From the NCBI GenBank assembly GCA_001822075.1, contig MHPK01000002.1, positions 11,872-75,871 of the forward strand: a stretch of 64,000 nucleotides of DNA. The letters are read 5' to 3'. This DNA is from Candidatus Staskawiczbacteria bacterium RIFOXYB1_FULL_38_37 (GTDB lineage: Bacteria > Patescibacteriota > Minisyncoccia > Minisyncoccales > Staskawiczbacteraceae). A program made the translations under genes and the position numbers. The notes under the pieces were generated by a model. The model saw only the letters and a list, made by a program, of their open reading frames with translations. It searched no databases and had not been told where the DNA came from. How positions within the stretch are numbered: the first letter of the stretch is position 1; the number at the start of each line of letters is the position of its first letter. Shown here in pieces: positions 1 through 64,000 of the stretch.

Positions 1-115
1 TGGCGGACGAAACGCCCAAGTTGTCGTTACGGTTGTCATCCCAGTTGTTGTTGACGTTGAGACCATTGGAGTCGAAGTTACCGACGTTGACGTGGTTGCC
101 GTCCGAGTTAACGTT
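1..115 (-). repeat. DGR template repeat (TR), possibly truncated by the window edge
   Basis: In the VR reading frame (minus strand) it reads VNSDGNHVNVGNFDSNGLNVNNNWDDNRNDNLGVSSA, with 11 AAC and 1 AAT codons. It lies in no listed minus-strand ORF. Homology to the VR ends near 113-115. Confidence 0.8.
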
Positions 116-389
116 ATTTGCTTATCCTCATCTGAGTCACTGGAAATTGAGGTTTACTACTCGTAAGAGTTTATATCCTCTCTTTCCTGTATTTTATTTG
201 GGAGCAGACAATTTCTGTTGCCATCTCCGCCAAGGATAAACAAGAAGCTCTATCTCTATCTTTTTCACACGCTACCGTTATCCGTGAACAACGATATTCT
301 GGTGAAGCCTCAAAGATGAGACGTCTGCGAGGCGAAGCCGTAACCGCACCTGCATTAGCAGACAGTTATATTTTATAGGAAAATTGAGG

Positions 390-431
390 AAAATAAAAGA
401 GCCCCCAGCGAAAAAATATCGCGGAAGGCTC
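390..431 (-). terminator. Candidate intrinsic terminator of the DGR target gene
   Basis: On the minus strand GAGCC(431-427)..GCGA(422-419)-loop-TCGC(411-408)..GGCTC(403-399) is followed by TTTTATTTT (398-390). The stem is imperfect, with an internal loop. Confidence 0.4.
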
Positions 432-467
432 AAGGGCTCAAGAGTGTCAAGTTCTCAAGTCTTCAAG
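429..467. repeat. Five direct copies of (C/G/T)TCAAG with 8-9 bp periodicity, immediately 3' of the target-gene stop codon
   Basis: ctcaag 429-434, ctcaag 437-442, gtcaag 446-451, ctcaag 454-459, ttcaag 462-467. Confidence 0.6.
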
Positions 468-469
468 GT

Positions 470-1228
470 TCAGTTGAACTTCCTGGCGGACGAAACGCCC
501 AAGTAGCCGTCACGGCGGCCAACCCAGAGGTAGCTGACGAAGAGACCAGCGGAGGCGAAGTAACCGACGCAGACGTGGTAGCCGTCCGAGTCAACGCTCG
601 ATGTACGAACGTAGACTTTTTCGAACAGCCGTTCGCACGTTGCCAGGAAATGGCCGATGATGGTGTAGACCATCACTTGAGCCGTGGGCACTTCGTCGTC
701 CTTGCTGATGAGTGCTTGCTGTTCGGGCCAGTCCTTGGAGAGCGAGTTGTCAACCGGGGTCTTGCGGACCAACTGCCAGGTGACTTCACCGTGCTCCTTA
801 GCGAAGGACTCTTTGTCATACCAGTCCTGCTTGTAAAACGGCTTGGAGTCCTTGCCCCGGATCTCGAGAATCGAGAGCGGGAACACAGCCACGAGGACGT
901 GCGTGTCTTTGGACTGCTCGAGCACTGCCTCGGAGAACGGAATCTCCGAAAGAGCGGCGAACTGTCGGCGGGACGGGTTGACGCCGAAGTGTTTGATGGC
1001 TTCCTCGATACCGAAGAAGTTCTTGCCCATGATTTCGCGGGCGCGTTTCTGGCTGACCGTCGCTTCAATGCCTCCATTTTGCGCGTAGGCCGCAAGGCGC
1101 TCCGCGAATACGGGTTCGGCGTTGATGCGATCCACGGCAACCTCGGCTTGATCGCCGAGTGCTACCATGAAGTGCTGGAACGCACTGTGTGTCTTACCGG
1201 TTTGAATTTCTGTCCATTTCATGATCAT
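470..1228 (-). CDS. DGR target (variable) protein. The C-terminal approx 40 aa are diversified; the N-terminal domain has unknown function and no obvious signal peptide
   Basis: 252-aa ORF with VR at its 3' end. The Gly/aromatic-rich VR with an invariant Trp is typical of C-type-lectin-fold DGR targets. A GAAAGGG Shine-Dalgarno-like box sits directly before the ATG at 1228, so the ATG at 1222 (MKWTE...) may be the real start. Confidence 0.75.
   Translation of the reverse strand: MIMKWTEIQTGKTHSAFQHFMVALGDQAEVAVDRINAEPVFAERLAAYAQNGGIEATVSQKRAREIMGKNFFGIEEAIKHFGVNPSRRQFAALSEIPFSEAVLEQSKDTHVLVAVFPLSILEIRGKDSKPFYKQDWYDKESFAKEHGEVTWQLVRKTPVDNSLSKDWPEQQALISKDDEVPTAQVMVYTIIGHFLATCERLFEKVYVRTSSVDSDGYHVCVGYFASAGLFVSYLWVGRRDGYLGVSSARKFN
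484..598 (-). repeat. DGR variable repeat (VR)
   Basis: Encodes VDSDGYHVCVGYFASAGLFVSYLWVGRRDGYLGVSSA at the C-terminus of ORF 470-1228. 21 of the 31 TR adenines in the aligned span are substituted and no other base differs. The GC-rich 484-504 is identical to TR 1-21, an IMH-like invariant end. Confidence 0.8.
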
Positions 1229-1480
1229 ACCCTTTCACTGTTGGCTCTTTGAAGTTATCTCGGAGCGACCTGTGTTCGGACTTACGATTCCGAATATACG
1301 TCTGTCTCACATGAGACGAGCGGTTTACCTCGTTTTTAGCGGGACAAAACGCTGGCCTCATGTTTCTGAACCATAATTTCAAGGTACTAGCTTATAAAGA
1401 TATTATATCACCTTACAATCTATATGTCAAGTATTTTATCAGTTTTAAATTATCTGTTAAAATAAAATATAAAAATCATT

Positions 1481-3010
1481 ATGACGAGCTCTAAAATACT
1501 TTTTTATCTCAGTGTTTCGTTTATTATAGGAATATTCATAAGTTCAATAGTAAAAATTCCCCTGATTTTTTTGTGGGGTTTTTTGTTTTTGGGATTTTCT
1601 GTGATTATCGCCTCTTTATTTTTTAAAAAAGATTATTTGGTAATAATCGGTTTTTGTTTTCTCTTTTTATTATTAGGAGCTGTCCGTTTGCAGATTTCTG
1701 AATTTAATATCGCCAATGACAAATTAAGCAAATTTAATGATAAAGGACAAATAACTTTAACCGGCAAAATTTTTAGAGAGCCAGATATCAGAAATAATTC
1801 TCAGAAATTAAAAGTAAGGGTTAGTAACGTAACAAGTAACGTTACCCCTAACGTTACCGAGGGCATAGTTTTGGTGACCACAAGCAGATATCCTGAATAT
1901 AAGTATTTAGATAAGGTAAAAATTACAGGAAACTTGCAAGCGCCGGCTGAATACGAGGATTTTAATTATAAAAATTATTTGATGAAAGACGGCATTTATT
2001 CTGTGATGAATTTTCCAAAAGTTGAATTATTAAAAAAAGAAAAAAACGAAGGCCCGTCCTTCGTAATTTACTCGGGGATTTTGTTTTTAAAACAAAAATT
2101 AAGAGAAAGCATAAGAAATAATTTTTCTCCGCCCCAAAGCTCTATTTTAGAGGGGACAATTTTAGGCGATAACGGAGCGATGAGCCAAGATTTGAAAGAT
2201 AAACTGAATATTACAGGATTAAGGCATATTATAGCAGTTTCCGGCACCCATGTTGTCATTTTAAGCTCAATTATAATGTATTTATTGATAGTTTTGGGAT
2301 TTAGGCGGGGACAGGCGTTTTATATTGCTATTATTTTTGTTTGTTTTTATATTATTTTAACCGGCTTGCCGGCTTCCGGAGTGAGGGCAGGAATTATGGG
2401 AGGGCTCTATCTTTTAGCCCAAAAGATTGGCCGGCAAAGCATGGGCTCCCGCGTTATAGCTTCGGCTTGCGCTGTTATGCTTTTGATAAATCCTCTGCTT
2501 TTATTTTATGATATTGGCTTCCAGCTTTCTTTTTTGGCTGTTTTGGGAATAATTTATTTAGAGCCTATTTTGCGGAAATTCTTAAAGTTTTTATTTAAAA
2601 AAGTTTTTAGCAATGAATTAGAGCCAAAATATGAAAATTGGATTAGTTTGTTTTCTGTTACATTTTCAGCCCAGCTCTTTACTTTTCCTGTAATAATTTT
2701 TAATTTTGGAACTGTGTCTTTGGCATCTCCAATAACAAACATTTTAATTCTTCCAGTTGTGCCGTATTTAATGTTTTTTGGATTTTTTACATCCTTAATG
2801 GGAATTTTTTCAAATGTTTTAGGCTGGCTTTTGTCTGTTGTTTGTTTTGCGTTGCTGAGTTATTTTATGTGGGTGGTTGATTTGTTTTCAAAGCCGTGGA
2901 TGTATAAAACTATTGAAAACGTTTCATGGATTTGGCTTGTTGTTTCTTATTTTATAATCGCGCTTTTAACCAGATTTTTGAATAAAAAATATATCCAGAA
3001 ATTTGTATAA
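1481..3010 (+). CDS. comEC: ComEC/Rec2-family DNA internalisation channel (competence domain only, no metallo-beta-lactamase domain)
   Basis: 509 aa, polytopic membrane protein. Carries the competence-domain motif ITGLRHIIAVSGTHVVILSS. Confidence 0.8.
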   Translation: MTSSKILFYLSVSFIIGIFISSIVKIPLIFLWGFLFLGFSVIIASLFFKKDYLVIIGFCFLFLLLGAVRLQISEFNIANDKLSKFNDKGQITLTGKIFREPDIRNNSQKLKVRVSNVTSNVTPNVTEGIVLVTTSRYPEYKYLDKVKITGNLQAPAEYEDFNYKNYLMKDGIYSVMNFPKVELLKKEKNEGPSFVIYSGILFLKQKLRESIRNNFSPPQSSILEGTILGDNGAMSQDLKDKLNITGLRHIIAVSGTHVVILSSIIMYLLIVLGFRRGQAFYIAIIFVCFYIILTGLPASGVRAGIMGGLYLLAQKIGRQSMGSRVIASACAVMLLINPLLLFYDIGFQLSFLAVLGIIYLEPILRKFLKFLFKKVFSNELEPKYENWISLFSVTFSAQLFTFPVIIFNFGTVSLASPITNILILPVVPYLMFFGFFTSLMGIFSNVLGWLLSVVCFALLSYFMWVVDLFSKPWMYKTIENVSWIWLVVSYFIIALLTRFLNKKYIQKFV

Positions 3011-3043
3011 AAAAAGTCCCCAAACCGAAAGGTTAATGGGGAC
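3009..3043 (-). terminator. Intrinsic terminator for gene 3059-3499; the hairpin is shared with the convergent comEC
   Basis: gtcccca (3016-3022) pairs with tggggac (3037-3043), with an inner aacc/ggtt stem. On the minus strand the hairpin is followed by a T7 run (plus-strand A-run 3009-3015). Confidence 0.6.
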
Positions 3044-3058
3044 AGGCGAGCGGCTGTT

Positions 3059-3499
3059 TCAGCCTTGTTTTATTCTTTCTAGCGCTATTTCGGTGCGATT
3101 TTGGTTGTTAAAGCGAAAGTAAAAAACCAGAATCTCCTTGTCTCTTGAAATTTCCCTTATTGTCTGGACAATTTTGGGGAGGTCTTCTTTTTCTGTATGC
3201 TTGTCAGGATTTTTTCCGTACCACGCGCAGTCTTCGTGGCCGACTGCTACAACTGTTTGAAGAGACGGAAAATGGCTTAGCGCAAGAATGATTTCATCTC
3301 TGCGGGCAGTGAAGTCTCTGGGTTTTTCTTCATGGGCTAAGGGGGCCGGGCCTCCGGGAACCCTTATTCTCAAGACCTTGCTTTCTTCTGCCTCAAGCAT
3401 TGTGGGCAGCCAGTTAAAAGCAAGTTTGAAGCGCGGGTCAAAACAATCAATAATCAAAACTTCCGGATTGGCTTTTCCTGCGGGCCACGTGATACCCAT
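3059..3499 (-). CDS. Hypothetical protein with beta-carbonic-anhydrase-like CxDxR / HxxC motifs
   Basis: 146 aa. IIDCFDPRF and VGHEDCAWYG resemble the zinc-ligand motifs of the beta-CA fold, but the protein is shorter than canonical enzymes. Confidence 0.35.
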   Translation of the reverse strand: MGITWPAGKANPEVLIIDCFDPRFKLAFNWLPTMLEAEESKVLRIRVPGGPAPLAHEEKPRDFTARRDEIILALSHFPSLQTVVAVGHEDCAWYGKNPDKHTEKEDLPKIVQTIREISRDKEILVFYFRFNNQNRTEIALERIKQG

Positions 3500-3620
3500 G
3501 GGGTTTCTCCTTGTAAAGGTTCTAGCTGGTGTTCACAAAATAACACAAGAATATCATTGCATAATTTTAAAATTTTTTCAAGGTTTTAATAAATTATATT
3601 TTGATATATAATTAGAAAAT

Positions 3621-4934
3621 ATGGAGAATAATCCTAAACAAAGAGCCGAAGGCCCTGAGCAAAATCGAAGGGCGTGGGTGGTTGCAGTTGACATGGGATA
3701 TGGCCACCAGAGAACAGCATATCCTTTAGAAGATATTGCTTTTGCCAATAAAATTATCAATGCTAACAGCTATGAGGGCATTCCTAAAAAAGACAGAAGC
3801 TTTTGGCAGTCAACGCGCTATTTGTATGAATTTATTTCAAGATTCAAAAGAGTTCCTGTTTTAGGAGACTCGCTCTTTTATTTTTTAGACAGATTCCAGA
3901 AAATTCTTACCTACTACCCAAAAAGAGATTTATCAAGGCCCAATGTTACTTTAAAAAATATACATTATTTTATAAGAGGAGGATGGGGCAGAGACTTGAT
4001 AAAAAGACTGGAAAAAAACCCTATGCCCATAATTACAACCTTTTTTACCCCAGCTTTTATGGCTGAAAAATTGAATTATCCAAATGAAATTTATTGCGTG
4101 GTGTGCGACGCCGATATTAACAGGACATGGGCTGATATTGAGCCTAAAAAAAGCAAAATAAAATATTTTGCGCCATGCACTTGGGTAAGAGACAGGCTCA
4201 AGCTTTATAACGTAAGGCCAGAGAATATATTTTTAACAGGATATCCTTTGCCAAAAGAAAACATTGGCGGGTTGGATAAAGAGATTTTAAAACATGATTT
4301 GAAGCACCGGCTTTTAAACCTTGACCCGAATAAGCGCTACAGAAAAATTTATGCCCCTTTGATAAAGGGAGCTTTGGGCCAGCTGCCTGAAAAATCAGAC
4401 CATCCTTTGACAATAATGTTTTCTATAGGAGGGGCCGGCGCTCAAAAAGAAATATGCATGAAAGCTGTAAACAGCCTGAAAAAAGAAATAAAAAACCAAA
4501 AGATAAGATTTATTATTTCTTTGGGGGTGAGGCCTGAACTTAAAAAGTATTTTATAGAAAAAGTTAAAGATTTAAAGCTTGACGGCTGGCTCCATGTTTT
4601 GAGCGGGAGAACAATAGATGATTACTTTGAAAAATTCAATGAAATGCTAAGAGAAACAGATGTTTTGTGGACAAAGCCCTCTGAATTGTCTTTTTACGCG
4701 GGCCTGGGCGTACCCATTATAATAGCTCCCACAATAGGCTCTCAAGAAGATTTCAATAAAAGATGGCTTTTGCATATTGGGGCTGCCATGTCTCAGGAAA
4801 ATCCAAAGTATGCTGACCAGTGGTTTTTTGATTTATTAAACGGCGGAGATTTTGCTGAAATGGCAATGCAGGGCTTTATGGAAATAGAAAAAATGGGAAC
4901 ATACAATATAGAAAGAATTATTGGAAACCAATAA
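3621..4934 (+). CDS. GT-B glycosyltransferase, GT28 / MGDG-synthase (UgtP/MurG)-like
   Basis: 437 aa. The N-terminal DMGYGHQR (GxGH) and C-terminal WTKPSELSFYAGLGVPIIIAPTIGSQEDFN resemble diacylglycerol glycosyltransferase motifs. Confidence 0.5.
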   Translation: MENNPKQRAEGPEQNRRAWVVAVDMGYGHQRTAYPLEDIAFANKIINANSYEGIPKKDRSFWQSTRYLYEFISRFKRVPVLGDSLFYFLDRFQKILTYYPKRDLSRPNVTLKNIHYFIRGGWGRDLIKRLEKNPMPIITTFFTPAFMAEKLNYPNEIYCVVCDADINRTWADIEPKKSKIKYFAPCTWVRDRLKLYNVRPENIFLTGYPLPKENIGGLDKEILKHDLKHRLLNLDPNKRYRKIYAPLIKGALGQLPEKSDHPLTIMFSIGGAGAQKEICMKAVNSLKKEIKNQKIRFIISLGVRPELKKYFIEKVKDLKLDGWLHVLSGRTIDDYFEKFNEMLRETDVLWTKPSELSFYAGLGVPIIIAPTIGSQEDFNKRWLLHIGAAMSQENPKYADQWFFDLLNGGDFAEMAMQGFMEIEKMGTYNIERIIGNQ

Positions 4935-4952
4935 TTCTTTCTATGAATTTTA

Positions 4953-5969
4953 ATGAATATAATTTTTAAAATACTCATTATACTTGCTGTGATAGCCCTT
5001 GGGGCGGGTGTTTTTGTTTTTTGTTTTTTCTTTGTGGGCAAAACAAAAGAAGCTGAAAACATAACATGGGGCGTTGATTTTTCTCAAATGCAGGCCGAAG
5101 CTTTAAAACTGAACTGGCGAAACTCTTATTTGGCCATACTTGAAGATTTGGGAGTTAAAAATATAAAAATACACACTCAATGGGACTGGGTGGAGGGAAA
5201 AAAAGACGTTTATTATTTTAAAAATACAGACTGGCAAATTGACCAGGCAGAAAGCCATGGGGCAAAAATAATTTTTGTTTTAGGACTCAAAAGCGGCAGA
5301 TGGCCTGAATGCCATATGCCAAGCTGGATTTCTTCAATGCCCGAAGAGCAGCAAAAATTGGAAGTGCTTGAGTATGTAAAAGAAGTTGTTTTAAGGTACA
5401 AAGACAGCGACACTATTGAATACTGGCAGGTGGAAAACGAACCGCTTTTTAAGTTCGGAAAATGCCCCGAGTGGTACTATGATAACGAAGATTTTTTAAG
5501 ACAAGAAGTGGCTTTGGTAAAATCATTGGACCCTTCAAGGCAGATTATTATTTCAGATTCAGGAGAGCAGTCAAACTGGTTTAGAACAGCTAATATAGCA
5601 GATGTTGTTGGCATTACAATGTACAGGGTGGTCTGGGCGCACGTGACTAATAATTTTGGATTTAATTTTGATTCATTTTTGTCTCCCATAACTTATTGGA
5701 GAAAAGCCCAGCTCATCAAAAATATATTTGGCAAAAAAGTAATATGCATTGAACTGCAGGCAGAGCCATGGACATCAGAGCCATTCTATAATGTTCCTTT
5801 GTCAGAACAGGAAAAAACAATGGACTTGACATCATTCAAAAAAAATATACAATATGCAAAAGAAACAGGCTTGGACACATTCTATTTCTGGGGAGTTGAA
5901 TGGTGGTATTGGCTAAAAACTACGCAAAACCAGCCCGAAATATGGAACGAGGCCCGAAACCTGTTTTAA
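4953..5969 (+). CDS. Membrane-anchored glycoside hydrolase, clan GH-A (beta/alpha)8-like
   Basis: 338 aa. N-terminal TM helix ILIILAVIALGAGVFVFCFFFV, and YWQVENEP containing the NEP acid/base motif. Confidence 0.5.
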   Translation: MNIIFKILIILAVIALGAGVFVFCFFFVGKTKEAENITWGVDFSQMQAEALKLNWRNSYLAILEDLGVKNIKIHTQWDWVEGKKDVYYFKNTDWQIDQAESHGAKIIFVLGLKSGRWPECHMPSWISSMPEEQQKLEVLEYVKEVVLRYKDSDTIEYWQVENEPLFKFGKCPEWYYDNEDFLRQEVALVKSLDPSRQIIISDSGEQSNWFRTANIADVVGITMYRVVWAHVTNNFGFNFDSFLSPITYWRKAQLIKNIFGKKVICIELQAEPWTSEPFYNVPLSEQEKTMDLTSFKKNIQYAKETGLDTFYFWGVEWWYWLKTTQNQPEIWNEARNLF

Positions 5970-5984
5970 TTATTAGTAAAAAAA

Positions 5985-7055
5985 ATGAAAAATATGTTCA
6001 ATCTAGAAACGGGTCCGAGAGAGCCCGAAGAAGAAATTCCGCAACAAACAGAAAATAAAGACGGGCTTATTAGAGAGTCATTGGGTAAAAGAGTCCAGGG
6101 CGTGATGAATGAATCAAGATTACCAAATGAAGAATACGAAAGCACTGTTGGAGTTTACGGCGGGAAAATGAATTTTGACCAAGAGGGCAGAATGGTTTGG
6201 GATAGAAGGGGCATTATTTCAAAAGTTGATAAAGCGGGGGATGCGATACTCAGAACCTATGATGAACATTTGGTAAAAGAGCCAGGTAAATTATTGAGAA
6301 AACATCCAAGAATTGCCGCTAAAAAGTTTTTCGCTCCCGGCACAAAAAGATATAGAGGAAGCAATGAAGAAGTAGCAGAAAACATTGAAAGGCTCGGCCT
6401 TTCAGAATATTATGGTCCTCATGAAAATGGGATAGAAATAAAAAAGCCGGAAGTTTATAAACAGGGTTTGGCTCTTCAAGATATTTATAGATCTGATTTG
6501 ATTGAATCCGATAAATTAAAAGAAACTGACAGATTTCAGGCCTTAGTTGAAGCATCAAAATATATAAGAGGAGTACATGACGAACATGGGGGCATTGGAG
6601 AAATATTAGTTTCAGATATTATTTTTCAAGAAGATAAAGACGGAAAATTGGAAAAGCCGGTTTTGAATTTACCAGATATTGTTTTTAACAAAGAAAAAAT
6701 TACAAGCGAGAAAGATAAAAAAACAACAGATATTTTAGATTTTTTGTCGAGCGTTTTAGTAGAGGAATATAGAAGGTCTCAAAAATTAGAAGATGTTGAT
6801 AGGGCTTTAGACACAGTCGTTGAAAATTATGGAGATAAAGATATAATTTCATTGGTAGAATCTTTTGTAAAAAGAGGAAGACTAACATTGCAGGGCGATA
6901 CAGAGTTTTTACATTTGCCGAACACACTAACTAAAAAAGCAAGAGGTATCTTTTCTCAACATAATAAAGCGCGATTGGGATCTAAAAAAGATTTTGAGGG
7001 CACGATGAAAAAAAAGATAATAGATGCCTGTGAAAGGTTTCTTTCAAAAGAATAA
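5985..7055 (+). CDS. Hypothetical protein
   Basis: 356-aa ORF in an operon-like arrangement, rich in charged residues. No motif recognised. Confidence 0.5.
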   Translation: MKNMFNLETGPREPEEEIPQQTENKDGLIRESLGKRVQGVMNESRLPNEEYESTVGVYGGKMNFDQEGRMVWDRRGIISKVDKAGDAILRTYDEHLVKEPGKLLRKHPRIAAKKFFAPGTKRYRGSNEEVAENIERLGLSEYYGPHENGIEIKKPEVYKQGLALQDIYRSDLIESDKLKETDRFQALVEASKYIRGVHDEHGGIGEILVSDIIFQEDKDGKLEKPVLNLPDIVFNKEKITSEKDKKTTDILDFLSSVLVEEYRRSQKLEDVDRALDTVVENYGDKDIISLVESFVKRGRLTLQGDTEFLHLPNTLTKKARGIFSQHNKARLGSKKDFEGTMKKKIIDACERFLSKE

Positions 7056-7058
7056 AAT

Positions 7059-7787
7059 ATGTTGAGTATAATAATTCCGTGTTTAAATGAAGAAGAATAT
7101 CTGCCGTTGCTTTTAGAGTCTGTAAAAAAACAGAAGTTTTTGGATTATGAAATAATTTTAGCTGATGCCGGTTCAAAAGACAAAACTTTGCAAATAGCTA
7201 AAAAATATAATTGTAAAATTGTGCCAGGAGGATTGCCGTCTAAGGGCAGAAACCAAGGAGCTAAAAAAGCTAAAGGAGACTTGCTTCTTTTTTTGGATGC
7301 CGACGTTATTTTACCGGATGGTTTTTTTAAAGATGCTATAGCTGAGTTTAAAAAACGCGACCTTGAACTTGCCAGTTTTTGCCTTGTGCCTCTGCCTGAA
7401 AATAAAGTATCCTCTTTTTTTATGAATATATTTTACAACCAGCCCATTATTTTGTTGGAAAACGCTTTACCGCACGCCGCCACAGGCATTTTAATAAAGA
7501 AAGATCTTTTTGAAAAAATCGGAGGATTTGATGAAGATGTAAAACTGGCAGAAGACCATTATTTAGCCAGGAGGGCGCAAAAAGTGTTTGGAGCTAAATT
7601 GGGAATTATAAAATCTACAGAAATTTTTGTTTCCGACAGAAGATTTAGGACAGACGGCTGGATTACAATAGGCTTAAAATATATGCTATGCGAACTGCAC
7701 TTAATCTTTTTAGGGCCTGTAAAATCTGATATATTCAAATACAGGTTTAACCATTACAAAGAAGAAAAAAATATAAAAAATAAGTAA
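7059..7787 (+). CDS. Glycosyltransferase family 2
   Basis: LSIIIPCLNEEEYL N-terminus and a DADVIL (DxD) motif. Confidence 0.8.
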   Translation: MLSIIIPCLNEEEYLPLLLESVKKQKFLDYEIILADAGSKDKTLQIAKKYNCKIVPGGLPSKGRNQGAKKAKGDLLLFLDADVILPDGFFKDAIAEFKKRDLELASFCLVPLPENKVSSFFMNIFYNQPIILLENALPHAATGILIKKDLFEKIGGFDEDVKLAEDHYLARRAQKVFGAKLGIIKSTEIFVSDRRFRTDGWITIGLKYMLCELHLIFLGPVKSDIFKYRFNHYKEEKNIKNK

Positions 7788-7800
7788 AATTAATTTTGTT

Positions 7801-9102
7801 ATGACAATGTACGAGCTTCCAAAATTTGATATTTCAGAAGCCAAGAGTAAAATTTTAAAAGCCTTGGGCAAAAAAGTAGTTTGGCCGAATGTAATGCCGT
7901 ATATAATTTTGATTTTATTGGCAGGCATTTTAGTTTTTTATTCATGGATAGCATTTTTAGATTATTTTCCAGCCCATGTTCAGCAGTTAGTCCAGTATAT
8001 GCAGTTAAATGCCCCTGAAAATAACGGAACTGTTTCACAAAATCTCTATGAGTCAGCCATTTCTTACGAGCAGGCAGTAATTTCAGCCGTAAAATCAGCT
8101 GTTCCTTCTGTGGTGAGTATTGTAATTTCAAAAAATTTGCCCATTTATGAACAGCAATATGTGAATCCTTTTGGAGATTTGGGGCCTGGTTTTGAATTTT
8201 TAATTCCCCAATATGTGCAAAAAGGGACTCAATTGCAGGAAGTTGGCTCTGGCTCCGGTTTTATAGTTTCAGCTGACGGCATGGTTTTAACCAATAAGCA
8301 TGTTGTTTTAGAAAGCGCAGCTGAATACACTGTTTTTACAAATGAAGGCAAAAAATATTCCGCCAAAGTGCTGGCATTAGACCCAGCGCAGGATTTAGCT
8401 GTAATAAAAATAGAATCAGAAGAAACTTTTCAGCCTATAAAACTTGGCGATTCTTCACAAATTCAAATTGGCCAAACAGCTATTGCTATTGGAAACGCCT
8501 TGGGAGAATTTACCAACACTGTTTCGGTGGGCGTGGTGTCCGGGCTTCAAAGAACAATTTCAGCATCCGACAGAGGAGGCAGTTTTTCAGAAACGCTTCA
8601 GGGCATTATACAAACTGATGCGGCAATTAATTCCGGCAACTCGGGCGGGCCTCTGTTAAATTTAAAAGGTGAAGTTATTGGCATAAACACAGCCATGGCA
8701 GAAAACGCCCAGAGCATTGGTTTTGCAATACCAATAAACACTGCAAAAAATGACATTGAACAGGTTAAAAAAACTAATAAAATAGTTTACCCATTTTTAG
8801 GAGTCAGATATGTCTCAGTTGACAGCACGGTTCAACAGAAATATAATTTGCCTGTTGATTACGGAGTTTTGGTGTTAAAAGGCGCCAATGGCGAATCTGC
8901 TGTAACTAAGAGTTCTCCTGCCGAGGCAGCTGGCATAAAAGAAAATGATGTAATACTGGAATTGAATGGAGAAAAAATAACTGTAAATAATTTATTATCG
9001 CAGATAATCACAAAATACAATGTTGGAGACAAAGTGAATTTGAAAATTTTAAGAGATGGCCAAGAGCAAAATATTGAAGCTATTTTAGCCGAAAGAAAAT
9101 AA
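7801..9102 (+). CDS. htrA: HtrA/DegP-family serine protease with C-terminal PDZ domain
   Basis: N-terminal TM anchor. Catalytic motifs LTNKHVV (His) and GNSGGPLLN (Ser). PDZ-like SPAEAAGIKENDVILELNGEKI. Confidence 0.9.
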   Translation: MTMYELPKFDISEAKSKILKALGKKVVWPNVMPYIILILLAGILVFYSWIAFLDYFPAHVQQLVQYMQLNAPENNGTVSQNLYESAISYEQAVISAVKSAVPSVVSIVISKNLPIYEQQYVNPFGDLGPGFEFLIPQYVQKGTQLQEVGSGSGFIVSADGMVLTNKHVVLESAAEYTVFTNEGKKYSAKVLALDPAQDLAVIKIESEETFQPIKLGDSSQIQIGQTAIAIGNALGEFTNTVSVGVVSGLQRTISASDRGGSFSETLQGIIQTDAAINSGNSGGPLLNLKGEVIGINTAMAENAQSIGFAIPINTAKNDIEQVKKTNKIVYPFLGVRYVSVDSTVQQKYNLPVDYGVLVLKGANGESAVTKSSPAEAAGIKENDVILELNGEKITVNNLLSQIITKYNVGDKVNLKILRDGQEQNIEAILAERK

Positions 9103-9143
9103 AATTTGACTTATTTTTTTATTTTGCTAATATTAAAATATAC

Positions 9144-9224
9144 ATGAAAACAATAACCAGCCAAAATTATTTTTTTTATTTCAGCTTCTTTGCAAAAGGG
9201 GTTGGTTTGAGCGTTCTAAATTAA
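9144..9224 (+). CDS. Putative 26-aa leader peptide MKTITSQNYFFYFSFFAKGVGLSVLN
   Basis: Hand translation. Codons 9168-9191 encode YFFYFSFF (5 Phe, 2 Tyr in 8 codons). There is no Shine-Dalgarno, and the start lies a few nt after the predicted TSS. Confidence 0.35.
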   Translation: MKTITSQNYFFYFSFFAKGVGLSVLN

Positions 9225-9250
9225 AGAAAATAAAAATAGAAAATTCAAAC

Positions 9251-9280
9251 GAGCCCCTTTTACAAAAAGGAGCTTTTTTT
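9251..9280 (+). terminator. Intrinsic terminator in the leader of ORF 9317
   Basis: g9253-c9273, c54-g72, (c55/a71 mismatch), c56-g70, c57-g69, t58-a68 to t61-a65, a 3-nt loop, then TTTTTTT at 9274-9280. Confidence 0.5.
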
Positions 9281-9316
9281 CTGTTCTTTCACAACTTTTA
9301 CACGGAGGCACGGAAG

Positions 9317-9580
9317 ATGATTATTGTTATGAAACCGCAGGCGAACATTTTGATGGTTGAACACGTTATAAGATCTTTTCAGAAAGGAGGTTTTGACGTT
9401 CTTGTGAAAAACGGAGATGGAAAAGTTGTAATAGCTGCTATTGGTTCGGGTAATATCAATTCTGTTGCCGTAGAAAGATTATCAGGAGTTAAAACAATAC
9501 ACGAAAAGAACGATTTATTTGTTTCAACCGAGGGGAAAGGATTTGTGGAAGCGCACGAATTTTTGAAAAAATGGGATTAA
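9317..9580 (+). CDS. Stand-alone ferredoxin-like/ACT-like domain protein resembling the N-terminal regulatory (FL) domain of Thermotoga-type DAHP synthase
   Basis: 87 aa. MIIVMKPQANILMVEHVIRSFQKGGFDVLVKNGDGKVVIAAIGSG lines up by eye with my recollection of MIVVLKPGSTEEDIRKVVKLAESYNLKCHISKGQERTVIGIIGDD. A GGAGG-like box (cacggagg) lies upstream. Confidence 0.4.
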   Translation: MIIVMKPQANILMVEHVIRSFQKGGFDVLVKNGDGKVVIAAIGSGNINSVAVERLSGVKTIHEKNDLFVSTEGKGFVEAHEFLKKWD

Positions 9581-9596
9581 CCCAGGCGGTTAATAC

Positions 9597-9624
9597 TTGA
9601 CTATTTATATTTTTTTGTTATAAT
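9597..9624 (+). promoter_or_regulatory. Sigma70-like promoter with extended -10
   Basis: TTGACT 9597-9602, 16-nt spacer ending in TGT, TATAAT 9619-9624. Confidence 0.45.
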
Positions 9625-9665
9625 TATATCAGCACACTCAAAGTAAACTTTTTTTGGAGGGTTTT

Positions 9666-10127
9666 ATGAAAACCTATACTACAGGACAAGTTTCAAAAAT
9701 TTGCGGGTTAAAACCCCGCGAGGTGGCAAAATTGTTTGATAACGGCGAAATCAATGGCCACATTCAGGAAAGCAAATATAAGCGAAGAAGCCATAGACGG
9801 ATTTCTTTGAAATCTCTTATAGGATTTATGATAAAGAACGGAATTTCTTTTGATACGTTTGGAAAAGACCAAGCCGCCCAAAAAGCAATTTTGTGCCGCC
9901 TGACTGCAGATCTGGAAGCATCTATAGCAAAAGCCAAAAAACGCGGGGACATTTTTTTGAAAATTGGCCAAGATTCCGATAAGTTTGCAGAAATTATTGG
10001 AATATTGGGGTCATTGGAAAATGTCCGTGATGTTGCTAGAAATATTGCATGGGCAAAGGTCCTGAGAAGAATGGCAGAAGCCATAGAACAGCACACAAAA
10101 ATGTGCATAGCCAACTCCAAAAGATAG
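9666..10127 (+). CDS. Helix-turn-helix (excisionase/MerR-type) DNA-binding protein
   Basis: YTTGQVSKICGLKPREVAKLFDNGEINGH at the N-terminus. I prefer the ATG at 9666 (GGAGGG at 9656-9661) over the TTG at 9654 given in the track. Confidence 0.55.
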   Translation: MKTYTTGQVSKICGLKPREVAKLFDNGEINGHIQESKYKRRSHRRISLKSLIGFMIKNGISFDTFGKDQAAQKAILCRLTADLEASIAKAKKRGDIFLKIGQDSDKFAEIIGILGSLENVRDVARNIAWAKVLRRMAEAIEQHTKMCIANSKR

Positions 10128-10160
10128 TCCGCTATCTGTCAGCTGGCGGAAGCGGAACAG

Positions 10161-10185
10161 GGCGAGGACATTCTTCGCCTTTTTT
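10161..10185 (+). terminator. Intrinsic terminator after ORF 9666-10127
   Basis: ggcgagg (10161-10167) pairs with tcttcgcc (one G.U), followed by TTTTTT at 10180-10185. Confidence 0.55.
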
Positions 10186-10207
10186 AATACAATCAGGCCC
10201 GCGGATG

Positions 10208-10236
10208 TTGATTTTTTGCTGCTTTTGAGTTAAAAT
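10208..10236 (+). promoter_or_regulatory. Candidate clpB promoter
   Basis: TTGATT 10208-10213, 17 nt, TAAAAT 10231-10236. The ATG at 10243 lies about 7 nt downstream with no Shine-Dalgarno. Confidence 0.35.
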
Positions 10237-10242
10237 CAAAGT

Positions 10243-12948
10243 ATGAACGGATCTAATTTTACCAACAAAGCGCAAGACGCAATAATGCAGGCCCAGCAAT
10301 TGGCTCAGGAAAAGGGACAACAGCAAATAGATGCCCTGCATCTTTTGTTTTCTTTGCTTTCTCAAGAGGGCAGTATTATTATAACAATTTTACAAAAACT
10401 GGGAGTTGATGTCGACAATTTAAAGAAAAAAGCTGAAGCGCAAATAATAAAAATTCCTGTAATTTCAACGCCAACAGCATTTGGTCAGTTTTACCTTACG
10501 CAAGACATGGCAAAAGTCTTAGACAGAGCCAGGCAGGAGGCAATGAACATGCAAGACGAGTTTATTTCTGTAGAACACTTATTTCTGGCGCTTTTAGACG
10601 TAAGGTCAAACGCAAAAGAAGTTTTAGAAAAAATTTCATTTTTCTTTGGCGAGCAGGAGGACGGAAAATTTAAAACTTCAAAATTAGACTACGAGTCGGT
10701 TTTGAAAGTTTTGTCGCAAATAAGGGGAGGTCAAAGAATTACAGACCCAGAACCCGAATCAAAATACCAGGTTATTGAAAAGTACACAAGAAATTTAACA
10801 TCTTTGGCTTCAGCTGGAAAAATCGACCCGATTATAGGCAGAGAAAATGAAATAAGAAGGTTAATGCAGATAATTTCGCGCAGGACAAAAAATAATCCTG
10901 TATTAATAGGCGAGGCGGGCGTTGGAAAAACCGCAATTGTTGAAGGATTTGCCAGAAAAATTGCCAGAGGAGACGTGCCGGAATTTTTAAGAAATAAAGA
11001 AATAATTTCTTTAGATTTGGGAGCTATAATTGCAGGAACCAAATACAGGGGAGAATTTGAAACAAGAATTAAAGCTCTGCTAAAAGAATTAAACAGAGCC
11101 AGCGGAAAATATATTTTGTTTATTGACGAGCTTCACACTCTAGTGGGAGCGGGAGCCGCGGAGGGAGCTATTGACGCTTCAAATTTATTGAAGCCGGCTT
11201 TATCCCGAGGAGAATTACGGGCTATCGGAGCTACAACTTTAAAAGAATACCAAAAATATATTGAAAGAGACCCTGCTTTTGAAAGAAGATTCCAGCCTAT
11301 TTATGTGCAAGAGCCCTCATCTGACGACGCTGTAGCCATATTAAGAGGAATCAAAGAAAAATACGAAGTCCATCATGGGGTAAAAATTAAAGATTCTGCA
11401 ATTAAAGCAACCGTTGATTTGTCCAACCGTTATATTTCTGACAGATTTTTGCCTGACAAGGCAGTTGATTTAATGGATGAAGCGGCTTCGGCCTTAAGAT
11501 TGGAAATTGAATCTGAGCCTCATGAAATTGAAAAATATAACAAAGAGCTTACCAAGCTTGAAATTGAAAAGCAGGCCTTGAAAAAAGAAAAAGGTTCTGA
11601 AAGAAGATTAAAGGCGATAGCAAGAGAGATAGCTGATTTAAAAGAAAAAACAAAGGGGCTAAGGGCAAAATGGTCAGCAGAAAAAGAATTGATTAATAAA
11701 ATAAAAGAAATAAAACAAAAATTAGACGGCCTTTCCCACCAGATAGATGTGGCCCAGAGAGATGCAGATTTGGAAAAAGTGGCTGAAATAAAATATGGAA
11801 AAATTCCTGAATTATTAAAAGAGCAGAAAACCACAGAGCAAAAATTAATAAAAATACAGAAAGAGCACCATTTTTTGAAAGAAGAGGTGACAGAAGAAGA
11901 TGTGGCGCAGGTTGTTTCCCGCTGGACAGGAATTCCGGTCATGCGTTTAATTACAGAAGAAGCTAAAAAATTAGAGACAATGGAAGTTGCTTTAAATAGG
12001 CGGGTAATCGGCCAGCAAGAGGCAATTTCAGCCATATCCAGAGCGATTAGAAGGGCAAGGGCGGGTATTTCAGAAGAGAATAAGCCATTAGGCTCATTTA
12101 TGTTTTTAGGGCCCACGGGCGTAGGCAAAACAGAGACAGTAAGGGCTTTGGCAGAATTTTTGTTTGACGATGAAAAGGCAATGATACGGCTTGATATGTC
12201 AGAATATATGGAGCGCCATACGGTTTCTAAAATTATCGGCTCTCCTCCAGGATATGTTGGGTATGAAGAAGCAGGCCAATTAACAGAGAAGGTAAGGCGC
12301 AGGCCCTATTCGGTGGTTTTGTTAGATGAGGTTGAAAAAGCGCATCCTGATATTTTTAATATCTTATTGCAGATTTTTGAAGATGGCAGATTAACAGATT
12401 CTAAAGGAAGAGTAGTTTCGTTTAAAAATACTATTATTATAATGACTTCAAATTTGGGTTCTGATTACATTAATAAAATGTCTTCTATGGGTTTTGACAC
12501 AAAAGAAGAGCAAGCTGAAATAAAATCAATGAAAGAAAAGATATTTGATTCCTTGAAAGAATCTTTCAGGCCTGAATTTTTAAATAGAATTGACGAGGTT
12601 GTGATATTCAACTACCTCAAAGAACCTCAGATTAAAAGCATTGTTGACATGGAGCTGTCAAAAGTTGAAAAGAGACTGGTTCAAAAAGAAATTAAAATTA
12701 AAATTTCAGAAAAAGCCAAAGATTTGCTTGTAAAAGAGGGTTTTGACCCGAATTTGGGAGCAAGGCCTTTAAAAAGAGTGATACAAAGGCTGATTTTAGA
12801 CCCCTTGTCTGTTAAAATAGTAACGAACGAAGTTGTTGAGGGCAATCAGGTTATAATTGATGAAAAAGCAGGAAAAATAGTTTTTGAACTTCCTAAAATT
12901 TTTCCTAAAATGCCTGACAGGCCCAAACTGGCAAAAGCCAAAAGATAA
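10243..12948 (+). CDS. clpB: ClpB disaggregase (AAA+ chaperone)
   Basis: 901 aa. Two Walker A motifs ([22 protein letters not shown]), a long coiled-coil middle domain between the NBDs, and a Clp N-domain. Confidence 0.95.
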
Positions 12949-12975
12949 AATCTATTTATAGTGAATTTAAAAAAA

Positions 12976-13014
12976 GGCAGATTTTTTGCGACCGCAAAAA
13001 ATCTGCCTTTTTTT
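12976..13014 (+). terminator. Strong intrinsic terminator after clpB
   Basis: ggcagattttttgcg (12976-12990) is perfectly complementary to cgcaaaaaatctgcc (12993-13007), followed by a T-run at 13008-13014. Confidence 0.85.
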
Positions 13015-13025
13015 GGTTGCAGAGT

Positions 13026-13053
13026 TTGACAAGGGTTTTTAAAAGAATATAAA
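13026..13053 (+). promoter_or_regulatory. Sigma70-like promoter
   Basis: TTGACA 13026-13031, 16 nt, TATAAA 13048-13053. Confidence 0.4.
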
Positions 13054-13114
13054 TAAATAATATCTGTGTAGTCCTTTACAACTTTATTTTCCAGAATAAA
13101 TGAGGAGGTGTAAA

Positions 13115-13348
13115 ATGAGCAAAACCCTGAACATCAGCCCAGAAAATCAGAGAAGAGAAGAAAAACCTGCCGAGCTTTGCTGCTGCACTTTTTGCGGCGG
13201 AATATCTATGCACATTATTGTGACAAGGCAAGGAAAAAGAATGGCGTGCTGTTTTGAATGCGTTTCAAATAAAATGGCTGAATGGCCGCCTTACGTTTTG
13301 AAAACAGAGCCCCTTCCTTATGAGGTGAGGAGGCTGCAGCGCCAATAA
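13115..13348 (+). CDS. Small Cys-rich (zinc-ribbon-like) protein
   Basis: 77 aa from the ATG at 13115 (GAGGAGG at 13102-13108). Cys clusters CCCTFCGG and CCFEC. Confidence 0.5.
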   Translation: MSKTLNISPENQRREEKPAELCCCTFCGGISMHIIVTRQGKRMACCFECVSNKMAEWPPYVLKTEPLPYEVRRLQRQ

Positions 13349-13362
13349 GCATTTTTAATGCC

Positions 13363-13384
13363 AGAGGCTTCGGCCTCTTTTTTA
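13363..13384 (+). terminator. Intrinsic terminator
   Basis: agaggc-ttcg-gcctct (13363-13378) followed by a T-run. Confidence 0.75.
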
Positions 13385-13442
13385 TATTTATCCACTATTG
13401 AAATTTTTAATTTCTGATAAAATAAATAATATTTTAAAATAA

Positions 13443-15812
13443 ATGCCTGCAAGCCGGATTTTTTCTTTTTTAGCCAGTTTTTTTATAACTTTTTTGTTCG
13501 GGCTTTGTGTCTGGAGCGCATTTTTATATCCAGACAATATTTTTGGCAACATTGCATGGCAAGTCCGCTCAATATTTTTTAGAGCCTCTGTTTCCGGCAG
13601 CTTGGAATTTGAAGAATTAGGCCTTATTGAAAGCAAAGAAAATCAAAATAAGCAAAATATAGAGCAAAATGATAACGACATAATTGAAGAAAATGAAAAT
13701 ATTGAAGAGTATACAGGGATTGGAGGTCCCGACCCTTCTTTGATGTCAGAGCAGGATTTGTTAGATGATATTGCTGAAAAATTAGACATTATACAGCAGC
13801 AGGTTCAAGAGCTCACAAAAGAAAACCGAGATCCAGATGATGAACAAAAAATAGACGAGGAGATTAGTTTAAAAGAAGAGCTTGAGAAAGAGTTAGAGGA
13901 AAATAATGAGATAGAAATTAAGAACGAGATTTTTTATCCTAAAATTTTAATTTCAGAAGTTCAGATAGAGGCTCAAGGCGACGCAAAACAAGAATTTGTG
14001 GAACTTTTTAATCCTAATGATTTTGAAATTGAGCTAACCGGCTGGTATTTGCAAAGAAAAACAAAAACAGGCGCCGATTATTCAACTTTTGCCAGCTCGT
14101 CTTTGTTTTTTGGCAAAATAATACCTGCTAAAGGATATTTTTTAATTTGCAGAGAAAGTTATTATTTTAATGGTTTGTGCAATATTTTTACAGAAAATGC
14201 GCTTTCAGATGACACGTCTTTGGCTTTTAAAAATCCCAATAAAGAAATTTCTGACAAACTGGGCTTTGGCGAGGCTTTAGATTATGAATTATCACCTGCC
14301 CAAAATTCTGAAAACGGAAAAACCATAGGCAGAAAAGCCATATCTTACAGAGTAGAGAAGGACACAGACAATAATTCAGCTGATTTTGAAATTCAAGAGC
14401 CGACTCCAAAAGCAGAAAATATTACTTATGTTCAGCCAATAACTCCTGTTGCGACTGCCATCTCGGGCGGCGGCAGTTCGGCTCCAGTTATTTATCCTAA
14501 AATTTTAATTTCAGAGGCGCAGATAGCTCCAATTGAGCAGAGGTTTGTTGAGATTTATAATCCAAATAACACAGATGTTGAGCTAACCGGCTGGTATTTG
14601 CAAAGAAAAACAAAAACAGCTAATTCGTGGTCTTCTTTTGTTTCTTCAACAAAATTTGAGAGAAAAACAATTTCAGCTAAAAGTTATTTTTTAATTTCCC
14701 GTGAAATCGAAAATTCAGATATTTTGTTTGATATCACGTTTTCAGCTGATAATTCTTTAGCTTTAAAAGACCCTAATGGAGATATTAAAGACAAGCTTGG
14801 TTTTGGCGAGGCCCAGGATTTTGAATTAAGCCCAACAGAAAATCCAGAAGAAAACAAAAGCATTGGAAGAAAAGTTTTAGAGGGCATAGAGCAGGACACA
14901 GATGATAATTCTTTGGATTTTGAAACACAGCAGGCAACCCCTGGGGCTGAAAATATAACTTGGGTGGAACCAGAGCCCGAGCCCGAGCCTGAACCAGAAC
15001 CTGAAAAAGACACAATCCCTCCTTTGGCTGATTTCACTCTTTTACCAGAATATAACAGCCTTGATTTTTCAATAGATTTTGAAATTGAAGACCCCTTGGG
15101 AGCTGTTACTCCTTCTGGAATAGACAGCTATATTTTTAGATGGCAGAAAAACGAGTATGCGCCGGAAAACGGATGGCAGATGGGAGATGAAGCGCAAGTT
15201 GAGTCAGCCCCATTGCATTTTGAAGGAACGTGGGATTTTATGGGAGAAGATGGAACAACATATTATTTTCAGATAAAAGTAAAGGATGCAGAGCAAAACG
15301 AATCTTTATGGCTGCCCGAAACCCCTGTTTTAACTAAAATCAGCATTCCCAAAAAAGTTTTAATAAATGAGGCGCAAATTAGTCCGATTGAACAAAGATT
15401 TGTGGAACTTTTTAATCCCAATGATTTTGATATTGAGCTAACCGGCTGGTATTTGCAAAGAAAAACAGCTAATGATGCGCTCGAAGATTCTTGGAATAGT
15501 TTTGTTTCGTCGTCTAATTTTGAAAATAAAATAATTTTAGCCAATGGCTATTTTCTTATTTCCCGTGAAATCGAAAATTCAGACATTTTATCGGATATAG
15601 CATTAAAAAATGATAATTCTTTGGCATTAAAAAATTCTAATAGAGAGATTATTGATAAACTGGGCTGGGGATCTAGCCAAGATTTTGAATCAGCTCCAGT
15701 TTTAAACCCGGAAGAAGGCCAAAGCATTGCAAGAAAAGGCCACGACACAGATGACAACAGCCAAGATTTTGAGGTTTGTGAAACGCCCACGCCAACCCCT
15801 TCAGGAAATTAA
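13443..15812 (+). CDS. Membrane-anchored protein with three lamin-tail-domain (LTD) repeats, an acidic coiled region and an (EP)6 linker
   Basis: 789 aa with an N-terminal TM helix. LTD signature repeated three times (ILISEVQI..EFVELFNPNDFEIELTGWYLQRKT). EPEPEPEPEPEPE is encoded at 14967-15005. Confidence 0.75.
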   Translation: MPASRIFSFLASFFITFLFGLCVWSAFLYPDNIFGNIAWQVRSIFFRASVSGSLEFEELGLIESKENQNKQNIEQNDNDIIEENENIEEYTGIGGPDPSLMSEQDLLDDIAEKLDIIQQQVQELTKENRDPDDEQKIDEEISLKEELEKELEENNEIEIKNEIFYPKILISEVQIEAQGDAKQEFVELFNPNDFEIELTGWYLQRKTKTGADYSTFASSSLFFGKIIPAKGYFLICRESYYFNGLCNIFTENALSDDTSLAFKNPNKEISDKLGFGEALDYELSPAQNSENGKTIGRKAISYRVEKDTDNNSADFEIQEPTPKAENITYVQPITPVATAISGGGSSAPVIYPKILISEAQIAPIEQRFVEIYNPNNTDVELTGWYLQRKTKTANSWSSFVSSTKFERKTISAKSYFLISREIENSDILFDITFSADNSLALKDPNGDIKDKLGFGEAQDFELSPTENPEENKSIGRKVLEGIEQDTDDNSLDFETQQATPGAENITWVEPEPEPEPEPEPEKDTIPPLADFTLLPEYNSLDFSIDFEIEDPLGAVTPSGIDSYIFRWQKNEYAPENGWQMGDEAQVESAPLHFEGTWDFMGEDGTTYYFQIKVKDAEQNESLWLPETPVLTKISIPKKVLINEAQISPIEQRFVELFNPNDFDIELTGWYLQRKTANDALEDSWNSFVSSSNFENKIILANGYFLISREIENSDILSDIALKNDNSLALKNSNREIIDKLGWGSSQDFESAPVLNPEEGQSIARKGHDTDDNSQDFEVCETPTPTPSGN
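13935..14426 (+). repeat. LTD module 1 (intragenic repeat)
   Basis: Shares the 39-nt identical stretch gagctaaccggctggtatttgcaaagaaaaacaaaaaca with module 2, and tatcctaaaattttaatttcaga at the module start. Confidence 0.7.
14493..14960 (+). repeat. LTD module 2 (intragenic repeat)
   Basis: Near-identical DNA blocks shared with modules 1 and 3 (for example atttcccgtgaaatcgaaaattcaga with module 3). Confidence 0.7.
15351..15809 (+). repeat. LTD module 3 (intragenic repeat)
   Basis: gagctaaccggctggtatttgcaaagaaaaaca and atttcccgtgaaatcgaaaattcaga are shared with the other modules. Confidence 0.7.
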
Positions 15813-15888
15813 TTTTTGTTGTTGTAATATACATTGTTATACTCGTTATGGTATAATCAATCAATTAGTAATATAGTTTGTTAATAAT

Positions 15889-16263
15889 ATGAAAATTTAT
15901 AAAGACCAAGATTCAACTATAATAAATGCGGCTGAATTATTGGCTACAATTATAAGCTCCCGTGATGTTGCAGATGTTTTGGAGACAGAAATTAAAAAAG
16001 CTGATAGTAAATCAGTGGTTTTGGATTTTGACAATGTTAAATTTATTTCTCGTTCTGCGGCTCATGCTTTGCTTTTATTGAAAGACAAACTAAAAAACAA
16101 ATTTTGGCATAAAACAGATATGTCTTTTATAAACGCTAATAAAGATGTTTTAGAAATGTTGCGTATCGTAGCTGCAAATCGGGCTTATCCTAAAAACGAG
16201 AAACCAGATTTTAATCCGGAGAAAATTGACATAAATTCATTATTGGAAGAGACGCCTGTTTAG
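15889..16263 (+). CDS. STAS-like (DUF4325-type) small protein
   Basis: 124 aa. VVLDFDNVKFISRSAAHALL resembles the DUF4325/STAS-like motif. This is pattern recall only. Confidence 0.4.
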   Translation: MKIYKDQDSTIINAAELLATIISSRDVADVLETEIKKADSKSVVLDFDNVKFISRSAAHALLLLKDKLKNKFWHKTDMSFINANKDVLEMLRIVAANRAYPKNEKPDFNPEKIDINSLLEETPV

Positions 16264-16278
16264 TTTTAATAAAAATTA

Positions 16279-16303
16279 AAAACCACCCAAAGGCGGTTTT
16301 TTT
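16279..16303 (+). terminator. Candidate intrinsic terminator
   Basis: aaaaccacc / ggcggtttt hairpin (one mismatch) followed by a T-run. Confidence 0.5.
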
Positions 16304-16304
16304 G

Positions 16305-16333
16305 TTGACTTTAATTATTTTTTGTTGTATTCT
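16305..16333 (+). promoter_or_regulatory. Sigma70-like promoter followed by a 5'-UTR hairpin
   Basis: TTGACT 16305-16310, 17 nt, TATTCT 16328-16333. Hairpin ccacagc(16341-16347)/gctgtgg(16354-16360). Confidence 0.4.
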
Positions 16334-16383
16334 GTGTTTACCACAGCAACTTCGCTGTGGCGCACCTTTACAGGAGAATAGCG

Positions 16384-16707
16384 ATGAGACTAAAAAGGGA
16401 ATTATTTAAAGACCCATCTTCGAAAAAATTATTTAAATTGACGATGGGGAAAACAGGCACTGATTCAGGAGCAATACCTCCTTCTATTGAATTAGAACTC
16501 GGTAGTTTAGAATTAGAAATGCCCATGAGTTCGAGACAGGGGTTATTAAGCTTTTTAACAAGATTTTCAGAAACACTATTTCTTGCATTAATTTTAGACA
16601 ACCTTCGCCACCAACATGGAAAACCCGTGAAAGGAATCCATCTGCTTCAGGAAGCTCTTGATAATCTTGATGAAAAGATAGGGAAAGAGTTTGACTCTCT
16701 TTCTTAA
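16384..16707 (+). CDS. Hypothetical protein
   Basis: 107 aa from the ATG at 16384 (AGGAG at 16372-16376). The track start at 16357 is a GTG with no RBS. Confidence 0.45.
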   Translation: MRLKRELFKDPSSKKLFKLTMGKTGTDSGAIPPSIELELGSLELEMPMSSRQGLLSFLTRFSETLFLALILDNLRHQHGKPVKGIHLLQEALDNLDEKIGKEFDSLS

Positions 16708-16719
16708 CAATTCATTTCT

Positions 16720-16749
16720 AAACCCCGAGATTGTTTCAAAGGGTTTTTT
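16720..16749 (+). terminator. Candidate intrinsic terminator
   Basis: aaaccc...gggttt stem with an inner gaga/tttc pairing, followed by T6 at 16744-16749. A second hairpin, cctcaacg/cgttgagg-like (16768-16791), follows. Confidence 0.45.
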
Positions 16750-16909
16750 GTTGCAGAAATTTTAACGCCTCAACGGGGTTCTCTCGTTGAGTTGTTTGGG
16801 GTTTATTCACAGGTGAAATTTTAAAATAATTGTGTTAAAATAATTGAAGTTTCCAGAATTGACTTTTGGCTATTTTTTTGTTGAACTTAAGATAAATTAA
16901 CAAAAAATA

Positions 16910-17572
16910 ATGGAAGAGAAATTCTTAAACCCCGTTAGAAAGCTCGAGCTTTCTAATCAAGATAGTGTTTTCAAAAATAATGAGAAAGAAACGCAGTCTA
17001 AGAACAGGCTTTCTAACGGGGTAAAATTAACTAATACAGTCTACAGCTTGCTGGCTTTTTTTCCAGAATCAGATCCCATAAAAAACAAAGCTAAAGACAA
17101 GGCTTTATCAATAATGGAAGGATTGACCTTGTTTGCAAGGTCGCAAATTAGCAAAGAAAAACAAGATATTCAAAGCCAGATTTTAGAAGATATTGCTGTA
17201 TTGCTGAACTATTTTAAAGTTGCCAAGTCTCAAGGCTGGATAAGCAATACTAATTATTTGATAGTTTCAAATGAATATGAAAAAATAGAAAAAGACATAG
17301 CCTTGTCAGCCAGTTTTCAGCAAAAGCAGAAAATAGCGCCAGAAGGCATACAAACCCCGATAGAATCCCGTCCGCCAAAAGTTTCGCGCAGGCAGAATAA
17401 GATACTTAAATTTTTAGAAGGAAACGAAACAGCCCAAGTTATGGATTTGCAAAAGGTTTTACCCAATATAACAAAGAGAACTATAAGAAGGGATTTAGAC
17501 GAGCTTTTGGAGTCGGGCAGGATAGTCAGAATGGGGGAATTTAACCAGGTTTTTTATAAGATAAATAGATAG
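16910..17572 (+). CDS. Putative transcriptional regulator: four-helix-bundle (23S rRNA IVS-protein-like) N-domain fused to a C-terminal DeoR-type HTH
   Basis: The C-terminus KILKFLEGNETAQVMDLQKVLPNITKRTIRRDLDELLESGRI matches the DeoR HTH pattern. The middle YSLLAFFPESD...ALSIMEGL...GWISNTNY...EYEKIEKDI resembles IVS-protein helices. Codons 7-38 are occupied by an inverted-repeat element. Confidence 0.5.
   Translation: MEEKFLNPVRKLELSNQDSVFKNNEKETQSKNRLSNGVKLTNTVYSLLAFFPESDPIKNKAKDKALSIMEGLTLFARSQISKEKQDIQSQILEDIAVLLNYFKVAKSQGWISNTNYLIVSNEYEKIEKDIALSASFQQKQKIAPEGIQTPIESRPPKVSRRQNKILKFLEGNETAQVMDLQKVLPNITKRTIRRDLDELLESGRIVRMGEFNQVFYKINR
16929..17022. repeat. Small inverted-repeat element, copy 1 (ACCCCGTTAGAAAGC ... 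GCTTTCTAACGGGGT)
   Basis: Perfect 15-bp terminal inverted repeat at 16929-16943 / 17008-17022. Inner palindrome ttagaaagctcgagctttctaa at 16935-16956. It shares the ACCCCGTTAGAA terminus with the element at 47967-48068. Confidence 0.7.
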
Positions 17573-17622
17573 GACAGATTTAGTTTGATAGGACATATTT
17601 TTAAGAATTATTATGTCCTATC
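17568..17622. promoter_or_regulatory. GATAGGACA motif triad (two direct copies, one inverted) upstream of the ECF sigma promoter
   Basis: gataggaca at 17568-17576, gataggacat at 17587-17596 and atgtcctatc at 17613-17622. The last two form a perfect 10-bp inverted repeat. Confidence 0.35.
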
Positions 17623-17639
17623 TAAAATAGGTCAAAATA

Positions 17640-17668
17640 TTGACTTTTACGATTATTTGTTATAATAT
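17640..17668 (+). promoter_or_regulatory. Candidate promoter of the ECF sigma gene
   Basis: TTGACT 17640-17645, 17 nt, TAATAT 17663-17668 (or TATAAT 17661-17666 with a 15-nt spacer). Confidence 0.4.
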
Positions 17669-17682
17669 ATAGATTAACACTA

Positions 17683-18201
17683 ATGGATAGCCCTAAAGAA
17701 CAATTTAGCCAGATTTACGACCAATATATTGACAAAATATACAGGTTTGTTTATTTGAAGGTAAATTCGCAGGAAATAGCCGAGGATATAACTTCTAATG
17801 TATTTATGAAGGGCTGGGAGGCATATCAGAATCAAATCCGAAATTCGAATATCGAAATTCGAAACATAGGGGCTTTTTTGTACCAAATAGCCAGGAATTC
17901 AGTTGTGGATTATTATAGGCAAAAAGGTAGGACAAACACTATATCTACTGACAGCATTCCGCAAATAGCAGATTCTGGGACAAGCGCCCATGACAAGGCC
18001 ATATTAAGCGCCGATGTAAGCGCAGTCAAAGAATCTATATATAAGCTTAAAAAAGACTATCAGGACATATTAATATGGCATTATTTAGATGATATGCCTA
18101 TTGGGGAAATAGCCAAAATTACAGGCAAAAAAGAAGGGGCTGTCAGGGTAATGCTTCACAGGGGACTAAAAGAGCTGAAAAGTCTTATAAAAGAAGCATA
18201 G
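17683..18201 (+). CDS. RNA polymerase sigma factor, ECF (sigma-70 group 4) family
   Basis: Region 2 IYRFVYLKVNSQEIAEDITSNVFMKGWE. Region 4 HTH MPIGEIAKITGKKEGAVRVMLHRGLKELK. Confidence 0.85.
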   Translation: MDSPKEQFSQIYDQYIDKIYRFVYLKVNSQEIAEDITSNVFMKGWEAYQNQIRNSNIEIRNIGAFLYQIARNSVVDYYRQKGRTNTISTDSIPQIADSGTSAHDKAILSADVSAVKESIYKLKKDYQDILIWHYLDDMPIGEIAKITGKKEGAVRVMLHRGLKELKSLIKEA

Positions 18202-18212
18202 GCACTTCGCTC

Positions 18213-18280
18213 GGCAACAAACTTTTTCTGCGGGGAGAGCCTCTCTGCGGGGCACCCTCTCCTCGAAAAAGTTTATTGCC
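18213..18280 (+). other. GC-rich extended stem-loop between the sigma and anti-sigma-like genes
   Basis: ggcaacaaactttttc (18213-18228) pairs with gaaaaagtttattgcc (18265-18280) at 15 of 16 positions. The interior holds the direct repeat tctgcgggg twice (18227-18235, 18244-18252) and a ggagag/ctctcc pairing. Confidence 0.5.
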
Positions 18281-18342
18281 TCGCTTCAAGGGCAAAAGCT
18301 TGTAACAAATTTTTAGGTTTTACGTCATAATTATACAGGGAT

Positions 18343-19107
18343 ATGACTGAAAAAGAACTCATCAACCAGCTAAAAGGACTCAAAGAAATTAAGCCCAGAA
18401 AAGAATGGGCTCTTTTGCTTAAATCCCAGATTTTTGAAGGGGCACAGCCCGCCTCCGCCGAGAGTTTAAGCATGGCAAGGAAATTGGAAAATTGGAAAAT
18501 TGGAAAATTAATTGAAAATTTAAAATTTAAAATTGAAAATTCCTTTTTTGAATTAAAAATTCAAAAAAGGCTGGCTTATGCTTTTGCAACCCTTGCCCTT
18601 TTGATAGCGGGCACATTTGGTTTTGCGCAATATACTATGCCCGGAGACCTTCTGTTTCCTATTAAAAAAATTGCAGAACAGACTCAGCAAGATGCTTTGC
18701 AGGTGGCATATAATAGGTCAGAAGATTTGGTGCAAATTGTAAAAGAAAATAAGACGCAGAATTTAGATTCCGCAATATCTGAATTTAAATCCAGCATGGT
18801 TGATGCGGCAAAAAAATTAACACAGGACTTAGCAAAAAACAGCGACAATGATTCAATAAAATTAGCCATAGCTGAAGTTAAAAAAATACAAGACAACCAA
18901 AAGCAGTTGGAAACCTTGGGCATAAATATAGGAGAGGCAAAAGATTTAGACAATGTTTTAGCCTTATTGGTTCAAGACCAAATAGAGTCTTTAGATGAGG
19001 CAACATTAACAGACAAACAGCAGGAAGAACTTTCAGATATTAAAGATTTGTATAGCCAAGAAAAGTATTCAGAGGCATTAGAGAAAATATTGCTAATAAA
19101 TAATTAA
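18343..19107 (+). CDS. Putative anti-sigma factor / single-pass membrane protein (DUF5667-like)
   Basis: Follows the ECF sigma gene. One TM helix (LAYAFATLALLIAGTFGFAQY) and a helical extracytoplasmic domain. Confidence 0.5.
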   Translation: MTEKELINQLKGLKEIKPRKEWALLLKSQIFEGAQPASAESLSMARKLENWKIGKLIENLKFKIENSFFELKIQKRLAYAFATLALLIAGTFGFAQYTMPGDLLFPIKKIAEQTQQDALQVAYNRSEDLVQIVKENKTQNLDSAISEFKSSMVDAAKKLTQDLAKNSDNDSIKLAIAEVKKIQDNQKQLETLGINIGEAKDLDNVLALLVQDQIESLDEATLTDKQQEELSDIKDLYSQEKYSEALEKILLINN

Positions 19108-19247
19108 ATTTAATATTGGATAAGTCGTTCGCCCAGTTATTTAATTGGGTAAAATTCGTGATTAGTACGTAAAATCACGAGTTATGAAGGTCGACCGATG
19201 GTAAATAAAATCGGATAATATAATTAAAAATAAAAAAACACACAAAA

Positions 19248-22200
19248 ATGAGTATAAAAAGAACAATTATCACAACCATCGTCGCTTTGGCTTTGGTTGC
19301 AATGATTGCTCCTGGCGTAGCTCAAGGCGTAACAATTGAAGAGCTTTTGGCGCAGATTGCCATTTTGCAACAGCAATTGTTAGTATTGCAAGGCGGAACA
19401 ACCGGCGGTACAACCGGCACAGTTCCTTCAGCCTGCGTTGGAGTTACATTTTCCCGCAATTTAGTTGTTGGTTCAACAGGTTCAGATGTAAAATGCTTAC
19501 AAGCAGTTTTGAATTTGTCAGCCACCACAAGAGTTGCAACAACAGGAGCAGGCTCACCTGGTAATGAAACCAGCTATTTTGGTCCTTTGACCTTAGCAGC
19601 TGTTAAAGTATATCAGGCAGAGCACGGATGGACACCTGCAAACCAGGTAGGTCCATTAACAAGGCAGGCATTAAATGCATACTTGGCAGGAGGCGTAGTA
19701 CCGCCTGGACCTGGCCCAATAATTCCGACAGGCGCAGGATTAACAGTAGCTTTGGCTTCAACAAATCCAGCAACCGGAACAATTGTTGACGGCCAGGCGC
19801 AGTTCCCATTGGCAAGATTAACCTTTACTAACGGCGACAACGCCGAAGTATCGGTTACAGGATTGAAATTAAAGAGAATCGGCGTTTCAGCTGATGCTTC
19901 TTTAGACGCAGTTTATTTGTTTAATGGAGCCACAAGGTTGACTGACGGCGCTTCGGTTTCATCTACAATAATCAGTTTCAACGATTCAACAGGATTATTT
20001 AAAGTTCCTGCAGGCGGCACAGTAATAATTACCGTTACAGCTGACGTTGATGGAACAGCAGGTGAAACAATGGGAGTGCAAGTTGTTGCAGCCACTGACG
20101 TTACAACAAATGCCAGTTCCGTAAACGGAACATTCCCGATGTCCGGAAATTTGCACACAATAGCCACTGGAACATTAGCCTCAGTAAGCTTTAACACAAC
20201 AACAACCCCTGCAGCAGCTTCAATTGACCCGCAGGATGGATACACTGTTTTCCAAAACAGCGTAACTGTGGGGACAAGAGCTGTTGATTTAGAAAGAGTC
20301 AGCTTTAGAAAAACAGGAAGCGTTGACAATGATGACTTGCAGAACTTAAAATTATATATTGACGGCGTGCAAGTCGGTTCAACGATGCAGTTAGACAGCA
20401 ATGGTTATGTAACCTTTGACTTGACTTCATCTCCAAAGAGATTAGAGGCAGGAACAAGGGTTATCAAAGTGTTGGCTGATATTATCGGAGGTTCCAGCTT
20501 GAATTTCACAATGCATGTGTGGAATATTGCCGACGCCACATTCGTTGACTCGCAATACAACGCAAATGTATTGATTCAGGCAAACAGCACAACCTTCTCA
20601 AAGAGGTCAACCGGAGAACAAACAGTTAACTCCGGAACTCTTACAATCACCAAGAAAACAGATTCTCCATCAGGAGATGTTGTTGATGGTGGAACAAATG
20701 TTACCTTGGCAAAATACGAAGTAAAGGCAGCTGGAGAAGCTGTTAAAATTGAAACTTTGAAAGTTTCAGTTGTTGTAAGCACTACTGCTGTTGGCTACTT
20801 AAGAAACGGTGCTTTGTATGCAAATGGAGTACAAATTGGAAGCACTTCTAACTTGTATGACACTACAAACACTTCACCTTACTACACATCATTCAGCTTA
20901 GGTTCATCTTTAATCGTTCAACCAGGCAGCCCCGTAACATTGGAAGTAAGAGCTGATATCTATGATAACGATGGTACAAACGACGTCACTTCTGGCACAA
21001 CAATTATCGCTAGAATTGAAGGCTCTTCTTCAGAAAATAATGCTATTGGACAGGTTTCAGCCACTACAATTGATGCTCCATCAGCTGATGTAGACGGCAA
21101 CACACTGACTGTTGCTCAGGGCACTTTGACATTGTCGCAATACACAGCTTACACAGCTCAGACAGCTGTTGCCCCATTAACTGCTTACAAGTTAGCTCAC
21201 TTTACTTTAACAGCTTCTACAACAGAAGATGTTAATGTAACAGCTATTAACGTAGCTTTGAATGCAGTTGCTTCTTCGTATTCCAGCAATCTATATGTAA
21301 AATACGAAAATGAGACAACAACTGTAAAACCAACAGTTGCAGCCACCAATGCTTGGTCAATCAACTACACATTGCCAGCTGGCAAAACTATTGACGTAAT
21401 GGTTTACGCGGATATTTCTTCTTCAGCAACGGCCGGAACAGCAATTGCCACAGTTGACTTAGACGGCACAACAGTTGGTTCTGCTGTAACATCCGATTCT
21501 TCAGAGGTTGCAGGACAAAATATTGTCTTTAGCTCGGGCTCGTTTACTGAAGCATTTGCCGGCACGCCTCAAGATCAGTTAGTTGCTGGCAATCAGCTAG
21601 TTGAAGCGGCAAGGTATAAGCTAACATCTTCATATCAGCAATACACTGTAACTGAAATGAGATTTTCGGTTACCTCAGACGCAGTAGCAGGCGCTATTGT
21701 ATCAGCTGTGTTGAAAGACGGTTCAACAGTATTAGCAACAAAGCCTTATGATTCAGCCAATGATTACTTTAATTTTACTGGCTTGAATATAGTGGTTCCA
21801 GCTTCTACGGTAAAGACCATAACATTAGCTTACAACTTGTCAATTCCTTCAGCTACAGCCGGAACTTCAGATGTTGACGTGGTGCCTACATTGACATACG
21901 TTAAGAGGCAAGATCCAAACGGAACAGTAACTGAGGATGACCCATTAACATACGCAGCTAACAGCACTTATGTTTACAGGTCTGCTCCTACTCTTACTCC
22001 GCTTTCTTTCACTGGCTCAACAATTGCCAATGGAGGAACGCAGGATTTGTATAAGTTTAAGGTAACAGCTTCTAATTCAGGAGATGTAAGCGTTAAGCAG
22101 TTCAAAGTTGGCGTAACTTGGACAGACACTGACAACGCCGACACCCTGAAACTGCACACCTTAAAACTTTTGAAAGACGGAGTAGATATTACTTCTTCTG

Positions 22201-22655
22201 TAACAATTCAGAACGAAGACGGCTATACAGCTGAAGGAACTTCTGGCGTAACAGATACTCCTGACGATACAATAATTGTGACATGGGATGGTTCAACTGA
22301 AGATGATATTCCATTTGGAACATCTACAACTTACACTTTAAGAGGAACCTTTGCAGGATTTGGAGTTGCTGATACCGCAGCAAACGCTCAAGACGCAGTT
22401 GCTTTGTCAATCACTACAGACTCTGTTAAAACAGCTACTCACGACTACCTGAACTTAGGCACAACAACGACCAGTATAGTGAAGTTGTATTCTTCAGCCA
22501 CAGCCGATGCTTCAGCTTCCAACCACAACTTTATCTGGTCTGACCAGTCAGCTGTTGCTCACACAGCCGCGACAAGTGGCGCTACGGCAACCAATGATTG
22601 GACAAACAGCTATCTGTTGCTTGAACCGTTGCACAGCCAGGCATTCTCTAGATAA
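19248..22655 (+). CDS. Giant cell-surface protein: signal/anchor sequence, coiled segment, PG_binding_1 domain, then about 950 aa of Thr/Ser/Ala/Val-rich beta-type repeats (S-layer-like)
   Basis: N-terminus MSIKRTIITTIVALALVAMIAPGVAQG. PG-binding pattern GSTGSDVKCLQAVLN...FGPLTLAAVKVYQAEHGW. Recurrent pattern of the type TL..V.A...G......V. Confidence 0.75.
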   Translation: MSIKRTIITTIVALALVAMIAPGVAQGVTIEELLAQIAILQQQLLVLQGGTTGGTTGTVPSACVGVTFSRNLVVGSTGSDVKCLQAVLNLSATTRVATTGAGSPGNETSYFGPLTLAAVKVYQAEHGWTPANQVGPLTRQALNAYLAGGVVPPGPGPIIPTGAGLTVALASTNPATGTIVDGQAQFPLARLTFTNGDNAEVSVTGLKLKRIGVSADASLDAVYLFNGATRLTDGASVSSTIISFNDSTGLFKVPAGGTVIITVTADVDGTAGETMGVQVVAATDVTTNASSVNGTFPMSGNLHTIATGTLASVSFNTTTTPAAASIDPQDGYTVFQNSVTVGTRAVDLERVSFRKTGSVDNDDLQNLKLYIDGVQVGSTMQLDSNGYVTFDLTSSPKRLEAGTRVIKVLADIIGGSSLNFTMHVWNIADATFVDSQYNANVLIQANSTTFSKRSTGEQTVNSGTLTITKKTDSPSGDVVDGGTNVTLAKYEVKAAGEAVKIETLKVSVVVSTTAVGYLRNGALYANGVQIGSTSNLYDTTNTSPYYTSFSLGSSLIVQPGSPVTLEVRADIYDNDGTNDVTSGTTIIARIEGSSSENNAIGQVSATTIDAPSADVDGNTLTVAQGTLTLSQYTAYTAQTAVAPLTAYKLAHFTLTASTTEDVNVTAINVALNAVASSYSSNLYVKYENETTTVKPTVAATNAWSINYTLPAGKTIDVMVYADISSSATAGTAIATVDLDGTTVGSAVTSDSSEVAGQNIVFSSGSFTEAFAGTPQDQLVAGNQLVEAARYKLTSSYQQYTVTEMRFSVTSDAVAGAIVSAVLKDGSTVLATKPYDSANDYFNFTGLNIVVPASTVKTITLAYNLSIPSATAGTSDVDVVPTLTYVKRQDPNGTVTEDDPLTYAANSTYVYRSAPTLTPLSFTGSTIANGGTQDLYKFKVTASNSGDVSVKQFKVGVTWTDTDNADTLKLHTLKLLKDGVDITSSVTIQNEDGYTAEGTSGVTDTPDDTIIVTWDGSTEDDIPFGTSTTYTLRGTFAGFGVADTAANAQDAVALSITTDSVKTATHDYLNLGTTTTSIVKLYSSATADASASNHNFIWSDQSAVAHTAATSGATATNDWTNSYLLLEPLHSQAFSR

Positions 22656-22710
22656 TTCTTAAATAAAACCCTTTGCCTTTCTTGTGGACTGGCTGAAAGG
22701 GATAAAAACA

Positions 22711-22745
22711 AAGACCCCGACTTTTCGTCGGGGCTTTGTTTTACA
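22711..22745. terminator. Bidirectional terminator between convergent genes
   Basis: ccccgac (22715-22721) - ttttc - gtcgggg (22727-22733), flanked by A-rich sequence 5' and T-rich sequence 3'. Confidence 0.75.
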
Positions 22746-22754
22746 GATTAATAC

Positions 22755-25358
22755 TCAATGTATGCTTTTTTCGTACTCTCGGATAAAAACATAGTATCTT
22801 GCCATAAATTCATCTGGCAGAGTTTGCAAAAGAGTTTCTGCATCATCTTTATATTCAAATTCTAATTTTAGCGCAGCTAAAGCTTCTTCGTATACTTTTT
22901 CATATTCGCCCAATTCTTTATAAACATTGGCTATGGCAATTCGGTAATCGGGGTCGTCTGGATTTTCAGATATTAAATTTAAAAATATAGAAACAATTGC
23001 CTGCAATTCCTTTTTTGCTTTCTCTTTTTGCCCTACTTGCTGGTAAATATAAGCCATTGAGGCGTGAACCGTTGGATTTTGAGGGTCTAATCGGAGAAGT
23101 TCTGCTACAAATTGTTCTACTTCTGGATTGTTTGGCTCTAAGCTGATTACTTTTTCTGCTTCTACGCCGGCCCTTGCATAGTCGCCGATTTCCCTTGAAA
23201 GGAAAGCCATAACAGCGTGATAGTTTGCGTTTTCAGGATAGTATGTAGTAAGCATATGATAAGCGTCAGCCGCATCTCTGTAATTATTCTGTCTTATGTA
23301 AGCCGCTCCTAATTGAATATAAGGTATGGGGAACCCGCCTATTTCCAGGGATTTTTGTATATGTTTTTTGCCGCTTTTTTGGTCTCCTAAAAAGATTTCT
23401 GGTATGCCCAAATACCAATAACATATTCCCTGGCTTGAGTCTATGTTTATACAGTCATAGGCTGTTTTTTTCATTGCTTGGTAATCTTCTGCTACAAGAT
23501 AATTTTTTTCCATTTCTATAAGTATTTCCTGACGTTTGGGGCTCAACTCAAGAGCTTTATTTAAATAATTTTTTGATTCTTCTAACAATTTATTTTTGTT
23601 CTCTGGATTTTCTTCTTTAGCAGCCAAAACATTATTAAGCGCGCCCATAAAAATCCAAGTTCTTGACCAAGTCGGCTGGACAGCAGAAGCTTTTTTTAGG
23701 GAGTCCAAGCCCCTTTTTACATATTCAACTTCTTGTTCCGGACTCACGCATCTTTTAATAATGTCAGCATATATCAAAGCATTATAGGCCTTAAGAATGC
23801 CCGGATTTTTATTCGCCTCTTCTATTATCATCAACGCTTTGTTGCACTTTTTTATGTTAGACAGGTTTTTTGCATAAACTACTGATTCGTTTATATAAAG
23901 CGGTTTTATATTCCAGAAGAAAAGAAATAATAATAAAATTACCAGGAAAAATCCTGCAAAAGCTTTTCTATTTTTGTGGTTTATGATTTTTTGCTGATTT
24001 TGTATCTCTGCCTTTTCTTTTTCTAAAGACAACAAATAAAAAGAATACCCTATAAAAAAGAAAGAAATTAAGTAAGTAGAAAAGCTGTCAAAGTTAAAAA
24101 TCAGCGCCGTTAAGTATCCAATAAACATGGTTTGGAGTCCGTGCGCCTTTATTTGTGTATTTTCGTGTTCCGCTTCGCGTTGTTTAACGTATTTAAATCT
24201 TTGCAGGGACCATAAAAGAACGAGCCAGAAAGCAATATAAAAGAACAATGCTATTAGGCCCGAACTTGCAGCAATGTCTAAAAAGATATTATGGGGCCTG
24301 TCCCACCATAGTTTTTGCAGATTCGGGGCAGTTGGTTCATAATATTTTTCAAACCCGATATAAAAATTTTCCGGGCCCCAGCCGAGTAGAGGCCTGTCTT
24401 TTATCGCCTTTAAAGTTATTTGCCAGACAGCAAAACGGGTTCCGAACAAATCTTCGGCCACCCTTTCAATGGATAGCCTGTTAGCCAATCTGGAAAAAAA
24501 GTCGCCTTTTTCTGATAACTTGGGAAAAGAGTTAAAGACAATTATTGAAATTATAGCAATCAATAGCAAGGACCCAGCTATAATTTTCAATGTTTTTATT
24601 TGTTTTATCCTGATTGGGTATAGAAACAAGAAAAAGAAAAACGAAACGAGCAGGGCAAGATAAGTGGCCCGGGATCCTGTAAGGAAAATAGTCAGCACAA
24701 AAAGAAGAAAGAAGCCTCCATAAATCAGTTTCTGTTTTTTCTCCCTTTTTTGCAAAAACAAAACAAAGGACCAAATTACCATAAAGAGCATATAAATTGC
24801 CAGAAAAGTGGAGTTTCCCAGAAAAGAAGGCGTGGCGCCGCCCTCGTATGATATAAAAACATTTTTCAAGAGATTAAAAGATTGCACTATAGCAAGCAAA
24901 GAGGCCAAAGATGCCACAAAAAAGTTTATATTCCATAATTTCTCCCAATTTTTATCCTTGATGAAAAGAGCTAAAATTATAGAAAAAACAAAATAAAATA
25001 ACAAATTTAAGGAACCTCCGGCTCTTGCGGGGCTCGAAAAAAAGCTGAATCTCGGGTCTTGTGAAAATATAGCAGATATAATCACAAACAAAACAAATCC
25101 TAAAAGCAGCAGGAGAGGCAGATAATCAAGAACCTTCCACCTTGGCAGAGATATTGAAATATCGTTTTTATAAAAATATTTAAAGAGTAAAAAAGACGTT
25201 AAAATAGTTAATGCGGTTCTGAATAAAAGCGTCCGGCTCCATTCAGAAGGGCCAAAAGACGGAGGGAAAATTATTATCGGCAAAAACAAAATAAAACAAA
25301 TAGCCCAAAACACTATATTGGGCGTTTTTTCTTTGAAAGACATAGTATTGTTTTTCAT
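22755..25358 (-). CDS. O-antigen ligase-like (Wzy_C domain) polytopic membrane protein with C-terminal TPR repeats
   Basis: 867 aa. FLTGSRATYLALLVSFFFF resembles the Wzy_C core. There are at least 10 TM segments, and the C-terminal approx 350 aa carry repeated A..Y......P.N..a TPR-like units. Confidence 0.7.
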   Translation of the reverse strand: MKNNTMSFKEKTPNIVFWAICFILFLPIIIFPPSFGPSEWSRTLLFRTALTILTSFLLFKYFYKNDISISLPRWKVLDYLPLLLLLGFVLFVIISAIFSQDPRFSFFSSPARAGGSLNLLFYFVFSIILALFIKDKNWEKLWNINFFVASLASLLAIVQSFNLLKNVFISYEGGATPSFLGNSTFLAIYMLFMVIWSFVLFLQKREKKQKLIYGGFFLLFVLTIFLTGSRATYLALLVSFFFFLFLYPIRIKQIKTLKIIAGSLLLIAIISIIVFNSFPKLSEKGDFFSRLANRLSIERVAEDLFGTRFAVWQITLKAIKDRPLLGWGPENFYIGFEKYYEPTAPNLQKLWWDRPHNIFLDIAASSGLIALFFYIAFWLVLLWSLQRFKYVKQREAEHENTQIKAHGLQTMFIGYLTALIFNFDSFSTYLISFFFIGYSFYLLSLEKEKAEIQNQQKIINHKNRKAFAGFFLVILLLFLFFWNIKPLYINESVVYAKNLSNIKKCNKALMIIEEANKNPGILKAYNALIYADIIKRCVSPEQEVEYVKRGLDSLKKASAVQPTWSRTWIFMGALNNVLAAKEENPENKNKLLEESKNYLNKALELSPKRQEILIEMEKNYLVAEDYQAMKKTAYDCINIDSSQGICYWYLGIPEIFLGDQKSGKKHIQKSLEIGGFPIPYIQLGAAYIRQNNYRDAADAYHMLTTYYPENANYHAVMAFLSREIGDYARAGVEAEKVISLEPNNPEVEQFVAELLRLDPQNPTVHASMAYIYQQVGQKEKAKKELQAIVSIFLNLISENPDDPDYRIAIANVYKELGEYEKVYEEALAALKLEFEYKDDAETLLQTLPDEFMARYYVFIREYEKSIH

Positions 25359-25403
25359 ATGATTTTATGATATAAAGAAAAAATCAAAAAAACAACCCTT
25401 TTT

Positions 25404-26381
25404 ATGGATTTTAACGATAAAAGAGTTTTAATTACGGGCGGAGGCGGATTTATAGGAAGTCATATAGCCGCAAATTTAGAGAAAAAAGGATTTAAAATCC
25501 GGCTTTTTGATTTAAATTTTGATAACCTTGATACTCTTTGCAAAAAGCTAGGGTATTGTTCAAAAGCAGAAAAAGTCGTCGGAAACATTTTAGATACCAT
25601 TAGTCTGGCTTCGGCTGTTGAGGGCTGCGATTATGTGGTTCATGCGGCCGCTATGCTGGGAGTCAAAAATACAGAGCAAAAAAGTTTAGAATGCTTAAAC
25701 GTTAATATATTGGGCGCAATCAATATCTTAGAGGCTTGCGTAAAAGAGGGAGTTAAGAGAATTATTTTTACCTCGTCTTCAGAAGTTTATGGCGAACCCG
25801 TTGAATGCCCCATTAAAGAAACTAATTCCACCAGCCCGGTTTCGCTTTATGGGGTAAGCAAGCTTGCCGGAGAAGAATATATGAAGGCCTATCAAAAAAA
25901 ATATGGCTTGGAATTTTCAATCGTAAGATTTTTTAATGTCTATGGTCCCGGGCAGGTTGCAGAATTTGTTATGCCGCGCTTTATAAAAAATGTTTTAAAT
26001 AACGAGCCGCCGGTTGTTTATGGTTCAGGGAACCAAATAAGAGCATTTTGTTTCGTGGAAGATGCGGCTGAAGGCGTAAGCCAGGTTTTGACAGAAGGCA
26101 ACGGTAAAAACCAAATTTTTAATATTGGCAACGACGAGGAATCAATTTCTATGAAAGATTTGGCTGAGAAAGTAATAAAAATATCAGGTAAAGATTTAAA
26201 ACCGCAATTTGCAAGCATGCGCGACTCTGACAGAGAGGAATCTCGGGAGATACATAGGAGAATTCCCACAATTTACCAGGCAAGGCAGCTTTTAAAATAT
26301 AAGCCCCAGTTTTCTTTAGAACAAGGCATCAGAAAAGTAATAGAAGCAGACTGTATCTTTGATACATGGCACACAAGCTAA
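25404..26381 (+). CDS. NAD-dependent nucleotide-sugar epimerase/dehydratase (extended SDR)
   Basis: ITGGGGFIGSH and YGVSKLAGE (YxxxK). Confidence 0.85.
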   Translation: MDFNDKRVLITGGGGFIGSHIAANLEKKGFKIRLFDLNFDNLDTLCKKLGYCSKAEKVVGNILDTISLASAVEGCDYVVHAAAMLGVKNTEQKSLECLNVNILGAINILEACVKEGVKRIIFTSSSEVYGEPVECPIKETNSTSPVSLYGVSKLAGEEYMKAYQKKYGLEFSIVRFFNVYGPGQVAEFVMPRFIKNVLNNEPPVVYGSGNQIRAFCFVEDAAEGVSQVLTEGNGKNQIFNIGNDEESISMKDLAEKVIKISGKDLKPQFASMRDSDREESREIHRRIPTIYQARQLLKYKPQFSLEQGIRKVIEADCIFDTWHTS

Positions 26382-26407
26382 TTTAATTCAATAAAAAAAA
26401 TTTGATT

Positions 26408-27136
26408 ATGAAAATTGGCATATTAGGTTATGGCCAAATAGGCCAGGCAATTGCAAAATTTTATAAATCCGCCAGCTGGCGGACCAAAATAAAAGACCTG
26501 AAAAGAGATGATGGTTTAATTGGAGTTGATATTTTGCATGTTTGCATACCATATAACAATAAATTTATTGCCACAGCCGCAAAAGAAATAAAGCAGATAA
26601 ACCCCAAATTAACCATTATTCATTCTACGGTCGCTTTTGGCGCCACAAAAAAATTAGCTGATAAATTTTCAGGCAGGATTGTTCATAGTCCGGTAAGAGG
26701 GGTGCACCCCAATTTGTACAAAGGCATAAAAACTTTTGTTAAATATATTGGAGCTGACAATAAGAAGGCAGGGAATTTGGCAAAAAGGCATTTGGAGAGT
26801 TTGGGCATTAAGACTAAACTTTTTAATTCTTCACGCATCACAGAAGCCATTAAGCTCTGGGACACCACTCAATATGGATGGATGATTGTTTTAAATAAAG
26901 AAATTAAAGAATGGTGCAATAATAATAAGGTTGATTTTGAGGCTGTTTATTCAGAAGCAAATAAAACATATGCGCAAGGTTATAAAAAATTAGGCAGGCC
27001 CGACGTTGTTAGGCCCTATCTAAAGTATATGCCAGGCAAAGTAGGCGGGCACTGTATAATTCCAAATTGCCACATTTTGAAAAGCGAAATATCAAAGTTT
27101 ATTTTAAAAAAGAATTCTCAATATAAAAAAAGATGA
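26408..27136 (+). CDS. NAD-binding dehydrogenase-like protein (short relative of the UDP-glucose/GDP-mannose dehydrogenase family?)
   Basis: IGILGYGQIGQAIA Rossmann motif. GGHCIIPN resembles GGxCxxKD. I prefer the ATG at 26408 over the TTG at 26402. Confidence 0.4.
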   Translation: MKIGILGYGQIGQAIAKFYKSASWRTKIKDLKRDDGLIGVDILHVCIPYNNKFIATAAKEIKQINPKLTIIHSTVAFGATKKLADKFSGRIVHSPVRGVHPNLYKGIKTFVKYIGADNKKAGNLAKRHLESLGIKTKLFNSSRITEAIKLWDTTQYGWMIVLNKEIKEWCNNNKVDFEAVYSEANKTYAQGYKKLGRPDVVRPYLKYMPGKVGGHCIIPNCHILKSEISKFILKKNSQYKKR

Positions 27137-27576
27137 AAAAAGTAGTTATAACATCTGGCTACTTTAATCCTTTGCATTCAGGCCACATAAACCTGTTTAG
27201 GGGAGCTAAAAAGCTTGGTGATTTTTTAATTGTAATAGTAAATAATGATAAGCAAGTAAAATTTAAGGGTTCTGCGCCATTTATGGCAGAAAACGAAAGA
27301 GTTGAAATAATTAAGGAATTAAAACCTGTTGATGAAGTTTTTCTATCCATTGACAATTATCCAGAAGATAAGGTGCCAATATCAGAATCTTTGCGTAAAA
27401 TAGCTAAAAAATATGCCGATTGCGAGATTATTTTTGCTAAGGGGGGCGATAGGAATTTTGACAATCTGCCGGAAAGGGAAAAAGCAGTTTGCAAAGAGTT
27501 TAATATAAAAGTGGTTGCAAATGTGGGGGGAGATAAAGTGCAAAGTTCTTCATGGCTTTTGAAAAACGTAAAATAA
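27133..27576 (+). CDS. Cytidylyl/adenylyltransferase-like nucleotidyltransferase (RfaE domain II / TagD type)
   Basis: 147 aa. VVITSGYFNPLHSGHINLF carries the HxGH motif. Confidence 0.7.
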   Translation: MKKVVITSGYFNPLHSGHINLFRGAKKLGDFLIVIVNNDKQVKFKGSAPFMAENERVEIIKELKPVDEVFLSIDNYPEDKVPISESLRKIAKKYADCEIIFAKGGDRNFDNLPEREKAVCKEFNIKVVANVGGDKVQSSSWLLKNVK

Positions 27577-27603
27577 GAATGAAATGATACTTGATGACCC
27601 CTA

Positions 27604-27632
27604 TTGACACCAAGTCTGTAGGGGTTTAGTAT
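27604..27632 (+). promoter_or_regulatory. Internal promoter inside a 7-bp inverted repeat
   Basis: TTGACA 27604-27609, 17 nt, TAGTAT 27627-27632. accccta (27597-27603) and taggggt (27619-27625) flank the -35 box. Confidence 0.4.
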
Positions 27633-27649
27633 TAAATAAAACCAAAAAT

Positions 27650-27898
27650 ATGACAGAAGATATAAAACCTGATAAAATATATACTCCCAAAGAAACTAGA
27701 GATTTTTTAAAGGTTTCAGAAAGCACCATGAAGAGGATGATCAAAAACGGCATTATAAAAGCTTATAAAGTAAGCGGGCAATACAGGATTTGGGGAAATG
27801 AAATTTTACGTCTGATTTCGCCGAGTTTTGATAAAAGTTTCTACAAGGTCTATAAAAAGATAAAAAATAAAACTAAGGAAACCATTAAAAAATGGTAG
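27650..27898 (+). CDS. Small excisionase/MerR-type helix-turn-helix protein
   Basis: 82 aa. YTPKETRDFLKVSESTMKRMIKNGIIKAYKVSGQYRI. Confidence 0.6.
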   Translation: MTEDIKPDKIYTPKETRDFLKVSESTMKRMIKNGIIKAYKVSGQYRIWGNEILRLISPSFDKSFYKVYKKIKNKTKETIKKW

Positions 27899-27923
27899 CT
27901 TTGTTTTGTTTATAATTCAGAAT

Positions 27924-28883
27924 ATGGGTTTAGAAAATAAAACAATTTTAATTACGGGCGGACTTGGATCGTTCGGCCAGAAATTTACAGAAATTATTTT
28001 AAAGGAGCACAACCCAAAAGCTGTCAGAATTTACGACAACAGGGAATTGGCTCAAGTTGAAGTTGGCAGAAAGTTAAATGATGGACGCGTAAGATTTTTT
28101 TTGGGAGATGTGCGCGATAAAGATCGGCTTAAACGCGCCATGCAAGGGGCAGATATTGTTGTGCATGCTGCTGCCTTAAAACACGTGCCCGTTTGCGAGT
28201 ACAACCCTATAGAAGCTATAAGAACAAATATAGATGGGGCTGTAAATGTCATTGATGCTGCTATTGATTGTTCTGTGCAAAAAGTTATTGCCATAAGCAC
28301 AGATAAAGCTGTTCAGCCTGTGAACCTTTACGGAGCCACAAAAATGGTTGCAGAAAAGCTTTTTGTGCAGGGCAATAGCTATTCTGGTGATAAAAAAACA
28401 ATTTTTAGCTGTTCAAGGTACGGAAATGTTGTTGGCAGTTCTGGATCTGTTATTCCTTTATTTAAAGAACAGGGACAAAAAGGAGAGATTACAATCACAG
28501 ATGAAAGAATGACCAGATTTTGGATAACCCTAGACGAAGGAGTTAGATTTGTCATAAAATGTATTGAAAAAATGAAAGGCGGAGAAATTTTTGTGCCCAA
28601 AATTCCCAGTATGAAAATTACAGATGTCGCAGAGGCAATAGCTCCCGAAGCAAAAAGAATTATTGTGGGAATAAGGCCCGGCGAAAAAATAAGCGAAGTT
28701 TTATTAACCCAAGAAGAGGCTATGCACGCTAAAGAATTTGATGATTATTTTATAATTGAACCGGAGTTTTCTTTTTGGGATTCAGAAAACCATAAAGACG
28801 GGAAGCCGGTTTCAACTGATTTTATTTATTCTTCAGATAAAAATACCCAATGGTTGGCCAAAGGCCAAATTAAAGAAATTTAA
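27924..28883 (+). CDS. pseB: UDP-N-acetylglucosamine 4,6-dehydratase (inverting), PseB/FlaA1/CapD type
   Basis: KTILITGGLGSFGQKF, YGATKMVAEKLF, about 320 aa and soluble. I prefer the ATG at 27924 over the TTG at 27906. Confidence 0.75.
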   Translation: MGLENKTILITGGLGSFGQKFTEIILKEHNPKAVRIYDNRELAQVEVGRKLNDGRVRFFLGDVRDKDRLKRAMQGADIVVHAAALKHVPVCEYNPIEAIRTNIDGAVNVIDAAIDCSVQKVIAISTDKAVQPVNLYGATKMVAEKLFVQGNSYSGDKKTIFSCSRYGNVVGSSGSVIPLFKEQGQKGEITITDERMTRFWITLDEGVRFVIKCIEKMKGGEIFVPKIPSMKITDVAEAIAPEAKRIIVGIRPGEKISEVLLTQEEAMHAKEFDDYFIIEPEFSFWDSENHKDGKPVSTDFIYSSDKNTQWLAKGQIKEI

Positions 28884-28894
28884 AAACATAAACG

Positions 28895-30019
28895 ATGAAA
28901 AAAATTCCTTACAGCCATCAATGGATAGATAATAAAGATATTAAAGAAGTGGTTAAAGTTTTAAAATCTGACTGGCTGACTCAAGGCCCAAAAGTTGAAG
29001 AATTTGAAAAAGCGATTGCAAAATATTGTAATGCAAAATATGGAGTGGCGTTTTCTTCTGGCACTTCGGCTCTTTATGCAGCTTATAAAACAGCTGGAAT
29101 TAAAGAAGGAGACGAGGTTGTTACGACACCCCTTACATTTGTTGCTACCAGCAACATGATATCTGTTTTGGGCGCTAAGCCGGTTTTTGTTGATGTTGAA
29201 CAAGATACTCTTAATATCAATCCCGAACTTATCGAGAGGTTAATTACTTCCCGCACAAAAGCAATAGCTACAGTTGATTTCGCCGGAGTTTCTTGTGATT
29301 ACGATAAAATTTTAAAAATTGCCAAAAAAAACAAATTATTGCTGATAGAAGATGCTTGTCATGCTTTGGGGACCGAATATAAAGGCAGAAAACTGGGCAG
29401 TTTTGCAGATATTGCAATTGTTACTTTCCATCCGGTAAAACATATTACGACAGGAGAGGGCGGAGTGGCTTTAACTAATAATAAAAATTTTTACGAAAAA
29501 CTTAAAATTGTTAGAAACCACGGTATTATAAAAAAACCAGAAAAAGGGGGATGGTACTATGAGGTAAAAGAACCCTCTTTCAATTTTAGAATTACAGACA
29601 TTCAGTGCGCCTTAGGAATTAGCCAGCTAAAAAAAATAGACAGATTTTTGAAAAGAAGAAGAGAAATTATAGCTAAATATAATAAGGCCTTTAAGGACGT
29701 AAAAGAAATTATATTGCCAACAGAAAAGAATTATCTAAAAACTGCCCGGTATATATATCCAATTCAGGTAAAAAAACAAAACAGAAAAAAAGTATTTAGT
29801 AATTTACAAGAACAAGGAATCGGTATTCAGATCCATTATATGCCCTTGCATCTGCATCCTTTTTATAAAAAAAGATTTGAATATAAAAAAGGAGATTTTC
29901 CTATAGCTGAAGAATATTATGAAAGAGCAATAACTATACCTCTTTTTCCCAAAATGACAAACAGGGAAGTAGATTATGTAATAAAATCAGTAAAGAAAGC
30001 AGTTGGAAATGACCGATAA
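28895..30019 (+). CDS. pseC: DegT/DnrJ/EryC1-family PLP aminotransferase, PseC-like
   Basis: IPYSHQWIDNKDIKEVVKVLKSDWLTQGPKVEEFE N-terminus. PLP-lysine context FHPVKHITTGEGG. Confidence 0.7.
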   Translation: MKKIPYSHQWIDNKDIKEVVKVLKSDWLTQGPKVEEFEKAIAKYCNAKYGVAFSSGTSALYAAYKTAGIKEGDEVVTTPLTFVATSNMISVLGAKPVFVDVEQDTLNINPELIERLITSRTKAIATVDFAGVSCDYDKILKIAKKNKLLLIEDACHALGTEYKGRKLGSFADIAIVTFHPVKHITTGEGGVALTNNKNFYEKLKIVRNHGIIKKPEKGGWYYEVKEPSFNFRITDIQCALGISQLKKIDRFLKRRREIIAKYNKAFKDVKEIILPTEKNYLKTARYIYPIQVKKQNRKKVFSNLQEQGIGIQIHYMPLHLHPFYKKRFEYKKGDFPIAEEYYERAITIPLFPKMTNREVDYVIKSVKKAVGNDR

Positions 30020-31085
30020 AATTATTTTTAAAAAAGAAAACGGAAAAGAATTTTGGGGCTATTGGCAGAACTATGTTTTAGAAAATAAAATAAGCCCAAA
30101 ATACCTTAAGACATATATAGAACCGCTTATTGCAGTTTCAAAAAATAATTCTTTATTGAAATCAGATGAAAGCTTTGTCTATTTAGAAAATAATAAAGTT
30201 GCAGCTTGTGTTTTTTTGCCCGTTGAGAAAGAAAATAAAGACAGTGATATAAAAAGCATAAAAATAGAATGTGACGGGGATTTTATTTTAGCCCCTTTGT
30301 GCAAAAACAAAAATATTGAAAAAAAAGTTTTTAATCTGATAGACGATATTGCTAAAAAAAACGTTGTCTCGAAAATAATGTTTCATATAGACCCATTAGA
30401 AAGAGAAAAGCGCTCCTTTAATTATCTGCAAAAATATAATTATTTGGCCAGTTCAATTCTAGTTTATTTCATTGATACTAGAAAAGGGAAAGACCTGTTG
30501 GCCTTGTGTAGGGAGGGCTGCAGAAAACTGATAAGGCCCCTTTTAAAAAACAACGATTTTTCAATTTTTTACATAGATAAAGAAAATTCAGATTATAATA
30601 TACATAAATTATATGAAAAGTTGCATCATAAGTGCGCCGGCCGTGTAACTAGGCCCCAGTGGACTTTTGACAACCAATTTGAGGAACTAAGGCAAGGTCA
30701 TGCTGTATTATTCGGTTTAAGATATAGAAATAAAGAGGTTGCTTTCTGTTATTTTTCTTATAACGCGAATAAAGCTGTTTATTCTTCTGGAGCCGATGAC
30801 CCCGAATACGATAAACTGCCTCTTTATCATTTGTTAATATATTATGCAATGAAATATTTTCAGGAAAGAGGCATAGATTTTATAGATGTCGGACAGCCAT
30901 CCAGTCCCTCAAACCAATTTTTTTATTATCCAGACGAAAAGCAATTAAAGATAGCCTTGTTTAAAAGGGGATTTTGCGGAGAATACGCAGAGGATTTAAG
31001 AGGCATTAAATATTTTTTAAAGGATGTTTTTGAAAAAGACATAAAAGATTTTGTAAAAAACTATAAAAATTCAATTCAAGAATAA
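30003..31085 (+). CDS. FemAB/GNAT-fold acyl- or aminoacyl-transferase-like protein
   Basis: 360 aa. The C-terminal half VLFGLRYRNKEVAFCYFSYNANKAVYSSGADD...LYHLLIYYAMKYFQERGIDFIDVGQ resembles the FemAB-family pattern. Weak call. Confidence 0.35.
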   Translation: MEMTDKIIFKKENGKEFWGYWQNYVLENKISPKYLKTYIEPLIAVSKNNSLLKSDESFVYLENNKVAACVFLPVEKENKDSDIKSIKIECDGDFILAPLCKNKNIEKKVFNLIDDIAKKNVVSKIMFHIDPLEREKRSFNYLQKYNYLASSILVYFIDTRKGKDLLALCREGCRKLIRPLLKNNDFSIFYIDKENSDYNIHKLYEKLHHKCAGRVTRPQWTFDNQFEELRQGHAVLFGLRYRNKEVAFCYFSYNANKAVYSSGADDPEYDKLPLYHLLIYYAMKYFQERGIDFIDVGQPSSPSNQFFYYPDEKQLKIALFKRGFCGEYAEDLRGIKYFLKDVFEKDIKDFVKNYKNSIQE

Positions 31086-31087
31086 CC

Positions 31088-32407
31088 ATGAAAAAAAGCA
31101 AAAAAGGGATTGCTTTGTGGAAAAAAGCAAAAAAGATAATTCCGGGCGGAACCCAGCTTTTATCAAAAAGGTCAGAATTATATTTGCCTGAACAGTGGCC
31201 TTCGTACTTTAAAAAAGCTAAAGGCTGCGAAGTCTGGGATTTAGACGGAAATAAATATATTGATATGTATTCTATGGGAATTGGCAGTTGTATTTTAGGA
31301 TATGCTGACCCTGATGTGAATAAAGCAGTAAAAAAAGTAATTGATGAGGGGTCAATGTGCACATTAAATTCCCCTGAAGAAGTTGAATTAGCAGAGTTAC
31401 TTTTAAAAATTCATCCCTGGGCAAAGGAAGTGAGATATGCCAGGACAGGCGGAGAGGCAATGGCCCAGGCCGTAAGAATTGCAAGGGCTAAAAGCCAAAA
31501 AGATAAAGTGGCACTTTGCGGTTATCACGGTTGGCACGACTGGTATCTATCTTCTAATCTGGCCGATGATAAAAATTTAGACGGCCATTTAATTAAGGGA
31601 TTAGAGCCAAGAGGAGTGCCAAGAGGGTTAAAAGGCACAGCTATACCATTTTATTACAACAAGATACAAGAGCTAGAGAGAATCGTTAAGGATAATAAAG
31701 ATATCGGAGTTATTGTTTTAGAGCCTTTAAGGCACCAGGAGCCAAAAGATAATTTTTTACAAAAAGTTAGAAAAATTGCAGATGATATAAATGCTGTTTT
31801 GATTTTTGACGAAGTAAGCTCTGGATTCAGGTTTAATATCGGAGGAGTTCATTTAAAATACAAGGTTTATCCGGATATAGCCGTTTTTGCTAAAGGTATG
31901 AGCAACGGATTCCCCATGGCAGCTATAATCGGCAAAAAAAATGTGATGGAATCAGCTCAAGACACTTTTATTTCAAGCACTTATTGGACAGAGAGAACGG
32001 GACCTATGGCAGCTTTGGCTACGATAAAAAAAATGATAAAAAATAAAATCCCTGGAAAACTTGAAAGCACAGGAAAATATTTAATAAAAAATTTAAAACA
32101 GATTGCAGAAAGAAATAGCATAAAAATGGAAATAATTGGAAAACCAGCTTTAATGCATTTTTCTTTTCAGTATGGCGCTAAAAATCGCGCCATTGAAACC
32201 CTTTTTACCCAGGAGATGTTAATGCGCGGCGTTATTGCTTCTTCTGGAATTTATGTTTCATACGCTTTTAAAAGAGAGCATATTAATAAATACTTAAAAG
32301 CGGTTGACGAAGTCTTTTCAATTTTGAGAAAGGCAATTGAAGAAAATAAAATTAAAAAATTATTGAGAGGTCCTGTTGCCCAGTCGGGATTTCAAAGATT
32401 AACATGA
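31088..32407 (+). CDS. Class III PLP aminotransferase (glutamate-1-semialdehyde 2,1-aminomutase-like)
   Basis: IPGGTQLLSKR...GCEVWDLDGNKYID, DEVSSGFR, AKGMSNGFPMAA. Confidence 0.75.
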   Translation: MKKSKKGIALWKKAKKIIPGGTQLLSKRSELYLPEQWPSYFKKAKGCEVWDLDGNKYIDMYSMGIGSCILGYADPDVNKAVKKVIDEGSMCTLNSPEEVELAELLLKIHPWAKEVRYARTGGEAMAQAVRIARAKSQKDKVALCGYHGWHDWYLSSNLADDKNLDGHLIKGLEPRGVPRGLKGTAIPFYYNKIQELERIVKDNKDIGVIVLEPLRHQEPKDNFLQKVRKIADDINAVLIFDEVSSGFRFNIGGVHLKYKVYPDIAVFAKGMSNGFPMAAIIGKKNVMESAQDTFISSTYWTERTGPMAALATIKKMIKNKIPGKLESTGKYLIKNLKQIAERNSIKMEIIGKPALMHFSFQYGAKNRAIETLFTQEMLMRGVIASSGIYVSYAFKREHINKYLKAVDEVFSILRKAIEENKIKKLLRGPVAQSGFQRLT

Positions 32408-32946
32408 TAACTTTCGGCAATATTAAAAAAGAGCATTTGCCTTTTTTAAAAAAATGGAGAAATGAACAAAAGGATATTTTAAGGCAGACAAAGTTGCTCA
32501 CAGATAAAGATCAGGCAGAGTGGTTTAAAAAGATTAAAAGGGACAAAAATCAAAAACTTTTTGCTGTTTATGAAGGCAAAAAATTTATAGGGTATTGCGG
32601 ATTGGTTTATATTGATTTTCGCCACAAAAGAGCAGAAATTTCTTTATTAACAGAGACAAAAAGGGCAAAAAATAAAGAGACTTACGGGGAAGATTTTATA
32701 TCTGCTTTTAAGATGCTTTGTCGCTATGCTTTTGAAAACTTAAAACTTAATAAAATTTATACAGACACTATTGATTTTAGAAAAGAAAATATAAGAATAC
32801 TTGAAAAACTCGGCTTTAAAAAAGAAGCTATATTAAAAAAACACTATTTTAAAAAAGGAATATATTACGACTCAATTATCCAATCTCTATTTTTAAAAGA
32901 TTGGAAAAAGATTAATCATGGCTTTCAAAAAAAGGATAAAAATTAA
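32404..32946 (+). CDS. GNAT N-acetyltransferase, PseH-like
   Basis: 180 aa. LPFLKKWRNEQ and the later GNAT core. It sits between the aminotransferases and the NeuB-family synthase. Confidence 0.55.
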   Translation: MITFGNIKKEHLPFLKKWRNEQKDILRQTKLLTDKDQAEWFKKIKRDKNQKLFAVYEGKKFIGYCGLVYIDFRHKRAEISLLTETKRAKNKETYGEDFISAFKMLCRYAFENLKLNKIYTDTIDFRKENIRILEKLGFKKEAILKKHYFKKGIYYDSIIQSLFLKDWKKINHGFQKKDKN

Positions 32947-33967
32947 AAACAGATGGATTGGCGGAGAAAATGACCCCTGCTTTATTATTGCTGAAGTCGG
33001 GTCAAATCATAACAGAAACTTTAAGCTGGCGAAAAAAATGATTGATACGGCTAAAGAAGCCGGAGCCGATGCTGTTAAATTCCAAACTTATTCAGCCGAG
33101 GCCCTTTACCAAAAACAGAAAAAGCCCCTAAAAGAAATAGGAGACAAAGAAAAACCTTTTGATATTATTAAAAAAATAGAACTGCCACGGAAGTGGCAAA
33201 AAACATTGTCTGAATATGCTGCTAAAAAGGGATTGTTTTTTCTTTCAACGCCCTTTGACAAGCAAGCTGTAGATGAACTTAATGAGTTTGTGCCGGCTTT
33301 TAAATGGGCTTCTCCTGAACTGATAGATAAGCCTCTTTTAGAATATGCCGCCAAAAAAAGAAAGCCAATGATAATTTCCACTGGTTTTTACGGGGCAAAA
33401 GAGGTAAAAAACGCTTTGAAATGGATTAAAAAAAATAAAAACAGCCAAGTTGTTCTGCTTCAATGCACAGGACTGTATCCGACCGAGCTCGAAGAAGTAA
33501 ATTTAAAAGCTATGGTAGAAATGAAAAAATTATTTAATTTGCCGGTTGGGTTTTCAGATCATACGCAAAGCGCGGTGGTGTCTGCCGCCGCTGCGGCCAT
33601 GGGGGCTAAAATAATAGAAAAGCATTTTACTTTGAACAAGAAAATGAAAGGGCCAGACCATGCTTTTGCCTCAGAACCAGAAGAATTGAAAAAGATGGTT
33701 AAAAATATAAGGGATGTTGAAAAAAGCTTGGGTATTGGCATAAAAAAACCAGCAGAAAGAGAAATAGAGAAAGAAAAACTAATCAGAAGAGGAGTGGTGG
33801 CGATTCGGAAAATAAGCAAAGGAGATAAAATTTCTTTAATCGGCATTACGACAAAAAGAACAGGGAAAGGAGCTGTTTTGCCAACTGATATGTATAAAAT
33901 TATCGGCAAGAAAACTAAGAGAGATATTAAAGTCGATCAAAAGATTGCTCCAGAAGATATTTTATGA
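32918..33967 (+). CDS. pseI: Nonulosonic acid synthase (NeuB family; pseudaminic acid synthase by context)
   Basis: CFIIAEVGSNHNRNFKLAKKMIDTAKEAGADAVKFQTY, with a C-terminal SAF-like domain. Confidence 0.8.
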   Translation: MAFKKRIKIKNRWIGGENDPCFIIAEVGSNHNRNFKLAKKMIDTAKEAGADAVKFQTYSAEALYQKQKKPLKEIGDKEKPFDIIKKIELPRKWQKTLSEYAAKKGLFFLSTPFDKQAVDELNEFVPAFKWASPELIDKPLLEYAAKKRKPMIISTGFYGAKEVKNALKWIKKNKNSQVVLLQCTGLYPTELEEVNLKAMVEMKKLFNLPVGFSDHTQSAVVSAAAAAMGAKIIEKHFTLNKKMKGPDHAFASEPEELKKMVKNIRDVEKSLGIGIKKPAEREIEKEKLIRRGVVAIRKISKGDKISLIGITTKRTGKGAVLPTDMYKIIGKKTKRDIKVDQKIAPEDIL

Positions 33968-34329
33968 ATTTTGATATCAATAAGTTATTTGTTGGAATTG
34001 ATTTAGTTGAAGTTGACCGTTTTAAGGACATCGAAAAACAAAAAAAGTTTATCGATAATATTTTTAGCAAAAGGGAAATTAATGACTGCAGGGGGAAAAA
34101 CAGTTTTGAAGAAAGCTTAGCGGGCCGCTTTGCGGGCAAAGAGGCAGTGAAAAAAACTGTTGAGGAAAGCATTAAATTTAATGAAATAGAAATAATCAAT
34201 AATAAGAACGGCGTTCCCCGAGTGAATTTTTTAAACAAAAAAATGAGTGAAAAATATAAATCAATAATCAGTATTTCCCATTTAAAATCAATTGCCCAGG
34301 CAATATGCATAACATATAAAAAAACATGA
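33964..34329 (+). CDS. acpS: Holo-ACP synthase (4'-phosphopantetheinyl transferase)
   Basis: VGIDLVEVDRF, FSKREI, LAGRFAGKEAVKK, ISISH. Confidence 0.8.
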   Translation: MNFDINKLFVGIDLVEVDRFKDIEKQKKFIDNIFSKREINDCRGKNSFEESLAGRFAGKEAVKKTVEESIKFNEIEIINNKNGVPRVNFLNKKMSEKYKSIISISHLKSIAQAICITYKKT

Positions 34330-34580
34330 ATAATATGAATAACCAAATTAGAGAAGACCTCCAAAAAATATTTTTAAAGACATTCCAGAATTTGAAAGAG
34401 AATGATTTTGATTTTCAGAAACCTAGAATTGATTTTGAGAACTGGGATTCTTTAACCCATATGCAGCTAGTTTCAGAGCTGGAAAGTTTTTTTAAAATTA
34501 GCTTTGAGATGGATGAAATAGTTGATATTAATAAGCCCGAGGATTTGGCAGTTTTAATTGAGAAAAAGAAAAATGCCTAA
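34326..34580 (+). CDS. Acyl carrier protein
   Basis: 84 aa. The DSLTHMQLVSELE motif includes the phosphopantetheine-attachment Ser. Confidence 0.7.
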   Translation: MNNMNNQIREDLQKIFLKTFQNLKENDFDFQKPRIDFENWDSLTHMQLVSELESFFKISFEMDEIVDINKPEDLAVLIEKKKNA

Positions 34581-36045
34581 TAACTATTCATTTAAAATAA
34601 TACCAGATTTTTTAAATAATTCTGTCCGTAATTTTCCTGATAAAATCGGCTTGGTTTTTGAAGAAAGGGAATACAGCTATAAGAAAATAAAAGAAAAAGC
34701 AAACAGTATAGCTAGTTATATTGTTAAAAAAACTAAAAAAGGAGATATAGTTGCCCTATTTTTAGAAAATAGGCCGGAGATAATTTTTAGCTATTTCGGG
34801 ATATTGTCTGCCGGCCGAATTGTTTTGTTAATTCCAGCCAATATTTCAGACGATAACTTCTTGTTTCAAATTAAAAAAACAAACCCAAAACTGATAATAT
34901 CCCAAAAAAAATTTGAACAGAAGCTCAAAAGAACAGGTATTTTAAAAGAATATTTTTATACTGACATAGACGAAATCCCGCAGAGCAGTTTTTTTGCAGG
35001 AGAAGATGTTTCAGGGAACGATGTTTCTACTATCATTTTTACTTCAGGCACGATGGCCGAGCCCAAAGGAGTAGTTTTGAGGCATTGCAACGTTATTTCA
35101 GCGACCAAAAATATAACAGAGTTTTTAAAATGGAGTAAATATGACATCGATGTTAATATTTTATCTCTTTCGCATTCATTCGGATTAGGAAATATCCATT
35201 GTGTTCTCGCGGCAGGAGCCACGGTTATACTTTTTCGCGACGCGATAAATATCAAAAAGATTATTCAGACCATTATTGAAAAGAAAGCCACAACATTTGC
35301 TGCTGTCCCCGCTATCCTACGTTTTGTTGTTGATAATTATTTTGAAGAATTTAAAAAGTGCGGCGAATTTTTAAGATTTGTCCAAACAGACACTTCTTTA
35401 ATGGATAAAGAATTAATTGAAAAAGTTTTATCGGCCTTGCCCAATACTGATTTTAATTATTATTACGGTTTAACGGAAGCTTCCAGGTCAACCTTTTTTT
35501 CAATAAATAAGCACTTAGATAAAATAAACAGCATTGGAAAAGCTTTGTTTAATGTAGAAATAAAAGTCGTCGATGAATATGGCAAGGATTTGCCAGCGGG
35601 CAAAGCAGGAGAGATATGCATTAAAGGGGGACATGTTATCAAAGAGTATTGGAGATGTCCTGAAGCATCAAAAAATATAAAAGATGGCTGGCTAAAAACC
35701 GGAGACGTTGGTTTTATTGATAAGGATGGATATTTATATTTCAAATCCAGAAAAGATGATGTTATAAATGTGTCTGGAGAAAAAGTATCTCCGGAAGAAA
35801 TTGAAGAAGTTGTCAGAAAAATGCCAGGAGTCAAAGATGTTGCAGCTGTTGGCGCGAAGGACAGATTATTGGGGGAGGCGGTGAAGTTATTTATTGTTCC
35901 GGATGCTTCAGATTTTGACGTCCAGAGCGTAGTCCAAGAATGTAAAAAGAAACTGGAAAGCTATAAAGTTCCTAAATTAATAGAAGTTATTGAAAAAATT
36001 CCGCGTACCGAAAATGGCAAGGTGCGCCGCAATATATTAAAGTAG
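34558..36045 (+). CDS. AMP-dependent synthetase/ligase (adenylate-forming, probable acyl-ACP ligase)
   Basis: IIFTSGTMAEPKGV, YGLTEA, and a C-terminal lysine region PRTENGKVRR. Confidence 0.85.
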   Translation: MRKRKMPNNYSFKIIPDFLNNSVRNFPDKIGLVFEEREYSYKKIKEKANSIASYIVKKTKKGDIVALFLENRPEIIFSYFGILSAGRIVLLIPANISDDNFLFQIKKTNPKLIISQKKFEQKLKRTGILKEYFYTDIDEIPQSSFFAGEDVSGNDVSTIIFTSGTMAEPKGVVLRHCNVISATKNITEFLKWSKYDIDVNILSLSHSFGLGNIHCVLAAGATVILFRDAINIKKIIQTIIEKKATTFAAVPAILRFVVDNYFEEFKKCGEFLRFVQTDTSLMDKELIEKVLSALPNTDFNYYYGLTEASRSTFFSINKHLDKINSIGKALFNVEIKVVDEYGKDLPAGKAGEICIKGGHVIKEYWRCPEASKNIKDGWLKTGDVGFIDKDGYLYFKSRKDDVINVSGEKVSPEEIEEVVRKMPGVKDVAAVGAKDRLLGEAVKLFIVPDASDFDVQSVVQECKKKLESYKVPKLIEVIEKIPRTENGKVRRNILK

Positions 36046-36053
36046 TTTTTAAT

Positions 36054-37100
36054 ATGGACAGTAAAATTCTACCGTTTTTACAAAAAATATATTTTCCAGC
36101 AAGCATTTTTTTGGGTAAGCAGAGTTTTATGTTTTTAAAAGCCATTCAGCATGAAAGAAAATTGATTATTATCCCAAAGTCTTTAAAAGATGATAATAAA
36201 GAGTTGTTAATTAGTTTATTTGGAGATGAATTTGAGTATTTTTTCCAGGATAGAGAGCCTCAAATTGAGGATTTTAATAAATTAAAAGAACACTGCCAAA
36301 AAAATAATTACGACTATCTGATAGCTGTAGGCGGCGGATCAGTTATAGACTCAGTCAAAATGGTTAAAAAAGAATTAAATATAAAAATGGTTGCGTTTCC
36401 AACTGCCGTGGGTTCTGGAGCCGAAGTCAGCCAGTACGTCCTTTTAATAGACAACGGAGTAAAAAAAGTTTTTTCTTCTCCGGAATTCTTGCCAGAAATA
36501 ATTATACTAAATACTTCTTTTTTAAATTCATTAACAAAAGAACAGATTATTTTTCAATCAATTGATGCCTTGTCTCATGGATTAGAAAGCTTGGCTTCTA
36601 AAGCGTCAAATCACTTTTCAGACATATTGGCATTAGATTCAATAGAAATTATTTATAGGAACTTAAATAAATTGAATGAAAAAGGAAATAAAGAAGAAAT
36701 TTTGGAAGAATTGCAAATAGCCAGCATTTTATCCGGATTGGCCCAGAGCAGCGCTGCCACCGGTTTGTGTCACGCTCTCGCGCATTATTTTGGGGTAAAG
36801 AATAATATAAGCCACTCAAAAGCAGTTGCTGTTTTCTTGACAGATGTCTTGGATTTGAATTATAAACATACAGACAAATACAGGAAAATAGGGCGGTTAA
36901 AAAGTTTGTCTTCAGATAATTTTATTAAAAATATTCAGGAATTATTTAGTAAATTAGAAATAAAATTAGAAAAAATTAATGTTTTGTCAGAAGATATAAT
37001 AAAAGCAGCTGAGGAGATTAAAAAAGATATTTGCAGCCTTACAAACCCTTATTCTCCGAGCTTGGAAGAGATTATTGAAATCATTAAAAAACACCAATGA
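36054..37100 (+). CDS. Iron-containing (group III) alcohol dehydrogenase family protein
   Basis: AVGGGSVIDSVKMV and CHALAHYFG (HxxxH). Confidence 0.7.
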   Translation: MDSKILPFLQKIYFPASIFLGKQSFMFLKAIQHERKLIIIPKSLKDDNKELLISLFGDEFEYFFQDREPQIEDFNKLKEHCQKNNYDYLIAVGGGSVIDSVKMVKKELNIKMVAFPTAVGSGAEVSQYVLLIDNGVKKVFSSPEFLPEIIILNTSFLNSLTKEQIIFQSIDALSHGLESLASKASNHFSDILALDSIEIIYRNLNKLNEKGNKEEILEELQIASILSGLAQSSAATGLCHALAHYFGVKNNISHSKAVAVFLTDVLDLNYKHTDKYRKIGRLKSLSSDNFIKNIQELFSKLEIKLEKINVLSEDIIKAAEEIKKDICSLTNPYSPSLEEIIEIIKKHQ

Positions 37101-38197
37101 CAGCTTATTCGTCCATTTTAGAAAAAGAGCCTTTTTCTGCAGTCCAATCAAAAAAGGGAAAACTTCTTTTAACAGAAATTAAAAAGTCAGTTTTGCATCA
37201 CTACAAAAACTGCCCTGAATTTAAGGCGCTTTTAGATAATAGAGATTTTAATGTCCAAAAAGATTTTAACTTAGAGGATTTTCCATATTTTCCAGCTTCA
37301 ATTTTTAAAAAATTTGACTTGCTTTCTGTTCCAAAAGGCCAAATTATAAAAACCCTTTATTCAAGCTCTACTTCAGGGCAACCAAGCAAAATAATGATTG
37401 ACAAAATTACTTCAGATAACCAGATATTGGCCCTCAATAAAATAATGATGAATTTTTTAGGAAAACAGAGAAGGCATTTCATTATTTTTGATACAGAAGA
37501 AACGATAGAAAGCAGCCAGGGAGAACTATCTTCAAGAGGCACAGCAATCAGGGGCATGCTCTCACTTGCAAGAAAGATATCTTTCGTTCTTGATAAAGAT
37601 TTGAATTTGAATGCCGAAAAATTAAAAGTTGCCCTTTTTGGCAAAGAAGAAAATGAAAAAGTCTGTTTCTTCGGTTTCAGCTGGCTGTTTTATAATGTTT
37701 ATTTAAAAAACAAAGAAAATAAAGAGGTTTTTAATTTTTTTAAGAAAACATCAAGCAGAGACAATATTATTTTACATATTGGCGGCTGGAAAAAACTTAG
37801 AGATATAAACGTTTCTAAAGAAGATTTCAACAATAATTTAGAAGAAATGTTTTTTATAGATAAAGGAAAAATTACCGATGTTTATGGCATGACAGAACAG
37901 CTTGGGACTGTTTATCCTGATTGCGAATATGGTTACAAACACATGCCCTTATACTCAGAGATAATTATAAGAGATACGAACACTTTAAAGCCTTTGCCGC
38001 CGAGGCAAGTAGGTTTTATCCAATTTTTAAGCCCCTTGCCCCATAGTTATCCCGGCATATCTGTGCTTTCCGACGACCTGGGAAAAATTATTGGGATTGA
38101 TGATTGTAAATGTGGCCGCATGGGCAAGTATTTTGTTTTCGAAAAAAGGTCAGAAAAGGCAGAAATGAAAGGGTGCGGAGATGCATTAAATATTTAA
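37097..38197 (+). CDS. LuxE-like acyl-protein synthetase
   Basis: 366 aa. YSSSTSGQPSKI phosphate-loop-like motif, and pairing with a LuxC-like gene downstream. Pattern recall only. Confidence 0.45.
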   Translation: MTAYSSILEKEPFSAVQSKKGKLLLTEIKKSVLHHYKNCPEFKALLDNRDFNVQKDFNLEDFPYFPASIFKKFDLLSVPKGQIIKTLYSSSTSGQPSKIMIDKITSDNQILALNKIMMNFLGKQRRHFIIFDTEETIESSQGELSSRGTAIRGMLSLARKISFVLDKDLNLNAEKLKVALFGKEENEKVCFFGFSWLFYNVYLKNKENKEVFNFFKKTSSRDNIILHIGGWKKLRDINVSKEDFNNNLEEMFFIDKGKITDVYGMTEQLGTVYPDCEYGYKHMPLYSEIIIRDTNTLKPLPPRQVGFIQFLSPLPHSYPGISVLSDDLGKIIGIDDCKCGRMGKYFVFEKRSEKAEMKGCGDALNI

Positions 38198-38210
38198 AAA
38201 ATAGACCGGT

Positions 38211-39491
38211 ATGGAAAAAACAATTATTTTTAATGGACAAAAGACAAAAGAATCTAATTTTGATTTTGATGTAATTATAAAAAACTTGAAGTCAAGGTTA
38301 GATTATATGCACGACTTGTCAGAAGACGATATAATTGATTTTTTTGACAAGCTGGTTGATTATTGGCAAGAATCGGGCCTGTTAAAGAAACATAGTTATT
38401 TAAAGAATCTTTCAGAGTTTTTTGATAAAGGCAATTTTTCAGAAAAATTAAATATTGCTTTGCATAATAACTATAAAGCCCTAGATGGATTTGTTGATTT
38501 AGGAGATAAAGGCCTGCTTTTTCATGCTCAGCCGAGGGGTTTGACTTGCCATTGGTTAGCTGGCAATGTTCCGGTTCTCGGCTTGTTTTCAATTTTCTTT
38601 TGCCTGGCAACAAAAAATGTTTGCTTAGTTAAAGCTCCTCTCAGGGGTTTTGAAGAATTAACTGGTTTGCTTGAAACTCTTAACGAAGTGAAAACAGAAA
38701 AAATAGACGGCAGGGACTTTTCTAAATCTATAGCTGTTTTATTAATTGAAAACAATGATAAGGAGAGCCATGAGAAGCTTTCTGCTATAGCTGATGTAAG
38801 AATAGCTTGGGGAGGTCTTGATGCCGTAAACGCAATTATTGGCTTGAAAAAAAATCTATTTTGCGAGGATATTATTTTTGGGCCAAAATATTCCTATGTT
38901 TTAATTGATAAGGAATCGTTAGAAAAAAATCAAAAAAATTTAGTTCAAAGATTAGCAGTAGATGTTTCTGTTTTTGACCAGTACGCCTGTTCTTCTCCCC
39001 ACACAGTTTTCATTCAGGAAGCCGAGCCGGGACAGGCTGAAAATTTTGCTAAAGAGTTAGCTTCGCAATTAGAGCTGGTAAATAGGGTTTTGCTTCCTAA
39101 AATTGAAAAAGACCCGGCAAAATCCGCAGAGATAATTAGCATGAGAGCAGAATATGAATTAAAGGGAAAGGTTTTCAATTCTCCTGGCACTGAATGGACT
39201 GTAATTTATACAAAGGAGTCGGGTCTGGCTAAGGGCTGCGGCTCTCGGGTTATTTTTGTAAAACCTATTAAAGATTTAAAAAGTATTAGAGATTATAATA
39301 ATCGCCAGAAACAGACACTGGGAACGGGATTGACGCAAGAGAACAAATTAAAATATCTTGATTCAATCACTCAGAAAGGAATTGATAGGTGTCCGAATCT
39401 TGGATACATGACATTTTATGAATCACCCTGGGATGGGATGTTTGTTCTGGACAGATTGATTCGCTGGGTGACCACGCACAAAGATATTTAA
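38211..39491 (+). CDS. LuxC-like acyl-CoA/acyl-ACP reductase
   Basis: 426 aa. HWLAGNVPVLGLFS and the size fit the LuxC family. Pattern recall only. Confidence 0.45.
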   Translation: MEKTIIFNGQKTKESNFDFDVIIKNLKSRLDYMHDLSEDDIIDFFDKLVDYWQESGLLKKHSYLKNLSEFFDKGNFSEKLNIALHNNYKALDGFVDLGDKGLLFHAQPRGLTCHWLAGNVPVLGLFSIFFCLATKNVCLVKAPLRGFEELTGLLETLNEVKTEKIDGRDFSKSIAVLLIENNDKESHEKLSAIADVRIAWGGLDAVNAIIGLKKNLFCEDIIFGPKYSYVLIDKESLEKNQKNLVQRLAVDVSVFDQYACSSPHTVFIQEAEPGQAENFAKELASQLELVNRVLLPKIEKDPAKSAEIISMRAEYELKGKVFNSPGTEWTVIYTKESGLAKGCGSRVIFVKPIKDLKSIRDYNNRQKQTLGTGLTQENKLKYLDSITQKGIDRCPNLGYMTFYESPWDGMFVLDRLIRWVTTHKDI

Positions 39492-39503
39492 TAGTTTAAT
39501 TTC

Positions 39504-40244
39504 ATGGAAAAAAATATTCAAAAACATTCGTCAGCTATTTGCGGAGAAAATTTTCAGCACGAATACAATGTGGTTATATACGAAAACGTCAGAATAGGAG
39601 ATAACGTATTTTTAGGCAACAACGTTATTATCTACCCCGACACTGTTATTGGCGATAATGCAGTTGTTTTTGACAATGCTGTTTTGGGAAGGATTCCCAT
39701 GCTTGGCCCAGCCAGCCTTTCTTCTGTTGATTCGTCGTTATGCCCCTTAGTTTTGGGTTCTAATGTTATTATTGGCACTTCTGCTGTTGTTTATCGCGGG
39801 ACAAAGATAGGCGATTATTCGTATATAGCCGATATCGTTCATATAAGAGAAAGTTGCCATATCGGCAGCTATTGTTCTGTCGGCAAATGTACCTCATTAG
39901 AGCCAAAAGTCATTATGGAAGACAGGGCAAAAATAGCTGCCTGTTCCCAGATAGCTGCTTTAACAGAGCTTAAAAAAGGGTGTTTTGTCGGCGCAGATGT
40001 TTCTATTTGCACTGATACATCGTTCGGTAGAATAAAAAATGCAGATAAAAAAGTGATTATAGAAAAAGGAGCGATGATAGGCAGCAATGCTTCTATCGGC
40101 CCAGGAGTAACAATAGGCAGGAATGCAATGGTTGCTTTGGGCGCAGTGGTATTGAGAAATGTGCCAGAGAATAAAGTTGCTTTCGGAAATCCAGCTAAGA
40201 TAATGTGGGACGTTGATAAAAAATTACAACAAAAAAATGTTTAA
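39504..40244 (+). CDS. Left-handed beta-helix (hexapeptide-repeat) acyltransferase
   Basis: Repeated [LIV]G-x4 hexapeptides: VRIGDNVFLGNNVIIYPDTVIGDNAVVFDNAVLG. Confidence 0.75.
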   Translation: MEKNIQKHSSAICGENFQHEYNVVIYENVRIGDNVFLGNNVIIYPDTVIGDNAVVFDNAVLGRIPMLGPASLSSVDSSLCPLVLGSNVIIGTSAVVYRGTKIGDYSYIADIVHIRESCHIGSYCSVGKCTSLEPKVIMEDRAKIAACSQIAALTELKKGCFVGADVSICTDTSFGRIKNADKKVIIEKGAMIGSNASIGPGVTIGRNAMVALGAVVLRNVPENKVAFGNPAKIMWDVDKKLQQKNV

Positions 40245-40253
40245 TTTTAAGTT

Positions 40254-41375
40254 ATGAAATATTGTAAAAAATGCGTTCAGCCAAATACCAGGCCAGGAAT
40301 TGTTTTTGATAAAAAAGGAGTTTGTATGGCCTGCCGTTTAGCTGAACAGCATAACAGAATTGATTGGCCAAAAAGGAGAAAAGAGCTTGAAGAAATCGCT
40401 GATTTTGGCAGGAAAAACAATGTTTCGGGGTATGATTGCATAGTTGGAGTGAGCGGAGGAAAAGATAGCACCCGCCAGTCGATTTATGTAAGAGACGAGC
40501 TTGGCTTAAAGCCATTGCTTGTTTCCTGCAATTATCCGCCGGAACAGTTGACAGAAAGGGGAGCTCACAATTTATCAAATCTTGTATCTTTGGGTTTTGA
40601 CTGCATCCAGATTGCTCCGGATCCAAAAGTTTGGAAAAAATTAATGCTTCAAGGGTTTTTAAAATATGGAAATTGGTGCAAATCAACAGAAATGGCTCTT
40701 TATGCTTCAGCTCCAAAAATTGCAATTGCTTACCACATCCCTCTGGTTTTTTTGGGGGAGAGCGAAATGATGGCTTTTGGGGTTGCTGATTCTGGCGACG
40801 GGGGAGACGCTAACAAAATGAAATACGGCCATACCTTACAAGGAGGCGACCCAAAGACGAACAAACTTATTACAAAAGAAATAAAAGATCAAGACCTTTT
40901 TTGGTACCGCTATCCTTCAGACGAAGAAATGGCTTGGGGCAAATTAAAAGTTGTTTTTTTGGGTTATTATATAAAAGATTTTACAAGATTTAAAAATGCG
41001 GAGTTTGCCATAAAGCGAGGACTTGAAATCCGCAACGACTCGCCCGAAGACATCGGGGATTTCTACGGATTCTCAGCCTTAGACGACGACCACGTAATAG
41101 TAAACCAAATGTTAAAATATTTGAAGTTTGGATTTGGCCAAGTTACAGATCAAACATGCGAAGCCATACGGCTTGGGATGATGACAAGAAAAAAAGCCAT
41201 AGAACTTGTTAAAAAATATGACGGTAGATGCGCAGACAGGTTTATAGAAGGTTTTTGCAGATACCTCGGCATTAATAAAAAAAATTTTTGGAGGGTTGCT
41301 GAATTTTACCGCAACAAAGATATTTTTAAGAAAGATGCTAAAGGAAATTTTAAAATTAAAATTCCTATTGAATAG
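40254..41375 (+). CDS. N-acetyl sugar amidotransferase (WbpG/PseA/WbuX family), copy 1
   Basis: MKYCKKCVQPNTRPGIVFDKKGVCMACR zinc-ribbon start, PP-loop-like VGVSGGKDS, and adjacent hisH/hisF paralogues. Confidence 0.75.
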   Translation: MKYCKKCVQPNTRPGIVFDKKGVCMACRLAEQHNRIDWPKRRKELEEIADFGRKNNVSGYDCIVGVSGGKDSTRQSIYVRDELGLKPLLVSCNYPPEQLTERGAHNLSNLVSLGFDCIQIAPDPKVWKKLMLQGFLKYGNWCKSTEMALYASAPKIAIAYHIPLVFLGESEMMAFGVADSGDGGDANKMKYGHTLQGGDPKTNKLITKEIKDQDLFWYRYPSDEEMAWGKLKVVFLGYYIKDFTRFKNAEFAIKRGLEIRNDSPEDIGDFYGFSALDDDHVIVNQMLKYLKFGFGQVTDQTCEAIRLGMMTRKKAIELVKKYDGRCADRFIEGFCRYLGINKKNFWRVAEFYRNKDIFKKDAKGNFKIKIPIE

Positions 41376-41380
41376 AAGTT

Positions 41381-42013
41381 ATGAAAAACAAAATTCTTAT
41401 TATTGATTACGGAGTGGGAAACGATCAGTCGGTTATAAACGTAATTGATTTTTTAGGTTATGATTTTTTGGTTTCCAACAAAAAAGAAGATATTTTAAAA
41501 TCATCAGCCTACATTCTCCCCGGCGTAGGAGCTTTCAATGAAGCAATGAAAAACCTTAACAGTCTTGGAATTACAGAATTATTAAAAAAACAGGTTTTGT
41601 CAAATAAAAAACCCATATTCGGAATCTGCCTTGGCTTTCAGGTGCTGGCTGATTATTCAGAAGAAAACGGATTTCATGAAGGGTTGGGTTTCATTAAGGG
41701 CGGGGTTGTCAAATTAGAGGCAAAAAGGGGTTTAAGGGTTCCTCATGTTGGTTGGAATACACTAAAGATTATAAAAAAAGACCCTTTATTCTCAAACATA
41801 GACAAAGAGCCGAGTTTTTATTTTGACCATAGCTATCATTTAAGATGCGATAATTCTTATATTTCAGCAGAATGTTTTTACGGAAGAGACATAGCGGTAG
41901 CCGTGCAAAAAGATAATATATTCGGCGTCCAGTTTCATCCTGAAAAAAGCCAGAATAACGGACTAAAATTATTCAGGTCATTTTTTAATTATTTAAACGT
42001 TAAGCATGCTTAA
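41381..42013 (+). CDS. hisH: Imidazole-glycerol-phosphate-synthase-like glutaminase subunit (HisH paralogue of LPS clusters)
   Basis: GICLGFQVL (nucleophile Cys), HVGWN, FHPEKS. Confidence 0.85.
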   Translation: MKNKILIIDYGVGNDQSVINVIDFLGYDFLVSNKKEDILKSSAYILPGVGAFNEAMKNLNSLGITELLKKQVLSNKKPIFGICLGFQVLADYSEENGFHEGLGFIKGGVVKLEAKRGLRVPHVGWNTLKIIKKDPLFSNIDKEPSFYFDHSYHLRCDNSYISAECFYGRDIAVAVQKDNIFGVQFHPEKSQNNGLKLFRSFFNYLNVKHA

Positions 42014-42878
42014 AAAAAGGATTGTGGCGTCTTTAACAGTTAAAAACGGGATGGTTGTCCAAAGCATCGGATTTAATAAGTATTTGCCCATCGGCAGAGT
42101 TGATATTTCTGTTGAGTTTCTAAACAAGTGGGGAATAGATGAAATTGTTCTGCTTGACATTGATGCGACAAATCAGAACAGAAATCCTAATTTTAACATG
42201 GTTACTGAAGCTTCCAAAAAAAGTTTCGTTCCGCTAACTGTGGGCGGCGGAATTAAAAATTTAGAAGACATTAGAAAGCTTATTCATTTTGGAGCAGACA
42301 AAATTTCAATAAATAAAGTTGCTTTAACCAGCCCCAAAATTATAAAAGAGGCTTCAGAGGTTTTTGGAAACCAGTGCATAGTTGTTTCAATTGATGTTAG
42401 AAAAAATAAAAATCGTTATGAGGTTTATTCAGACAACGGTAAAAATCCCACCGGGTTGAATCCTGTGAAATGGGCGAAAGAAGCAGAAAAATTAGGAGCA
42501 GGAGAAATACTTTTAAATTCGATAGACAGAGATGGGTTAAAGCTTGGTTATGATTTAAGCATAATCAAGAGAGTAGCTAATTCCGTTTCTATTCCCGTTA
42601 TCTGCGCTGGAGGCGCGGGGCATCCGAAACATTTTTTAAAAGTCTTTATGAAAACAAAGGCAATGGCAGCCGCCGCCGGAAATTTTTTCCATTTTACAGA
42701 ACACAGTCCGATAGTTGTTAAATCTTATCTTTTGAAAAATGGAGCAGACGCAAGGCTGGATACTTACGCTGATTATAAAGGAATAAATTTTATTGAAGAA
42801 TCCGGCAGAATATCAAAAAGACAGGACAATTATTTAGACAGGATTAGATTTGAATATATATTAGATGAGATTATATAG
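42006..42878 (+). CDS. hisF: Imidazole-glycerol-phosphate-synthase-like cyclase subunit (HisF paralogue)
   Basis: DIDAT, TVGGGIKN, GADKISIN, GAGEILLNSIDRDG. Confidence 0.85.
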   Translation: MLKKRIVASLTVKNGMVVQSIGFNKYLPIGRVDISVEFLNKWGIDEIVLLDIDATNQNRNPNFNMVTEASKKSFVPLTVGGGIKNLEDIRKLIHFGADKISINKVALTSPKIIKEASEVFGNQCIVVSIDVRKNKNRYEVYSDNGKNPTGLNPVKWAKEAEKLGAGEILLNSIDRDGLKLGYDLSIIKRVANSVSIPVICAGGAGHPKHFLKVFMKTKAMAAAAGNFFHFTEHSPIVVKSYLLKNGADARLDTYADYKGINFIEESGRISKRQDNYLDRIRFEYILDEII

Positions 42879-42892
42879 AAAATAAATTTATT

Positions 42893-44149
42893 ATGCGATA
42901 TTGTAAAAGATGTTTATATCCTGAAAATCATCCTCTTGGCATAGTTTTTGATGACCAGGGAGTTTGTTCTGGATGCAGAATCCACGATGAAAAAGATATT
43001 ATTGATTGGAAAGAAAGAGGTAAAAAATTGAGAGAAATACTTAATAAATTCAGGAATAAAGACAATAAAAATTATGACTGCATAATTCCGGTCAGCGGGG
43101 CCAGGGATTCATATTTTATAGTCCACATTATAAAAAATGTTTATAAGATGCACCCCTTGCTCGTTTCATATAATAAGCAATATAACACCAAAAGAGGAAT
43201 AAGAAATTTGGCATATTTAAGGACGATTTTCGGTTGCGATTTCAATATGCTTACGGTTTCTCCTATCACAGTTAAAAAAATAACCCGCTATACCGTTAAA
43301 AAGCTGGCGAGCATTTATTGGCATTGTTTGGCCGGCCAGACAGTATTTCCTGTCCAAATAGCGGTGCGGCTTAAAATCCCTTTGATTATCTGGGGCGTTC
43401 ATCAGGGGTGCGACCAAGTAGGAATGTTTTCTCATTTAGACGAAGTAGAGATGACAAGAAAATACAGAAAAAACCACGACCTTATGGGTTTTGAGGCGGA
43501 AGACTTAATAGATGGAAAAGAAGGCATAACAGAGAATGATGTTCAGGCCTTTAAGTATCCGCACGACAAAGAAATTGAGAAAGTGGGAGTCAGAGGCATT
43601 TATCTGGGCAATTATATCCGCTGGGATTCAAAAAAACAGCACGAGCTGATGATTAAATTATATGGTTACGAGACGGCAGAGCAGCGCAGAACATTTGATG
43701 CTTATAACGACGTTGACTGCTTTAATTATTCAGACCTGCATGACTACATAAAATTTTTAAAGTGGGGGTATGGAAAAGTTACAGACCAAGCCTCAAGAGA
43801 AATACGGTTAAAAAAATTAACCAGGCAAGAGGGCGTAGAATTAGTAAAAAAATATCAAAACATTTTACCGTCAGAAAAGAGCCTAAAACTTTTTTTAGAT
43901 TGGCTGGGAATGGCTGAAAAAGATTTTTTCAAATATATTGATGAAAAAAGAGACCCAAGAATATGGAAAAAAGAAAAGGGAAAATGGAAACTTTTAGATT
44001 CAATAATAGACCATGTTAATGACCAAGGAGTTGACAAAGGCCTTAAGAAAAAAGAAAATTGTAAATTTATTATAACGTCTGCCAGAGGCCTAAAATCAAA
44101 AGAAGATAAATATGTTTTAATAGGCAGGGGCTGGTCAGATAAAAATTAA
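42893..44149 (+). CDS. N-acetyl sugar amidotransferase (WbpG/PseA/WbuX family), copy 2
   Basis: MRYCKRCLYPENHPLGIVFDDQGVCSGCRIH, IIPVSGARDS. Paralogue of 40254-41375. Confidence 0.75.
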   Translation: MRYCKRCLYPENHPLGIVFDDQGVCSGCRIHDEKDIIDWKERGKKLREILNKFRNKDNKNYDCIIPVSGARDSYFIVHIIKNVYKMHPLLVSYNKQYNTKRGIRNLAYLRTIFGCDFNMLTVSPITVKKITRYTVKKLASIYWHCLAGQTVFPVQIAVRLKIPLIIWGVHQGCDQVGMFSHLDEVEMTRKYRKNHDLMGFEAEDLIDGKEGITENDVQAFKYPHDKEIEKVGVRGIYLGNYIRWDSKKQHELMIKLYGYETAEQRRTFDAYNDVDCFNYSDLHDYIKFLKWGYGKVTDQASREIRLKKLTRQEGVELVKKYQNILPSEKSLKLFLDWLGMAEKDFFKYIDEKRDPRIWKKEKGKWKLLDSIIDHVNDQGVDKGLKKKENCKFIITSARGLKSKEDKYVLIGRGWSDKN

Positions 44150-44158
44150 AAATTAAAA

Positions 44159-45427
44159 ATGAAAAAAGTTTTGCCGCCATACAATTCAATAGGAAAGGAA
44201 GAAAAAACAGCCGTTCTAAAGGTAATGGACAGAAAGATTCTTTCTGATTTTATCGGCCATGCCGGAAAGTATTTTTTAGGAGGGAAATATGTAAAAGAAT
44301 TGGAAAAAAGATTCTGTAATTATTTTGTGGTAAAATACGCTGTAAGCTTTAATTCGGCTTCAACGGCTTTGCAGGCAGCCGTAGGGGCTTTAGGAATAGG
44401 CCCCGGAGATGAAGTGATAACTTCGCCATATACAATGTCAGCCACAGCTTCAGCTATTCTTTCTAACAATGCTGTACCGGTTTTTGCTGATATCAAAGAA
44501 GACAATTTTTGTCTTGACCCGAAATCTGTAGAAAAATTAATTAATAAAAAAACCAAAGCGATATTGTCTGTAAATTTATTCGGGGGGTCTGCCGATTATA
44601 AGGAAATTTTAAGAATTGCCAGAAAATACAATATTAGGGTTATTGAAGACAACGCTCAGTCTCCGGGAGCTAAATATGGCGGAAAATTTGCAGGCACCAT
44701 CGGAGACGTTGGGATTTTCAGTTTTAATGTCCATAAAGTCATCCAATCGGGAGAGGGCGGAGTGCTGGTAACTAATAATAAAAAATACGCTTTCCGCAGC
44801 CGATTGATTAGGAACCACGGCGAGGCTATAATAAATGATTTATATAAAAAAGAAAAAATATATGAGCCGATTTTAGGCAATAATTATCGCATGACAGAAC
44901 TTCAGGCAGCTGTCGCCATAGAGCAGCTTAAAAAGCTGGATAAATTAAATAAACAAAGGATAGCATTAGCTGACTATTTGTCAAAAAAGCTTAAAAAATT
45001 TCCTTGGCTAATGCCTCCGCAAATTAATAAAAATAGCATTCACGTTTATTATGTTTATCCGGTCAGGTTCTTGCCAGAAAAAATAAAAATAAAAAGGTCT
45101 ACTTTTGTGAAAGCCATGGAATTAGAGGGATTCGGCTTTAACGAAGGGTATCAAGAGCCTCTTTACTTATTCCCCATTTATCAGAAGAAAGAAATTTATC
45201 CTAATTCTAAATTCCCCTTTGTCTCAGAAGAATATCCGCACGATATAAATTACAATAAAGGAATCTGTCCTGTGGCTGAAAAGATGTACGAGAAAGAGTT
45301 TTTGTGCACTAATATCTGCCAACCGCCACAGACGAAAAAAGAGATTGATTTATTTGTGATGGCGATAGAAAAAGTTGAAAAAAATATTAATAATTTAAAG
45401 AGACATGAGCGCCAAGAAAAAATATAA
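44159..45427 (+). CDS. DegT/DnrJ/EryC1/StrS-family PLP aminotransferase
   Basis: FSFNVHKVIQSGEGG PLP-lysine context and the family-typical N-terminus. Confidence 0.85.
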   Translation: MKKVLPPYNSIGKEEKTAVLKVMDRKILSDFIGHAGKYFLGGKYVKELEKRFCNYFVVKYAVSFNSASTALQAAVGALGIGPGDEVITSPYTMSATASAILSNNAVPVFADIKEDNFCLDPKSVEKLINKKTKAILSVNLFGGSADYKEILRIARKYNIRVIEDNAQSPGAKYGGKFAGTIGDVGIFSFNVHKVIQSGEGGVLVTNNKKYAFRSRLIRNHGEAIINDLYKKEKIYEPILGNNYRMTELQAAVAIEQLKKLDKLNKQRIALADYLSKKLKKFPWLMPPQINKNSIHVYYVYPVRFLPEKIKIKRSTFVKAMELEGFGFNEGYQEPLYLFPIYQKKEIYPNSKFPFVSEEYPHDINYNKGICPVAEKMYEKEFLCTNICQPPQTKKEIDLFVMAIEKVEKNINNLKRHERQEKI

Positions 45428-47171
45428 AATTATTTTTGCGGCAAAAGACAAGGGAGGATTTGACGCCATTTTGCCCGTGATTAGAAAACTAAAAATAAAC
45501 AGCAAGTTTAAATTATTTATATTGTTAGATAATCCGGCCTATTTGTTTGCCAAAAAAGAAAAAATAAAGCCTTTTTTTGCCGGAAATAAACCCTCTCGGG
45601 AGATTGAGAGTCTGATAAAAAAAATAGACCCAGACATTATTTTAACCGGAACCAGCCGCGGTTTTTCTATTGAAAAAAAAATAATTAACATAGCTAAAAA
45701 ACTTAGTAAAATCAGTCTGTCTGTTGTTGATTGCATGGGAAACTATCAGGAAAGATTCGGTAAAAAATTAGAATTTCTGCCAGACTATGTTTTGGCCTTA
45801 GACCAAAACATGAAAGAAGATATAGAAAAGCAGGGAGCGCTTAAAAGCAGGATTATAGTTGCGGGCAATCCAAGGTTTGATAAGTTTTTAAATATCAAAA
45901 AATCAAAAGAAAGCAAAAACTTAATAGTATTTTATTCTCAGCCTTTTTCTGAAATAAGATACAATAGGCTAAATGAAATAGAGATATTTGAAGATGTGGT
46001 GGAAGTTATTGAAAAAAAATATCCCGATAAAAAAATTATTGTTAAGTTGCACCCTGCGGAAAAAAAATATAAAAAATTCAATAAGACGATAAAAAACACA
46101 AAACTAAATATAATAATAGAAAAAAAATTAGACCCGGACATACTAAGCAAAAAAGCAGAATTAATAATCGGCATGAATTCTGTTGTTTTATTTGACGCAG
46201 CGCTGATGGGAAAAAGGGTATTAAGCTATTGCCCTGGCGGGCGCAAGCAAGAAAATTCAATTAAAGATTTTTTAGGGAAGGAAAATTTTGCGCGCGATAA
46301 ATCAGAATTTTCCCAAAAATTAGAAAAGATTTATACAAAAAGCGCTTTGCGTCCGCAAAATTTTAAAGAATATCTTAACAGAAAATCAACAGATAAAGTG
46401 ATAAATTTTATGGAAAAGATTTTAAGAGAGAAAAAGATTGTGTGCGTTATACAGGCAAGAATGGGTTCATCCCGCTTGCCGGGCAAAGTAATGTTTGATT
46501 TGCTTGGGAAGCCGGTTTTGCTGCACGTTGTTGACAGGGTTTTAGACGCTAAAAAACTCGATCATATCATAGTGGCCACCACAACAAAAAAAAGAGACGA
46601 CGCGATTGTAAAACTAATAAAAGGCTATCATCCCAACGTAAGCATTTTTAGGGGGCCAGAAATGGACCTTTTGGATAGGTATTATAAAGCAGTTGAAAAA
46701 TATAAGCCTAGAATAATTGTGAGAATTACAGCTGATTGCCCTTTAATAGACCCCGAAATCATAGACAAAGTTACAGAAGCCGCAATAAAGCTTAAAGCAG
46801 ATTATGTCTCCAATACGCTTAATAAAAGAACATATCCCAGGGGATTAGATGTAGATGCTTTTTCTTTCGGCTTGCTAAAAGAACTGCAGGAAAACGTAAT
46901 ATGGAATCTTGATAGAGAACACGTTATTCTTTTTACAAGAAGGAACCCCAGCTTATTTAAATGTAAAACAATCATAAACAAAAAAGATTATTCTTCTTAC
47001 AGAATAACATTAGACGAAAAAGACGATTATAGGCTGATTAAAAAAATATACCAGAAAATTTATCCACACAATCCGGATTTTAGAATGAAAGACATTATTA
47101 ATCTTTTTGAAAAAGAGCCAAAGCTTACTAAAATAAACCAATATGTTGAACAAAAGAACCCACACTTCTAA
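45405..47171 (+). CDS. Two-domain protein: N-terminal approx 335-aa Rossmann/GT-B-like domain (possibly PseG/SpsG-type) fused to a C-terminal SpsF-type cytidylyltransferase
   Basis: C-terminal domain KIVCVIQARMGSSRLPGKV...ITADCPLIDP. The N-domain has no firm motif. Confidence 0.6.
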   Translation: MSAKKKYKIIFAAKDKGGFDAILPVIRKLKINSKFKLFILLDNPAYLFAKKEKIKPFFAGNKPSREIESLIKKIDPDIILTGTSRGFSIEKKIINIAKKLSKISLSVVDCMGNYQERFGKKLEFLPDYVLALDQNMKEDIEKQGALKSRIIVAGNPRFDKFLNIKKSKESKNLIVFYSQPFSEIRYNRLNEIEIFEDVVEVIEKKYPDKKIIVKLHPAEKKYKKFNKTIKNTKLNIIIEKKLDPDILSKKAELIIGMNSVVLFDAALMGKRVLSYCPGGRKQENSIKDFLGKENFARDKSEFSQKLEKIYTKSALRPQNFKEYLNRKSTDKVINFMEKILREKKIVCVIQARMGSSRLPGKVMFDLLGKPVLLHVVDRVLDAKKLDHIIVATTTKKRDDAIVKLIKGYHPNVSIFRGPEMDLLDRYYKAVEKYKPRIIVRITADCPLIDPEIIDKVTEAAIKLKADYVSNTLNKRTYPRGLDVDAFSFGLLKELQENVIWNLDREHVILFTRRNPSLFKCKTIINKKDYSSYRITLDEKDDYRLIKKIYQKIYPHNPDFRMKDIINLFEKEPKLTKINQYVEQKNPHF

Positions 47172-47976
47172 AAAGCTGAAAATTGTTGCTTGCATTCAGG
47201 CAAGAATGGGCTCAAAAAGGCTTAAGAAAAAAGCCCTGCTTAAAATCAGGAATAAAACCATAATTCAAATTATTATTGACAGGCTGAAAAAGAGCAAAGA
47301 GGTTGATGATATTATCCTTTGCACTTGCGATACTAAAGAAAATGATATTTTAGCAGAACACGCCAAAAGCATCGGCTTGAAATGCTATAGGGGAAGCGAA
47401 AGCGATTTAATATCAAGGCATCTGGGTGCTGTACAAAAAATGAAAGCCGACGCTATTTTGAAAATAACAGCAGATTGCCCATTAGCAGATTCAAAGCTTG
47501 TTGATAGAATCTCCGCGTTTTATAGGAAAAATTATAAAAAATTTGACTTTATAACAAACTGTTTTCCTCCGACATATCCTGATGGCTTGGATATTAACAT
47601 AGTGCCGACGCGCGTTTTAGAAAAACTGGATAAAGAAATTAAAAATCCCTTATACAGAGAATATTTTGTAACTTACATTATGGAAAATCCCGGGAAATTC
47701 AGGATATATAATTTCAGGAATTCTAAAGATATGTCTTATCTAAGATGGACGTTAGATTATCCGGAAGACCTAAATGTTATTAAGAAGATATTCGGTTATT
47801 TCAAAAAAGAAGAAGGATTTTTCATGGCAGACATCTTGAAGCTTATAAAGAAAAACCCGGGAATTTCAAAGATAAACGAAGGAAGAGTAGATAAAGTTAT
47901 CATTCGCAACATAAGAAGCGGCGTTTATCACGAAGAAATTAAAAAAATAAAAAAACAAAAGCATGAACCCCGTTAG
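47143..47976 (+). CDS. SpsF-type cytidylyltransferase (CTP_transf_3-like), second copy
   Basis: KIVACIQARMGSKRLKKK...ITADCPLADS. The stop codon TAG lies inside the inverted-repeat element terminus. Confidence 0.7.
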   Translation: MLNKRTHTSKKLKIVACIQARMGSKRLKKKALLKIRNKTIIQIIIDRLKKSKEVDDIILCTCDTKENDILAEHAKSIGLKCYRGSESDLISRHLGAVQKMKADAILKITADCPLADSKLVDRISAFYRKNYKKFDFITNCFPPTYPDGLDINIVPTRVLEKLDKEIKNPLYREYFVTYIMENPGKFRIYNFRNSKDMSYLRWTLDYPEDLNVIKKIFGYFKKEEGFFMADILKLIKKNPGISKINEGRVDKVIIRNIRSGVYHEEIKKIKKQKHEPR

Positions 47977-48068
47977 AAGTCAAATAAAAAACGGGGCAAG
48001 TAAACACTAAAGAGTTCGTCTGAAATTAATTATGCATAAATTATATAAAGACAAACTTCTAACGGGGT
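47967..48068. repeat. Small inverted-repeat element, copy 2 (ACCCCGTTAGAAGT ... ACTTCTAACGGGGT)
   Basis: Perfect 14-bp terminal inverted repeat at 47967-47980 / 48055-48068. The same ACCCCGTTAGAA terminus as copy 1, with unrelated interiors. Confidence 0.7.
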
Positions 48069-48666
48069 GAATAAAACATATTTTTTAAAAGGCATAAATG
48101 TAATCTTGAAGCCGATTGAAACAAAAGATCTGTCAAAAACAGCGGCTTTTATTGAGAAATGGGTTAACGACGAAGTCGTGACCTATTATCTTTTTACGGG
48201 TCAAAGGCCTAAAAACAAAAAACAAATCATAGAAGATTTAAAAAGGCATCAGGAATCAGAAAATAATGTTATTTTTCTTGTTGCCGACTCGGCAACAGAA
48301 AAAAGCATTGGATATGCCGGTCTTTATGATATTAATCTTACTGCCAGAAAAGCAGAGTTTAGAGTTTTAATAGGCGAAAAAGAATTCTGGGGAAAGGGAT
48401 ACGGAACAGAAATTACAGAATTATTAACTTATTACGGCTTTGATAGATTAAATCTTAATAGAATCTATTTAGGCTGTACGGCCGACAATAAGGGAGCCGG
48501 AAAGGCCTATGAGAAGGCAGGGTATGTTTATGAGGGAACTTTAAAAGAGGACATTTATAGAAACAGCAGATATTATGATTCAATAAAGATGGCTATTTTG
48601 AGAAAAGATTATTATAAAAAATTTCATAAAATATATTCAAAAAAATTTTCCATCATAAAGAAATGA
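48067..48666 (+). CDS. GNAT N-acetyltransferase (RimJ/RimL-like)
   Basis: WGKGYGTEITELLTYYGFDRLNLNRIYLGCTADNKGAGKAYEKAGYVYEG. The GTG start is formed by the right end of the inverted-repeat element. Confidence 0.75.
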   Translation: MNKTYFLKGINVILKPIETKDLSKTAAFIEKWVNDEVVTYYLFTGQRPKNKKQIIEDLKRHQESENNVIFLVADSATEKSIGYAGLYDINLTARKAEFRVLIGEKEFWGKGYGTEITELLTYYGFDRLNLNRIYLGCTADNKGAGKAYEKAGYVYEGTLKEDIYRNSRYYDSIKMAILRKDYYKKFHKIYSKKFSIIKK

Positions 48667-49667
48667 AAAAAAATAAAAAATATAAAGTAGCGATTATCGG
48701 CTCTGGAAAAATAGCGATAGAAGTTGATAATTATTCTAAAATAACTCAGCCGGCCACCCACGCCGGCGCGTTCCAGCTGCACCCGAGGACAGAAATAGTC
48801 GGATTTTCAGATATATATAAAGAAAGATTGTACAAGACTCAAAAATATTTTCCCGGCATTCCTGTTTTTCTTTCAACAGAAAGGATGTTAAAAGAAACAA
48901 GGCCGGACATTGTTTCCATCGCCACTTATCCTAATTCCCATTTAGGGTTGATTAAATTAGCGATAAAAAACAAAGTAAAAGGGATTGTTTGCGAGAAGCC
49001 GATGGCTGACACCCTGAAAGACGCAAAAGAGATAATAAAAATTTGCAGGGGTGGCAAAGTCGTCTTGCTTATAAATCATATGCGCAGATTTGACCCTTTA
49101 ATTAGAGAATGGCAGAAAGAAATAAAAAACGGCTTAATAGGAGATATTGTACAGTCCACTTGCTATTATTATAACGGGCTTTTGAACAACGGCACCCACA
49201 CAATCGACCTCTTAAGATTTTTTTTAGGAGAAATAAAGTGGGTTAGGGGAATAATAAATAAGGAAACCACAGTTTCAAAAAGAGACCAAAATATTGACGG
49301 AGTGGTCGGCTTTGAAAACGGGACTAGGGCTTTTTTGCAAACCCTGCCCAAAAACTATGGATTTTCAAGTTATTATTTTTATGGGACAAAAGGAAGATTT
49401 TTGATAAAGAACGCCGGATATAAAATAGAGCTGCGAAAATTAATAGAGAATAAAAATTACAAAAATTATTACCAGCTGTCTGAGCCGATTATACAAAAAG
49501 GGAGGCTAAGGAGTTTTATGATGCCCATGGCAAACCATATAGTAGCTTGTCTTGACGGCGAGGAAGAGCCATTAGACACGGGAGAAGATGGTTTAGCGGC
49601 TATAAAAATTGTTTCTGCTTTAAGAAAAAGCGCGAAAGATAACGGTAAAATTGTAAAGTTAAATTAA
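48663..49667 (+). CDS. Gfo/Idh/MocA-family NAD(P) oxidoreductase (WbpB-like)
   Basis: YKVAIIGSGKIA Rossmann motif and the EKPMADTLKDAKEII motif. Confidence 0.8.
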   Translation: MKKNKKYKVAIIGSGKIAIEVDNYSKITQPATHAGAFQLHPRTEIVGFSDIYKERLYKTQKYFPGIPVFLSTERMLKETRPDIVSIATYPNSHLGLIKLAIKNKVKGIVCEKPMADTLKDAKEIIKICRGGKVVLLINHMRRFDPLIREWQKEIKNGLIGDIVQSTCYYYNGLLNNGTHTIDLLRFFLGEIKWVRGIINKETTVSKRDQNIDGVVGFENGTRAFLQTLPKNYGFSSYYFYGTKGRFLIKNAGYKIELRKLIENKNYKNYYQLSEPIIQKGRLRSFMMPMANHIVACLDGEEEPLDTGEDGLAAIKIVSALRKSAKDNGKIVKLN

Positions 49668-51121
49668 TGTACTCATATTTGAAATTTATAAAACAAATTT
49701 TGCTAATTGGATTTATTGAGCTGTTGGGCATTTTGCAGACTATAATTTTTTTACCTGTTATTACCAAGCTTTTGGGGGTAGAGGATTATGGCATATGGAC
49801 TCAAATAAAGATTACAGTAAGCCTGCTTGTTCCCTTTACCTTTTTAGGTTTGCATGAGGCCTTGGTAAGATTTTTGCCGGGTGAAAAGAATAGAGAAAAA
49901 ATTCAAGAAGGAATTTATTCTTCTTTAGTTTTAGTATTTTTGGCAAATTTATTAATTGTTATCTTAATTTTTGCCCTTTCAGACCAGCTTGTTTATTTTT
50001 TAAAGTTTAATTCAGCATTCATAAAATTTTTATCTTTGATAGTTATTTTTGAAGCCCTGAATACGATTCTTTTAACGGTGACAAGGGCGTTTCGAGACAT
50101 ATGGAAATATTTTTGGTTTGCGTTTTTAAAATTGTTCGGGGAAATTGGTTTGGTGGTACTGGCTGTATTCTTGGGTTATGGTTTATATGGAGCAGTTATC
50201 TCTTTACTGCTTATTAGGGTAATCCTTTTCTTTGTTTTGTCTATCTATGTTTTGGCGAAAACCGGCATTAAGATGCCTATTTTTTCTTTGGCAAAAGATT
50301 ATTTATCTTTCGGCCTCCCCACGGCGGTGGACGGAATTTCTTATTGGGTAATAACTTCCGTTGACCGCTATTTTATAGGGTTTTTTTGGGGCATACTTTT
50401 TGTAGGATATTATGCGCCAGCTTATTCTTTGGGAACCCTTTTAACCGCTTTTCTTTTCCCCGTTGCTTTTATGCTGTCTGTTGTTTTGCCCAAAGCATTT
50501 GACGAGGACAAAATAGAGGAAGTAAAAAATTATTTGAGCTACTCTCTAAAATATTTTTTGTTGATAGCGGTTCCTGCGGGATTTGGTATGTCCGTTCTCT
50601 CAAAACAGCTGCTTTTGATATTATCAACAAAAGAAATAGCAGATAGCGCCCATTCTATAGTTCCCTTTATTTCGGTTAGTATCATCTTTTACGGCATTTC
50701 TTACTTTTTCAGCGAAGTGCTTATTTTAGCTAAAAAAACAAAAACTATAGCTTTGGTATGGACGGTCGGAGCTCTTCTCAATTTTATATTGAATATAATT
50801 TTTATCCCGTCTTTCGGGATTTTAGCCGCCGCCATCACCACTCTCGCCTCTTATTCATTATGCCTCATATTAATGGCGTATTTCTCGAAAAAAGAGCTCA
50901 AATTTAATATTGATTTTATTTTTATGATAAAAACCATATTGGCCTCAGTCCCAATGGCCATATTAATATTATTTTTTAATCCCCAGGGATTTTTTCACGT
51001 TTGCCTTTCAGTATTATTAGGAGCTGTAATTTACTTTATATTGATATTCTTTTTTAAAGGTCTTGGCAGAAAAGAAATTATTTTTTTAGAAAATTTAATA
51101 ATTCCTTCTGTCAAGGGTTAA
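49667..51121 (+). CDS. Oligosaccharide flippase (Wzx / MOP superfamily)
   Basis: 484 aa, about 12-14 TM segments, typical polysaccharide-biosynthesis-protein layout. Confidence 0.7.
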   Translation: MYSYLKFIKQILLIGFIELLGILQTIIFLPVITKLLGVEDYGIWTQIKITVSLLVPFTFLGLHEALVRFLPGEKNREKIQEGIYSSLVLVFLANLLIVILIFALSDQLVYFLKFNSAFIKFLSLIVIFEALNTILLTVTRAFRDIWKYFWFAFLKLFGEIGLVVLAVFLGYGLYGAVISLLLIRVILFFVLSIYVLAKTGIKMPIFSLAKDYLSFGLPTAVDGISYWVITSVDRYFIGFFWGILFVGYYAPAYSLGTLLTAFLFPVAFMLSVVLPKAFDEDKIEEVKNYLSYSLKYFLLIAVPAGFGMSVLSKQLLLILSTKEIADSAHSIVPFISVSIIFYGISYFFSEVLILAKKTKTIALVWTVGALLNFILNIIFIPSFGILAAAITTLASYSLCLILMAYFSKKELKFNIDFIFMIKTILASVPMAILILFFNPQGFFHVCLSVLLGAVIYFILIFFFKGLGRKEIIFLENLIIPSVKG

Positions 51122-51129
51122 GTAAAATT

Positions 51130-52572
51130 ATGAAGTGGTGTTTTTTAGTAAATAGCGCCTCGTTGTTGCCAATTTTTTTCGGAAAATTAGCCAAAGAAAT
51201 AGTTAAGACAGGCGATGATTGCCTTGTTATTTTAAGCAGCAAATATGCCGAATATGACAAAAAGAGATTTTTTCCCAATGAGATAAAATTTATTTCTGCG
51301 ATAGATTGGATTGTCAATAATCACAGAGAGAAAGAAAGAGAATTTTATGGACTTTCTTGGAAAGAATTTTTCCCGCTTTTTTACAGGAACAGGTGGGGGA
51401 ATGTTGATTATAACAAATCAATCAGAATAACTTTACAACACATTCAATTTTTTAAGTTTATTCTTGAGAAAGAAAAACCAGATATAATAATTTCAGAATC
51501 GCCCGGCGGATTGTTTCATGAAATTGCTTATCACTTTTGTAAGAGGAATAACACACCGTATTTAGGAATGGAAAGCTCTAAATTTAATGACCGGATGGAT
51601 ATTTATGATACAAAATACCTAACTTGCTCAAAATATGGAAAAACTTTTAATCAGCTGTCTGATAATGATATATCAAGCGAGGAAAAAAAGTACGTTCAGA
51701 AATTTATAAAAGAATTTATATCACATAAAACGTCGGTATTAGCAGATGATATCCAGCTTAATAAAGTTTACTTCAGTCAGTTCGGAATTGTCATTCATTA
51801 TATAAAAAGACTAAAGGATATGTCAGGGATCTTGTTAAAATATTTAATCAAAAGAAAAGCTTTTAAAGATTTTGATTGCGAAAGTGAAAGCGTGGTAAAA
51901 ACAGCCCTTTCAGCTCCCTTTAGAATGGAAAAAAGGCAGCTTAAAATCTTATTGCAGAAGAATGTCTTTTCTAAACTTGGAGCCGAGGACGAGAAATTTT
52001 TCTTTTACCCCCTTCAACTTCAGCCAGAATCATCTACTTCTGTTTGCGCCACTTATTACTACGACCAGCTGAATACAGTTAAAAATATAGCATTCGCCCT
52101 GCCTTTTCCCTATAGACTTTTTGTGAAAGAGCATCCAGCGTCCGTTGGCTTAAGGTCAGAAAGCTTCTACAATGAACTAAAAAAGCTCCCGAACGTAGTT
52201 TTAATCGAGCCTGGAGAAAGCGTGCAGGAACTTATTAGGAGATCAGACGGCGTTATTGTTTTAACCAGCACCGTAGGGATGGAGGCGGCTTTAGTCGGCA
52301 AGCCAGTGTATGTTTTTGGCAAAGTGTATTATTCCCACCATCCGTTTTGCAGAAAGGTTAGCAGTTTTGAAGAGCTGAAAGAAAAAATAGAAGAAGATGC
52401 AGAAAACAGAAATGACGTTGATTTAAGCGGTTTAGAAAATATCAATAATCGTTTTATTGTCGCTCACTTCAGAAATACAATCCAGGGCACAATACCTTTG
52501 GCGGCAATCGGCGAAGACACCAATAATTATAAGCAGATTCTGATTGATTTGAAAAATTTCATCAAACATTAA
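51130..52572 (+). CDS. Capsule-polysaccharide-biosynthesis (KpsC/KpsS Capsule_synth)-like glycosyltransferase
   Basis: FFFYPLQLQPESSTSV...FVKEHPA resembles the Capsule_synth signature. Pattern recall only. Confidence 0.4.
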   Translation: MKWCFLVNSASLLPIFFGKLAKEIVKTGDDCLVILSSKYAEYDKKRFFPNEIKFISAIDWIVNNHREKEREFYGLSWKEFFPLFYRNRWGNVDYNKSIRITLQHIQFFKFILEKEKPDIIISESPGGLFHEIAYHFCKRNNTPYLGMESSKFNDRMDIYDTKYLTCSKYGKTFNQLSDNDISSEEKKYVQKFIKEFISHKTSVLADDIQLNKVYFSQFGIVIHYIKRLKDMSGILLKYLIKRKAFKDFDCESESVVKTALSAPFRMEKRQLKILLQKNVFSKLGAEDEKFFFYPLQLQPESSTSVCATYYYDQLNTVKNIAFALPFPYRLFVKEHPASVGLRSESFYNELKKLPNVVLIEPGESVQELIRRSDGVIVLTSTVGMEAALVGKPVYVFGKVYYSHHPFCRKVSSFEELKEKIEEDAENRNDVDLSGLENINNRFIVAHFRNTIQGTIPLAAIGEDTNNYKQILIDLKNFIKH

Positions 52573-52577
52573 AGATT

Positions 52578-54371
52578 ATGCAATTAGAAACATTAAAAAA
52601 ATGCGATATTTGCGAAAGCGATAAGATAATACGTCTTGATTCTAAAAATAATATATGCAGGTGCGGTGCTTGCGGATATATTTTTGATAATCCTAGGCCT
52701 GCCACTGAAGAAATTATAAAGTTTTATTCTCAGCCAAGCCAGTACGGATTTTGGTTTGAGGAGGCGCGGGACTTATTGTGCCAAAGGCGCTTGAAAATGA
52801 TTCAAAAACATAAAAAACATGGCAAGTTGTTGGATATTGGAGCGGGCCCCGGTCAATTTCTAAATCAAGCTAAAGTTTTTTTTGATGTGGATGGAACAGA
52901 AATATCAAAAACGGCGGTTAGGCTGGCAAAAGAAAAATATAACATAGATTTAATTGAGGGCGAGTTTGAAAAAATTGACTTTAAAGATTCTAAATTTGAT
53001 GCAATAACCATTATTCATACATTAGAGCACGTGCCCAGCCCCTCTTTTATTGTTAAAAAATGCCGGACTTTGTTGAAAGAAGATGGAGTGTTAATTATAG
53101 CTGTTCCAAACGACATACAATCTTTCAAGGCGTGGGCAAGAATTCTATTATCAATTTTTAAGGTCAGCAGATGGAAAAACCGGGGGATATTCGGTTTCCC
53201 CAGAATAACCTTGGACGGCGCGATGTCTGAAATCCATATTTCTCATTTTACTTCCGCAGTTCTTAAAACCCTTCTTATAAAGCAAGGATTTATTGTCATT
53301 AAAGACACGTTAGACCCGGGGTATCTTCTTAAAAAATACAAAAGAATTTTTTACGATATATTATATTTGTGCTGCATGATTTTTAAAAAAATCACCGGCA
53401 GAAATTATTTTTCCTCTATTTGGATGGTGGCAAAAATTCAAAAAGCTCCGGAGGCTTGTCCAATTTGCAGACAAGGGAAGCGCTTTAAATTTATTAAGGA
53501 TTTTAGCAAAGAGCAAACCAGATATTCTTTATACCAATGCCTTGAGTGCCAGGTTCAATTTTGGCTTCCATTAGAGTCTATTATTAAGGAATGGCAGGAA
53601 GATGTTGATCAAAACAAAGTAAGGCGGTTGTTAAATTCTGAAATGAACAGGGAATATCATCAGCTTTTTTTAAAAAGAAACAAATCATTTTTAAAATATA
53701 CAAAGGTTTTGGATTTGGGATGCGGCGCAGGGGAGTTTATATTAAAACTCGAAAAAATAGGGTGCGAGGCGTTTGGAATAGATTTTGACGAAGGGGCAAT
53801 AAAGATAGCCAAGAATAATTTTGGCCTAAAAAATGTCTTTTCTATGAGTTTTGACGATTTTTTCAATAGAACAGACGTTGGAAAGTTTGATATAATAACT
53901 TTTTTTGAGGTTTTAGAACACCTTGAGGCCCCCGCAGATTTTATGAATAAAATCAAAAAATTTTTAAAGCCTGGGGGTAAAATTGTTTTTAGCACCCCCA
54001 GCAGGGAAAGATTTTTTGTTAACGCAAATAAGTGGGATTTTCCTCCTCACCACCTGACTAGGTGGGACAAAGAGTCAATTGAAAATATATTTTCAAAATA
54101 CGGTTTTAAAGTGGATTTTGTTGATTATGTTGAAGTTTTTAAAATTATAATGGGAGCGGTTGACGGCAAGCTGAGGTCCGGGCTAGTCCAAAAAACACTG
54201 AATGCCGGGAATCTCGGCAAAAAAAGGATATTTTTTTCTAAGATTTTATATCTTTCAGCTAAAGCAAAGCAATGGATTTTAGCTGGAATTCCGGCTGTAA
54301 TCCTATGGTTTTTTGGGAAAATAATTAAAAGGAACAACGGAATTATCTACGTTGAATTAAGTTTAAAATGA
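52578..54371 (+). CDS. Tandem double module: 2 x (zinc-ribbon + class I SAM-dependent methyltransferase)
   Basis: CDICES..CRCGACGY + LLDIGAGPGQF in the first half. CPICRQ..YQCLECQ + VLDLGCGAGEF in the second half. Confidence 0.75.
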   Translation: MQLETLKKCDICESDKIIRLDSKNNICRCGACGYIFDNPRPATEEIIKFYSQPSQYGFWFEEARDLLCQRRLKMIQKHKKHGKLLDIGAGPGQFLNQAKVFFDVDGTEISKTAVRLAKEKYNIDLIEGEFEKIDFKDSKFDAITIIHTLEHVPSPSFIVKKCRTLLKEDGVLIIAVPNDIQSFKAWARILLSIFKVSRWKNRGIFGFPRITLDGAMSEIHISHFTSAVLKTLLIKQGFIVIKDTLDPGYLLKKYKRIFYDILYLCCMIFKKITGRNYFSSIWMVAKIQKAPEACPICRQGKRFKFIKDFSKEQTRYSLYQCLECQVQFWLPLESIIKEWQEDVDQNKVRRLLNSEMNREYHQLFLKRNKSFLKYTKVLDLGCGAGEFILKLEKIGCEAFGIDFDEGAIKIAKNNFGLKNVFSMSFDDFFNRTDVGKFDIITFFEVLEHLEAPADFMNKIKKFLKPGGKIVFSTPSRERFFVNANKWDFPPHHLTRWDKESIENIFSKYGFKVDFVDYVEVFKIIMGAVDGKLRSGLVQKTLNAGNLGKKRIFFSKILYLSAKAKQWILAGIPAVILWFFGKIIKRNNGIIYVELSLK

Positions 54372-55519
54372 AAATTATCTTTTTACTGCCGACCTTAAGT
54401 GCGGGAGGAGGAGAAAGAGTAGCCTCTGAGCTGTCTTTGGGTCTGCCAAATAGCATTGAAAAAATCATAGTTCTTTTCAAAAAAGAAATTTCTTATCCTT
54501 ATAAAGGGAGAATTATTTCTTTAGATATTTTAAAACCTTCTGGCATTCTTCAAAAAGCAATCTGTTGTTTTTTAGGATTGTTAAGATTCAGGAAATTAGT
54601 GAAAAAAGAAAAACCAAATTATGTAATAAGTTTTGGGCATTTGCCAAATCTTATCAATATTTTTTCTACCTGCTTGCCGGCAGGCATGGGAGCCAAGTCA
54701 GTGGTGAGGATAGATAATTTTTATTCTTCTTCCTGCCAAGGTTTTGGAGGAAAAATTTATAGAATTTTGGTTAGACTCTTATTCAATAAGGCAGATATAA
54801 TAATGCCGGTTTCAAAAGAATCAGCAAATGACTTAGTTAGAAATTTTAAAATTAAAAGAGAAAAAATAAAAGTAATTTACAACCCATTGAATATAAAAGA
54901 GATAGAAAGATTAGCAAAAGAGCCTTTAGATAAAGAATACGAAGATATTTTTAAGAATCCTGTAATAATAAATATGGGCCAAATGGGAAAGCAAAAAAAT
55001 CAAAAAGATTTAATAAAAGCTTTCAAGAAAATAAAAGAAGGGATAAAAAATGCAAAGCTTGTTATTTTGGGGCAGGGGAATTTAGAGCCGGAATTAAAAG
55101 GCCTTTCAATGTCCCTGGGCATAGAAAATGATGTCTATTTTTTAGGCTGGCAGAAAAACCCTTTTAAATTTTTAGCAAGGTCAAAAATTTTTGTTTTGTC
55201 TTCTTTATGGGAAGGCCTACCTTATGTTTTGCTGGAAGCTATGGCTTCAGGCCTTCCGGTTGTTTCTTATGACTGCCGGTCTGGCCCCAGGGAAATTTTA
55301 GCGCCAAAAACTGATTCAAGTTTTCAAACAAAAGGCATTGAGTATGCTGAATACGGAATTTTAATTGAACCAGAAAATAAGGAATCGTTAAGCGAAGCTG
55401 CATTAGAGTTTTTTTTAGACAGCGATTTATCTGAAAAGCTAAAAGAGAAATCTAAAAAAAGAACAATGTCTTTTGATATTAAAAATATTATTAAAGAGTG
55501 GAATTTTTTATATGAGTGA
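54368..55519 (+). CDS. Glycosyltransferase family 4 (GT-B)
   Basis: SAGGGERV N-terminus and EGLPYVLLEAMASGLPVV (E-x7-E). Confidence 0.85.
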   Translation: MKIIFLLPTLSAGGGERVASELSLGLPNSIEKIIVLFKKEISYPYKGRIISLDILKPSGILQKAICCFLGLLRFRKLVKKEKPNYVISFGHLPNLINIFSTCLPAGMGAKSVVRIDNFYSSSCQGFGGKIYRILVRLLFNKADIIMPVSKESANDLVRNFKIKREKIKVIYNPLNIKEIERLAKEPLDKEYEDIFKNPVIINMGQMGKQKNQKDLIKAFKKIKEGIKNAKLVILGQGNLEPELKGLSMSLGIENDVYFLGWQKNPFKFLARSKIFVLSSLWEGLPYVLLEAMASGLPVVSYDCRSGPREILAPKTDSSFQTKGIEYAEYGILIEPENKESLSEAALEFFLDSDLSEKLKEKSKKRTMSFDIKNIIKEWNFLYE

Positions 55520-56234
55520 AACCCTTAAAAAAATAAAGTTTTTTTTGGAACTGTTTTTAAGAGATATTTTTAATTTTGAAAAAATAAATTTGTTTATAAA
55601 AGTTTTTCCGTACACAATGGTTGGATATAAAAGGTTATCCAACGTTTATGAGCTGGTTAAAAAAATAAGAAAAGATAAAATAGAGGGGGATTTCGTAGAG
55701 TGTGGCGTATGGAAAGGAGGATGTTCGGCGGTAATGGGTTTTGTTGCCGAAAAAGAGAGAGGCGGGCGTAAAACGTGGCTTTTCGACTCTTTTGAAGGAT
55801 TGCCAGAGCCGACCAAAGAAGACGGAAAAGTTGCCATAGAATACAGTGGCGACAAGTCCGGAGGCAGATTAAATACAATAAAAAAATGCGTGGGTCCGAT
55901 GGAAGATGTTAGAAAAATATTTTTTGAGATATTAAAAATAAAACCAGAAAATGTTGTTATAAAAAAAGGATGGTTTCAGGATACTCTCCCCGTCGAAAAA
56001 GAAAAAATTGGGAAAATTTCTATTTTAAGATTAGACGGCGACTGGTACGAGTCAACAAGATGCTGTCTTGAGAATTTGTATAAAAATGTTATTATAGGAG
56101 GATATATAGTGATAGACGATTATGGACATTGGGAAGGGGCGAGAAAGGCCCTCGATGAATTTTTTATAAAGGAGGGGATAAAATCTAAAATGATTAAAAT
56201 AGATTGCACGGGCGTATTTTTTAAAAAATCTTAG
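55512..56234 (+). CDS. TylF/macrocin-type O-methyltransferase
   Basis: GDFVECGVWKGGCSAVM and LRLDGDWYEST. The ATG at 55512 overlaps the upstream stop (ATGAGTGA), so I prefer it over the track start at 55473. Confidence 0.75.
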   Translation: MSETLKKIKFFLELFLRDIFNFEKINLFIKVFPYTMVGYKRLSNVYELVKKIRKDKIEGDFVECGVWKGGCSAVMGFVAEKERGGRKTWLFDSFEGLPEPTKEDGKVAIEYSGDKSGGRLNTIKKCVGPMEDVRKIFFEILKIKPENVVIKKGWFQDTLPVEKEKIGKISILRLDGDWYESTRCCLENLYKNVIIGGYIVIDDYGHWEGARKALDEFFIKEGIKSKMIKIDCTGVFFKKS

Positions 56235-56237
56235 AGA

Positions 56238-57566
56238 ATGGAGATAAAAAACGTTTGTATTATAGGAATGGGGTTTATTGGTACGACTTTGGCAGCTGTT
56301 TTAGCGGAAGCTGGTTTTTGCGTTTTTGGAATAGAAAAAGATAAAGAAAAGTTAGAATTATTAAAACAGGCAAAGCCTCATTTTCACGAAAAAGGGCTGC
56401 CAGAATTATTATCTAAGCAGTTGAATAAAAACCTTTTTGTTTTTGATAAAATACCCGATGGTAAAAAAATTGATGCTTTTATTATTTCTGTTGCCACGCC
56501 AGTAGACGAAGCGACAAAAAAACCAGACTTAAGCTACATAAAATCTGCAGTAGAAGATTTGTTGCCGCATTTGAAGGAAGGCCAGCTCGTTATGCTAAGG
56601 AGCACAGTCCCAGTTGGAACGACAAGAAATTTTGTTTTTCCGATGCTTGAAGAAAAAGGCAAAAATATTTATTTGAGTTTTTGCCCGGAAAGAACAGTAG
56701 AGGGGAAAGCCTTGGAGGAACTAAAAACCCTCCCCCAAATTATAGGGGAACTGGATAACCATTCAGGAGATTTATCTGCAAAGATTTTTTCTCAAATAAC
56801 ACCAGCCATTGTCAGAACCAGTTCTTTGGAGGCAGCTGAAATAATAAAATTGATAAACAATAGTTATAGAGATTTTAACTTTGCATTTGCAAATCAAACA
56901 GCTTTAATATGCAAGAGTCTTGGCTTAGACGCCAAGGAGATTGTTGAGGCGGCCAATTATGGCTATGAAAGAAGCGGTGTTTTGCACTCCGGTTTTGTTG
57001 TCGGCGGGAAAGCTGGATTTGTCGGCGGAGTCTGCCTTGAAAAAGACCCCCATATTTTAGCCAGCTCTTCTGATATAAATGTTGCATTAATAAAAGCGGC
57101 AAGGGAATTAAACGAAGGTTTAATAAGCCATGTTTTTGACAGGGCAAGGAAACATTTGAAAGAAAAAAACATACCGATAAGCCATGCCAAAATCTTCATT
57201 TCCGGCTTCGCGTTTAAGGGTCATCCTGAAACAGACGATATGAGGGGTTCTCCTGCCGTAAACCTTGTTAAATTTTTTAAAAAATTAGGAATTAAAGACA
57301 TGTTTGGACACGATTTTGTTGTAAGCCCGGAAAATGTTGAAAGCTCGGGCGTAAAATTTTGTTCTATTGAGAAAGGCTTTAAAACGGCCGATGTATTAAT
57401 ATTCATGAATAACCACAAAAAATATAACGATATTAATATATCTGGCCTGGTAGAAAATATGAAGGACAGCGCTTTTTTGTTTGATGGGTGGCAAATATTT
57501 TCCGATAAAATAAAAGGCAAAAATATAAACTATGAATCAATCGGATTTAAAAAGGCCAAAAATTAA
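56238..57566 (+). CDS. Nucleotide-sugar 6-dehydrogenase (UDP-glucose/GDP-mannose dehydrogenase family; WbpA/WecC-like)
   Basis: VCIIGMGFIGTTLAA and GGVCLEKDP (catalytic Cys context). Confidence 0.85.
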   Translation: MEIKNVCIIGMGFIGTTLAAVLAEAGFCVFGIEKDKEKLELLKQAKPHFHEKGLPELLSKQLNKNLFVFDKIPDGKKIDAFIISVATPVDEATKKPDLSYIKSAVEDLLPHLKEGQLVMLRSTVPVGTTRNFVFPMLEEKGKNIYLSFCPERTVEGKALEELKTLPQIIGELDNHSGDLSAKIFSQITPAIVRTSSLEAAEIIKLINNSYRDFNFAFANQTALICKSLGLDAKEIVEAANYGYERSGVLHSGFVVGGKAGFVGGVCLEKDPHILASSSDINVALIKAARELNEGLISHVFDRARKHLKEKNIPISHAKIFISGFAFKGHPETDDMRGSPAVNLVKFFKKLGIKDMFGHDFVVSPENVESSGVKFCSIEKGFKTADVLIFMNNHKKYNDINISGLVENMKDSAFLFDGWQIFSDKIKGKNINYESIGFKKAKN

Positions 57567-58545
57567 GTGGATAGAAATATCATCTAAAAAATACGGAGGA
57601 TTTATATATCGCCAACAAGCAAGGCAAGCCCTGTCAAAAGAGTTTGATGTAGAGTTGGTATCTTGTGAGCCAAAACATCTAAAACGGTTTAAATACCTTA
57701 AAATGCTGGAAGCCTTTTTTTATGTTTTTAAGTTGAAGGGCGAGAGCGATATTTGGATAAGAGATTATTTTCCAGCTTTAATGATGCGAACCAAAAAGAC
57801 AAAAGGCAAGAACATTGTAATGATCCACCACATTGATGTTTCCGGGCTTCCTTTCCTCTCGCGCCCTTGTTTTTACATTCTCACAAAGATTCTTTATCGT
57901 AATTTAAAAAAAGCTGACGCTGTTATAATCAGATCAGAAATATGGAGAAGATATTTTAAAGACAAGGGCTATAAAAATGTTTACAAAATTTACGGCGGTT
58001 TTGATTTGGCTAAGTTTGAAATCTTAGAACAAGACGTTGAAGATTTTAAAAAACAGAACGGTCTTGAAGGAAAACCAATAATATATATAGGAAACTGCCA
58101 GAAGGCAAAGGGAGTTGTCCAAACATACGATGTCCTAAAGGATTTAGATGCTTATTTAGTGACCACCGGCCAAAAAGACGTTGAAATCCCCGCCCTTCAT
58201 TTTGATTTAAATTATGGGGACTATTTAAAATTACTGAAAGCCTCATCTGTGGTTGTAACGATGTCTAAGTTTAAAGAAGGATGGTGTAGAACAGCTCATG
58301 AGGCAATGCTTTTAAAAACCCCCGTCATAGGTTCAGGGACAGGCGGCATGCAGGAATTGTTAGAGGGCGGAAAACAAATAATTTGCAAAGATTTTAATGG
58401 GCTTAAAGAAGAAGTTAAGATTTTATTAGAAAATCCAGAAGAAATGGCAAAAATGGGAGAGAGAGGATATAATTTTGTAAAAGATTTTACTTCAGAAAGA
58501 TTCGATCAAGAATGGGTGAATACCATAAAAAAGATAATTAATTAA
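57532..58545 (+). CDS. GT-B glycosyltransferase (GT4-like)
   Basis: EGWCRTAHEAMLLKTPVIGSGTGGMQELL. Confidence 0.65.
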   Translation: MNQSDLKRPKIKWIEISSKKYGGFIYRQQARQALSKEFDVELVSCEPKHLKRFKYLKMLEAFFYVFKLKGESDIWIRDYFPALMMRTKKTKGKNIVMIHHIDVSGLPFLSRPCFYILTKILYRNLKKADAVIIRSEIWRRYFKDKGYKNVYKIYGGFDLAKFEILEQDVEDFKKQNGLEGKPIIYIGNCQKAKGVVQTYDVLKDLDAYLVTTGQKDVEIPALHFDLNYGDYLKLLKASSVVVTMSKFKEGWCRTAHEAMLLKTPVIGSGTGGMQELLEGGKQIICKDFNGLKEEVKILLENPEEMAKMGERGYNFVKDFTSERFDQEWVNTIKKIIN

Positions 58546-58551
58546 ATATTT

Positions 58552-60114
58552 TTGCATATGATAAAAGTTTTCAATTTTTTTGAGAAATATAATAAGCCCG
58601 TAGTTTTTAGCGGAATTGTTTTAGCTGTTCTATCTTTTTTTGATAAAAAGCTATTAGCCGGCGCAATTTTGGTTTTTTTTCTCGTTTTTTTAGCGCTGTT
58701 TTTTATCAATAAAATAAAAAACGAAAAACAAAAAAAAAATATATCAATATTATTTTTAATTTCGTTTTTTTTGCACATAATAGCAGTTCTGTTTGTTTTT
58801 TACGGAAACTTCCAGCCGTTTTCAGACGGCAGAGGCGACTATTTAGAATATAATCTTACTGCGATTGAAGTGGCAAACAGAATTGCCCAAAAAAATTTTT
58901 CCCTGGAAGAATTGCCTCTCAGTCATTATTATCCGGTAATTGTTGGCTATATATATTATTTTACTCTTCCTAAAATGATTGTTGGGGAATTATTAAACGC
59001 ATGGCTGGTAGCCCTTACGATTATATTTGTTTATTTAATAGCAAAAGAATTAGGCAGGACAGACAAAGAAGCTTTTATTACGGGATTGATAGTGAATATA
59101 TATCCCAGCCTGGCTTTTTTTGGCAGCTTGATGCTAAAAGAAGCATTTGTGGTTTTCTTTTCTACTGCCGCGATTTTGTTATCTTTGATATTGATTAAAA
59201 GATTTTCGTGGCTAACCTTTGCTTTATTTTATTTTGCTTTAATAGGCCTGACTCATTTTCGTTTTTATATAGGCATTCCTTTAATTTTTGTTTTTATTGT
59301 ATGCTGGCTGCTGTTTTCAGGTTTTAAACTAAAGAGAAGAATAATTTTTGGAGGAATTATGATTTTTTTGATGGGATTTTTACCCATGATATCAACGGTA
59401 AGTGGCTTTGAGAAAGGCTATTTTGGCATAAATGCAATATTGTTGCAGCTTAACATGAAAACAATTATTTATTATCGCGAGGTGGCGTATAATTTTAGGG
59501 TAGATCCTCGTTTTGAGAATATTAAAATAATAGATGATACTTATGAGAAAGAAGTAAACAATCCCCCTGATGATAATGTTTCTCCTGATGATAATGTTTC
59601 CCCCGATGCTAACTATTCTAATCCTGAGGTAATAAAAGTGAGTGAAATATTGGCTCAAGTTCCAGAAGGGGTTCCGGTTCCAGATATTGTTACCGATAAA
59701 GATTGGGGGCAGGATTCTTCAGTAAACATAGAAACAGGGGCAGACAACCCGATTAAATTCATAAAAAATAACCTTATTTCTTTTGCCAACGCTTTTTTTG
59801 GCCCATTTCCGTGGCAATTAAGGTCTTTAAAACACATTTTTGTATTGCCTGAAATTTTGTTATGGTGGGTTTGCCTGTTTTTTATAGCAAGGGGAATCAT
59901 AGGGTCAATAAAAAACCAATATAAGGCCATTCTGCCTTTATTGTTGTTTGGAATCATTGTCGTTGCGATGATATCTCTATATATGACCAACTTTGGGTTA
60001 GTGACAAGAATCAGAATGCCTGCCATCGTCGCTCTCTTATGCTTAGTTCCCCTTGGTTTTAGAAAGATTGAAAAAATAAAAATTCCACTATTAAATAAAT
60101 TTTTTGCAGAATGA
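58552..60114 (+). CDS. Polytopic membrane protein, GT-C/ArnT-like or polymerase-like, with an acidic Asp/Pro-rich loop
   Basis: 520 aa with at least 10 TM segments. The loop NPPDDNVSPDDNVSPDANYSNPE is encoded by an 18-bp tandem repeat. Confidence 0.45.
   Translation: MHMIKVFNFFEKYNKPVVFSGIVLAVLSFFDKKLLAGAILVFFLVFLALFFINKIKNEKQKKNISILFLISFFLHIIAVLFVFYGNFQPFSDGRGDYLEYNLTAIEVANRIAQKNFSLEELPLSHYYPVIVGYIYYFTLPKMIVGELLNAWLVALTIIFVYLIAKELGRTDKEAFITGLIVNIYPSLAFFGSLMLKEAFVVFFSTAAILLSLILIKRFSWLTFALFYFALIGLTHFRFYIGIPLIFVFIVCWLLFSGFKLKRRIIFGGIMIFLMGFLPMISTVSGFEKGYFGINAILLQLNMKTIIYYREVAYNFRVDPRFENIKIIDDTYEKEVNNPPDDNVSPDDNVSPDANYSNPEVIKVSEILAQVPEGVPVPDIVTDKDWGQDSSVNIETGADNPIKFIKNNLISFANAFFGPFPWQLRSLKHIFVLPEILLWWVCLFFIARGIIGSIKNQYKAILPLLLFGIIVVAMISLYMTNFGLVTRIRMPAIVALLCLVPLGFRKIEKIKIPLLNKFFAE
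59566..59619 (+). repeat. 18-bp in-frame tandem repeat (about 3 units)
   Basis: cctgatgataatgtttct (59566-59583), cctgatgataatgtttcc (59584-59601), and a degenerate third unit at 59602-59619. Confidence 0.7.
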
Positions 60115-61037
60115 AATACTTAATAACAGGCGGCGCCGGATTCATCGGTTCACGCTTAGCAGACGAGCTGGTAGAAAGAGGTAATGAAGTGGTTATCATT
60201 GATAATCTTTCTACCGGCAAAAAGGAAAACTTAAATGCTAAGGCGATTTTTTATAATGCTGACATTCAAAGTCCGCAGATTTCAGAAATTTTTAAGAAAG
60301 AAAAACCTGAAATTGTTTTTCATTATGCAGCCCAAATTGATGTAAGAAAATCAGTTGAAAGTCCTGTAGAATCAGCCAAAACAAATATTTTAGGCAGTTT
60401 AAACATTTTAGAAAATTGCAGAAAATTTGGAGTAAAAAAAATTGTTTTTGCTTCAACTGGCGGGGCAATTTACGGAGATGCAGATATTATTCCCACCCCA
60501 GAAACCTATAAAGAAGAGCCAGTTTCCCCCTATGGAATAGAAAAATTGGCCGTTGAAAAATATTTAGATTTTTATAAAAGAGAATATAATTTAGATTATT
60601 TAATTCTAAGGCTTGCCAATGTTTATGGTCCTAGGCAGAACTCAAAAGGCGAAGCGGGTGTAATTGCGATTTTTTGCGATAAAATTTTGGCCGGTGAACA
60701 ACCGATTATAAACGGGGACGGAAAACAAACAAGAGACTTTGTTTTTGTTGAAGATGTGGTTAAAGCTAATATTTTAGGAATAGAAAAAAATATAAGCGGA
60801 ACGTTTAATGTCGGAACAGCAAAGGAGACCGACATTGATGCTATTTTTCAGAAGCTGCAGAAATTGCTCGGTTCAAAAAGTGAAAAAAAATATGGTCCAG
60901 AAAAAAAAGGAGAGCAAAAAAGGAGCTGTCTTAGTTTTGAAAAAATCCGCAAAGAGTTTGGCTGGGAATCGAAATACAATTTAGACCAGGGCTTGGAACT
61001 GACGGCGAACTGGTTTAGAAAAGCAAAATTCCAATGA
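60111..61037 (+). CDS. UDP-glucose 4-epimerase-like SDR (GalE family)
   Basis: YLITGGAGFIGSRL and YGIEKLAVEKY. Confidence 0.85.
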   Translation: MKYLITGGAGFIGSRLADELVERGNEVVIIDNLSTGKKENLNAKAIFYNADIQSPQISEIFKKEKPEIVFHYAAQIDVRKSVESPVESAKTNILGSLNILENCRKFGVKKIVFASTGGAIYGDADIIPTPETYKEEPVSPYGIEKLAVEKYLDFYKREYNLDYLILRLANVYGPRQNSKGEAGVIAIFCDKILAGEQPIINGDGKQTRDFVFVEDVVKANILGIEKNISGTFNVGTAKETDIDAIFQKLQKLLGSKSEKKYGPEKKGEQKRSCLSFEKIRKEFGWESKYNLDQGLELTANWFRKAKFQ

Positions 61038-62209
61038 GAAATTTAAATAAAAAAATTAAAGTTTGCCATTCGGCCAGCGTAGACATGACAATAAAATTCC
61101 TTCTTTTAGACAGGCTCAAATTTCTTTTGAGCCAAGGATATGATGTTTACGCCACCTGCTCTCCGGGAAAATGGGTAAAAGACATAGAAGGAGATGGCAT
61201 AAAAGTAAAAACGGTCGGCTTTAAAAGAAAGCCATTTAGTCCGGTTTCTGACTTAGTTTCTTTTTCAAGATTGTTTTTTTATTTTAAAAAAGAAAAATTC
61301 CATATCGTGCATACGCATACTTTAAAGCCTGAATTTTACGGCCAGATAGCGGCAAAATTAGCGGGTGTCCCAATAATTATAAATACTTTGCACGGCTTTG
61401 ATTTTACAGAAGAAGACAGCTTTTTAAAGAAGAAAATAATCATTTTATTGCAAAAAATTGCGGCTTATTGTTCAGATGTTATTTTTGTTATAGCACAGCA
61501 TATTATTGACGGAATAAAAAAAGAAAAAATAACAGACGAAAACAAAATCAGATATTTAGGCAGGGACATTGATACTGAAAGATTTAATCCTGGCAGATTT
61601 GATAAAAATTTTATTGCAAGAAAAAAATTAGAACTGGGCATAAAAGAGAGCGCAAAGATTATAGGCATTGTGGCCAGATTAGTTAAAGAAAAAGGATATG
61701 TAGAGCTGTTTGAGGCGTTTAAAAATATTATTTTAAAATTTCCCGATACAGTTCTCTTGGTAGTCGGTCCGTTAGAGCCTGAAAAAAACGATTCAATAAA
61801 GCCAGAATTTGTCAAAGGTTTTGGAATTGAAAAAAGCGTTTTTTTTGTCGGAGACCAAAAAAAAATTGAAGAATTTTACGCTATTATGGATATTTTTGTT
61901 TTGCCTACCCATAGAGAAGGATTGGGCGCTGCCACCCTTGAAGCTTCATCAATGGAAAAGCCGGTCGTTGTTTCAAATATAGGAGGGTGTCCTGAGACCG
62001 TGGACGATAAAAAAACAGGATTTTTAGTGCCCGTAAGGGACGTAAAAAAAATAGAAGAAGCAATTATTTTTTTGCTGGAAAACAAAACCGCGGCAGAGGC
62101 GATAGGAAAAGCGGGCAGGAAAAAAGTTCTAAAACAGTTTAAAAAAGAAATAGTTTTTGAAAGGCTCGCAAAAGATTATCAGGAAATAATCAGCAAAAAA
62201 CTAATATAA
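61034..62209 (+). CDS. Glycosyltransferase family 4 (GT-B)
   Basis: HREGLGAATLEASSMEKPVVVSNIGGCPE. Confidence 0.85.
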   Translation: MRNLNKKIKVCHSASVDMTIKFLLLDRLKFLLSQGYDVYATCSPGKWVKDIEGDGIKVKTVGFKRKPFSPVSDLVSFSRLFFYFKKEKFHIVHTHTLKPEFYGQIAAKLAGVPIIINTLHGFDFTEEDSFLKKKIIILLQKIAAYCSDVIFVIAQHIIDGIKKEKITDENKIRYLGRDIDTERFNPGRFDKNFIARKKLELGIKESAKIIGIVARLVKEKGYVELFEAFKNIILKFPDTVLLVVGPLEPEKNDSIKPEFVKGFGIEKSVFFVGDQKKIEEFYAIMDIFVLPTHREGLGAATLEASSMEKPVVVSNIGGCPETVDDKKTGFLVPVRDVKKIEEAIIFLLENKTAAEAIGKAGRKKVLKQFKKEIVFERLAKDYQEIISKKLI

Positions 62210-62210
62210 T

Positions 62211-64000
62211 ATGAATGTAATCGGCAACAGCCTTGTAGTTTTCTTTTCTAAAATACTAATCGGCGCCTTTTTGTTTTTATCGCAAATTATTTTGGCCAGA
62301 GTCTTGGGTCCCGAAGGCCTTGGAGCCTATAATCTGTTTTTGGCGATTAACGGGATGGCTCTTTTATTGGGCAGTCTTGGATTTGGCACAGCTTCCATTT
62401 ATCTTTTGAACAAAGAGAAGAAGAACTTTTCCCAGCTTTTTTCCAACTCAATAATTTTTGGCTTTGCCTGGGGTTTATCATTGTCTTTTATAACGTTCTT
62501 GCTCTCAATTCTTTTTCCAGCCGCGTTCAACGGATTATCGTATAAATACGTTGTTATCGCCTTGGCAACAATACCATTTGTTATTCTTTATAACTATTGC
62601 CTGCCATTATTGTTAGCCAAATTTAAAATAATAACATGGTCAGCATTCTCTGTTCTGTATTCAATTTTTATTTTATCATTGAGCATTGTTTTCGTTTTGT
62701 TTTTCGGCTGGGGAATTGAGGGAGCTATTTACGCTGTTTTAATGACAGTTTTAATAAACTTTATTTTGATATTTTTTCACCTGCTAAAATCCTACAAGCT
62801 TATTCAACGTTTTGATTTCCCGTTATTTTTAAATCAGTTGAAGTTCGGCATCAGCACTTATTTGGGCGACATATTCAGCACCATCAATTTCAAACTTAAC
62901 GTTTTTGTGGTTAATATCTTTCTTGGAGTTTTAAACGTCGGATATTACTCTGTTTCTTATAATATAGCCGCTTTAATCTTTGTCATTCCTTATTCTTTGC
63001 AGCAAGTTTTGTATCCTGCATGGAGCTCTGTTTCAGAAGAAGAGGTTGATCAGAAAACTCCAAGGGTTGCCAGGCAAGCTTTCCTTTTCAGCCTTTTATC
63101 AGCTGTTTTTTTAGCCTTTATCGGCAGATTGTTTATATTATTTTTCTACGGTAGAGATTTTTTGCCGTCGATTACGCCGTTTTACTTCATTCTTCCAGGT
63201 GGCGTGTGCGCGGCATATGCTGGAATTTTTTTTAATAACTTTTTTGCCAAAGGAAAGCCGCACGTTACGAGCTTGATTCTTATAGCGTCTTTATTTTTAA
63301 ATATTTTATTTGATATTATTCTTATCCCAAAAATAGGGGTTGCCGGAGCTGCTTTAGCTGCTTCTATTTCTTATTTTTTCTCAGCGATATTGGCTGTTGC
63401 GCTTTTCTGGCGCATGACAAAAACTTCCATAAAAGAAATTATTTTTATCCGTTTTTCAGATATTACTATATTATATGGCCGTTTTTCCCATTTATTTACT
63501 TCGGTTGGCAAAATACTAAACGAAATCTCCAGCCAAGATATAAAGGGGTTGAAAGAATATTATGAAAAAAAGGCAGACGAATATGATATTATTAAAGAAA
63601 CATTTGAATCGCCCCGCCTCTATAAAAAAATTATGTATTCCTTGCGGGTTGAGAAGATGATGGCTATGCTTGAGCTGGAGGCATCGGACCGCGTTCTTGA
63701 AATTGGCTGTGGAGAAGGATATTACACAAAAAAAGTATTGCAAATATCAAAAAATGTTATCGCCACGGATATTTCAGAGAGATTTTTGCGGAAAGCAAAA
63801 AGAAACACCGGCAATATGGCAGAAGGTTATGTCTGCTGTCCGGCTGAGAATCTTCCGTTTCCCGACAATTCTTTTGACAAAGTCTTGATGTCGGAAGTCA
63901 TTGAACATCTTTTGGATTGGAGAGAAGGCGCGAAGGAAATTCGCCGGGTTTTAAAGCCGGGCGGAATCATGGTAATTTCCACTCCGAATAAACTTTCTTA
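62211..64000 (+). CDS. Wzx-type flippase fused in frame to a class I SAM-dependent methyltransferase (3' end beyond the window)
   Basis: Not in the supplied ORF track. Hand translation from the ATG at 62211 (MNVIGNSLVVFFSKILIGAFLFLSQIILARVLGPEGLGAYNLF...) found no stop through 64000. From about 63640 it reads DRVLEIGCGEGYYT...FDKVLMSEVIEHL...LKPGGIMVISTP. Confidence 0.7.
   Translation, partial: MNVIGNSLVVFFSKILIGAFLFLSQIILARVLGPEGLGAYNLFLAINGMALLLGSLGFGTASIYLLNKEKKNFSQLFSNSIIFGFAWGLSLSFITFLLSILFPAAFNGLSYKYVVIALATIPFVILYNYCLPLLLAKFKIITWSAFSVLYSIFILSLSIVFVLFFGWGIEGAIYAVLMTVLINFILIFFHLLKSYKLIQRFDFPLFLNQLKFGISTYLGDIFSTINFKLNVFVVNIFLGVLNVGYYSVSYNIAALIFVIPYSLQQVLYPAWSSVSEEEVDQKTPRVARQAFLFSLLSAVFLAFIGRLFILFFYGRDFLPSITPFYFILPGGVCAAYAGIFFNNFFAKGKPHVTSLILIASLFLNILFDIILIPKIGVAGAALAASISYFFSAILAVALFWRMTKTSIKEIIFIRFSDITILYGRFSHLFTSVGKILNEISSQDIKGLKEYYEKKADEYDIIKETFESPRLYKKIMYSLRVEKMMAMLELEASDRVLEIGCGEGYYTKKVLQISKNVIATDISERFLRKAKRNTGNMAEGYVCCPAENLPFPDNSFDKVLMSEVIEHLLDWREGAKEIRRVLKPGGIMVISTPNKLS

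Follow-up and report, generated by a model that had tools for sequence, protein, structure and literature searches.

A putative aromatic leader-peptide attenuator upstream of an orphan DAHP-synthase-type regulatory domain in Parcubacteria

Bacteria of the CPR/Patescibacteria are uncultivated, and their tiny genomes encode few regulators that can be recognised; the usual assumption is that they scavenge their amino acids. The locus described here lies between htrA and a small gene starting at position 9317 (ORF 9317) in a 64-kb stretch of Staskawiczbacteria DNA (hereafter the window, meaning the whole stretch that was analysed). It raises the question of whether such cells can control a gene by reading the charging of their tRNAs, as the classical pheL and trpL leaders do. 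Our analysis makes it highly probable that the element attenuates transcription by way of a leader peptide and the ribosome translating it; it would sense charged aromatic tRNAs, chiefly tRNA-Phe, and control read-through into the downstream gene. A literature search found no description of leader-peptide attenuation in CPR, Patescibacteria or Parcubacteria. Attenuation of this type is textbook knowledge; what makes the case interesting is where the attenuator is found and which genes it would regulate.

The leader transcript and its alternative structures

The features of the locus are collected in Table 1. The sequence-only reading had proposed a sigma70-like promoter (TTGACT, 16 nt, TAATAT) and a 26-codon ORF in which seven of eight consecutive codons are Tyr or Phe, and both were found as described. 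The htrA stop codon lies only 4 nt before the start of this promoter, and a TG at 9125-9126 gives it an extended -10 (TGcTAATAT, 9125-9133). The promoter was kept in the orthologues, with the consensus TTGACA-16/17-(TG)nTAnnnT across the leader family. From the end of the -10 to the leader ATG there are only 6-11 nt (mode 8-9), and an SD-like motif precedes the ATG in 1/34 variants. This short distance and the missing SD suggest leaderless initiation, with translation of the leader ORF predicted to begin at or very near the 5' end of the transcript; what had been raised as a caveat turned out to be a conserved feature.

Table 1. Positions of the features of the putative attenuator and its downstream gene in the window
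Feature	Position	Strand	Details
Sigma70-type promoter	9106-9133	+	-35 TTGACT 9106-9111; 16-nt spacer; -10 TAATAT 9128-9133
Leader-peptide ORF	9144-9224	+	26 codons and TAA; MKTITSQNYFFYFSFFAKGVGLSVLN; no SD
Regulatory codon run	9168-9191	+	Y F F Y F S F F; TAT TTT TTT TAT TTC AGC TTC TTT
Segment 1	9183-9191	+	AGC UUC UUU; in the MFE fold joined to segment 4, the 3' arm of the terminator
Segment 2, antiterminator 5' arm	9194-9211	+	AAAAGGGGTTGGTTTGAG; encodes K-G-V-G-L-S
Antiterminator apical part	9214-9241	+	Inner stem UUCUA 9214-9218 with UAGAA 9237-9241
Segment 3, antiterminator 3' arm	9244-9261	+	3' half, 9252-9261, is also the terminator 5' arm
Intrinsic terminator	9252-9280	+	Stem 9252-9261 with 9265-9274; loop ACA; U-run 9274-9280
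Putative regulated gene	9305-9580	+	SD GGAGG 9305-9309; 87-aa ORF 9317-9580

The earlier warning that TTT and TAT are common codons in AT-rich DNA was well placed. Runs with at least seven F/Y/W codons in eight were observed 7 times in the six frames of the 64 kb (0.79 in Markov simulations). The aromatic run alone is therefore not unusual in the window, and the case for the element rests on the comparison with relatives. Another of these runs, FWFFFSFF at 58667, was considered as a second leader and rejected since it lies off-frame within a membrane-protein gene. A scan of the 64-kb window with the model of the leader family (R1) found no second copy of the element.

The proposed 18-position helix between 9194-9211 and 9244-9261 was confirmed, with one G-G mismatch (9204/9251) and two G-U pairs, and its A-rich apical loop contains the leader stop codon (9222-9224). 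The terminator hairpin is also present with its run of seven T, but the arms, earlier given as 9251-9261 and 9264-9275, are better drawn at about 9252-9261/9265-9274 and include an internal C-A mismatch (9255/9271). The two structures exclude each other as had been proposed, because segment 3 contains the terminator 5' arm in full, here and in each of the 35 variants compared.

In the window, the terminator alone is weak (-5.5 kcal/mol) compared with the antiterminator (-25.2 kcal/mol). The fold of the 146-nt RNA reached -38.6 kcal/mol (z = -4.9), and none of 200 shuffled sequences folded as well. A feature missed by the earlier reading is that the MFE fold joins 9265-9274 to 9183-9191, so that one long nested hairpin abuts the U-run. 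When a simulated ribosome footprint was placed with its A-site at 9171-9180, the antiterminator formed and segment 4 stayed free, whereas the terminator formed with the A-site at 9186-9189 or with segment 2 blocked. Stalls at the first four or five codons of the run thus gave the antiterminator, and stalls at the last two Phe codons gave the terminator. In these static folds, a footprint at the leader stop covers only the distal part of segment 2; it suggests that the exclusion of the antiterminator in replete cells would depend on kinetics and sterics and not on simple occlusion.

The leader family and its target genes

Eight homologues of ORF 9317 (28-100% identity) were gathered by protein similarity alone. 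The leader ORF and both helices were found upstream of all eight, which were all that could be looked up, and so a relative that keeps the gene and lacks the leader or the helices, the observation that the earlier reading had named as contrary to it, did not appear among them. DNA-pattern scans brought the collection to about 34 distinct variants, which come from Staskawiczbacteria, other Patescibacteria MAGs and groundwater metagenomes; the pattern required segments 1 and 2, and these scans were thus unable to reveal relatives without the element. The scan of genome contigs gave 64 matches, seven of them real (L021, L036, L042, L054, L062, L063 and L077). The others, screened by FXD HMM, ORF and structure, were chance matches in unrelated phyla. 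Among the metagenome matches, L097, L098, L103, L106, L110 and L114 had arisen by chance. From the sequences compared, the leader very probably represents a new family within a known mechanism, one that is conserved among the ultra-small genomes of Parcubacteria/CPR. With the model R1, true members of this family score 80-129 bits.

Conservation of the leader ORF is specific to its frame. An in-frame ATG ORF was retained in 34/35 variants (the remaining one is a truncated contig), while the other two frames were open in only 3/35 and 0/35. Wherever the ORF was complete, its stop codon fell between the two antiterminator arms (segments 2 and 3), with TAA and TAG interchanging among variants, and in-frame insertions of 39 and 60 nt (13 and 20 codons) were tolerated. 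The N-terminus of the peptide varies in length and sequence, and the termini are partly conserved (MNQ..N at the N-terminal and K(E/G)VGLSVLK at the C-terminal end).

Checking the conservation of the aromatic codons, as had been advised, showed that the run is kept. Over the 10-codon run in the whole family, 236/340 residues are aromatic (F 189, Y 35 and W 12, hence F>Y>W), with 6-9 aromatic codons per run. In the 15 nt beyond the search pattern, aromatic codons make up 61% in frame as compared with 25% and 22% out of frame. About a third of the variants contain the Trp codon TGG, for which T-richness is no explanation. The Ser codon AGC was also kept in most variants (34 AGC codons across the run windows).

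Both helices showed compensatory changes when tested for covariation. The antiterminator helix (columns 36-52 with 157-173 of alignment A5) had 90.9% of its cells paired, as compared with at most 64% in slid controls, and double-sided changes in 9 pairs (53 cells); its covariation of 0.258 vs 0.125 was reached by 0/500 shuffles, a statistic that overstates independence because the variants are kin, which applies equally to the terminator. The inner helix of the apical part was 88.6% paired with double-sided changes in 4/5 pairs, and the length of the apical loop ranged from 24 to 100 nt. All 35 variants had a terminator hairpin of 5-10 bp directly before a U-run, and their apical stems comprised 16 different sequences. 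On a MAFFT alignment of the commoner terminator register, the terminator was 95.5% paired and again 0/500 shuffles reached its covariation; a loop-anchored pseudo-alignment of the stems was dropped, as they are not homologous in it. The antiterminator was the more stable structure in 35/35 variants (mean -23.2 vs -10.3 kcal/mol), in line with the expectation of the earlier reading. Pairing of segment 4 with segment 1 appeared in the MFE fold of 30/35.

The sequence-only reading had compared the downstream gene to an aromatic-amino-acid-binding regulatory domain, and this likeness was borne out. The product of ORF 9317 matches PF18152 (DAHP_snth_FXD) at 36.3 bits (cut-off 27) and belongs to a protein family of 56 representative clusters, mostly of 77-115 aa. 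Its AF2 model (pLDDT 89.3) has a predicted E-H-E-E-H-E order followed by two helices, and its best fold matches in the PDB were to the regulatory domain at the N-terminus of DAH7PS from T. maritima, with 60-65 residues superposed at an rmsd of 1.2-1.5 A. A PDB sequence search with the FXD profile found DAH7PS at E = 0.015 only, in a list dominated by word matches to ankyrin repeats; these were spurious, and the fold search was decisive. By its profile match and modelled fold, ORF 9317 codes for a homologue of the ferredoxin-like (ACT-like) regulatory domain of DAHP synthase that stands alone, and binding of an aromatic ligand is predicted. In T. maritima, the N-terminal domain of DAH7PS binds Tyr/Phe and mediates feedback inhibition. 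The identity between this domain (PDB 1RZM, 1VR6, 3PG9, 4GRS) and the ORF 9317 model is 22%. Unlike DAH7PS, the ORF 9317 protein has no catalytic barrel, and its family carries a conserved C-terminal extension of ~25 residues (NDLF..G.GF.EAWEF), which is absent from DAH7PS.

The family is linked to genes of the aromatic pathway. The leader stands directly before a full DAHP synthase in L042 (PF00793 at 5.8e-73 together with PF18152) and before prephenate dehydratase in L089 (PF00800, 6.6e-21). In L111, a first copy is followed by an operon with a 229-aa ORF and then a TyrA-PheA fusion, and a second copy is placed after tyrA-pheA. In most variants, the window included, the gene behind the leader encodes an orphan regulatory domain or a small uncharacterised protein and not a biosynthetic enzyme, and the 64-kb window holds no gene for DAHP synthase or prephenate dehydratase. 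Pfam gave no match for the alternative downstream ORFs of L085, L090, L095, L105/L113 and L112 or for the 229-aa ORF of L111. In almost every case, the element is flanked by htrA and clpB. The gene just upstream in L042 and L085 is not htrA and is instead a small Zn-ribbon ORF, whose protein had no Pfam match. In the same two variants, a second class of leader, rich in Leu/Ile/Val, adjoins the Phe leader.

Proposed mechanism and other explanations

The reading of the element as an attenuator of the pheL/trpL type gained support from the conserved elements, the covariation, the frame-specific ORF and run, and the aromatic-pathway targets. We infer the transcription start, the ribosome positions, the events of termination and read-through and the role of the segment 1:segment 4 (1:4) pairing from this arrangement. 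Transcription would start at about 9140-9144, and the leader ORF would be translated from an mRNA with little or no 5' untranslated sequence. A shortage of Phe-tRNA (or Tyr/Trp-tRNA) would make the ribosome stall at the early codons of the run (9168-9182) and cover segment 1 (9183-9191), so that segment 2 stays free to pair with segment 3. The terminator 3' arm would then have no partner, and RNA polymerase would read through into ORF 9317. When aromatic tRNAs are ample, the ribosome would pass segment 2 to the stop codon at 9222, unwinding or occluding it, and the pairing of segments 3 and 4 would end transcription at the U-run 9274-9280. If the leader is not translated, the 2:3 and 1:4 pairings together would form one long hairpin at the U-run, which probably also terminates. 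The 1:4 hairpin would thus act as a default terminator, and the default state would be OFF.

ORF 9317 has its own SD, and no convincing promoter was found between the U-run and its start; the sole scan match was weak (9/12) and overlapped the start codon. It suggests that the gene depends on read-through. The same observation bears on the proposal that the unit of ~140 nt from promoter to terminator is an independent gene, for a hydrophobic/aromatic peptide of 26-49 aa or a trans-acting sRNA, with unregulated read-through. Such a gene would fit the strong promoter and terminator that the unit possesses, the conserved ORF and the partly conserved termini of the peptide. Attenuator RNAs and leader peptides with roles in trans are also known, such as rnTrpL/peTrpL in Sinorhizobium. 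However, the conserved C-terminal residues fall on an arm of the RNA helix, and constraints on the RNA account for them, whereas the N-terminus varies and takes insertions of 13 and 20 codons. Moreover, the alternative helix always contains the 5' arm of the terminator, and the association with aromatic-pathway genes is what regulation in cis predicts. We consider an independent gene improbable as the explanation of the locus, while a dual function, in which an attenuator also yields a product of its own, is compatible with the data.

A second proposal replaces the ribosome by binding: a small ligand or a protein would attach to the long hairpin and thereby select the terminator or the antiterminator. 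The protein could be the FXD/ACT-like product itself, which would then regulate its own gene in the manner of TRAP. The predicted affinity of the regulated protein for aromatic amino acids would make a neat feedback loop, and the high conservation of the RNA helices would suit a bound RNA. The shape of the RNA argues otherwise, as its conserved bases are confined to simple Watson-Crick stems with no pocket-like junction, its apical loop is A-rich, varies from 24 to 100 nt and accepts foreign insertions, and no Rfam riboswitch, T-box or protein-binding leader was matched at threshold. Binding would also leave the frame-specific ORF, the aromatic run, the position of the stop and the leaderless promoter geometry unexplained, and the leader stands before unrelated genes without an FXD domain as well (e.g., L089 and L112). 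We therefore regard selection of the structure by a bound protein or ligand as highly improbable.

That the hairpin and T-run are merely the intrinsic terminator of htrA, next to a promoter-like match and a T-rich ORF that arose by chance in AT-rich DNA, draws on the 7 aromatic runs in six frames of the window, the abundance of promoter-like and terminator-like matches and the lack of any other terminator from htrA to the hairpin, but is barely credible and already contradicted by the comparative data, in which the ORF is kept in a single frame across ~34 diverged variants, the run is specific to that frame and contains TGG codons, covariation is seen in the helix that precedes the terminator, the promoter keeps a fixed distance from the ATG and the element occurs away from htrA (L042, L085 and copy 2 of L111). 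The hairpin may serve htrA as a terminator as well, which is compatible with the attenuator model.

Relation to known attenuators and significance

Among known RNA families, the nearest to the element was Rfam RF01859 (Phe_leader), at 27.9 bits (E = 0.024). This lies below the gathering score of 55, so the element is analogous to Phe_leader and not a member of it. No Rfam match reached its gathering score in the whole 64-kb window, and T-boxes and metabolite riboswitches gave no match in 8900-9800 even at E<=10. The matches to miRNA and snoRNA families at E<=10 were artefacts of the long hairpin.

In E. coli, the pheL-pheA and pheM-pheST attenuators respond to charged tRNA-Phe (PMC3082878; PMC11802643). 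The CPR leader resembles them in its short peptide with a run of Phe codons and in its mutually exclusive antiterminator and terminator hairpins followed by a U-run, and prephenate dehydratase, the target of the pheL leader, is also the target in the relative L089. It differs from them in that it is predicted to be leaderless and without SD, its stop lies inside the antiterminator apical region and not before segment 2, and its run mixes F, Y and W. In place of the 1:2 / 2:3 / 3:4 topology, the CPR leader has 2:3 nested in 1:4 as the alternative to 3:4. Its host belongs to the Parcubacteria/CPR, and its target in the window is an orphan regulatory domain. The pheM peptide has the string FFFYFS in common with the CPR leader.

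Neshat et al. (2014) described the aroR leader upstream of aroF in C. glutamicum, where read-through increases under Phe limitation (as summarised in PMC11802643). The aroR element is likewise a ribosome-mediated Phe/Tyr leader attenuator before a DAHP synthase, as in L042, and it has only Phe-Tyr-Phe as compared with the 6-9 aromatic codons of the CPR run. It comes from another phylum and has no sequence relationship to the CPR leader, and it precedes aroF, whereas most leaders of the CPR family stand before genes for FXD-domain proteins of the standalone type. A parallel for the predicted leaderless start is given by the polycysteine short ORFs of mycobacteria, which are reported to be leaderless first cistrons with downstream expression that responds to Cys (bioRxiv 10.1101/834739). 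They share with the CPR leader the first-cistron position and the codon run for a single amino acid, and they differ in sensing Cys, while the CPR leader is aromatic and has a hairpin and U-run terminator with a covarying antiterminator.

If the proposed mechanism holds, transcription in CPR cells would be coupled to translation, tRNA charging would be monitored in the classical manner, and some Parcubacteria would retain and regulate genes of the shikimate pathway and the Phe branch. Expression of a widespread orphan ACT-like protein would be tied specifically to a shortage of aromatic amino acids, which gives a concrete and testable hint on the function of a protein family without annotation. 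The predicted leaderless leader, and an untranslated state that is also terminator-like, are further points of interest.

A bolder possibility, which we put forward as doubtful, is that, in the many Parcubacteria that have lost the catalytic barrel of DAHP synthase or all aromatic biosynthesis, the attenuator and the orphan FXD/ACT-like domain were kept and exapted as a stand-alone module for starvation signalling. The leaderless leader would read the charging of tRNA-Phe, and the small ligand-binding protein would relay the signal to other targets, for which the flanking proteostasis genes htrA and clpB may be candidates. Given the Leu/Ile/Val leader class, leader-peptide attenuation could also be a general strategy of amino-acid sensing in regulator-poor, host-dependent bacteria. 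For annotation, the model R1 makes this new RNA/leader family available.

The leader element in its locus

The sequence-only reading had described a candidate Phe/Tyr leader-peptide transcription attenuator, and every feature that it listed was recovered at the same position. The window comes from a groundwater metagenome contig (GC content 36%) and is identical to JGI 3300025117 Ga0208958_1000063 and to ENA ERZ28563683 ANAN16-1 scaffold_65. Among named genomes, the closest ones in which the element recurs are MAGs of Candidatus Staskawiczbacteria and other Patescibacteria (Patescibacteria group, Parcubacteria group), with 56-77% identity in HtrA and 83-90% in ClpB at these related loci. With few exceptions the element lies between htrA and clpB. 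The promoter of the HTH_17-like gene has a near-consensus extended -10 (TTGACT-16-TGtTATAAT) and lies immediately 3' of the 87-aa gene; this HTH gene is missing in some relatives, such as locus L012, where clpB directly follows.

Features of the window and of related loci (strand in brackets)
Feature	Position	Remark
GT2 glycosyltransferase gene	7059-7787	
HtrA/DegP protease gene	7801-9102	
Spacer with probable attenuator	between HtrA/DegP gene and 87-aa ORF	214 nt
Leader ORF	9144-9224	aromatic codon run 9168-9191
Segment 1	9183-9191	1:4, extra pairing
Segment 2	9194-9211	2:3, antiterminator
Segment 3	9244-9261	3:4, terminator (from 9252)
Segment 4	9265-9274	
U-run	9274-9280	
87-aa ORF	9317-9580	
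Strong promoter	9597-9665	upstream of 153-aa HTH protein gene
Terminator	10159-10181	between 153-aa HTH gene and clpB
ClpB gene	10243-12948	
Phe leader, L111 copy 1	3412-3522 (-)	
Phe leader, L111 copy 2	932-1065 (-)	
Second-class leader, L042	about 4470-4610 (-)	
Second-class leader, L085	about 3680-3840 (-)	
Palindromic element, L019	400-460	
Palindromic element, L105	3443-3505	
Palindromic element, L101	about 2213-2275	

The 146-nt leader RNA folded at -38.6 kcal/mol (z = -4.9 against dinucleotide shuffles). In this minimum-energy fold the 3' arm of the terminator paired with the last three codons of the run (AGC UUC UUU), and the 2:3 helix was nested in the resulting 1:4 helix, which abuts the U-run. 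The terminator stem of the window contains a C-A mismatch and reaches only -5.5 kcal/mol, against -25.2 kcal/mol for the antiterminator. The aromatic run is not unusual by itself, as seven runs with at least seven F/Y/W codons in eight occur in the six frames of the window; single-sequence statistics are therefore not decisive. One of them, FWFFFSFF at 58667-58690, looks like the leader run but was rejected as an off-frame artefact in a 520-aa membrane-protein ORF (58552-60114) with no associated structure; AT-rich DNA such as this evidently yields runs of this kind with ease.

Conservation, reading frame and covariation

Eight homologues of the 87-aa protein (28-100% identity) provided a comparison whose choice was unbiased as to the leader. 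The promoter, leader ORF, both helices and U-run were all present wherever upstream DNA was available (L003-L006, L007, L008, L009, L010, L012, L015 and L019), and none of the loci examined kept the gene without the leader, the arrangement that the sequence-only reading had named as evidence against itself. Among the nearest relatives the leader DNA was almost invariant, though the protein fell to 64% identity; the L003 leader has two extra in-frame codons and the stop TAG instead of TAA.

A leader-first scan with a degenerate pattern over segments 1 and 2 covered JGI metagenomes and, from GTDB, a single genome for each species; segment 2 thus belonged to the search pattern, while segments 3 and 4 did not. 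About 34 distinct variants were left once chance matches had been removed. The RNA model built from them (R1) gave its members 80-129 bits. In the window it matched a single copy, at 9159-9280, with 127 bits; no other plus-strand match reached 19 bits. An ATG-initiated ORF crossed the run in the leader frame in 34 of 35 variants, the exception being a contig truncated upstream, compared with 3/35 and 0/35 in the other two frames. The leader peptides have 23-49 aa, with in-frame insertions of 39 nt in L062 and 60 nt in L101 and L105, and the stop codon always falls 5-24 nt past segment 2, ahead of segment 3. In the 10-codon run windows (340 residues) there were 189 F, 35 Y and 12 W, and T-richness cannot account for the TGG (Trp) codons as a by-product. 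Immediately 5' of the pattern, in a 15-nt stretch without search bias, 61% of in-frame codons were aromatic versus 25% and 22% in the shifted frames; at the three codon positions closest to the pattern, 29, 33 and 32 of 34 variants had an aromatic codon.

The antiterminator (2:3 helix with its inner extension) was tested on a MAFFT alignment of the leader RNAs, where 90.9% of cells were paired, against at most 64% when the partner was slid by 1-3 columns. Double-sided changes affected nine pairs (53 cells), including exchanges of A-U with G-C at the helix base, of G-C with A-U at 9199/9256, and of GGUUUGA/UCAAAC with GGCUUUA/UAAAG(C/U). For the terminator, all 35 variants have a hairpin of 5-10 bp (-5 to -16 kcal/mol) abutting the U-run with its 5' arm wholly inside segment 3, and the stems show 16 distinct sequences near the loop; in the commoner register 95.5% was paired. 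Compensatory changes, which the sequence-only reading had proposed to look for, were found in both helices, and among these sequences, related by kinship, the observed covariation was reached by 0 of 500 shuffles in each (antiterminator score 0.258 versus 0.125 in shuffles). In the commoner terminator register position 9256 also pairs, as C-G (8), U-A (8) or U-G (2), so that one segment-3 position covaries with both alternative partners. The proposed energy comparison likewise favoured the antiterminator, with means over 35 variants of -23.2 versus -10.3 kcal/mol.

Proposed mechanism and known systems

The family promoter follows TTGACA-16/17-(TG)nTAnnnT, and 6-11 nt (mode 8-9) separate the end of the -10 from the leader ATG. 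Because of this closeness and the lack of a Shine-Dalgarno (SD) sequence, the leader is predicted to start at the AUG or within a few bases of it; the downstream gene, in contrast, has the SD GGAGG. The missing SD had been offered as a caveat, but with an SD-like motif ahead of the leader ATG in only 1 of 34 variants it becomes a conserved trait.

Ribosome footprints were simulated by blocking bases in constrained folds, as thermodynamic modelling only. With the A-site on 9171-9180, 2:3 formed and segment 4 was unpaired, and such a stall is predicted to give read-through. With the A-site at 9186-9189, where the footprint extends into segment 2, or with segment 2 blocked, 3:4 formed, and termination would be expected. 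Since a ribosome at the stop codon covers only distal segment 2, the replete-state outcome hinges on kinetics and sterics. Without a ribosome, 2:3 and 1:4 made a long hairpin immediately 5' of U7, and an untranslated leader would thus probably terminate too. The 1:4 pairing occurred in the minimum-energy fold of 30 of 35 variants. This pairing would account for the retention of the Ser codon AGC amid the Phe codons, with 34 AGC codons counted over the run windows, and for the better match of segment 4 in the window lineage (AAAGGAGCU) to segment 1 than to segment 3. In L054, an example of the second terminator register, a gap of 2 nt separates the 1:4 stem from the U-run, and the stem's role as default terminator is therefore only a hypothesis.

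The frame-specific conserved ORF, the covarying helices and the aromatic-pathway genes downstream in relatives support the Phe/Tyr attenuation reading, and the confirmed element is very probably a ribosome-mediated aromatic leader-peptide attenuator. It follows the logic of E. coli pheL-pheA and pheM-pheST (PMC3082878; PMC11802643) and, as outlined in PMC11802643, of C. glutamicum aroR-aroF. The mycobacterial polycysteine attenuators have, in the outline of bioRxiv 10.1101/834739, a leaderless short ORF as predicted here. The element represents a new family of this classical mechanism, conserved in Parcubacteria; the predicted leaderless leader and the nested pairing scheme appear to set it apart, and control is mostly over an orphan ACT-like regulatory domain, not an enzyme. 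Membership of Rfam Phe_leader was rejected (score 27.9 bits, gathering threshold 55), and no Rfam family, tRNA included, reached its gathering score in the whole 64-kb window. In the papers covered, a full-text search turned up no relevant account of leader-peptide attenuation for CPR, Patescibacteria or Parcubacteria, and a description elsewhere may exist.

Downstream genes and other elements

The 87-aa protein matches the DAHP-synthase ferredoxin-like (FXD) domain, PF18152 (36.3 bits, cut-off 27). Its AlphaFold2 model was confident (pLDDT 89.3), and in the PDB it was closest to the N-terminal domain of T. maritima DAH7PS, which is Tyr/Phe-regulatory (60-65 residues at an rmsd of 1.2-1.5 A), with the TyrR ACT domain ranking next. 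The family comprises 56 representative clusters at E<=1e-3, mostly of 77-115 aa, and none of these 56 matches is a full-length DAHP synthase; neither a DAHP-synthase barrel nor a prephenate dehydratase gene was found in the 64-kb window. The standalone proteins share a C-terminal extension (N-D-L-F..G.GF.EAWEF) that is absent from DAHP synthases, which suggests that the orphan domain has a function of its own.

Such a standalone protein follows the leader in about two-thirds of variants. In Ca. Staskawiczbacteria Ike-100m-1 (L042) the leader precedes a full-length DAHP synthase with an N-terminal FXD domain (PF00793, 5.8e-73; PF18152), and in L089 a prephenate dehydratase (PF00800, 6.6e-21). 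Aromatic-pathway genes would be the expected company of an aromatic-amino-acid sensor placed upstream. Small proteins without Pfam matches follow in L085, L090, L095, L100, L105/L113, L112 and L115. The L111 contig carries two Phe leaders: copy 1 (MIQTSQKFYFFYFSFFEREVGLSI*) lies 3' of htrA and upstream of a 229-aa ORF and a 515-aa TyrA(PDH_N)-PheA(PDT) fusion, and copy 2 lies 3' of this fusion and upstream of a 76-aa FXD-like ORF.

L042 and L085 carry, 5' of the Phe leader, a second leader-attenuator class, which in L042 is just downstream of htrA; none is present in the window. Scoring 37-42 bits with R1, these leaders combine a promoter with a near-leaderless ORF whose run is rich in Leu, Ile and Val (MMISQKKLNLLPCIILNLS in L042, MNRRLDASLLLIIVLNLF in L085), then alternative hairpins and a U-run. 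The gene behind them encodes a Zn-ribbon-like protein of 76 aa (CxxC...CxxC), for which Pfam gave no match.

A palindromic element with two inner hairpins, about 58-60 nt long (TTCACCC(A/T)GTTAAAT...ATTTAACAGGGTAAA), was also found and has the appearance of a small mobile repeat. Its placement differs by lineage: it sits in the antiterminator apical loop in L019 and inside the leader ORF, in frame, in L101 and L105.

Follow-up and report, generated by a model that had tools for sequence, protein, structure and literature searches.

In the O1 antigen of Vibrio cholerae, perosamine is N-acylated with tetronate, for which wbeL (rfbL) is needed (PMC3441752). RfbL is said to activate 2,4-dihydroxybutanoate onto CoA or RfbK (PMC12208996), and a LuxE domain is present in RfbN (PMC4772473). 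The rfb locus of this organism (L063) encodes, in this order, an acyl carrier protein (ACP, 77 aa), a ligase (471 aa), an iron-dependent alcohol dehydrogenase (Fe-ADH, 374 aa), a LuxE::LuxC fusion (RfbN, 825 aa) and a hexapeptide transferase (188 aa). These genes, rfbK-L-M-N-O (wbeK-O), were reportedly described by Morona et al. in 1995 (Gene 166:19) as a putative pathway to 3-deoxy-L-glycero-tetronate, which is 2,4-dihydroxybutanoate. We know of no enzyme of such modules that has been reconstituted, and the V. cholerae pathway itself is termed putative. Sets of ACP, FabG, AMP-ligase, LuxE and LuxC genes in the flagellin glycosylation islands of Aeromonas group II and of enterobacteria were read as fatty-acid synthesis genes (PMC7874193, PMC4875605).

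Here, a window of 64,000 nucleotides from the tiny genome of the groundwater bacterium Candidatus Staskawiczbacteria (Parcubacteria/CPR) was compared with these systems. Profile searches were run with Pfam and NCBIfam, using the Pfam gathering scores and the NCBIfam model cutoffs as thresholds. The window contains a pseudaminic-acid sugar cluster with PseB (27906-28883, + strand; TIGR03589, 485 bits against a cutoff of 407.75) and PseC (28895-30019, + strand; TIGR03588, 474 bits against 423.5), followed by a class III aminotransferase (31088-32407), a PseH-like GNAT (32404-32946) and a NeuB/PseI-family nonulosonic acid synthase (32918..33967, + strand; PF03102, 6.2e-86), for which the NCBIfam NeuB (367 bits) and PseI (307 bits) scores both lie slightly below the cutoffs. 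Inside this cluster the first-pass annotation had placed a module of seven consecutive genes, and all seven open reading frames are indeed found at 33964-40244, in one direction on the + strand. Its description of them as mostly overlapping is slightly generous: overlaps occur at four junctions, counting NeuB/AcpS (4 nt at NeuB/AcpS, AcpS/ACP and Fe-ADH/LuxE; at ACP/ligase 8 nt from an ATG at 34573 or 23 nt from a TTG at 34558), but the remaining junctions are gaps of 8-13 nt. No terminator-like site was found in the intergenic regions examined between the cassette genes, and the cassette continues without interruption into WbuX/HisHF genes. The arrangement is operon-like.

The cassette and the V. 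cholerae O1 locus have a common gene order, i.e. ACP, ANL ligase, Fe-ADH, LuxE, LuxC and then a beta-helix acyltransferase. In both cases the genes lie in a surface-glycan cluster with a sugar aminotransferase nearby, and the ACP, ligase and LuxE motifs as well as the LuxC catalytic cysteine are shared. The module is thus not unprecedented but a new example of a long-known, putative pathway. The two loci differ in that LuxE and LuxC are separate genes in the window and fused in RfbN, that an AcpS is present in the window and absent from the V. cholerae cluster, that the transferases belong to different beta-helix families (QdtC-like, 246 aa, versus RfbO, 188 aa), and that the sugar pathway is of the PseB/PseC/NeuB type instead of GDP-perosamine; unlike V. 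cholerae, the host is a CPR bacterium. We consider it probable that the cassette represents a self-priming version of the RfbK-L-M-N-O type acyl-donor cassette inside a pseudaminic-acid-type glycan operon. Since its parts and their order match the tetronate genes of the cholera O1 antigen, it most likely makes a short hydroxy acid on a carrier protein and attaches it to an amino sugar.

The assigned protein families (AcpS, ACP, ANL ligase, Fe-ADH, LuxE, LuxC and hexapeptide acyltransferase) hold in the profile searches, and the motifs on which the first-pass annotation had relied, WDSL (with Ser42), TSGTMAEPKG, GGGSVID and HALAH, are seen in the translations. The first gene (33964..34329, + strand, 121 aa) encodes an AcpS-type 4'-phosphopantetheinyl transferase (PF01648, 2.9e-13; TIGR00556, 66.5 bits, exceeding the cutoff of 45.35) with the motifs GIDLVEV (Asp13) and FAGKEAVKK (Glu60, Lys64). 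For the dedicated ACP (34326..34580, + strand, 84 aa) the PF00550 score of 20.4 bits is slightly below the gathering score of 20.8. The assignment was nevertheless kept because the phosphopantetheine-site motif WDS(L/F)xH, which contains Ser42 (ENWDSLTHM), is conserved across 35 aligned ACP orthologues (V. cholerae RfbK and 33 locus orthologues included). An own AcpS in a tiny genome had been regarded as striking. It is present, but in the closest clade 17 of 18 complete loci have an AcpS homologue adjoining the module. The gene is not peculiar to this genome but conserved throughout the cassette's CPR/DPANN/Thaumarchaeota clade. To our knowledge, most archaea are reported to lack ACP and ACP-processing enzymes. 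An own AcpS would permit the cassette to function in such hosts, or in hosts without fatty-acid synthesis, a pathway reported to be missing from Patescibacteria (PMC12455944).

The ANL-superfamily adenylate-forming ligase (34558..36045, + strand; PF00501, 5.9e-66; PF13193, 3.3e-15) contains the TSGTMAEPKG motif and the A10 lysine (Lys488). The start at ATG 34573 (490 aa) is more likely than that at TTG 34558 (495 aa), because a homologue that is 99% identical (P0328) has 490 aa. The Fe-ADH of group III (36054..37100, + strand, 348 aa; PF25137, 2.9e-32; PF00465, 5.6e-19) carries GGGSVID at residues 93-99 and HALAH. Its metal ligands can be read off the translation as Asp171, His175, His240 and His254, with a spacing that we take to be that of FucO, and it would act here as an aldehyde reductase. 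In pairwise BLASTP comparisons with the V. cholerae proteins, 33% identity was obtained for the ACP and RfbK (2e-8), 29% over the full length for the ligase and RfbL (2e-54), 27% for the Fe-ADH and RfbM (1e-34), 36% for LuxE and the N-terminal half of RfbN (2.5e-74) and 33% for LuxC and the C-terminal half of RfbN (7e-75), and no significant similarity was detected between the transferase and RfbO. These identities are modest, and for the ligase and the Fe-ADH they are not above those to unrelated solved enzymes, so that it is synteny, motifs and co-inheritance that speak for orthology. The ligase shares with RfbL the signature LSHSFG ... YYGLTEAS-RS(T/S)F (in the alignment SHSF ... YGLTE(A/V)S-R(S/A)TF), from which the Clostridium/Asgard ligase subtype differs. 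In the pocket region, however, the residues after the A4 motif are GLGNIH in the window and AMARMR in RfbL; the exact acid may therefore not be tetronate.

LuxE (37097..38197, + strand, 366 aa; PF04443, 2.3e-66) and LuxC (38211..39491, + strand, 426 aa; PF05893, 1.3e-70) were confirmed by these profiles as members of the LuxE-type acyl-protein synthetase and LuxC-type acyl-thioester reductase families. The KGCG of LuxE aligns with the KGC of Photobacterium LuxE (7xc6_E) at the same C-terminal position, and the motif [KR]GCGD is invariant in all 60 of 60 family members. LuxE would adenylate a carboxylate and hold the acyl group on Cys360. The catalytic Cys260 of LuxC (FDQYACSSPH), which aligns with the cysteine of YDQQACFS in 7xc6_A, is invariant across 25 homologues, and an aldehyde would result from reduction of the acyl group by this enzyme. 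Both cysteines of the LuxCDE fatty-acid reductase (7XC6) are kept, for adenylation/self-acylation in LuxE and for catalysis in LuxC, and the conversion of acid to aldehyde presumably follows the same chemistry. The proteins are nevertheless far closer to RfbN (235 bits for LuxE, 239 bits for LuxC) than to the solved Lux proteins (77 and 85 bits), and their scores against the NCBIfam Lux equivalogs (88 and 120 bits) are far below the cutoffs. LuxD and luciferase are missing, whereas an ACP, a second adenylating enzyme, an alcohol dehydrogenase and a sugar transferase are added.

Long-chain fatty acids as substrates, leading to a lipidated sugar ('liposugar') or to a fatty aldehyde or alcohol, a proposal made for similar genes of the Aeromonas and enterobacterial flagellin islands, would agree with the Pfam families being those of LuxC and LuxE, with the best NCBIfam match of the ligase, a long-chain fatty-acid CoA ligase subfamily (321 bits, below the cutoff of 476), with the weak similarity of the transferase to LpxA/LpxD and with the published interpretation of the gene sets in the flagellin islands. 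We regard this as very unlikely. Ketosynthase, LuxD and other fatty-acid synthase genes are absent from the whole window, the host belongs to the Patescibacteria with their reported lack of fatty-acid biosynthesis, the Lux equivalog cutoffs are widely missed, and the syntenic V. cholerae module is linked to a C4 hydroxy acid. If the substrate were a monocarboxylic fatty acid, moreover, LuxE, LuxC and the dehydrogenase would destroy the very acyl group that ligase, ACP and transferase need. The flagellin islands of Aeromonas and enterobacteria resemble the window in that carrier protein, ligase, LuxE and LuxC lie among pse genes, with a putative function; by description they contain an SDR (FabG-like) and no AcpS, in contrast to the Fe-ADH and AcpS of the window.

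Based on these homologies, the short hydroxy acid could be made as follows. AcpS would act on Ser42 of the dedicated apo-ACP to give holo-ACP. LuxE would adenylate a short polar di-acid (e.g. malate or succinate) at one carboxyl, and the acyl group would pass from Cys360 to Cys260 of LuxC, which would reduce it to the semialdehyde, presumably with NAD(P)H. The Fe-ADH would convert this aldehyde to an omega-hydroxy acid, candidates being 2,4-dihydroxybutanoate (tetronate) and 4-hydroxybutanoate, and the RfbL-type ligase would adenylate the second carboxyl and load the acid as a thioester onto holo-ACP. Finally, the hydroxyacyl group would be transferred from ACP to a sugar amine by the QdtC-like beta-helix transferase. 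Gene fusions suggest that consecutive steps are joined: LuxE-LuxC fusions of ~825 aa are found in hundreds of proteins, a LuxE-LuxC-SDR fusion in P0233 and a ligase-FeADH fusion in P0371. The steps joined by LuxE-LuxC, LuxC-SDR and ligase-FeADH fusions are consecutive only if the free acid is made first, which argues against the reverse order, where the ligase would tether a dicarboxylic acid to holo-ACP and LuxE/LuxC and the Fe-ADH would then reduce the distal carboxyl. The regiochemistry would in that case be set by tethering to the ACP and not by LuxE selectivity, with the product class unchanged. This order is possible, although we consider it rather unlikely: the ACP and ligase genes precede those for the dehydrogenase, LuxE and LuxC in the operon, several of the best solved relatives of the ligase activate dicarboxylates (oxalyl-CoA synthetase, MenE, malonyl-CoA synthetase), and the need for a dedicated ACP is best explained by a tethered intermediate on which several enzymes act, but LuxE of the Lux system works on free acids and RfbL is summarised as activating the finished 2,4-dihydroxybutanoate (PMC12208996). 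The product had been called not predictable. This stands for the exact acid; at the class level, homology and synteny with V. cholerae O1 make it predictable, a short omega-hydroxyacyl group being the expected product.

The last gene (39504..40244, + strand, 246 aa) encodes a left-handed beta-helix N-acyltransferase (PF00132, 4.5e-31), whose best solved relatives are QdtC (1.9e-18, residues 22-238), an FdtD-like WxcM protein, WlbB and LpxA. It would take the acyl group from ACP and place it on a sugar amine, and the acceptor is most likely the 4-amino-4,6-dideoxy sugar made by PseB and PseC, so that the C4 amine would become N7 of the nonulosonic acid. The all-beta-helix architecture is that of the nucleotide-sugar N-acetyltransferases QdtC, WlbB and FdtD. 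These presumably use acetyl-CoA to acetylate C3 amines, whereas the donor proposed here is a hydroxyacyl-ACP, and this difference would speak against an ACP donor and a C4-amine acceptor. The PseH-like GNAT could compete for the same amine. Omega-hydroxyacyl amides do occur on bacterial amino sugars, as 4-hydroxybutanoyl on Fuc3N and Qui3N. Overall, homology supports the proposal of the first-pass annotation that an ACP-dependent line interconverting acid, aldehyde and alcohol acylates an amino sugar of the nonulosonic-acid cluster.

More than 20 loci of two domains of life contain the block, and its arrangement is thus not due to chance. In CPR bacteria, DPANN archaea and Thaumarchaeota it carries its own AcpS and lies beside nonulosonic-acid genes; in Beckwithbacteria, Woesearchaeota and others the neighbours are NeuB, CMP-transferase and DegT genes. 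The scores of LuxC correlate with those of ligase, LuxE, Fe-ADH and ACP (Spearman rho 0.65-0.84; Fe-ADH 0.84), i.e. the components are co-inherited. Modules closely related to this one (LuxC identity of 44% or more) are found in glycan or nonulosonic-acid clusters and not in lipid clusters, as is the case for all close relatives with sufficient flanking DNA. A distant Clostridium clade (~30% identity) has non-glycan, sigma-54/PTS-like surroundings (RpiR, RpiA, an Ldh/Mdh-family gene, a sigma-54 activator and PTS-like genes), as would be expected if the cassette yielded a free small metabolite and its position in a sugar operon were incidental. For the window we judge this extremely improbable, given that its genes overlap NeuB and run on unbroken into the WbuX/HisHF genes, that a homologue of the sugar N-acyltransferase adjoins the module in 13 loci and that the close relatives all lie in sugar clusters.

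The Fe-ADH is absent from the Thaumarchaeal and Clostridium versions of the module, so that the alcohol step is not universal. In the window, too, the aldehyde formed by LuxC might not, or not only, be reduced: it could be a reactive end product, or the class III aminotransferase could transaminate it to give an omega-aminoacyl group. This aminotransferase resembles glutamate-1-semialdehyde aminomutase as well as GntE, the transaminase of guanitoxin, and PigE, the aminotransferase of prodigiosin; GntE and PigE act on aldehydes. Either fate of the aldehyde is highly improbable for the window, however, as such an aminotransferase lies near the module in only 2 of ~60 loci and in Saccharibacteria (L019) sits with WbuX/HisH/HisF amidotransferase genes, while the Fe-ADH is encoded within the module, is inherited together with it and, in the relative mentioned above, forms one protein with the ligase.

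RfbKLMN-like modules without AcpS are also found inside the legionaminic-acid (nab) clusters of Vibrio vulnificus and the V. splendidus group (L066, L067), where ACP, ligase, Fe-ADH and LuxE/LuxC likewise lie beside NeuB, NeuC, CMP-transferase, GFO and DegT genes. The association with nonulosonic acids thus already exists in cultured bacteria; we found no discussion of it for Vibrio in PMC7371886. LuxE and LuxC are fused in these clusters and separate in the window, and a ~345 aa unknown protein and a polysaccharide deacetylase are encoded 3' of the Vibrio modules, at the place taken in the window by the QdtC-like transferase.

The acyl-activation module proposed in the first-pass annotation comprises seven genes, and all seven reading frames were found on the forward strand where they had been placed (33964-40244). 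Profile searches with Pfam and NCBIfam upheld each of the family assignments, those of LuxE and LuxC included. The module begins with an AcpS-type phosphopantetheinyl transferase (33964-34329; PF01648, 2.9e-13; TIGR00556 above cutoff) and a carrier protein of 84 aa (34326-34580), whose PF00550 score of 20.4 bits is slightly below the gathering score of 20.8. These are followed by an AMP-binding ligase (34558-36045; PF00501, 5.9e-66), an iron alcohol dehydrogenase (Fe-ADH, 36054-37100; PF00465 and PF25137), LuxE (37097-38197; PF04443, 2.3e-66), LuxC (38211-39491; PF05893, 1.3e-70) and a hexapeptide-repeat transferase assigned by profile search (39504-40244). Overlaps of 4 nt occur at three junctions, one of them between AcpS and the upstream NeuB gene. 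With the ATG at 34573 as the ligase start, which a 99% identical database protein of 490 aa supports, the carrier protein and ligase genes overlap by 8 nt; the other junctions within the module are gaps of 8-13 nt. A promoter/terminator scan gave no terminator-like site between the module genes. The best promoter-like sites are at 27576-27906, the sole sizeable gap upstream of the module; apart from these sites the scan is uninformative in the AT-rich DNA of the window. No tRNA or Rfam features were found in the whole window. The description of the genome as tiny is right as well, Candidatus Staskawiczbacteria being a lineage of the Parcubacteria/Patescibacteria (CPR).

The motifs quoted earlier were all seen in the translations: WDSL (Ser42), TSGTMAEPKG, GGGSVID and HALAH. 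Cys360 of LuxE, in KGCGD, is matched in the alignment by the cysteine of a KGC that Photobacterium LuxE has at the same place near its C-terminus; we take that cysteine to be the acylated residue. The [KR]GCGD motif is conserved without exception in 60 members of the family, RfbN among them. In LuxC, Cys260 (FDQYACSS) aligns with the cysteine of YDQQACFS in the solved LuxC, presumably the catalytic one, and is invariant in 25 homologues. The ligase carries the A3, A5, A7, A8 and A10 (Lys488) motifs and AcpS the GID and KEAxxK motifs. In addition to GGGSVID, the Fe-ADH carries an Asp171/His175/His240/His254 set with what we take to be the metal-ligand spacing of FucO.

The module is an instance of a donor system with precedent, that of the V. 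cholerae tetronate genes (RfbK, RfbL, RfbM, RfbN and RfbO), which have been known since 1995, when they were reportedly put forward as a pathway. A biochemical reconstitution of this pathway was not found in the literature searched. The V. cholerae O1 antigen is a tetronate-acylated perosamine, which requires wbeL (rfbL, VC0249, 471 aa; PMC3441752), and a LuxE domain is present in RfbN (PMC4772473). A scan of genome contigs with the LuxC alignment gave no Vibrio match, the back-translated patterns being too strict, and uncovered fused LuxE-LuxC genes in Magnetococcales. With one of these as protein-database query, hundreds of fusions of about 825 aa were obtained, one cluster of which was named 'acyl protein synthase/acyl-CoA reductase RfbN [Vibrio cholerae]'. 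The locus fetched for this cluster, L063, contains ManC, ManB, Gmd, PerA, a glycosyltransferase, Wzm and Wzt, and continues with a carrier protein (77 aa), ligase (471 aa), Fe-ADH (374 aa), LuxE-LuxC fusion (825 aa), hexapeptide transferase (188 aa), an insertion sequence and RfbT.

The order of the donor genes is identical in the window and in V. cholerae, with the Fe-ADH (RfbM) between ligase and LuxE in both; LuxE and LuxC are separate genes in the window, whereas they are fused in RfbN. In BLASTP comparisons the carrier protein is 33% identical to RfbK, the ligase 29% to RfbL over the full length (2e-54), the Fe-ADH 27% to RfbM (1e-34), LuxE 36% to the N-terminal half of RfbN (2.5e-74) and LuxC 33% to its C-terminal half (7e-75). 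The homology to the rfb donor genes thus supports the overall interpretation of the first-pass annotation, a small carrier-protein assembly line acylating an amino sugar. The acceptor side differs from that of V. cholerae, because the beta-helix transferase after LuxC showed no significant similarity to RfbO in BLASTP and no ManC/ManB/Gmd/PerA set for GDP-perosamine was found in profile searches of the window's reading frames.

A relationship to the fatty-acid reductase of the LuxCDE complex is more distant. Both window proteins miss the cutoffs of the equivalog-level models widely, LuxC with 120 bits versus 750 (NF052251) and LuxE with 88 bits versus 550 (NF052244), and neither a LuxD acyl-transferase nor a LuxAB luciferase was among the Pfam and NCBIfam matches of the scanned window ORFs of at least 100 aa. 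The two proteins reach about 235-239 bits with RfbN and 77-85 bits with the solved proteins of Photobacterium, and these scores argue clearly for orthology with RfbN rather than mere superfamily kinship. Identity by itself fails to set the ligase apart from other ANL enzymes, or the Fe-ADH from other solved enzymes. Their orthology is supported by the carrier-protein motif, the ligase subtype, co-inheritance and the conserved gene order. An unusual E/D-x-W-D-S-(L/F)-x-H motif is common to RfbK, the window's carrier protein and those of 33 other loci. Two subtypes can be distinguished among the ligases: the window ligase and RfbL share the type 1 signature 'LSHSFG ... YYGLTEAS-RS(T/S)F', which is absent from the Clostridium and Asgard modules with their type 2 signature 'PFYYCYG ... 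MYGQTEATARLSYLPP'. In a comparison of about 50 loci, the closer LuxC is to its window counterpart, the closer the ligase, LuxE, Fe-ADH and carrier protein tend to be to theirs (Spearman rho 0.65-0.84, with 0.84 for the Fe-ADH), which argues for inheritance as a unit.

A substrate with two carboxyl groups would account for the presence of two adenylating enzymes beside a single carrier protein. LuxE would activate one of these groups and hand the acyl group to LuxC for reduction to the aldehyde, which the Fe-ADH would reduce to the alcohol. The RfbL-type ligase would activate the other carboxyl, and the resulting ACP thioester would supply the acyl group to the transferase. Starting from malate, this scheme would give a 2,4-dihydroxybutanoyl (tetronyl) group and from succinate a 4-hydroxybutanoyl group; amides of both types are known on bacterial amino sugars (tetronyl: PMC3441752). 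A coupling of the steps is supported by gene fusions in relatives, namely LuxE-LuxC, LuxE-LuxC-SDR (1082 aa, L065:7001-10249) and ligase-FeADH (855 aa, L064:7001-9568). Alternatively, the acid could be tethered to the carrier protein first and then reduced. In each of the three fusions the joined enzymes act in direct succession only if reduction of the free acid precedes its ligation. RfbL is also described as ligating after reduction (PMC12208996), so that free-acid reduction before ligation is the order we prefer. The SDR fusion, together with a FabG-like gene in Aeromonas and enterobacterial islands (PMC7874193, PMC4875605), suggests that an SDR can stand in for the Fe-ADH. The LuxE-LuxC-SDR gene of L065 adjoins NeuB, NeuC and CMP-transferase genes, and downstream of it are split transketolase-like genes, an uncharacterised ORF, a carrier protein, a FabG-like SDR and a KASIII-like gene.

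The acid itself could not be assigned. The proposed prediction of the substrate from the ligase failed: its best solved relatives are a mixture of an NRPS A-domain, oxalyl-CoA synthetase, MenE, FadD13, 4CL and MatB, and the A4-A5 region is informative only in that the residues after motif A4 differ between the window clade and RfbL. The Fe-ADH gave no substrate clue in NCBIfam and PDB searches either, its matches to ErcA, AdhE, FucO, EutG, PsrA and 4-hydroxybutyrate dehydrogenase being far below the cutoffs. At the level of the compound class, a short omega-hydroxyacyl amide can be predicted as product for many unannotated 'LuxC/LuxE' genes in glycan clusters, which are sometimes taken for fatty-acid synthesis genes.

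The genes around the module belong to a nonulosonic-acid-type sugar cluster. Before the module and in the same direction are genes for PseB, PseC, a FemAB-family protein, a class III aminotransferase resembling glutamate-semialdehyde aminomutase, a PseH-like GNAT and a NeuB/PseI-family synthase. PseB and PseC exceed their NCBIfam equivalog cutoffs (485 bits versus 407.75 and 474 bits versus 423.5). The synthase reaches 367 bits with the NeuB and 307 bits with the PseI model, each slightly below cutoff, and the GNAT 61 bits versus a PseH cutoff of 93. No clear PseG was found among the window ORFs with NCBIfam profiles, and the cytidylyltransferases match PseF weakly. The module is followed by two WbuX-type N-acetyl-sugar amidotransferases around HisH and HisF, a second DegT aminotransferase, two cytidylyltransferases, a GFO oxidoreductase, a flippase, methyltransferases and glycosyltransferases.

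The assignment of the acceptor is the weakest point of the model. The best solved relatives of the transferase are QdtC, an FdtD-like protein and WlbB, which we take to acetylate C3 amines with acetyl-CoA, and its homologues accompany the module in 13 loci, in which GFO oxidoreductase and DegT aminotransferase genes are frequently present too. This kinship, and the many loci in which GFO and DegT genes flank the module, would fit an acceptor amine made by the GFO oxidoreductase and the second DegT protein after the logic of WbpB/WbpE/WbpD or GnnA/GnnB/LpxA. However, the GFO protein matches solved proteins and NCBIfam models of UDP-GlcNAc 3-dehydrogenases weakly, and GFO genes are regular in Vibrio clusters of the legionaminic-acid type, so that we have downgraded this alternative. 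Since genes for PseB and PseC occur as a pair next to the module, in the window as well as in several other loci, the acceptor is most likely the C4 amine of the PseC product, which would later become N7 of the nonulosonic acid.

RfbKLMN-like modules also occur within legionaminic-acid-type clusters of V. vulnificus (L066) and the V. splendidus group (L067), and the link to nonulosonic acids is therefore not confined to uncultured lineages; no discussion of this association was found in the paper on Vibrionaceae nab clusters (PMC7371886). Unlike the window, these clusters have no beta-helix transferase directly after the module. An uncharacterised protein of about 330-345 aa and a polysaccharide deacetylase follow there instead (L066:12526-14546, L067:12878-14848), and the deacetylase hints at a route in which an acetyl group is removed before reacylation. 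The expectation that homologous modules would be linked to glycans rather than lipids held for the close relatives. The distant Clostridium clade (about 30% identity, type 2 ligase, no Fe-ADH, no AcpS) is non-glycan, yet not obviously lipid-linked, and uses the same enzyme quartet in a non-glycan role. In its 22 loci (among L036-L062, e.g. L050:3258-19123) the order ACP-ligase-LuxE-LuxC is always followed by a sigma-54 activator and usually by PTS-like genes as well. A 138-aa protein after LuxC in Clostridia is otherwise present only in Asgard loci, and in C. tyrobutyricum RpiR, RpiA, GFO and Ldh/Mdh-family genes are upstream of the quartet.

Among representatives of clusters at 50% identity, 2185 relatives of the LuxC-type protein were found at E <= 1e-3, of which 134 reach E <= 1e-30. 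The closest are from CPR bacteria (Beckwithbacteria, 65% identity, Uhrbacteria and Woesebacteria), DPANN archaea and Thaumarchaeota (45-50%). AcpS, ACP, ligase, Fe-ADH, LuxE and LuxC genes in the same order are present in Beckwithbacteria and Woesearchaeota, where they adjoin NeuB, CMP-transferase, DegT and PglD-like genes, and also in two MAGs labelled Gammaproteobacteria, one Chloroflexi MAG, Woesebacteria, Saccharibacteria and many DPANN archaea. An adjacent AcpS gene was found in all complete CPR loci (3/3), in eight of nine DPANN loci, in all three from Thaumarchaeota and in the three from the Gammaproteobacteria-labelled and Chloroflexi MAGs; it was found in none of the loci from Asgard archaea (0/7), Magnetococcales (0/6), Clostridia (0/22) or Vibrio (0/3). 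Most archaea are reported to be without ACP and its processing enzymes (PMC3533463), and Patescibacteria without fatty-acid biosynthesis (PMC12455944). A cassette with its own priming enzyme would therefore be expected to function in such hosts, which offers a plausible reason for ACP and AcpS in organisms without fatty-acid synthesis or ACP.

It is possible, if rather doubtful, that the AcpS-carrying cassette is a self-sufficient, horizontally mobile acyl-donor unit that has crossed the boundary between bacteria and archaea, supplying carrier chemistry to CPR, DPANN and thaumarchaeal cells otherwise without ACP and phosphopantetheinyl transferase and decorating their nonulosonic acids with an N-acyl group so far undescribed on such sugars (for example 2,4-dihydroxybutanoyl or another omega-hydroxyacyl). 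If so, it would explain some of the scattered 'orphan' ACP and AcpS genes in archaea, and the N-acyl group might play a part in how these episymbionts make contact at their surface. The five-part donor cassette is widespread, and its association with sialic-acid-like sugars recurs in Vibrio pathogens, CPR bacteria and archaea. We consider it of moderate interest, as a putative pathway with a self-priming form across CPR bacteria and archaea; this seven-gene unit is compact and should express directly in E. coli.

Several further features of the sugar cluster were noted. The WbuX paralogues (40254-41375 and 42893-44149, about 330-340 bits each with TIGR03573) flank HisH (41381-42013) and HisF (42006-42878), the usual gene set for converting N-acetyl to N-acetimidoyl groups, and their duplication suggests two acetamidino groups or two substrates. 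The FemAB-family (30003-31085) and class III aminotransferase (31088-32407) genes are inserted between PseC and the PseH-like GNAT. A very close homologue of the aminotransferase (660 bits) adjoins HisH/WbuX/HisF in a Saccharibacteria locus (L019:152-1537); the enzyme was rejected as a part of the module, not being co-located with it in other loci. In a 588-aa fusion (45405-47171), a BFO_1060/'surface carbohydrate biosynthesis' glycosyltransferase-like domain is followed by a CMP-sugar cytidylyltransferase, and a second BFO_1060-like protein is encoded at 51130-52572. Unfused relatives of the N-terminal domain adjoin the acyl module in Beckwithbacteria (L001:4618-5667). In an all-against-all comparison the protein after RfbN in V. 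vulnificus (L066:12526-13563) clusters with proteins of one CPR locus and others, and we infer that the Beckwithbacteria protein is this CPR member. A double-domain SAM methyltransferase (597 aa) and a TylF-type O-methyltransferase amid glycosyltransferases (52578-56234) suggest that the glycan is O-methylated too.

At the start of the window, positions 1-2000 have a G+C content of 0.447, versus 0.32-0.39 across most of the window, for which Rfam and tRNA scans give no explanation; overlapping ORFs occur on both strands at 470-1252. A 244-aa ORF at 26402-27136 has no Pfam match and resembles nucleotide-sugar dehydrogenases in their central part only (model positions 97-277 of 413, 1.7e-10); the gene is perhaps truncated or degenerate. 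Upstream of the sugar cluster, large putative surface proteins are encoded at 13443-15812, 19248-22655 and 22755-25358. They are a protein of 789 aa containing three lamin-tail domains, one of 1135 aa whose sole match is a weak, sub-threshold one to a peptidoglycan-binding domain and an O-antigen-ligase (Wzy_C) protein of 867 aa, encoded on the opposite strand, that carries TPR repeats at its C-terminus.
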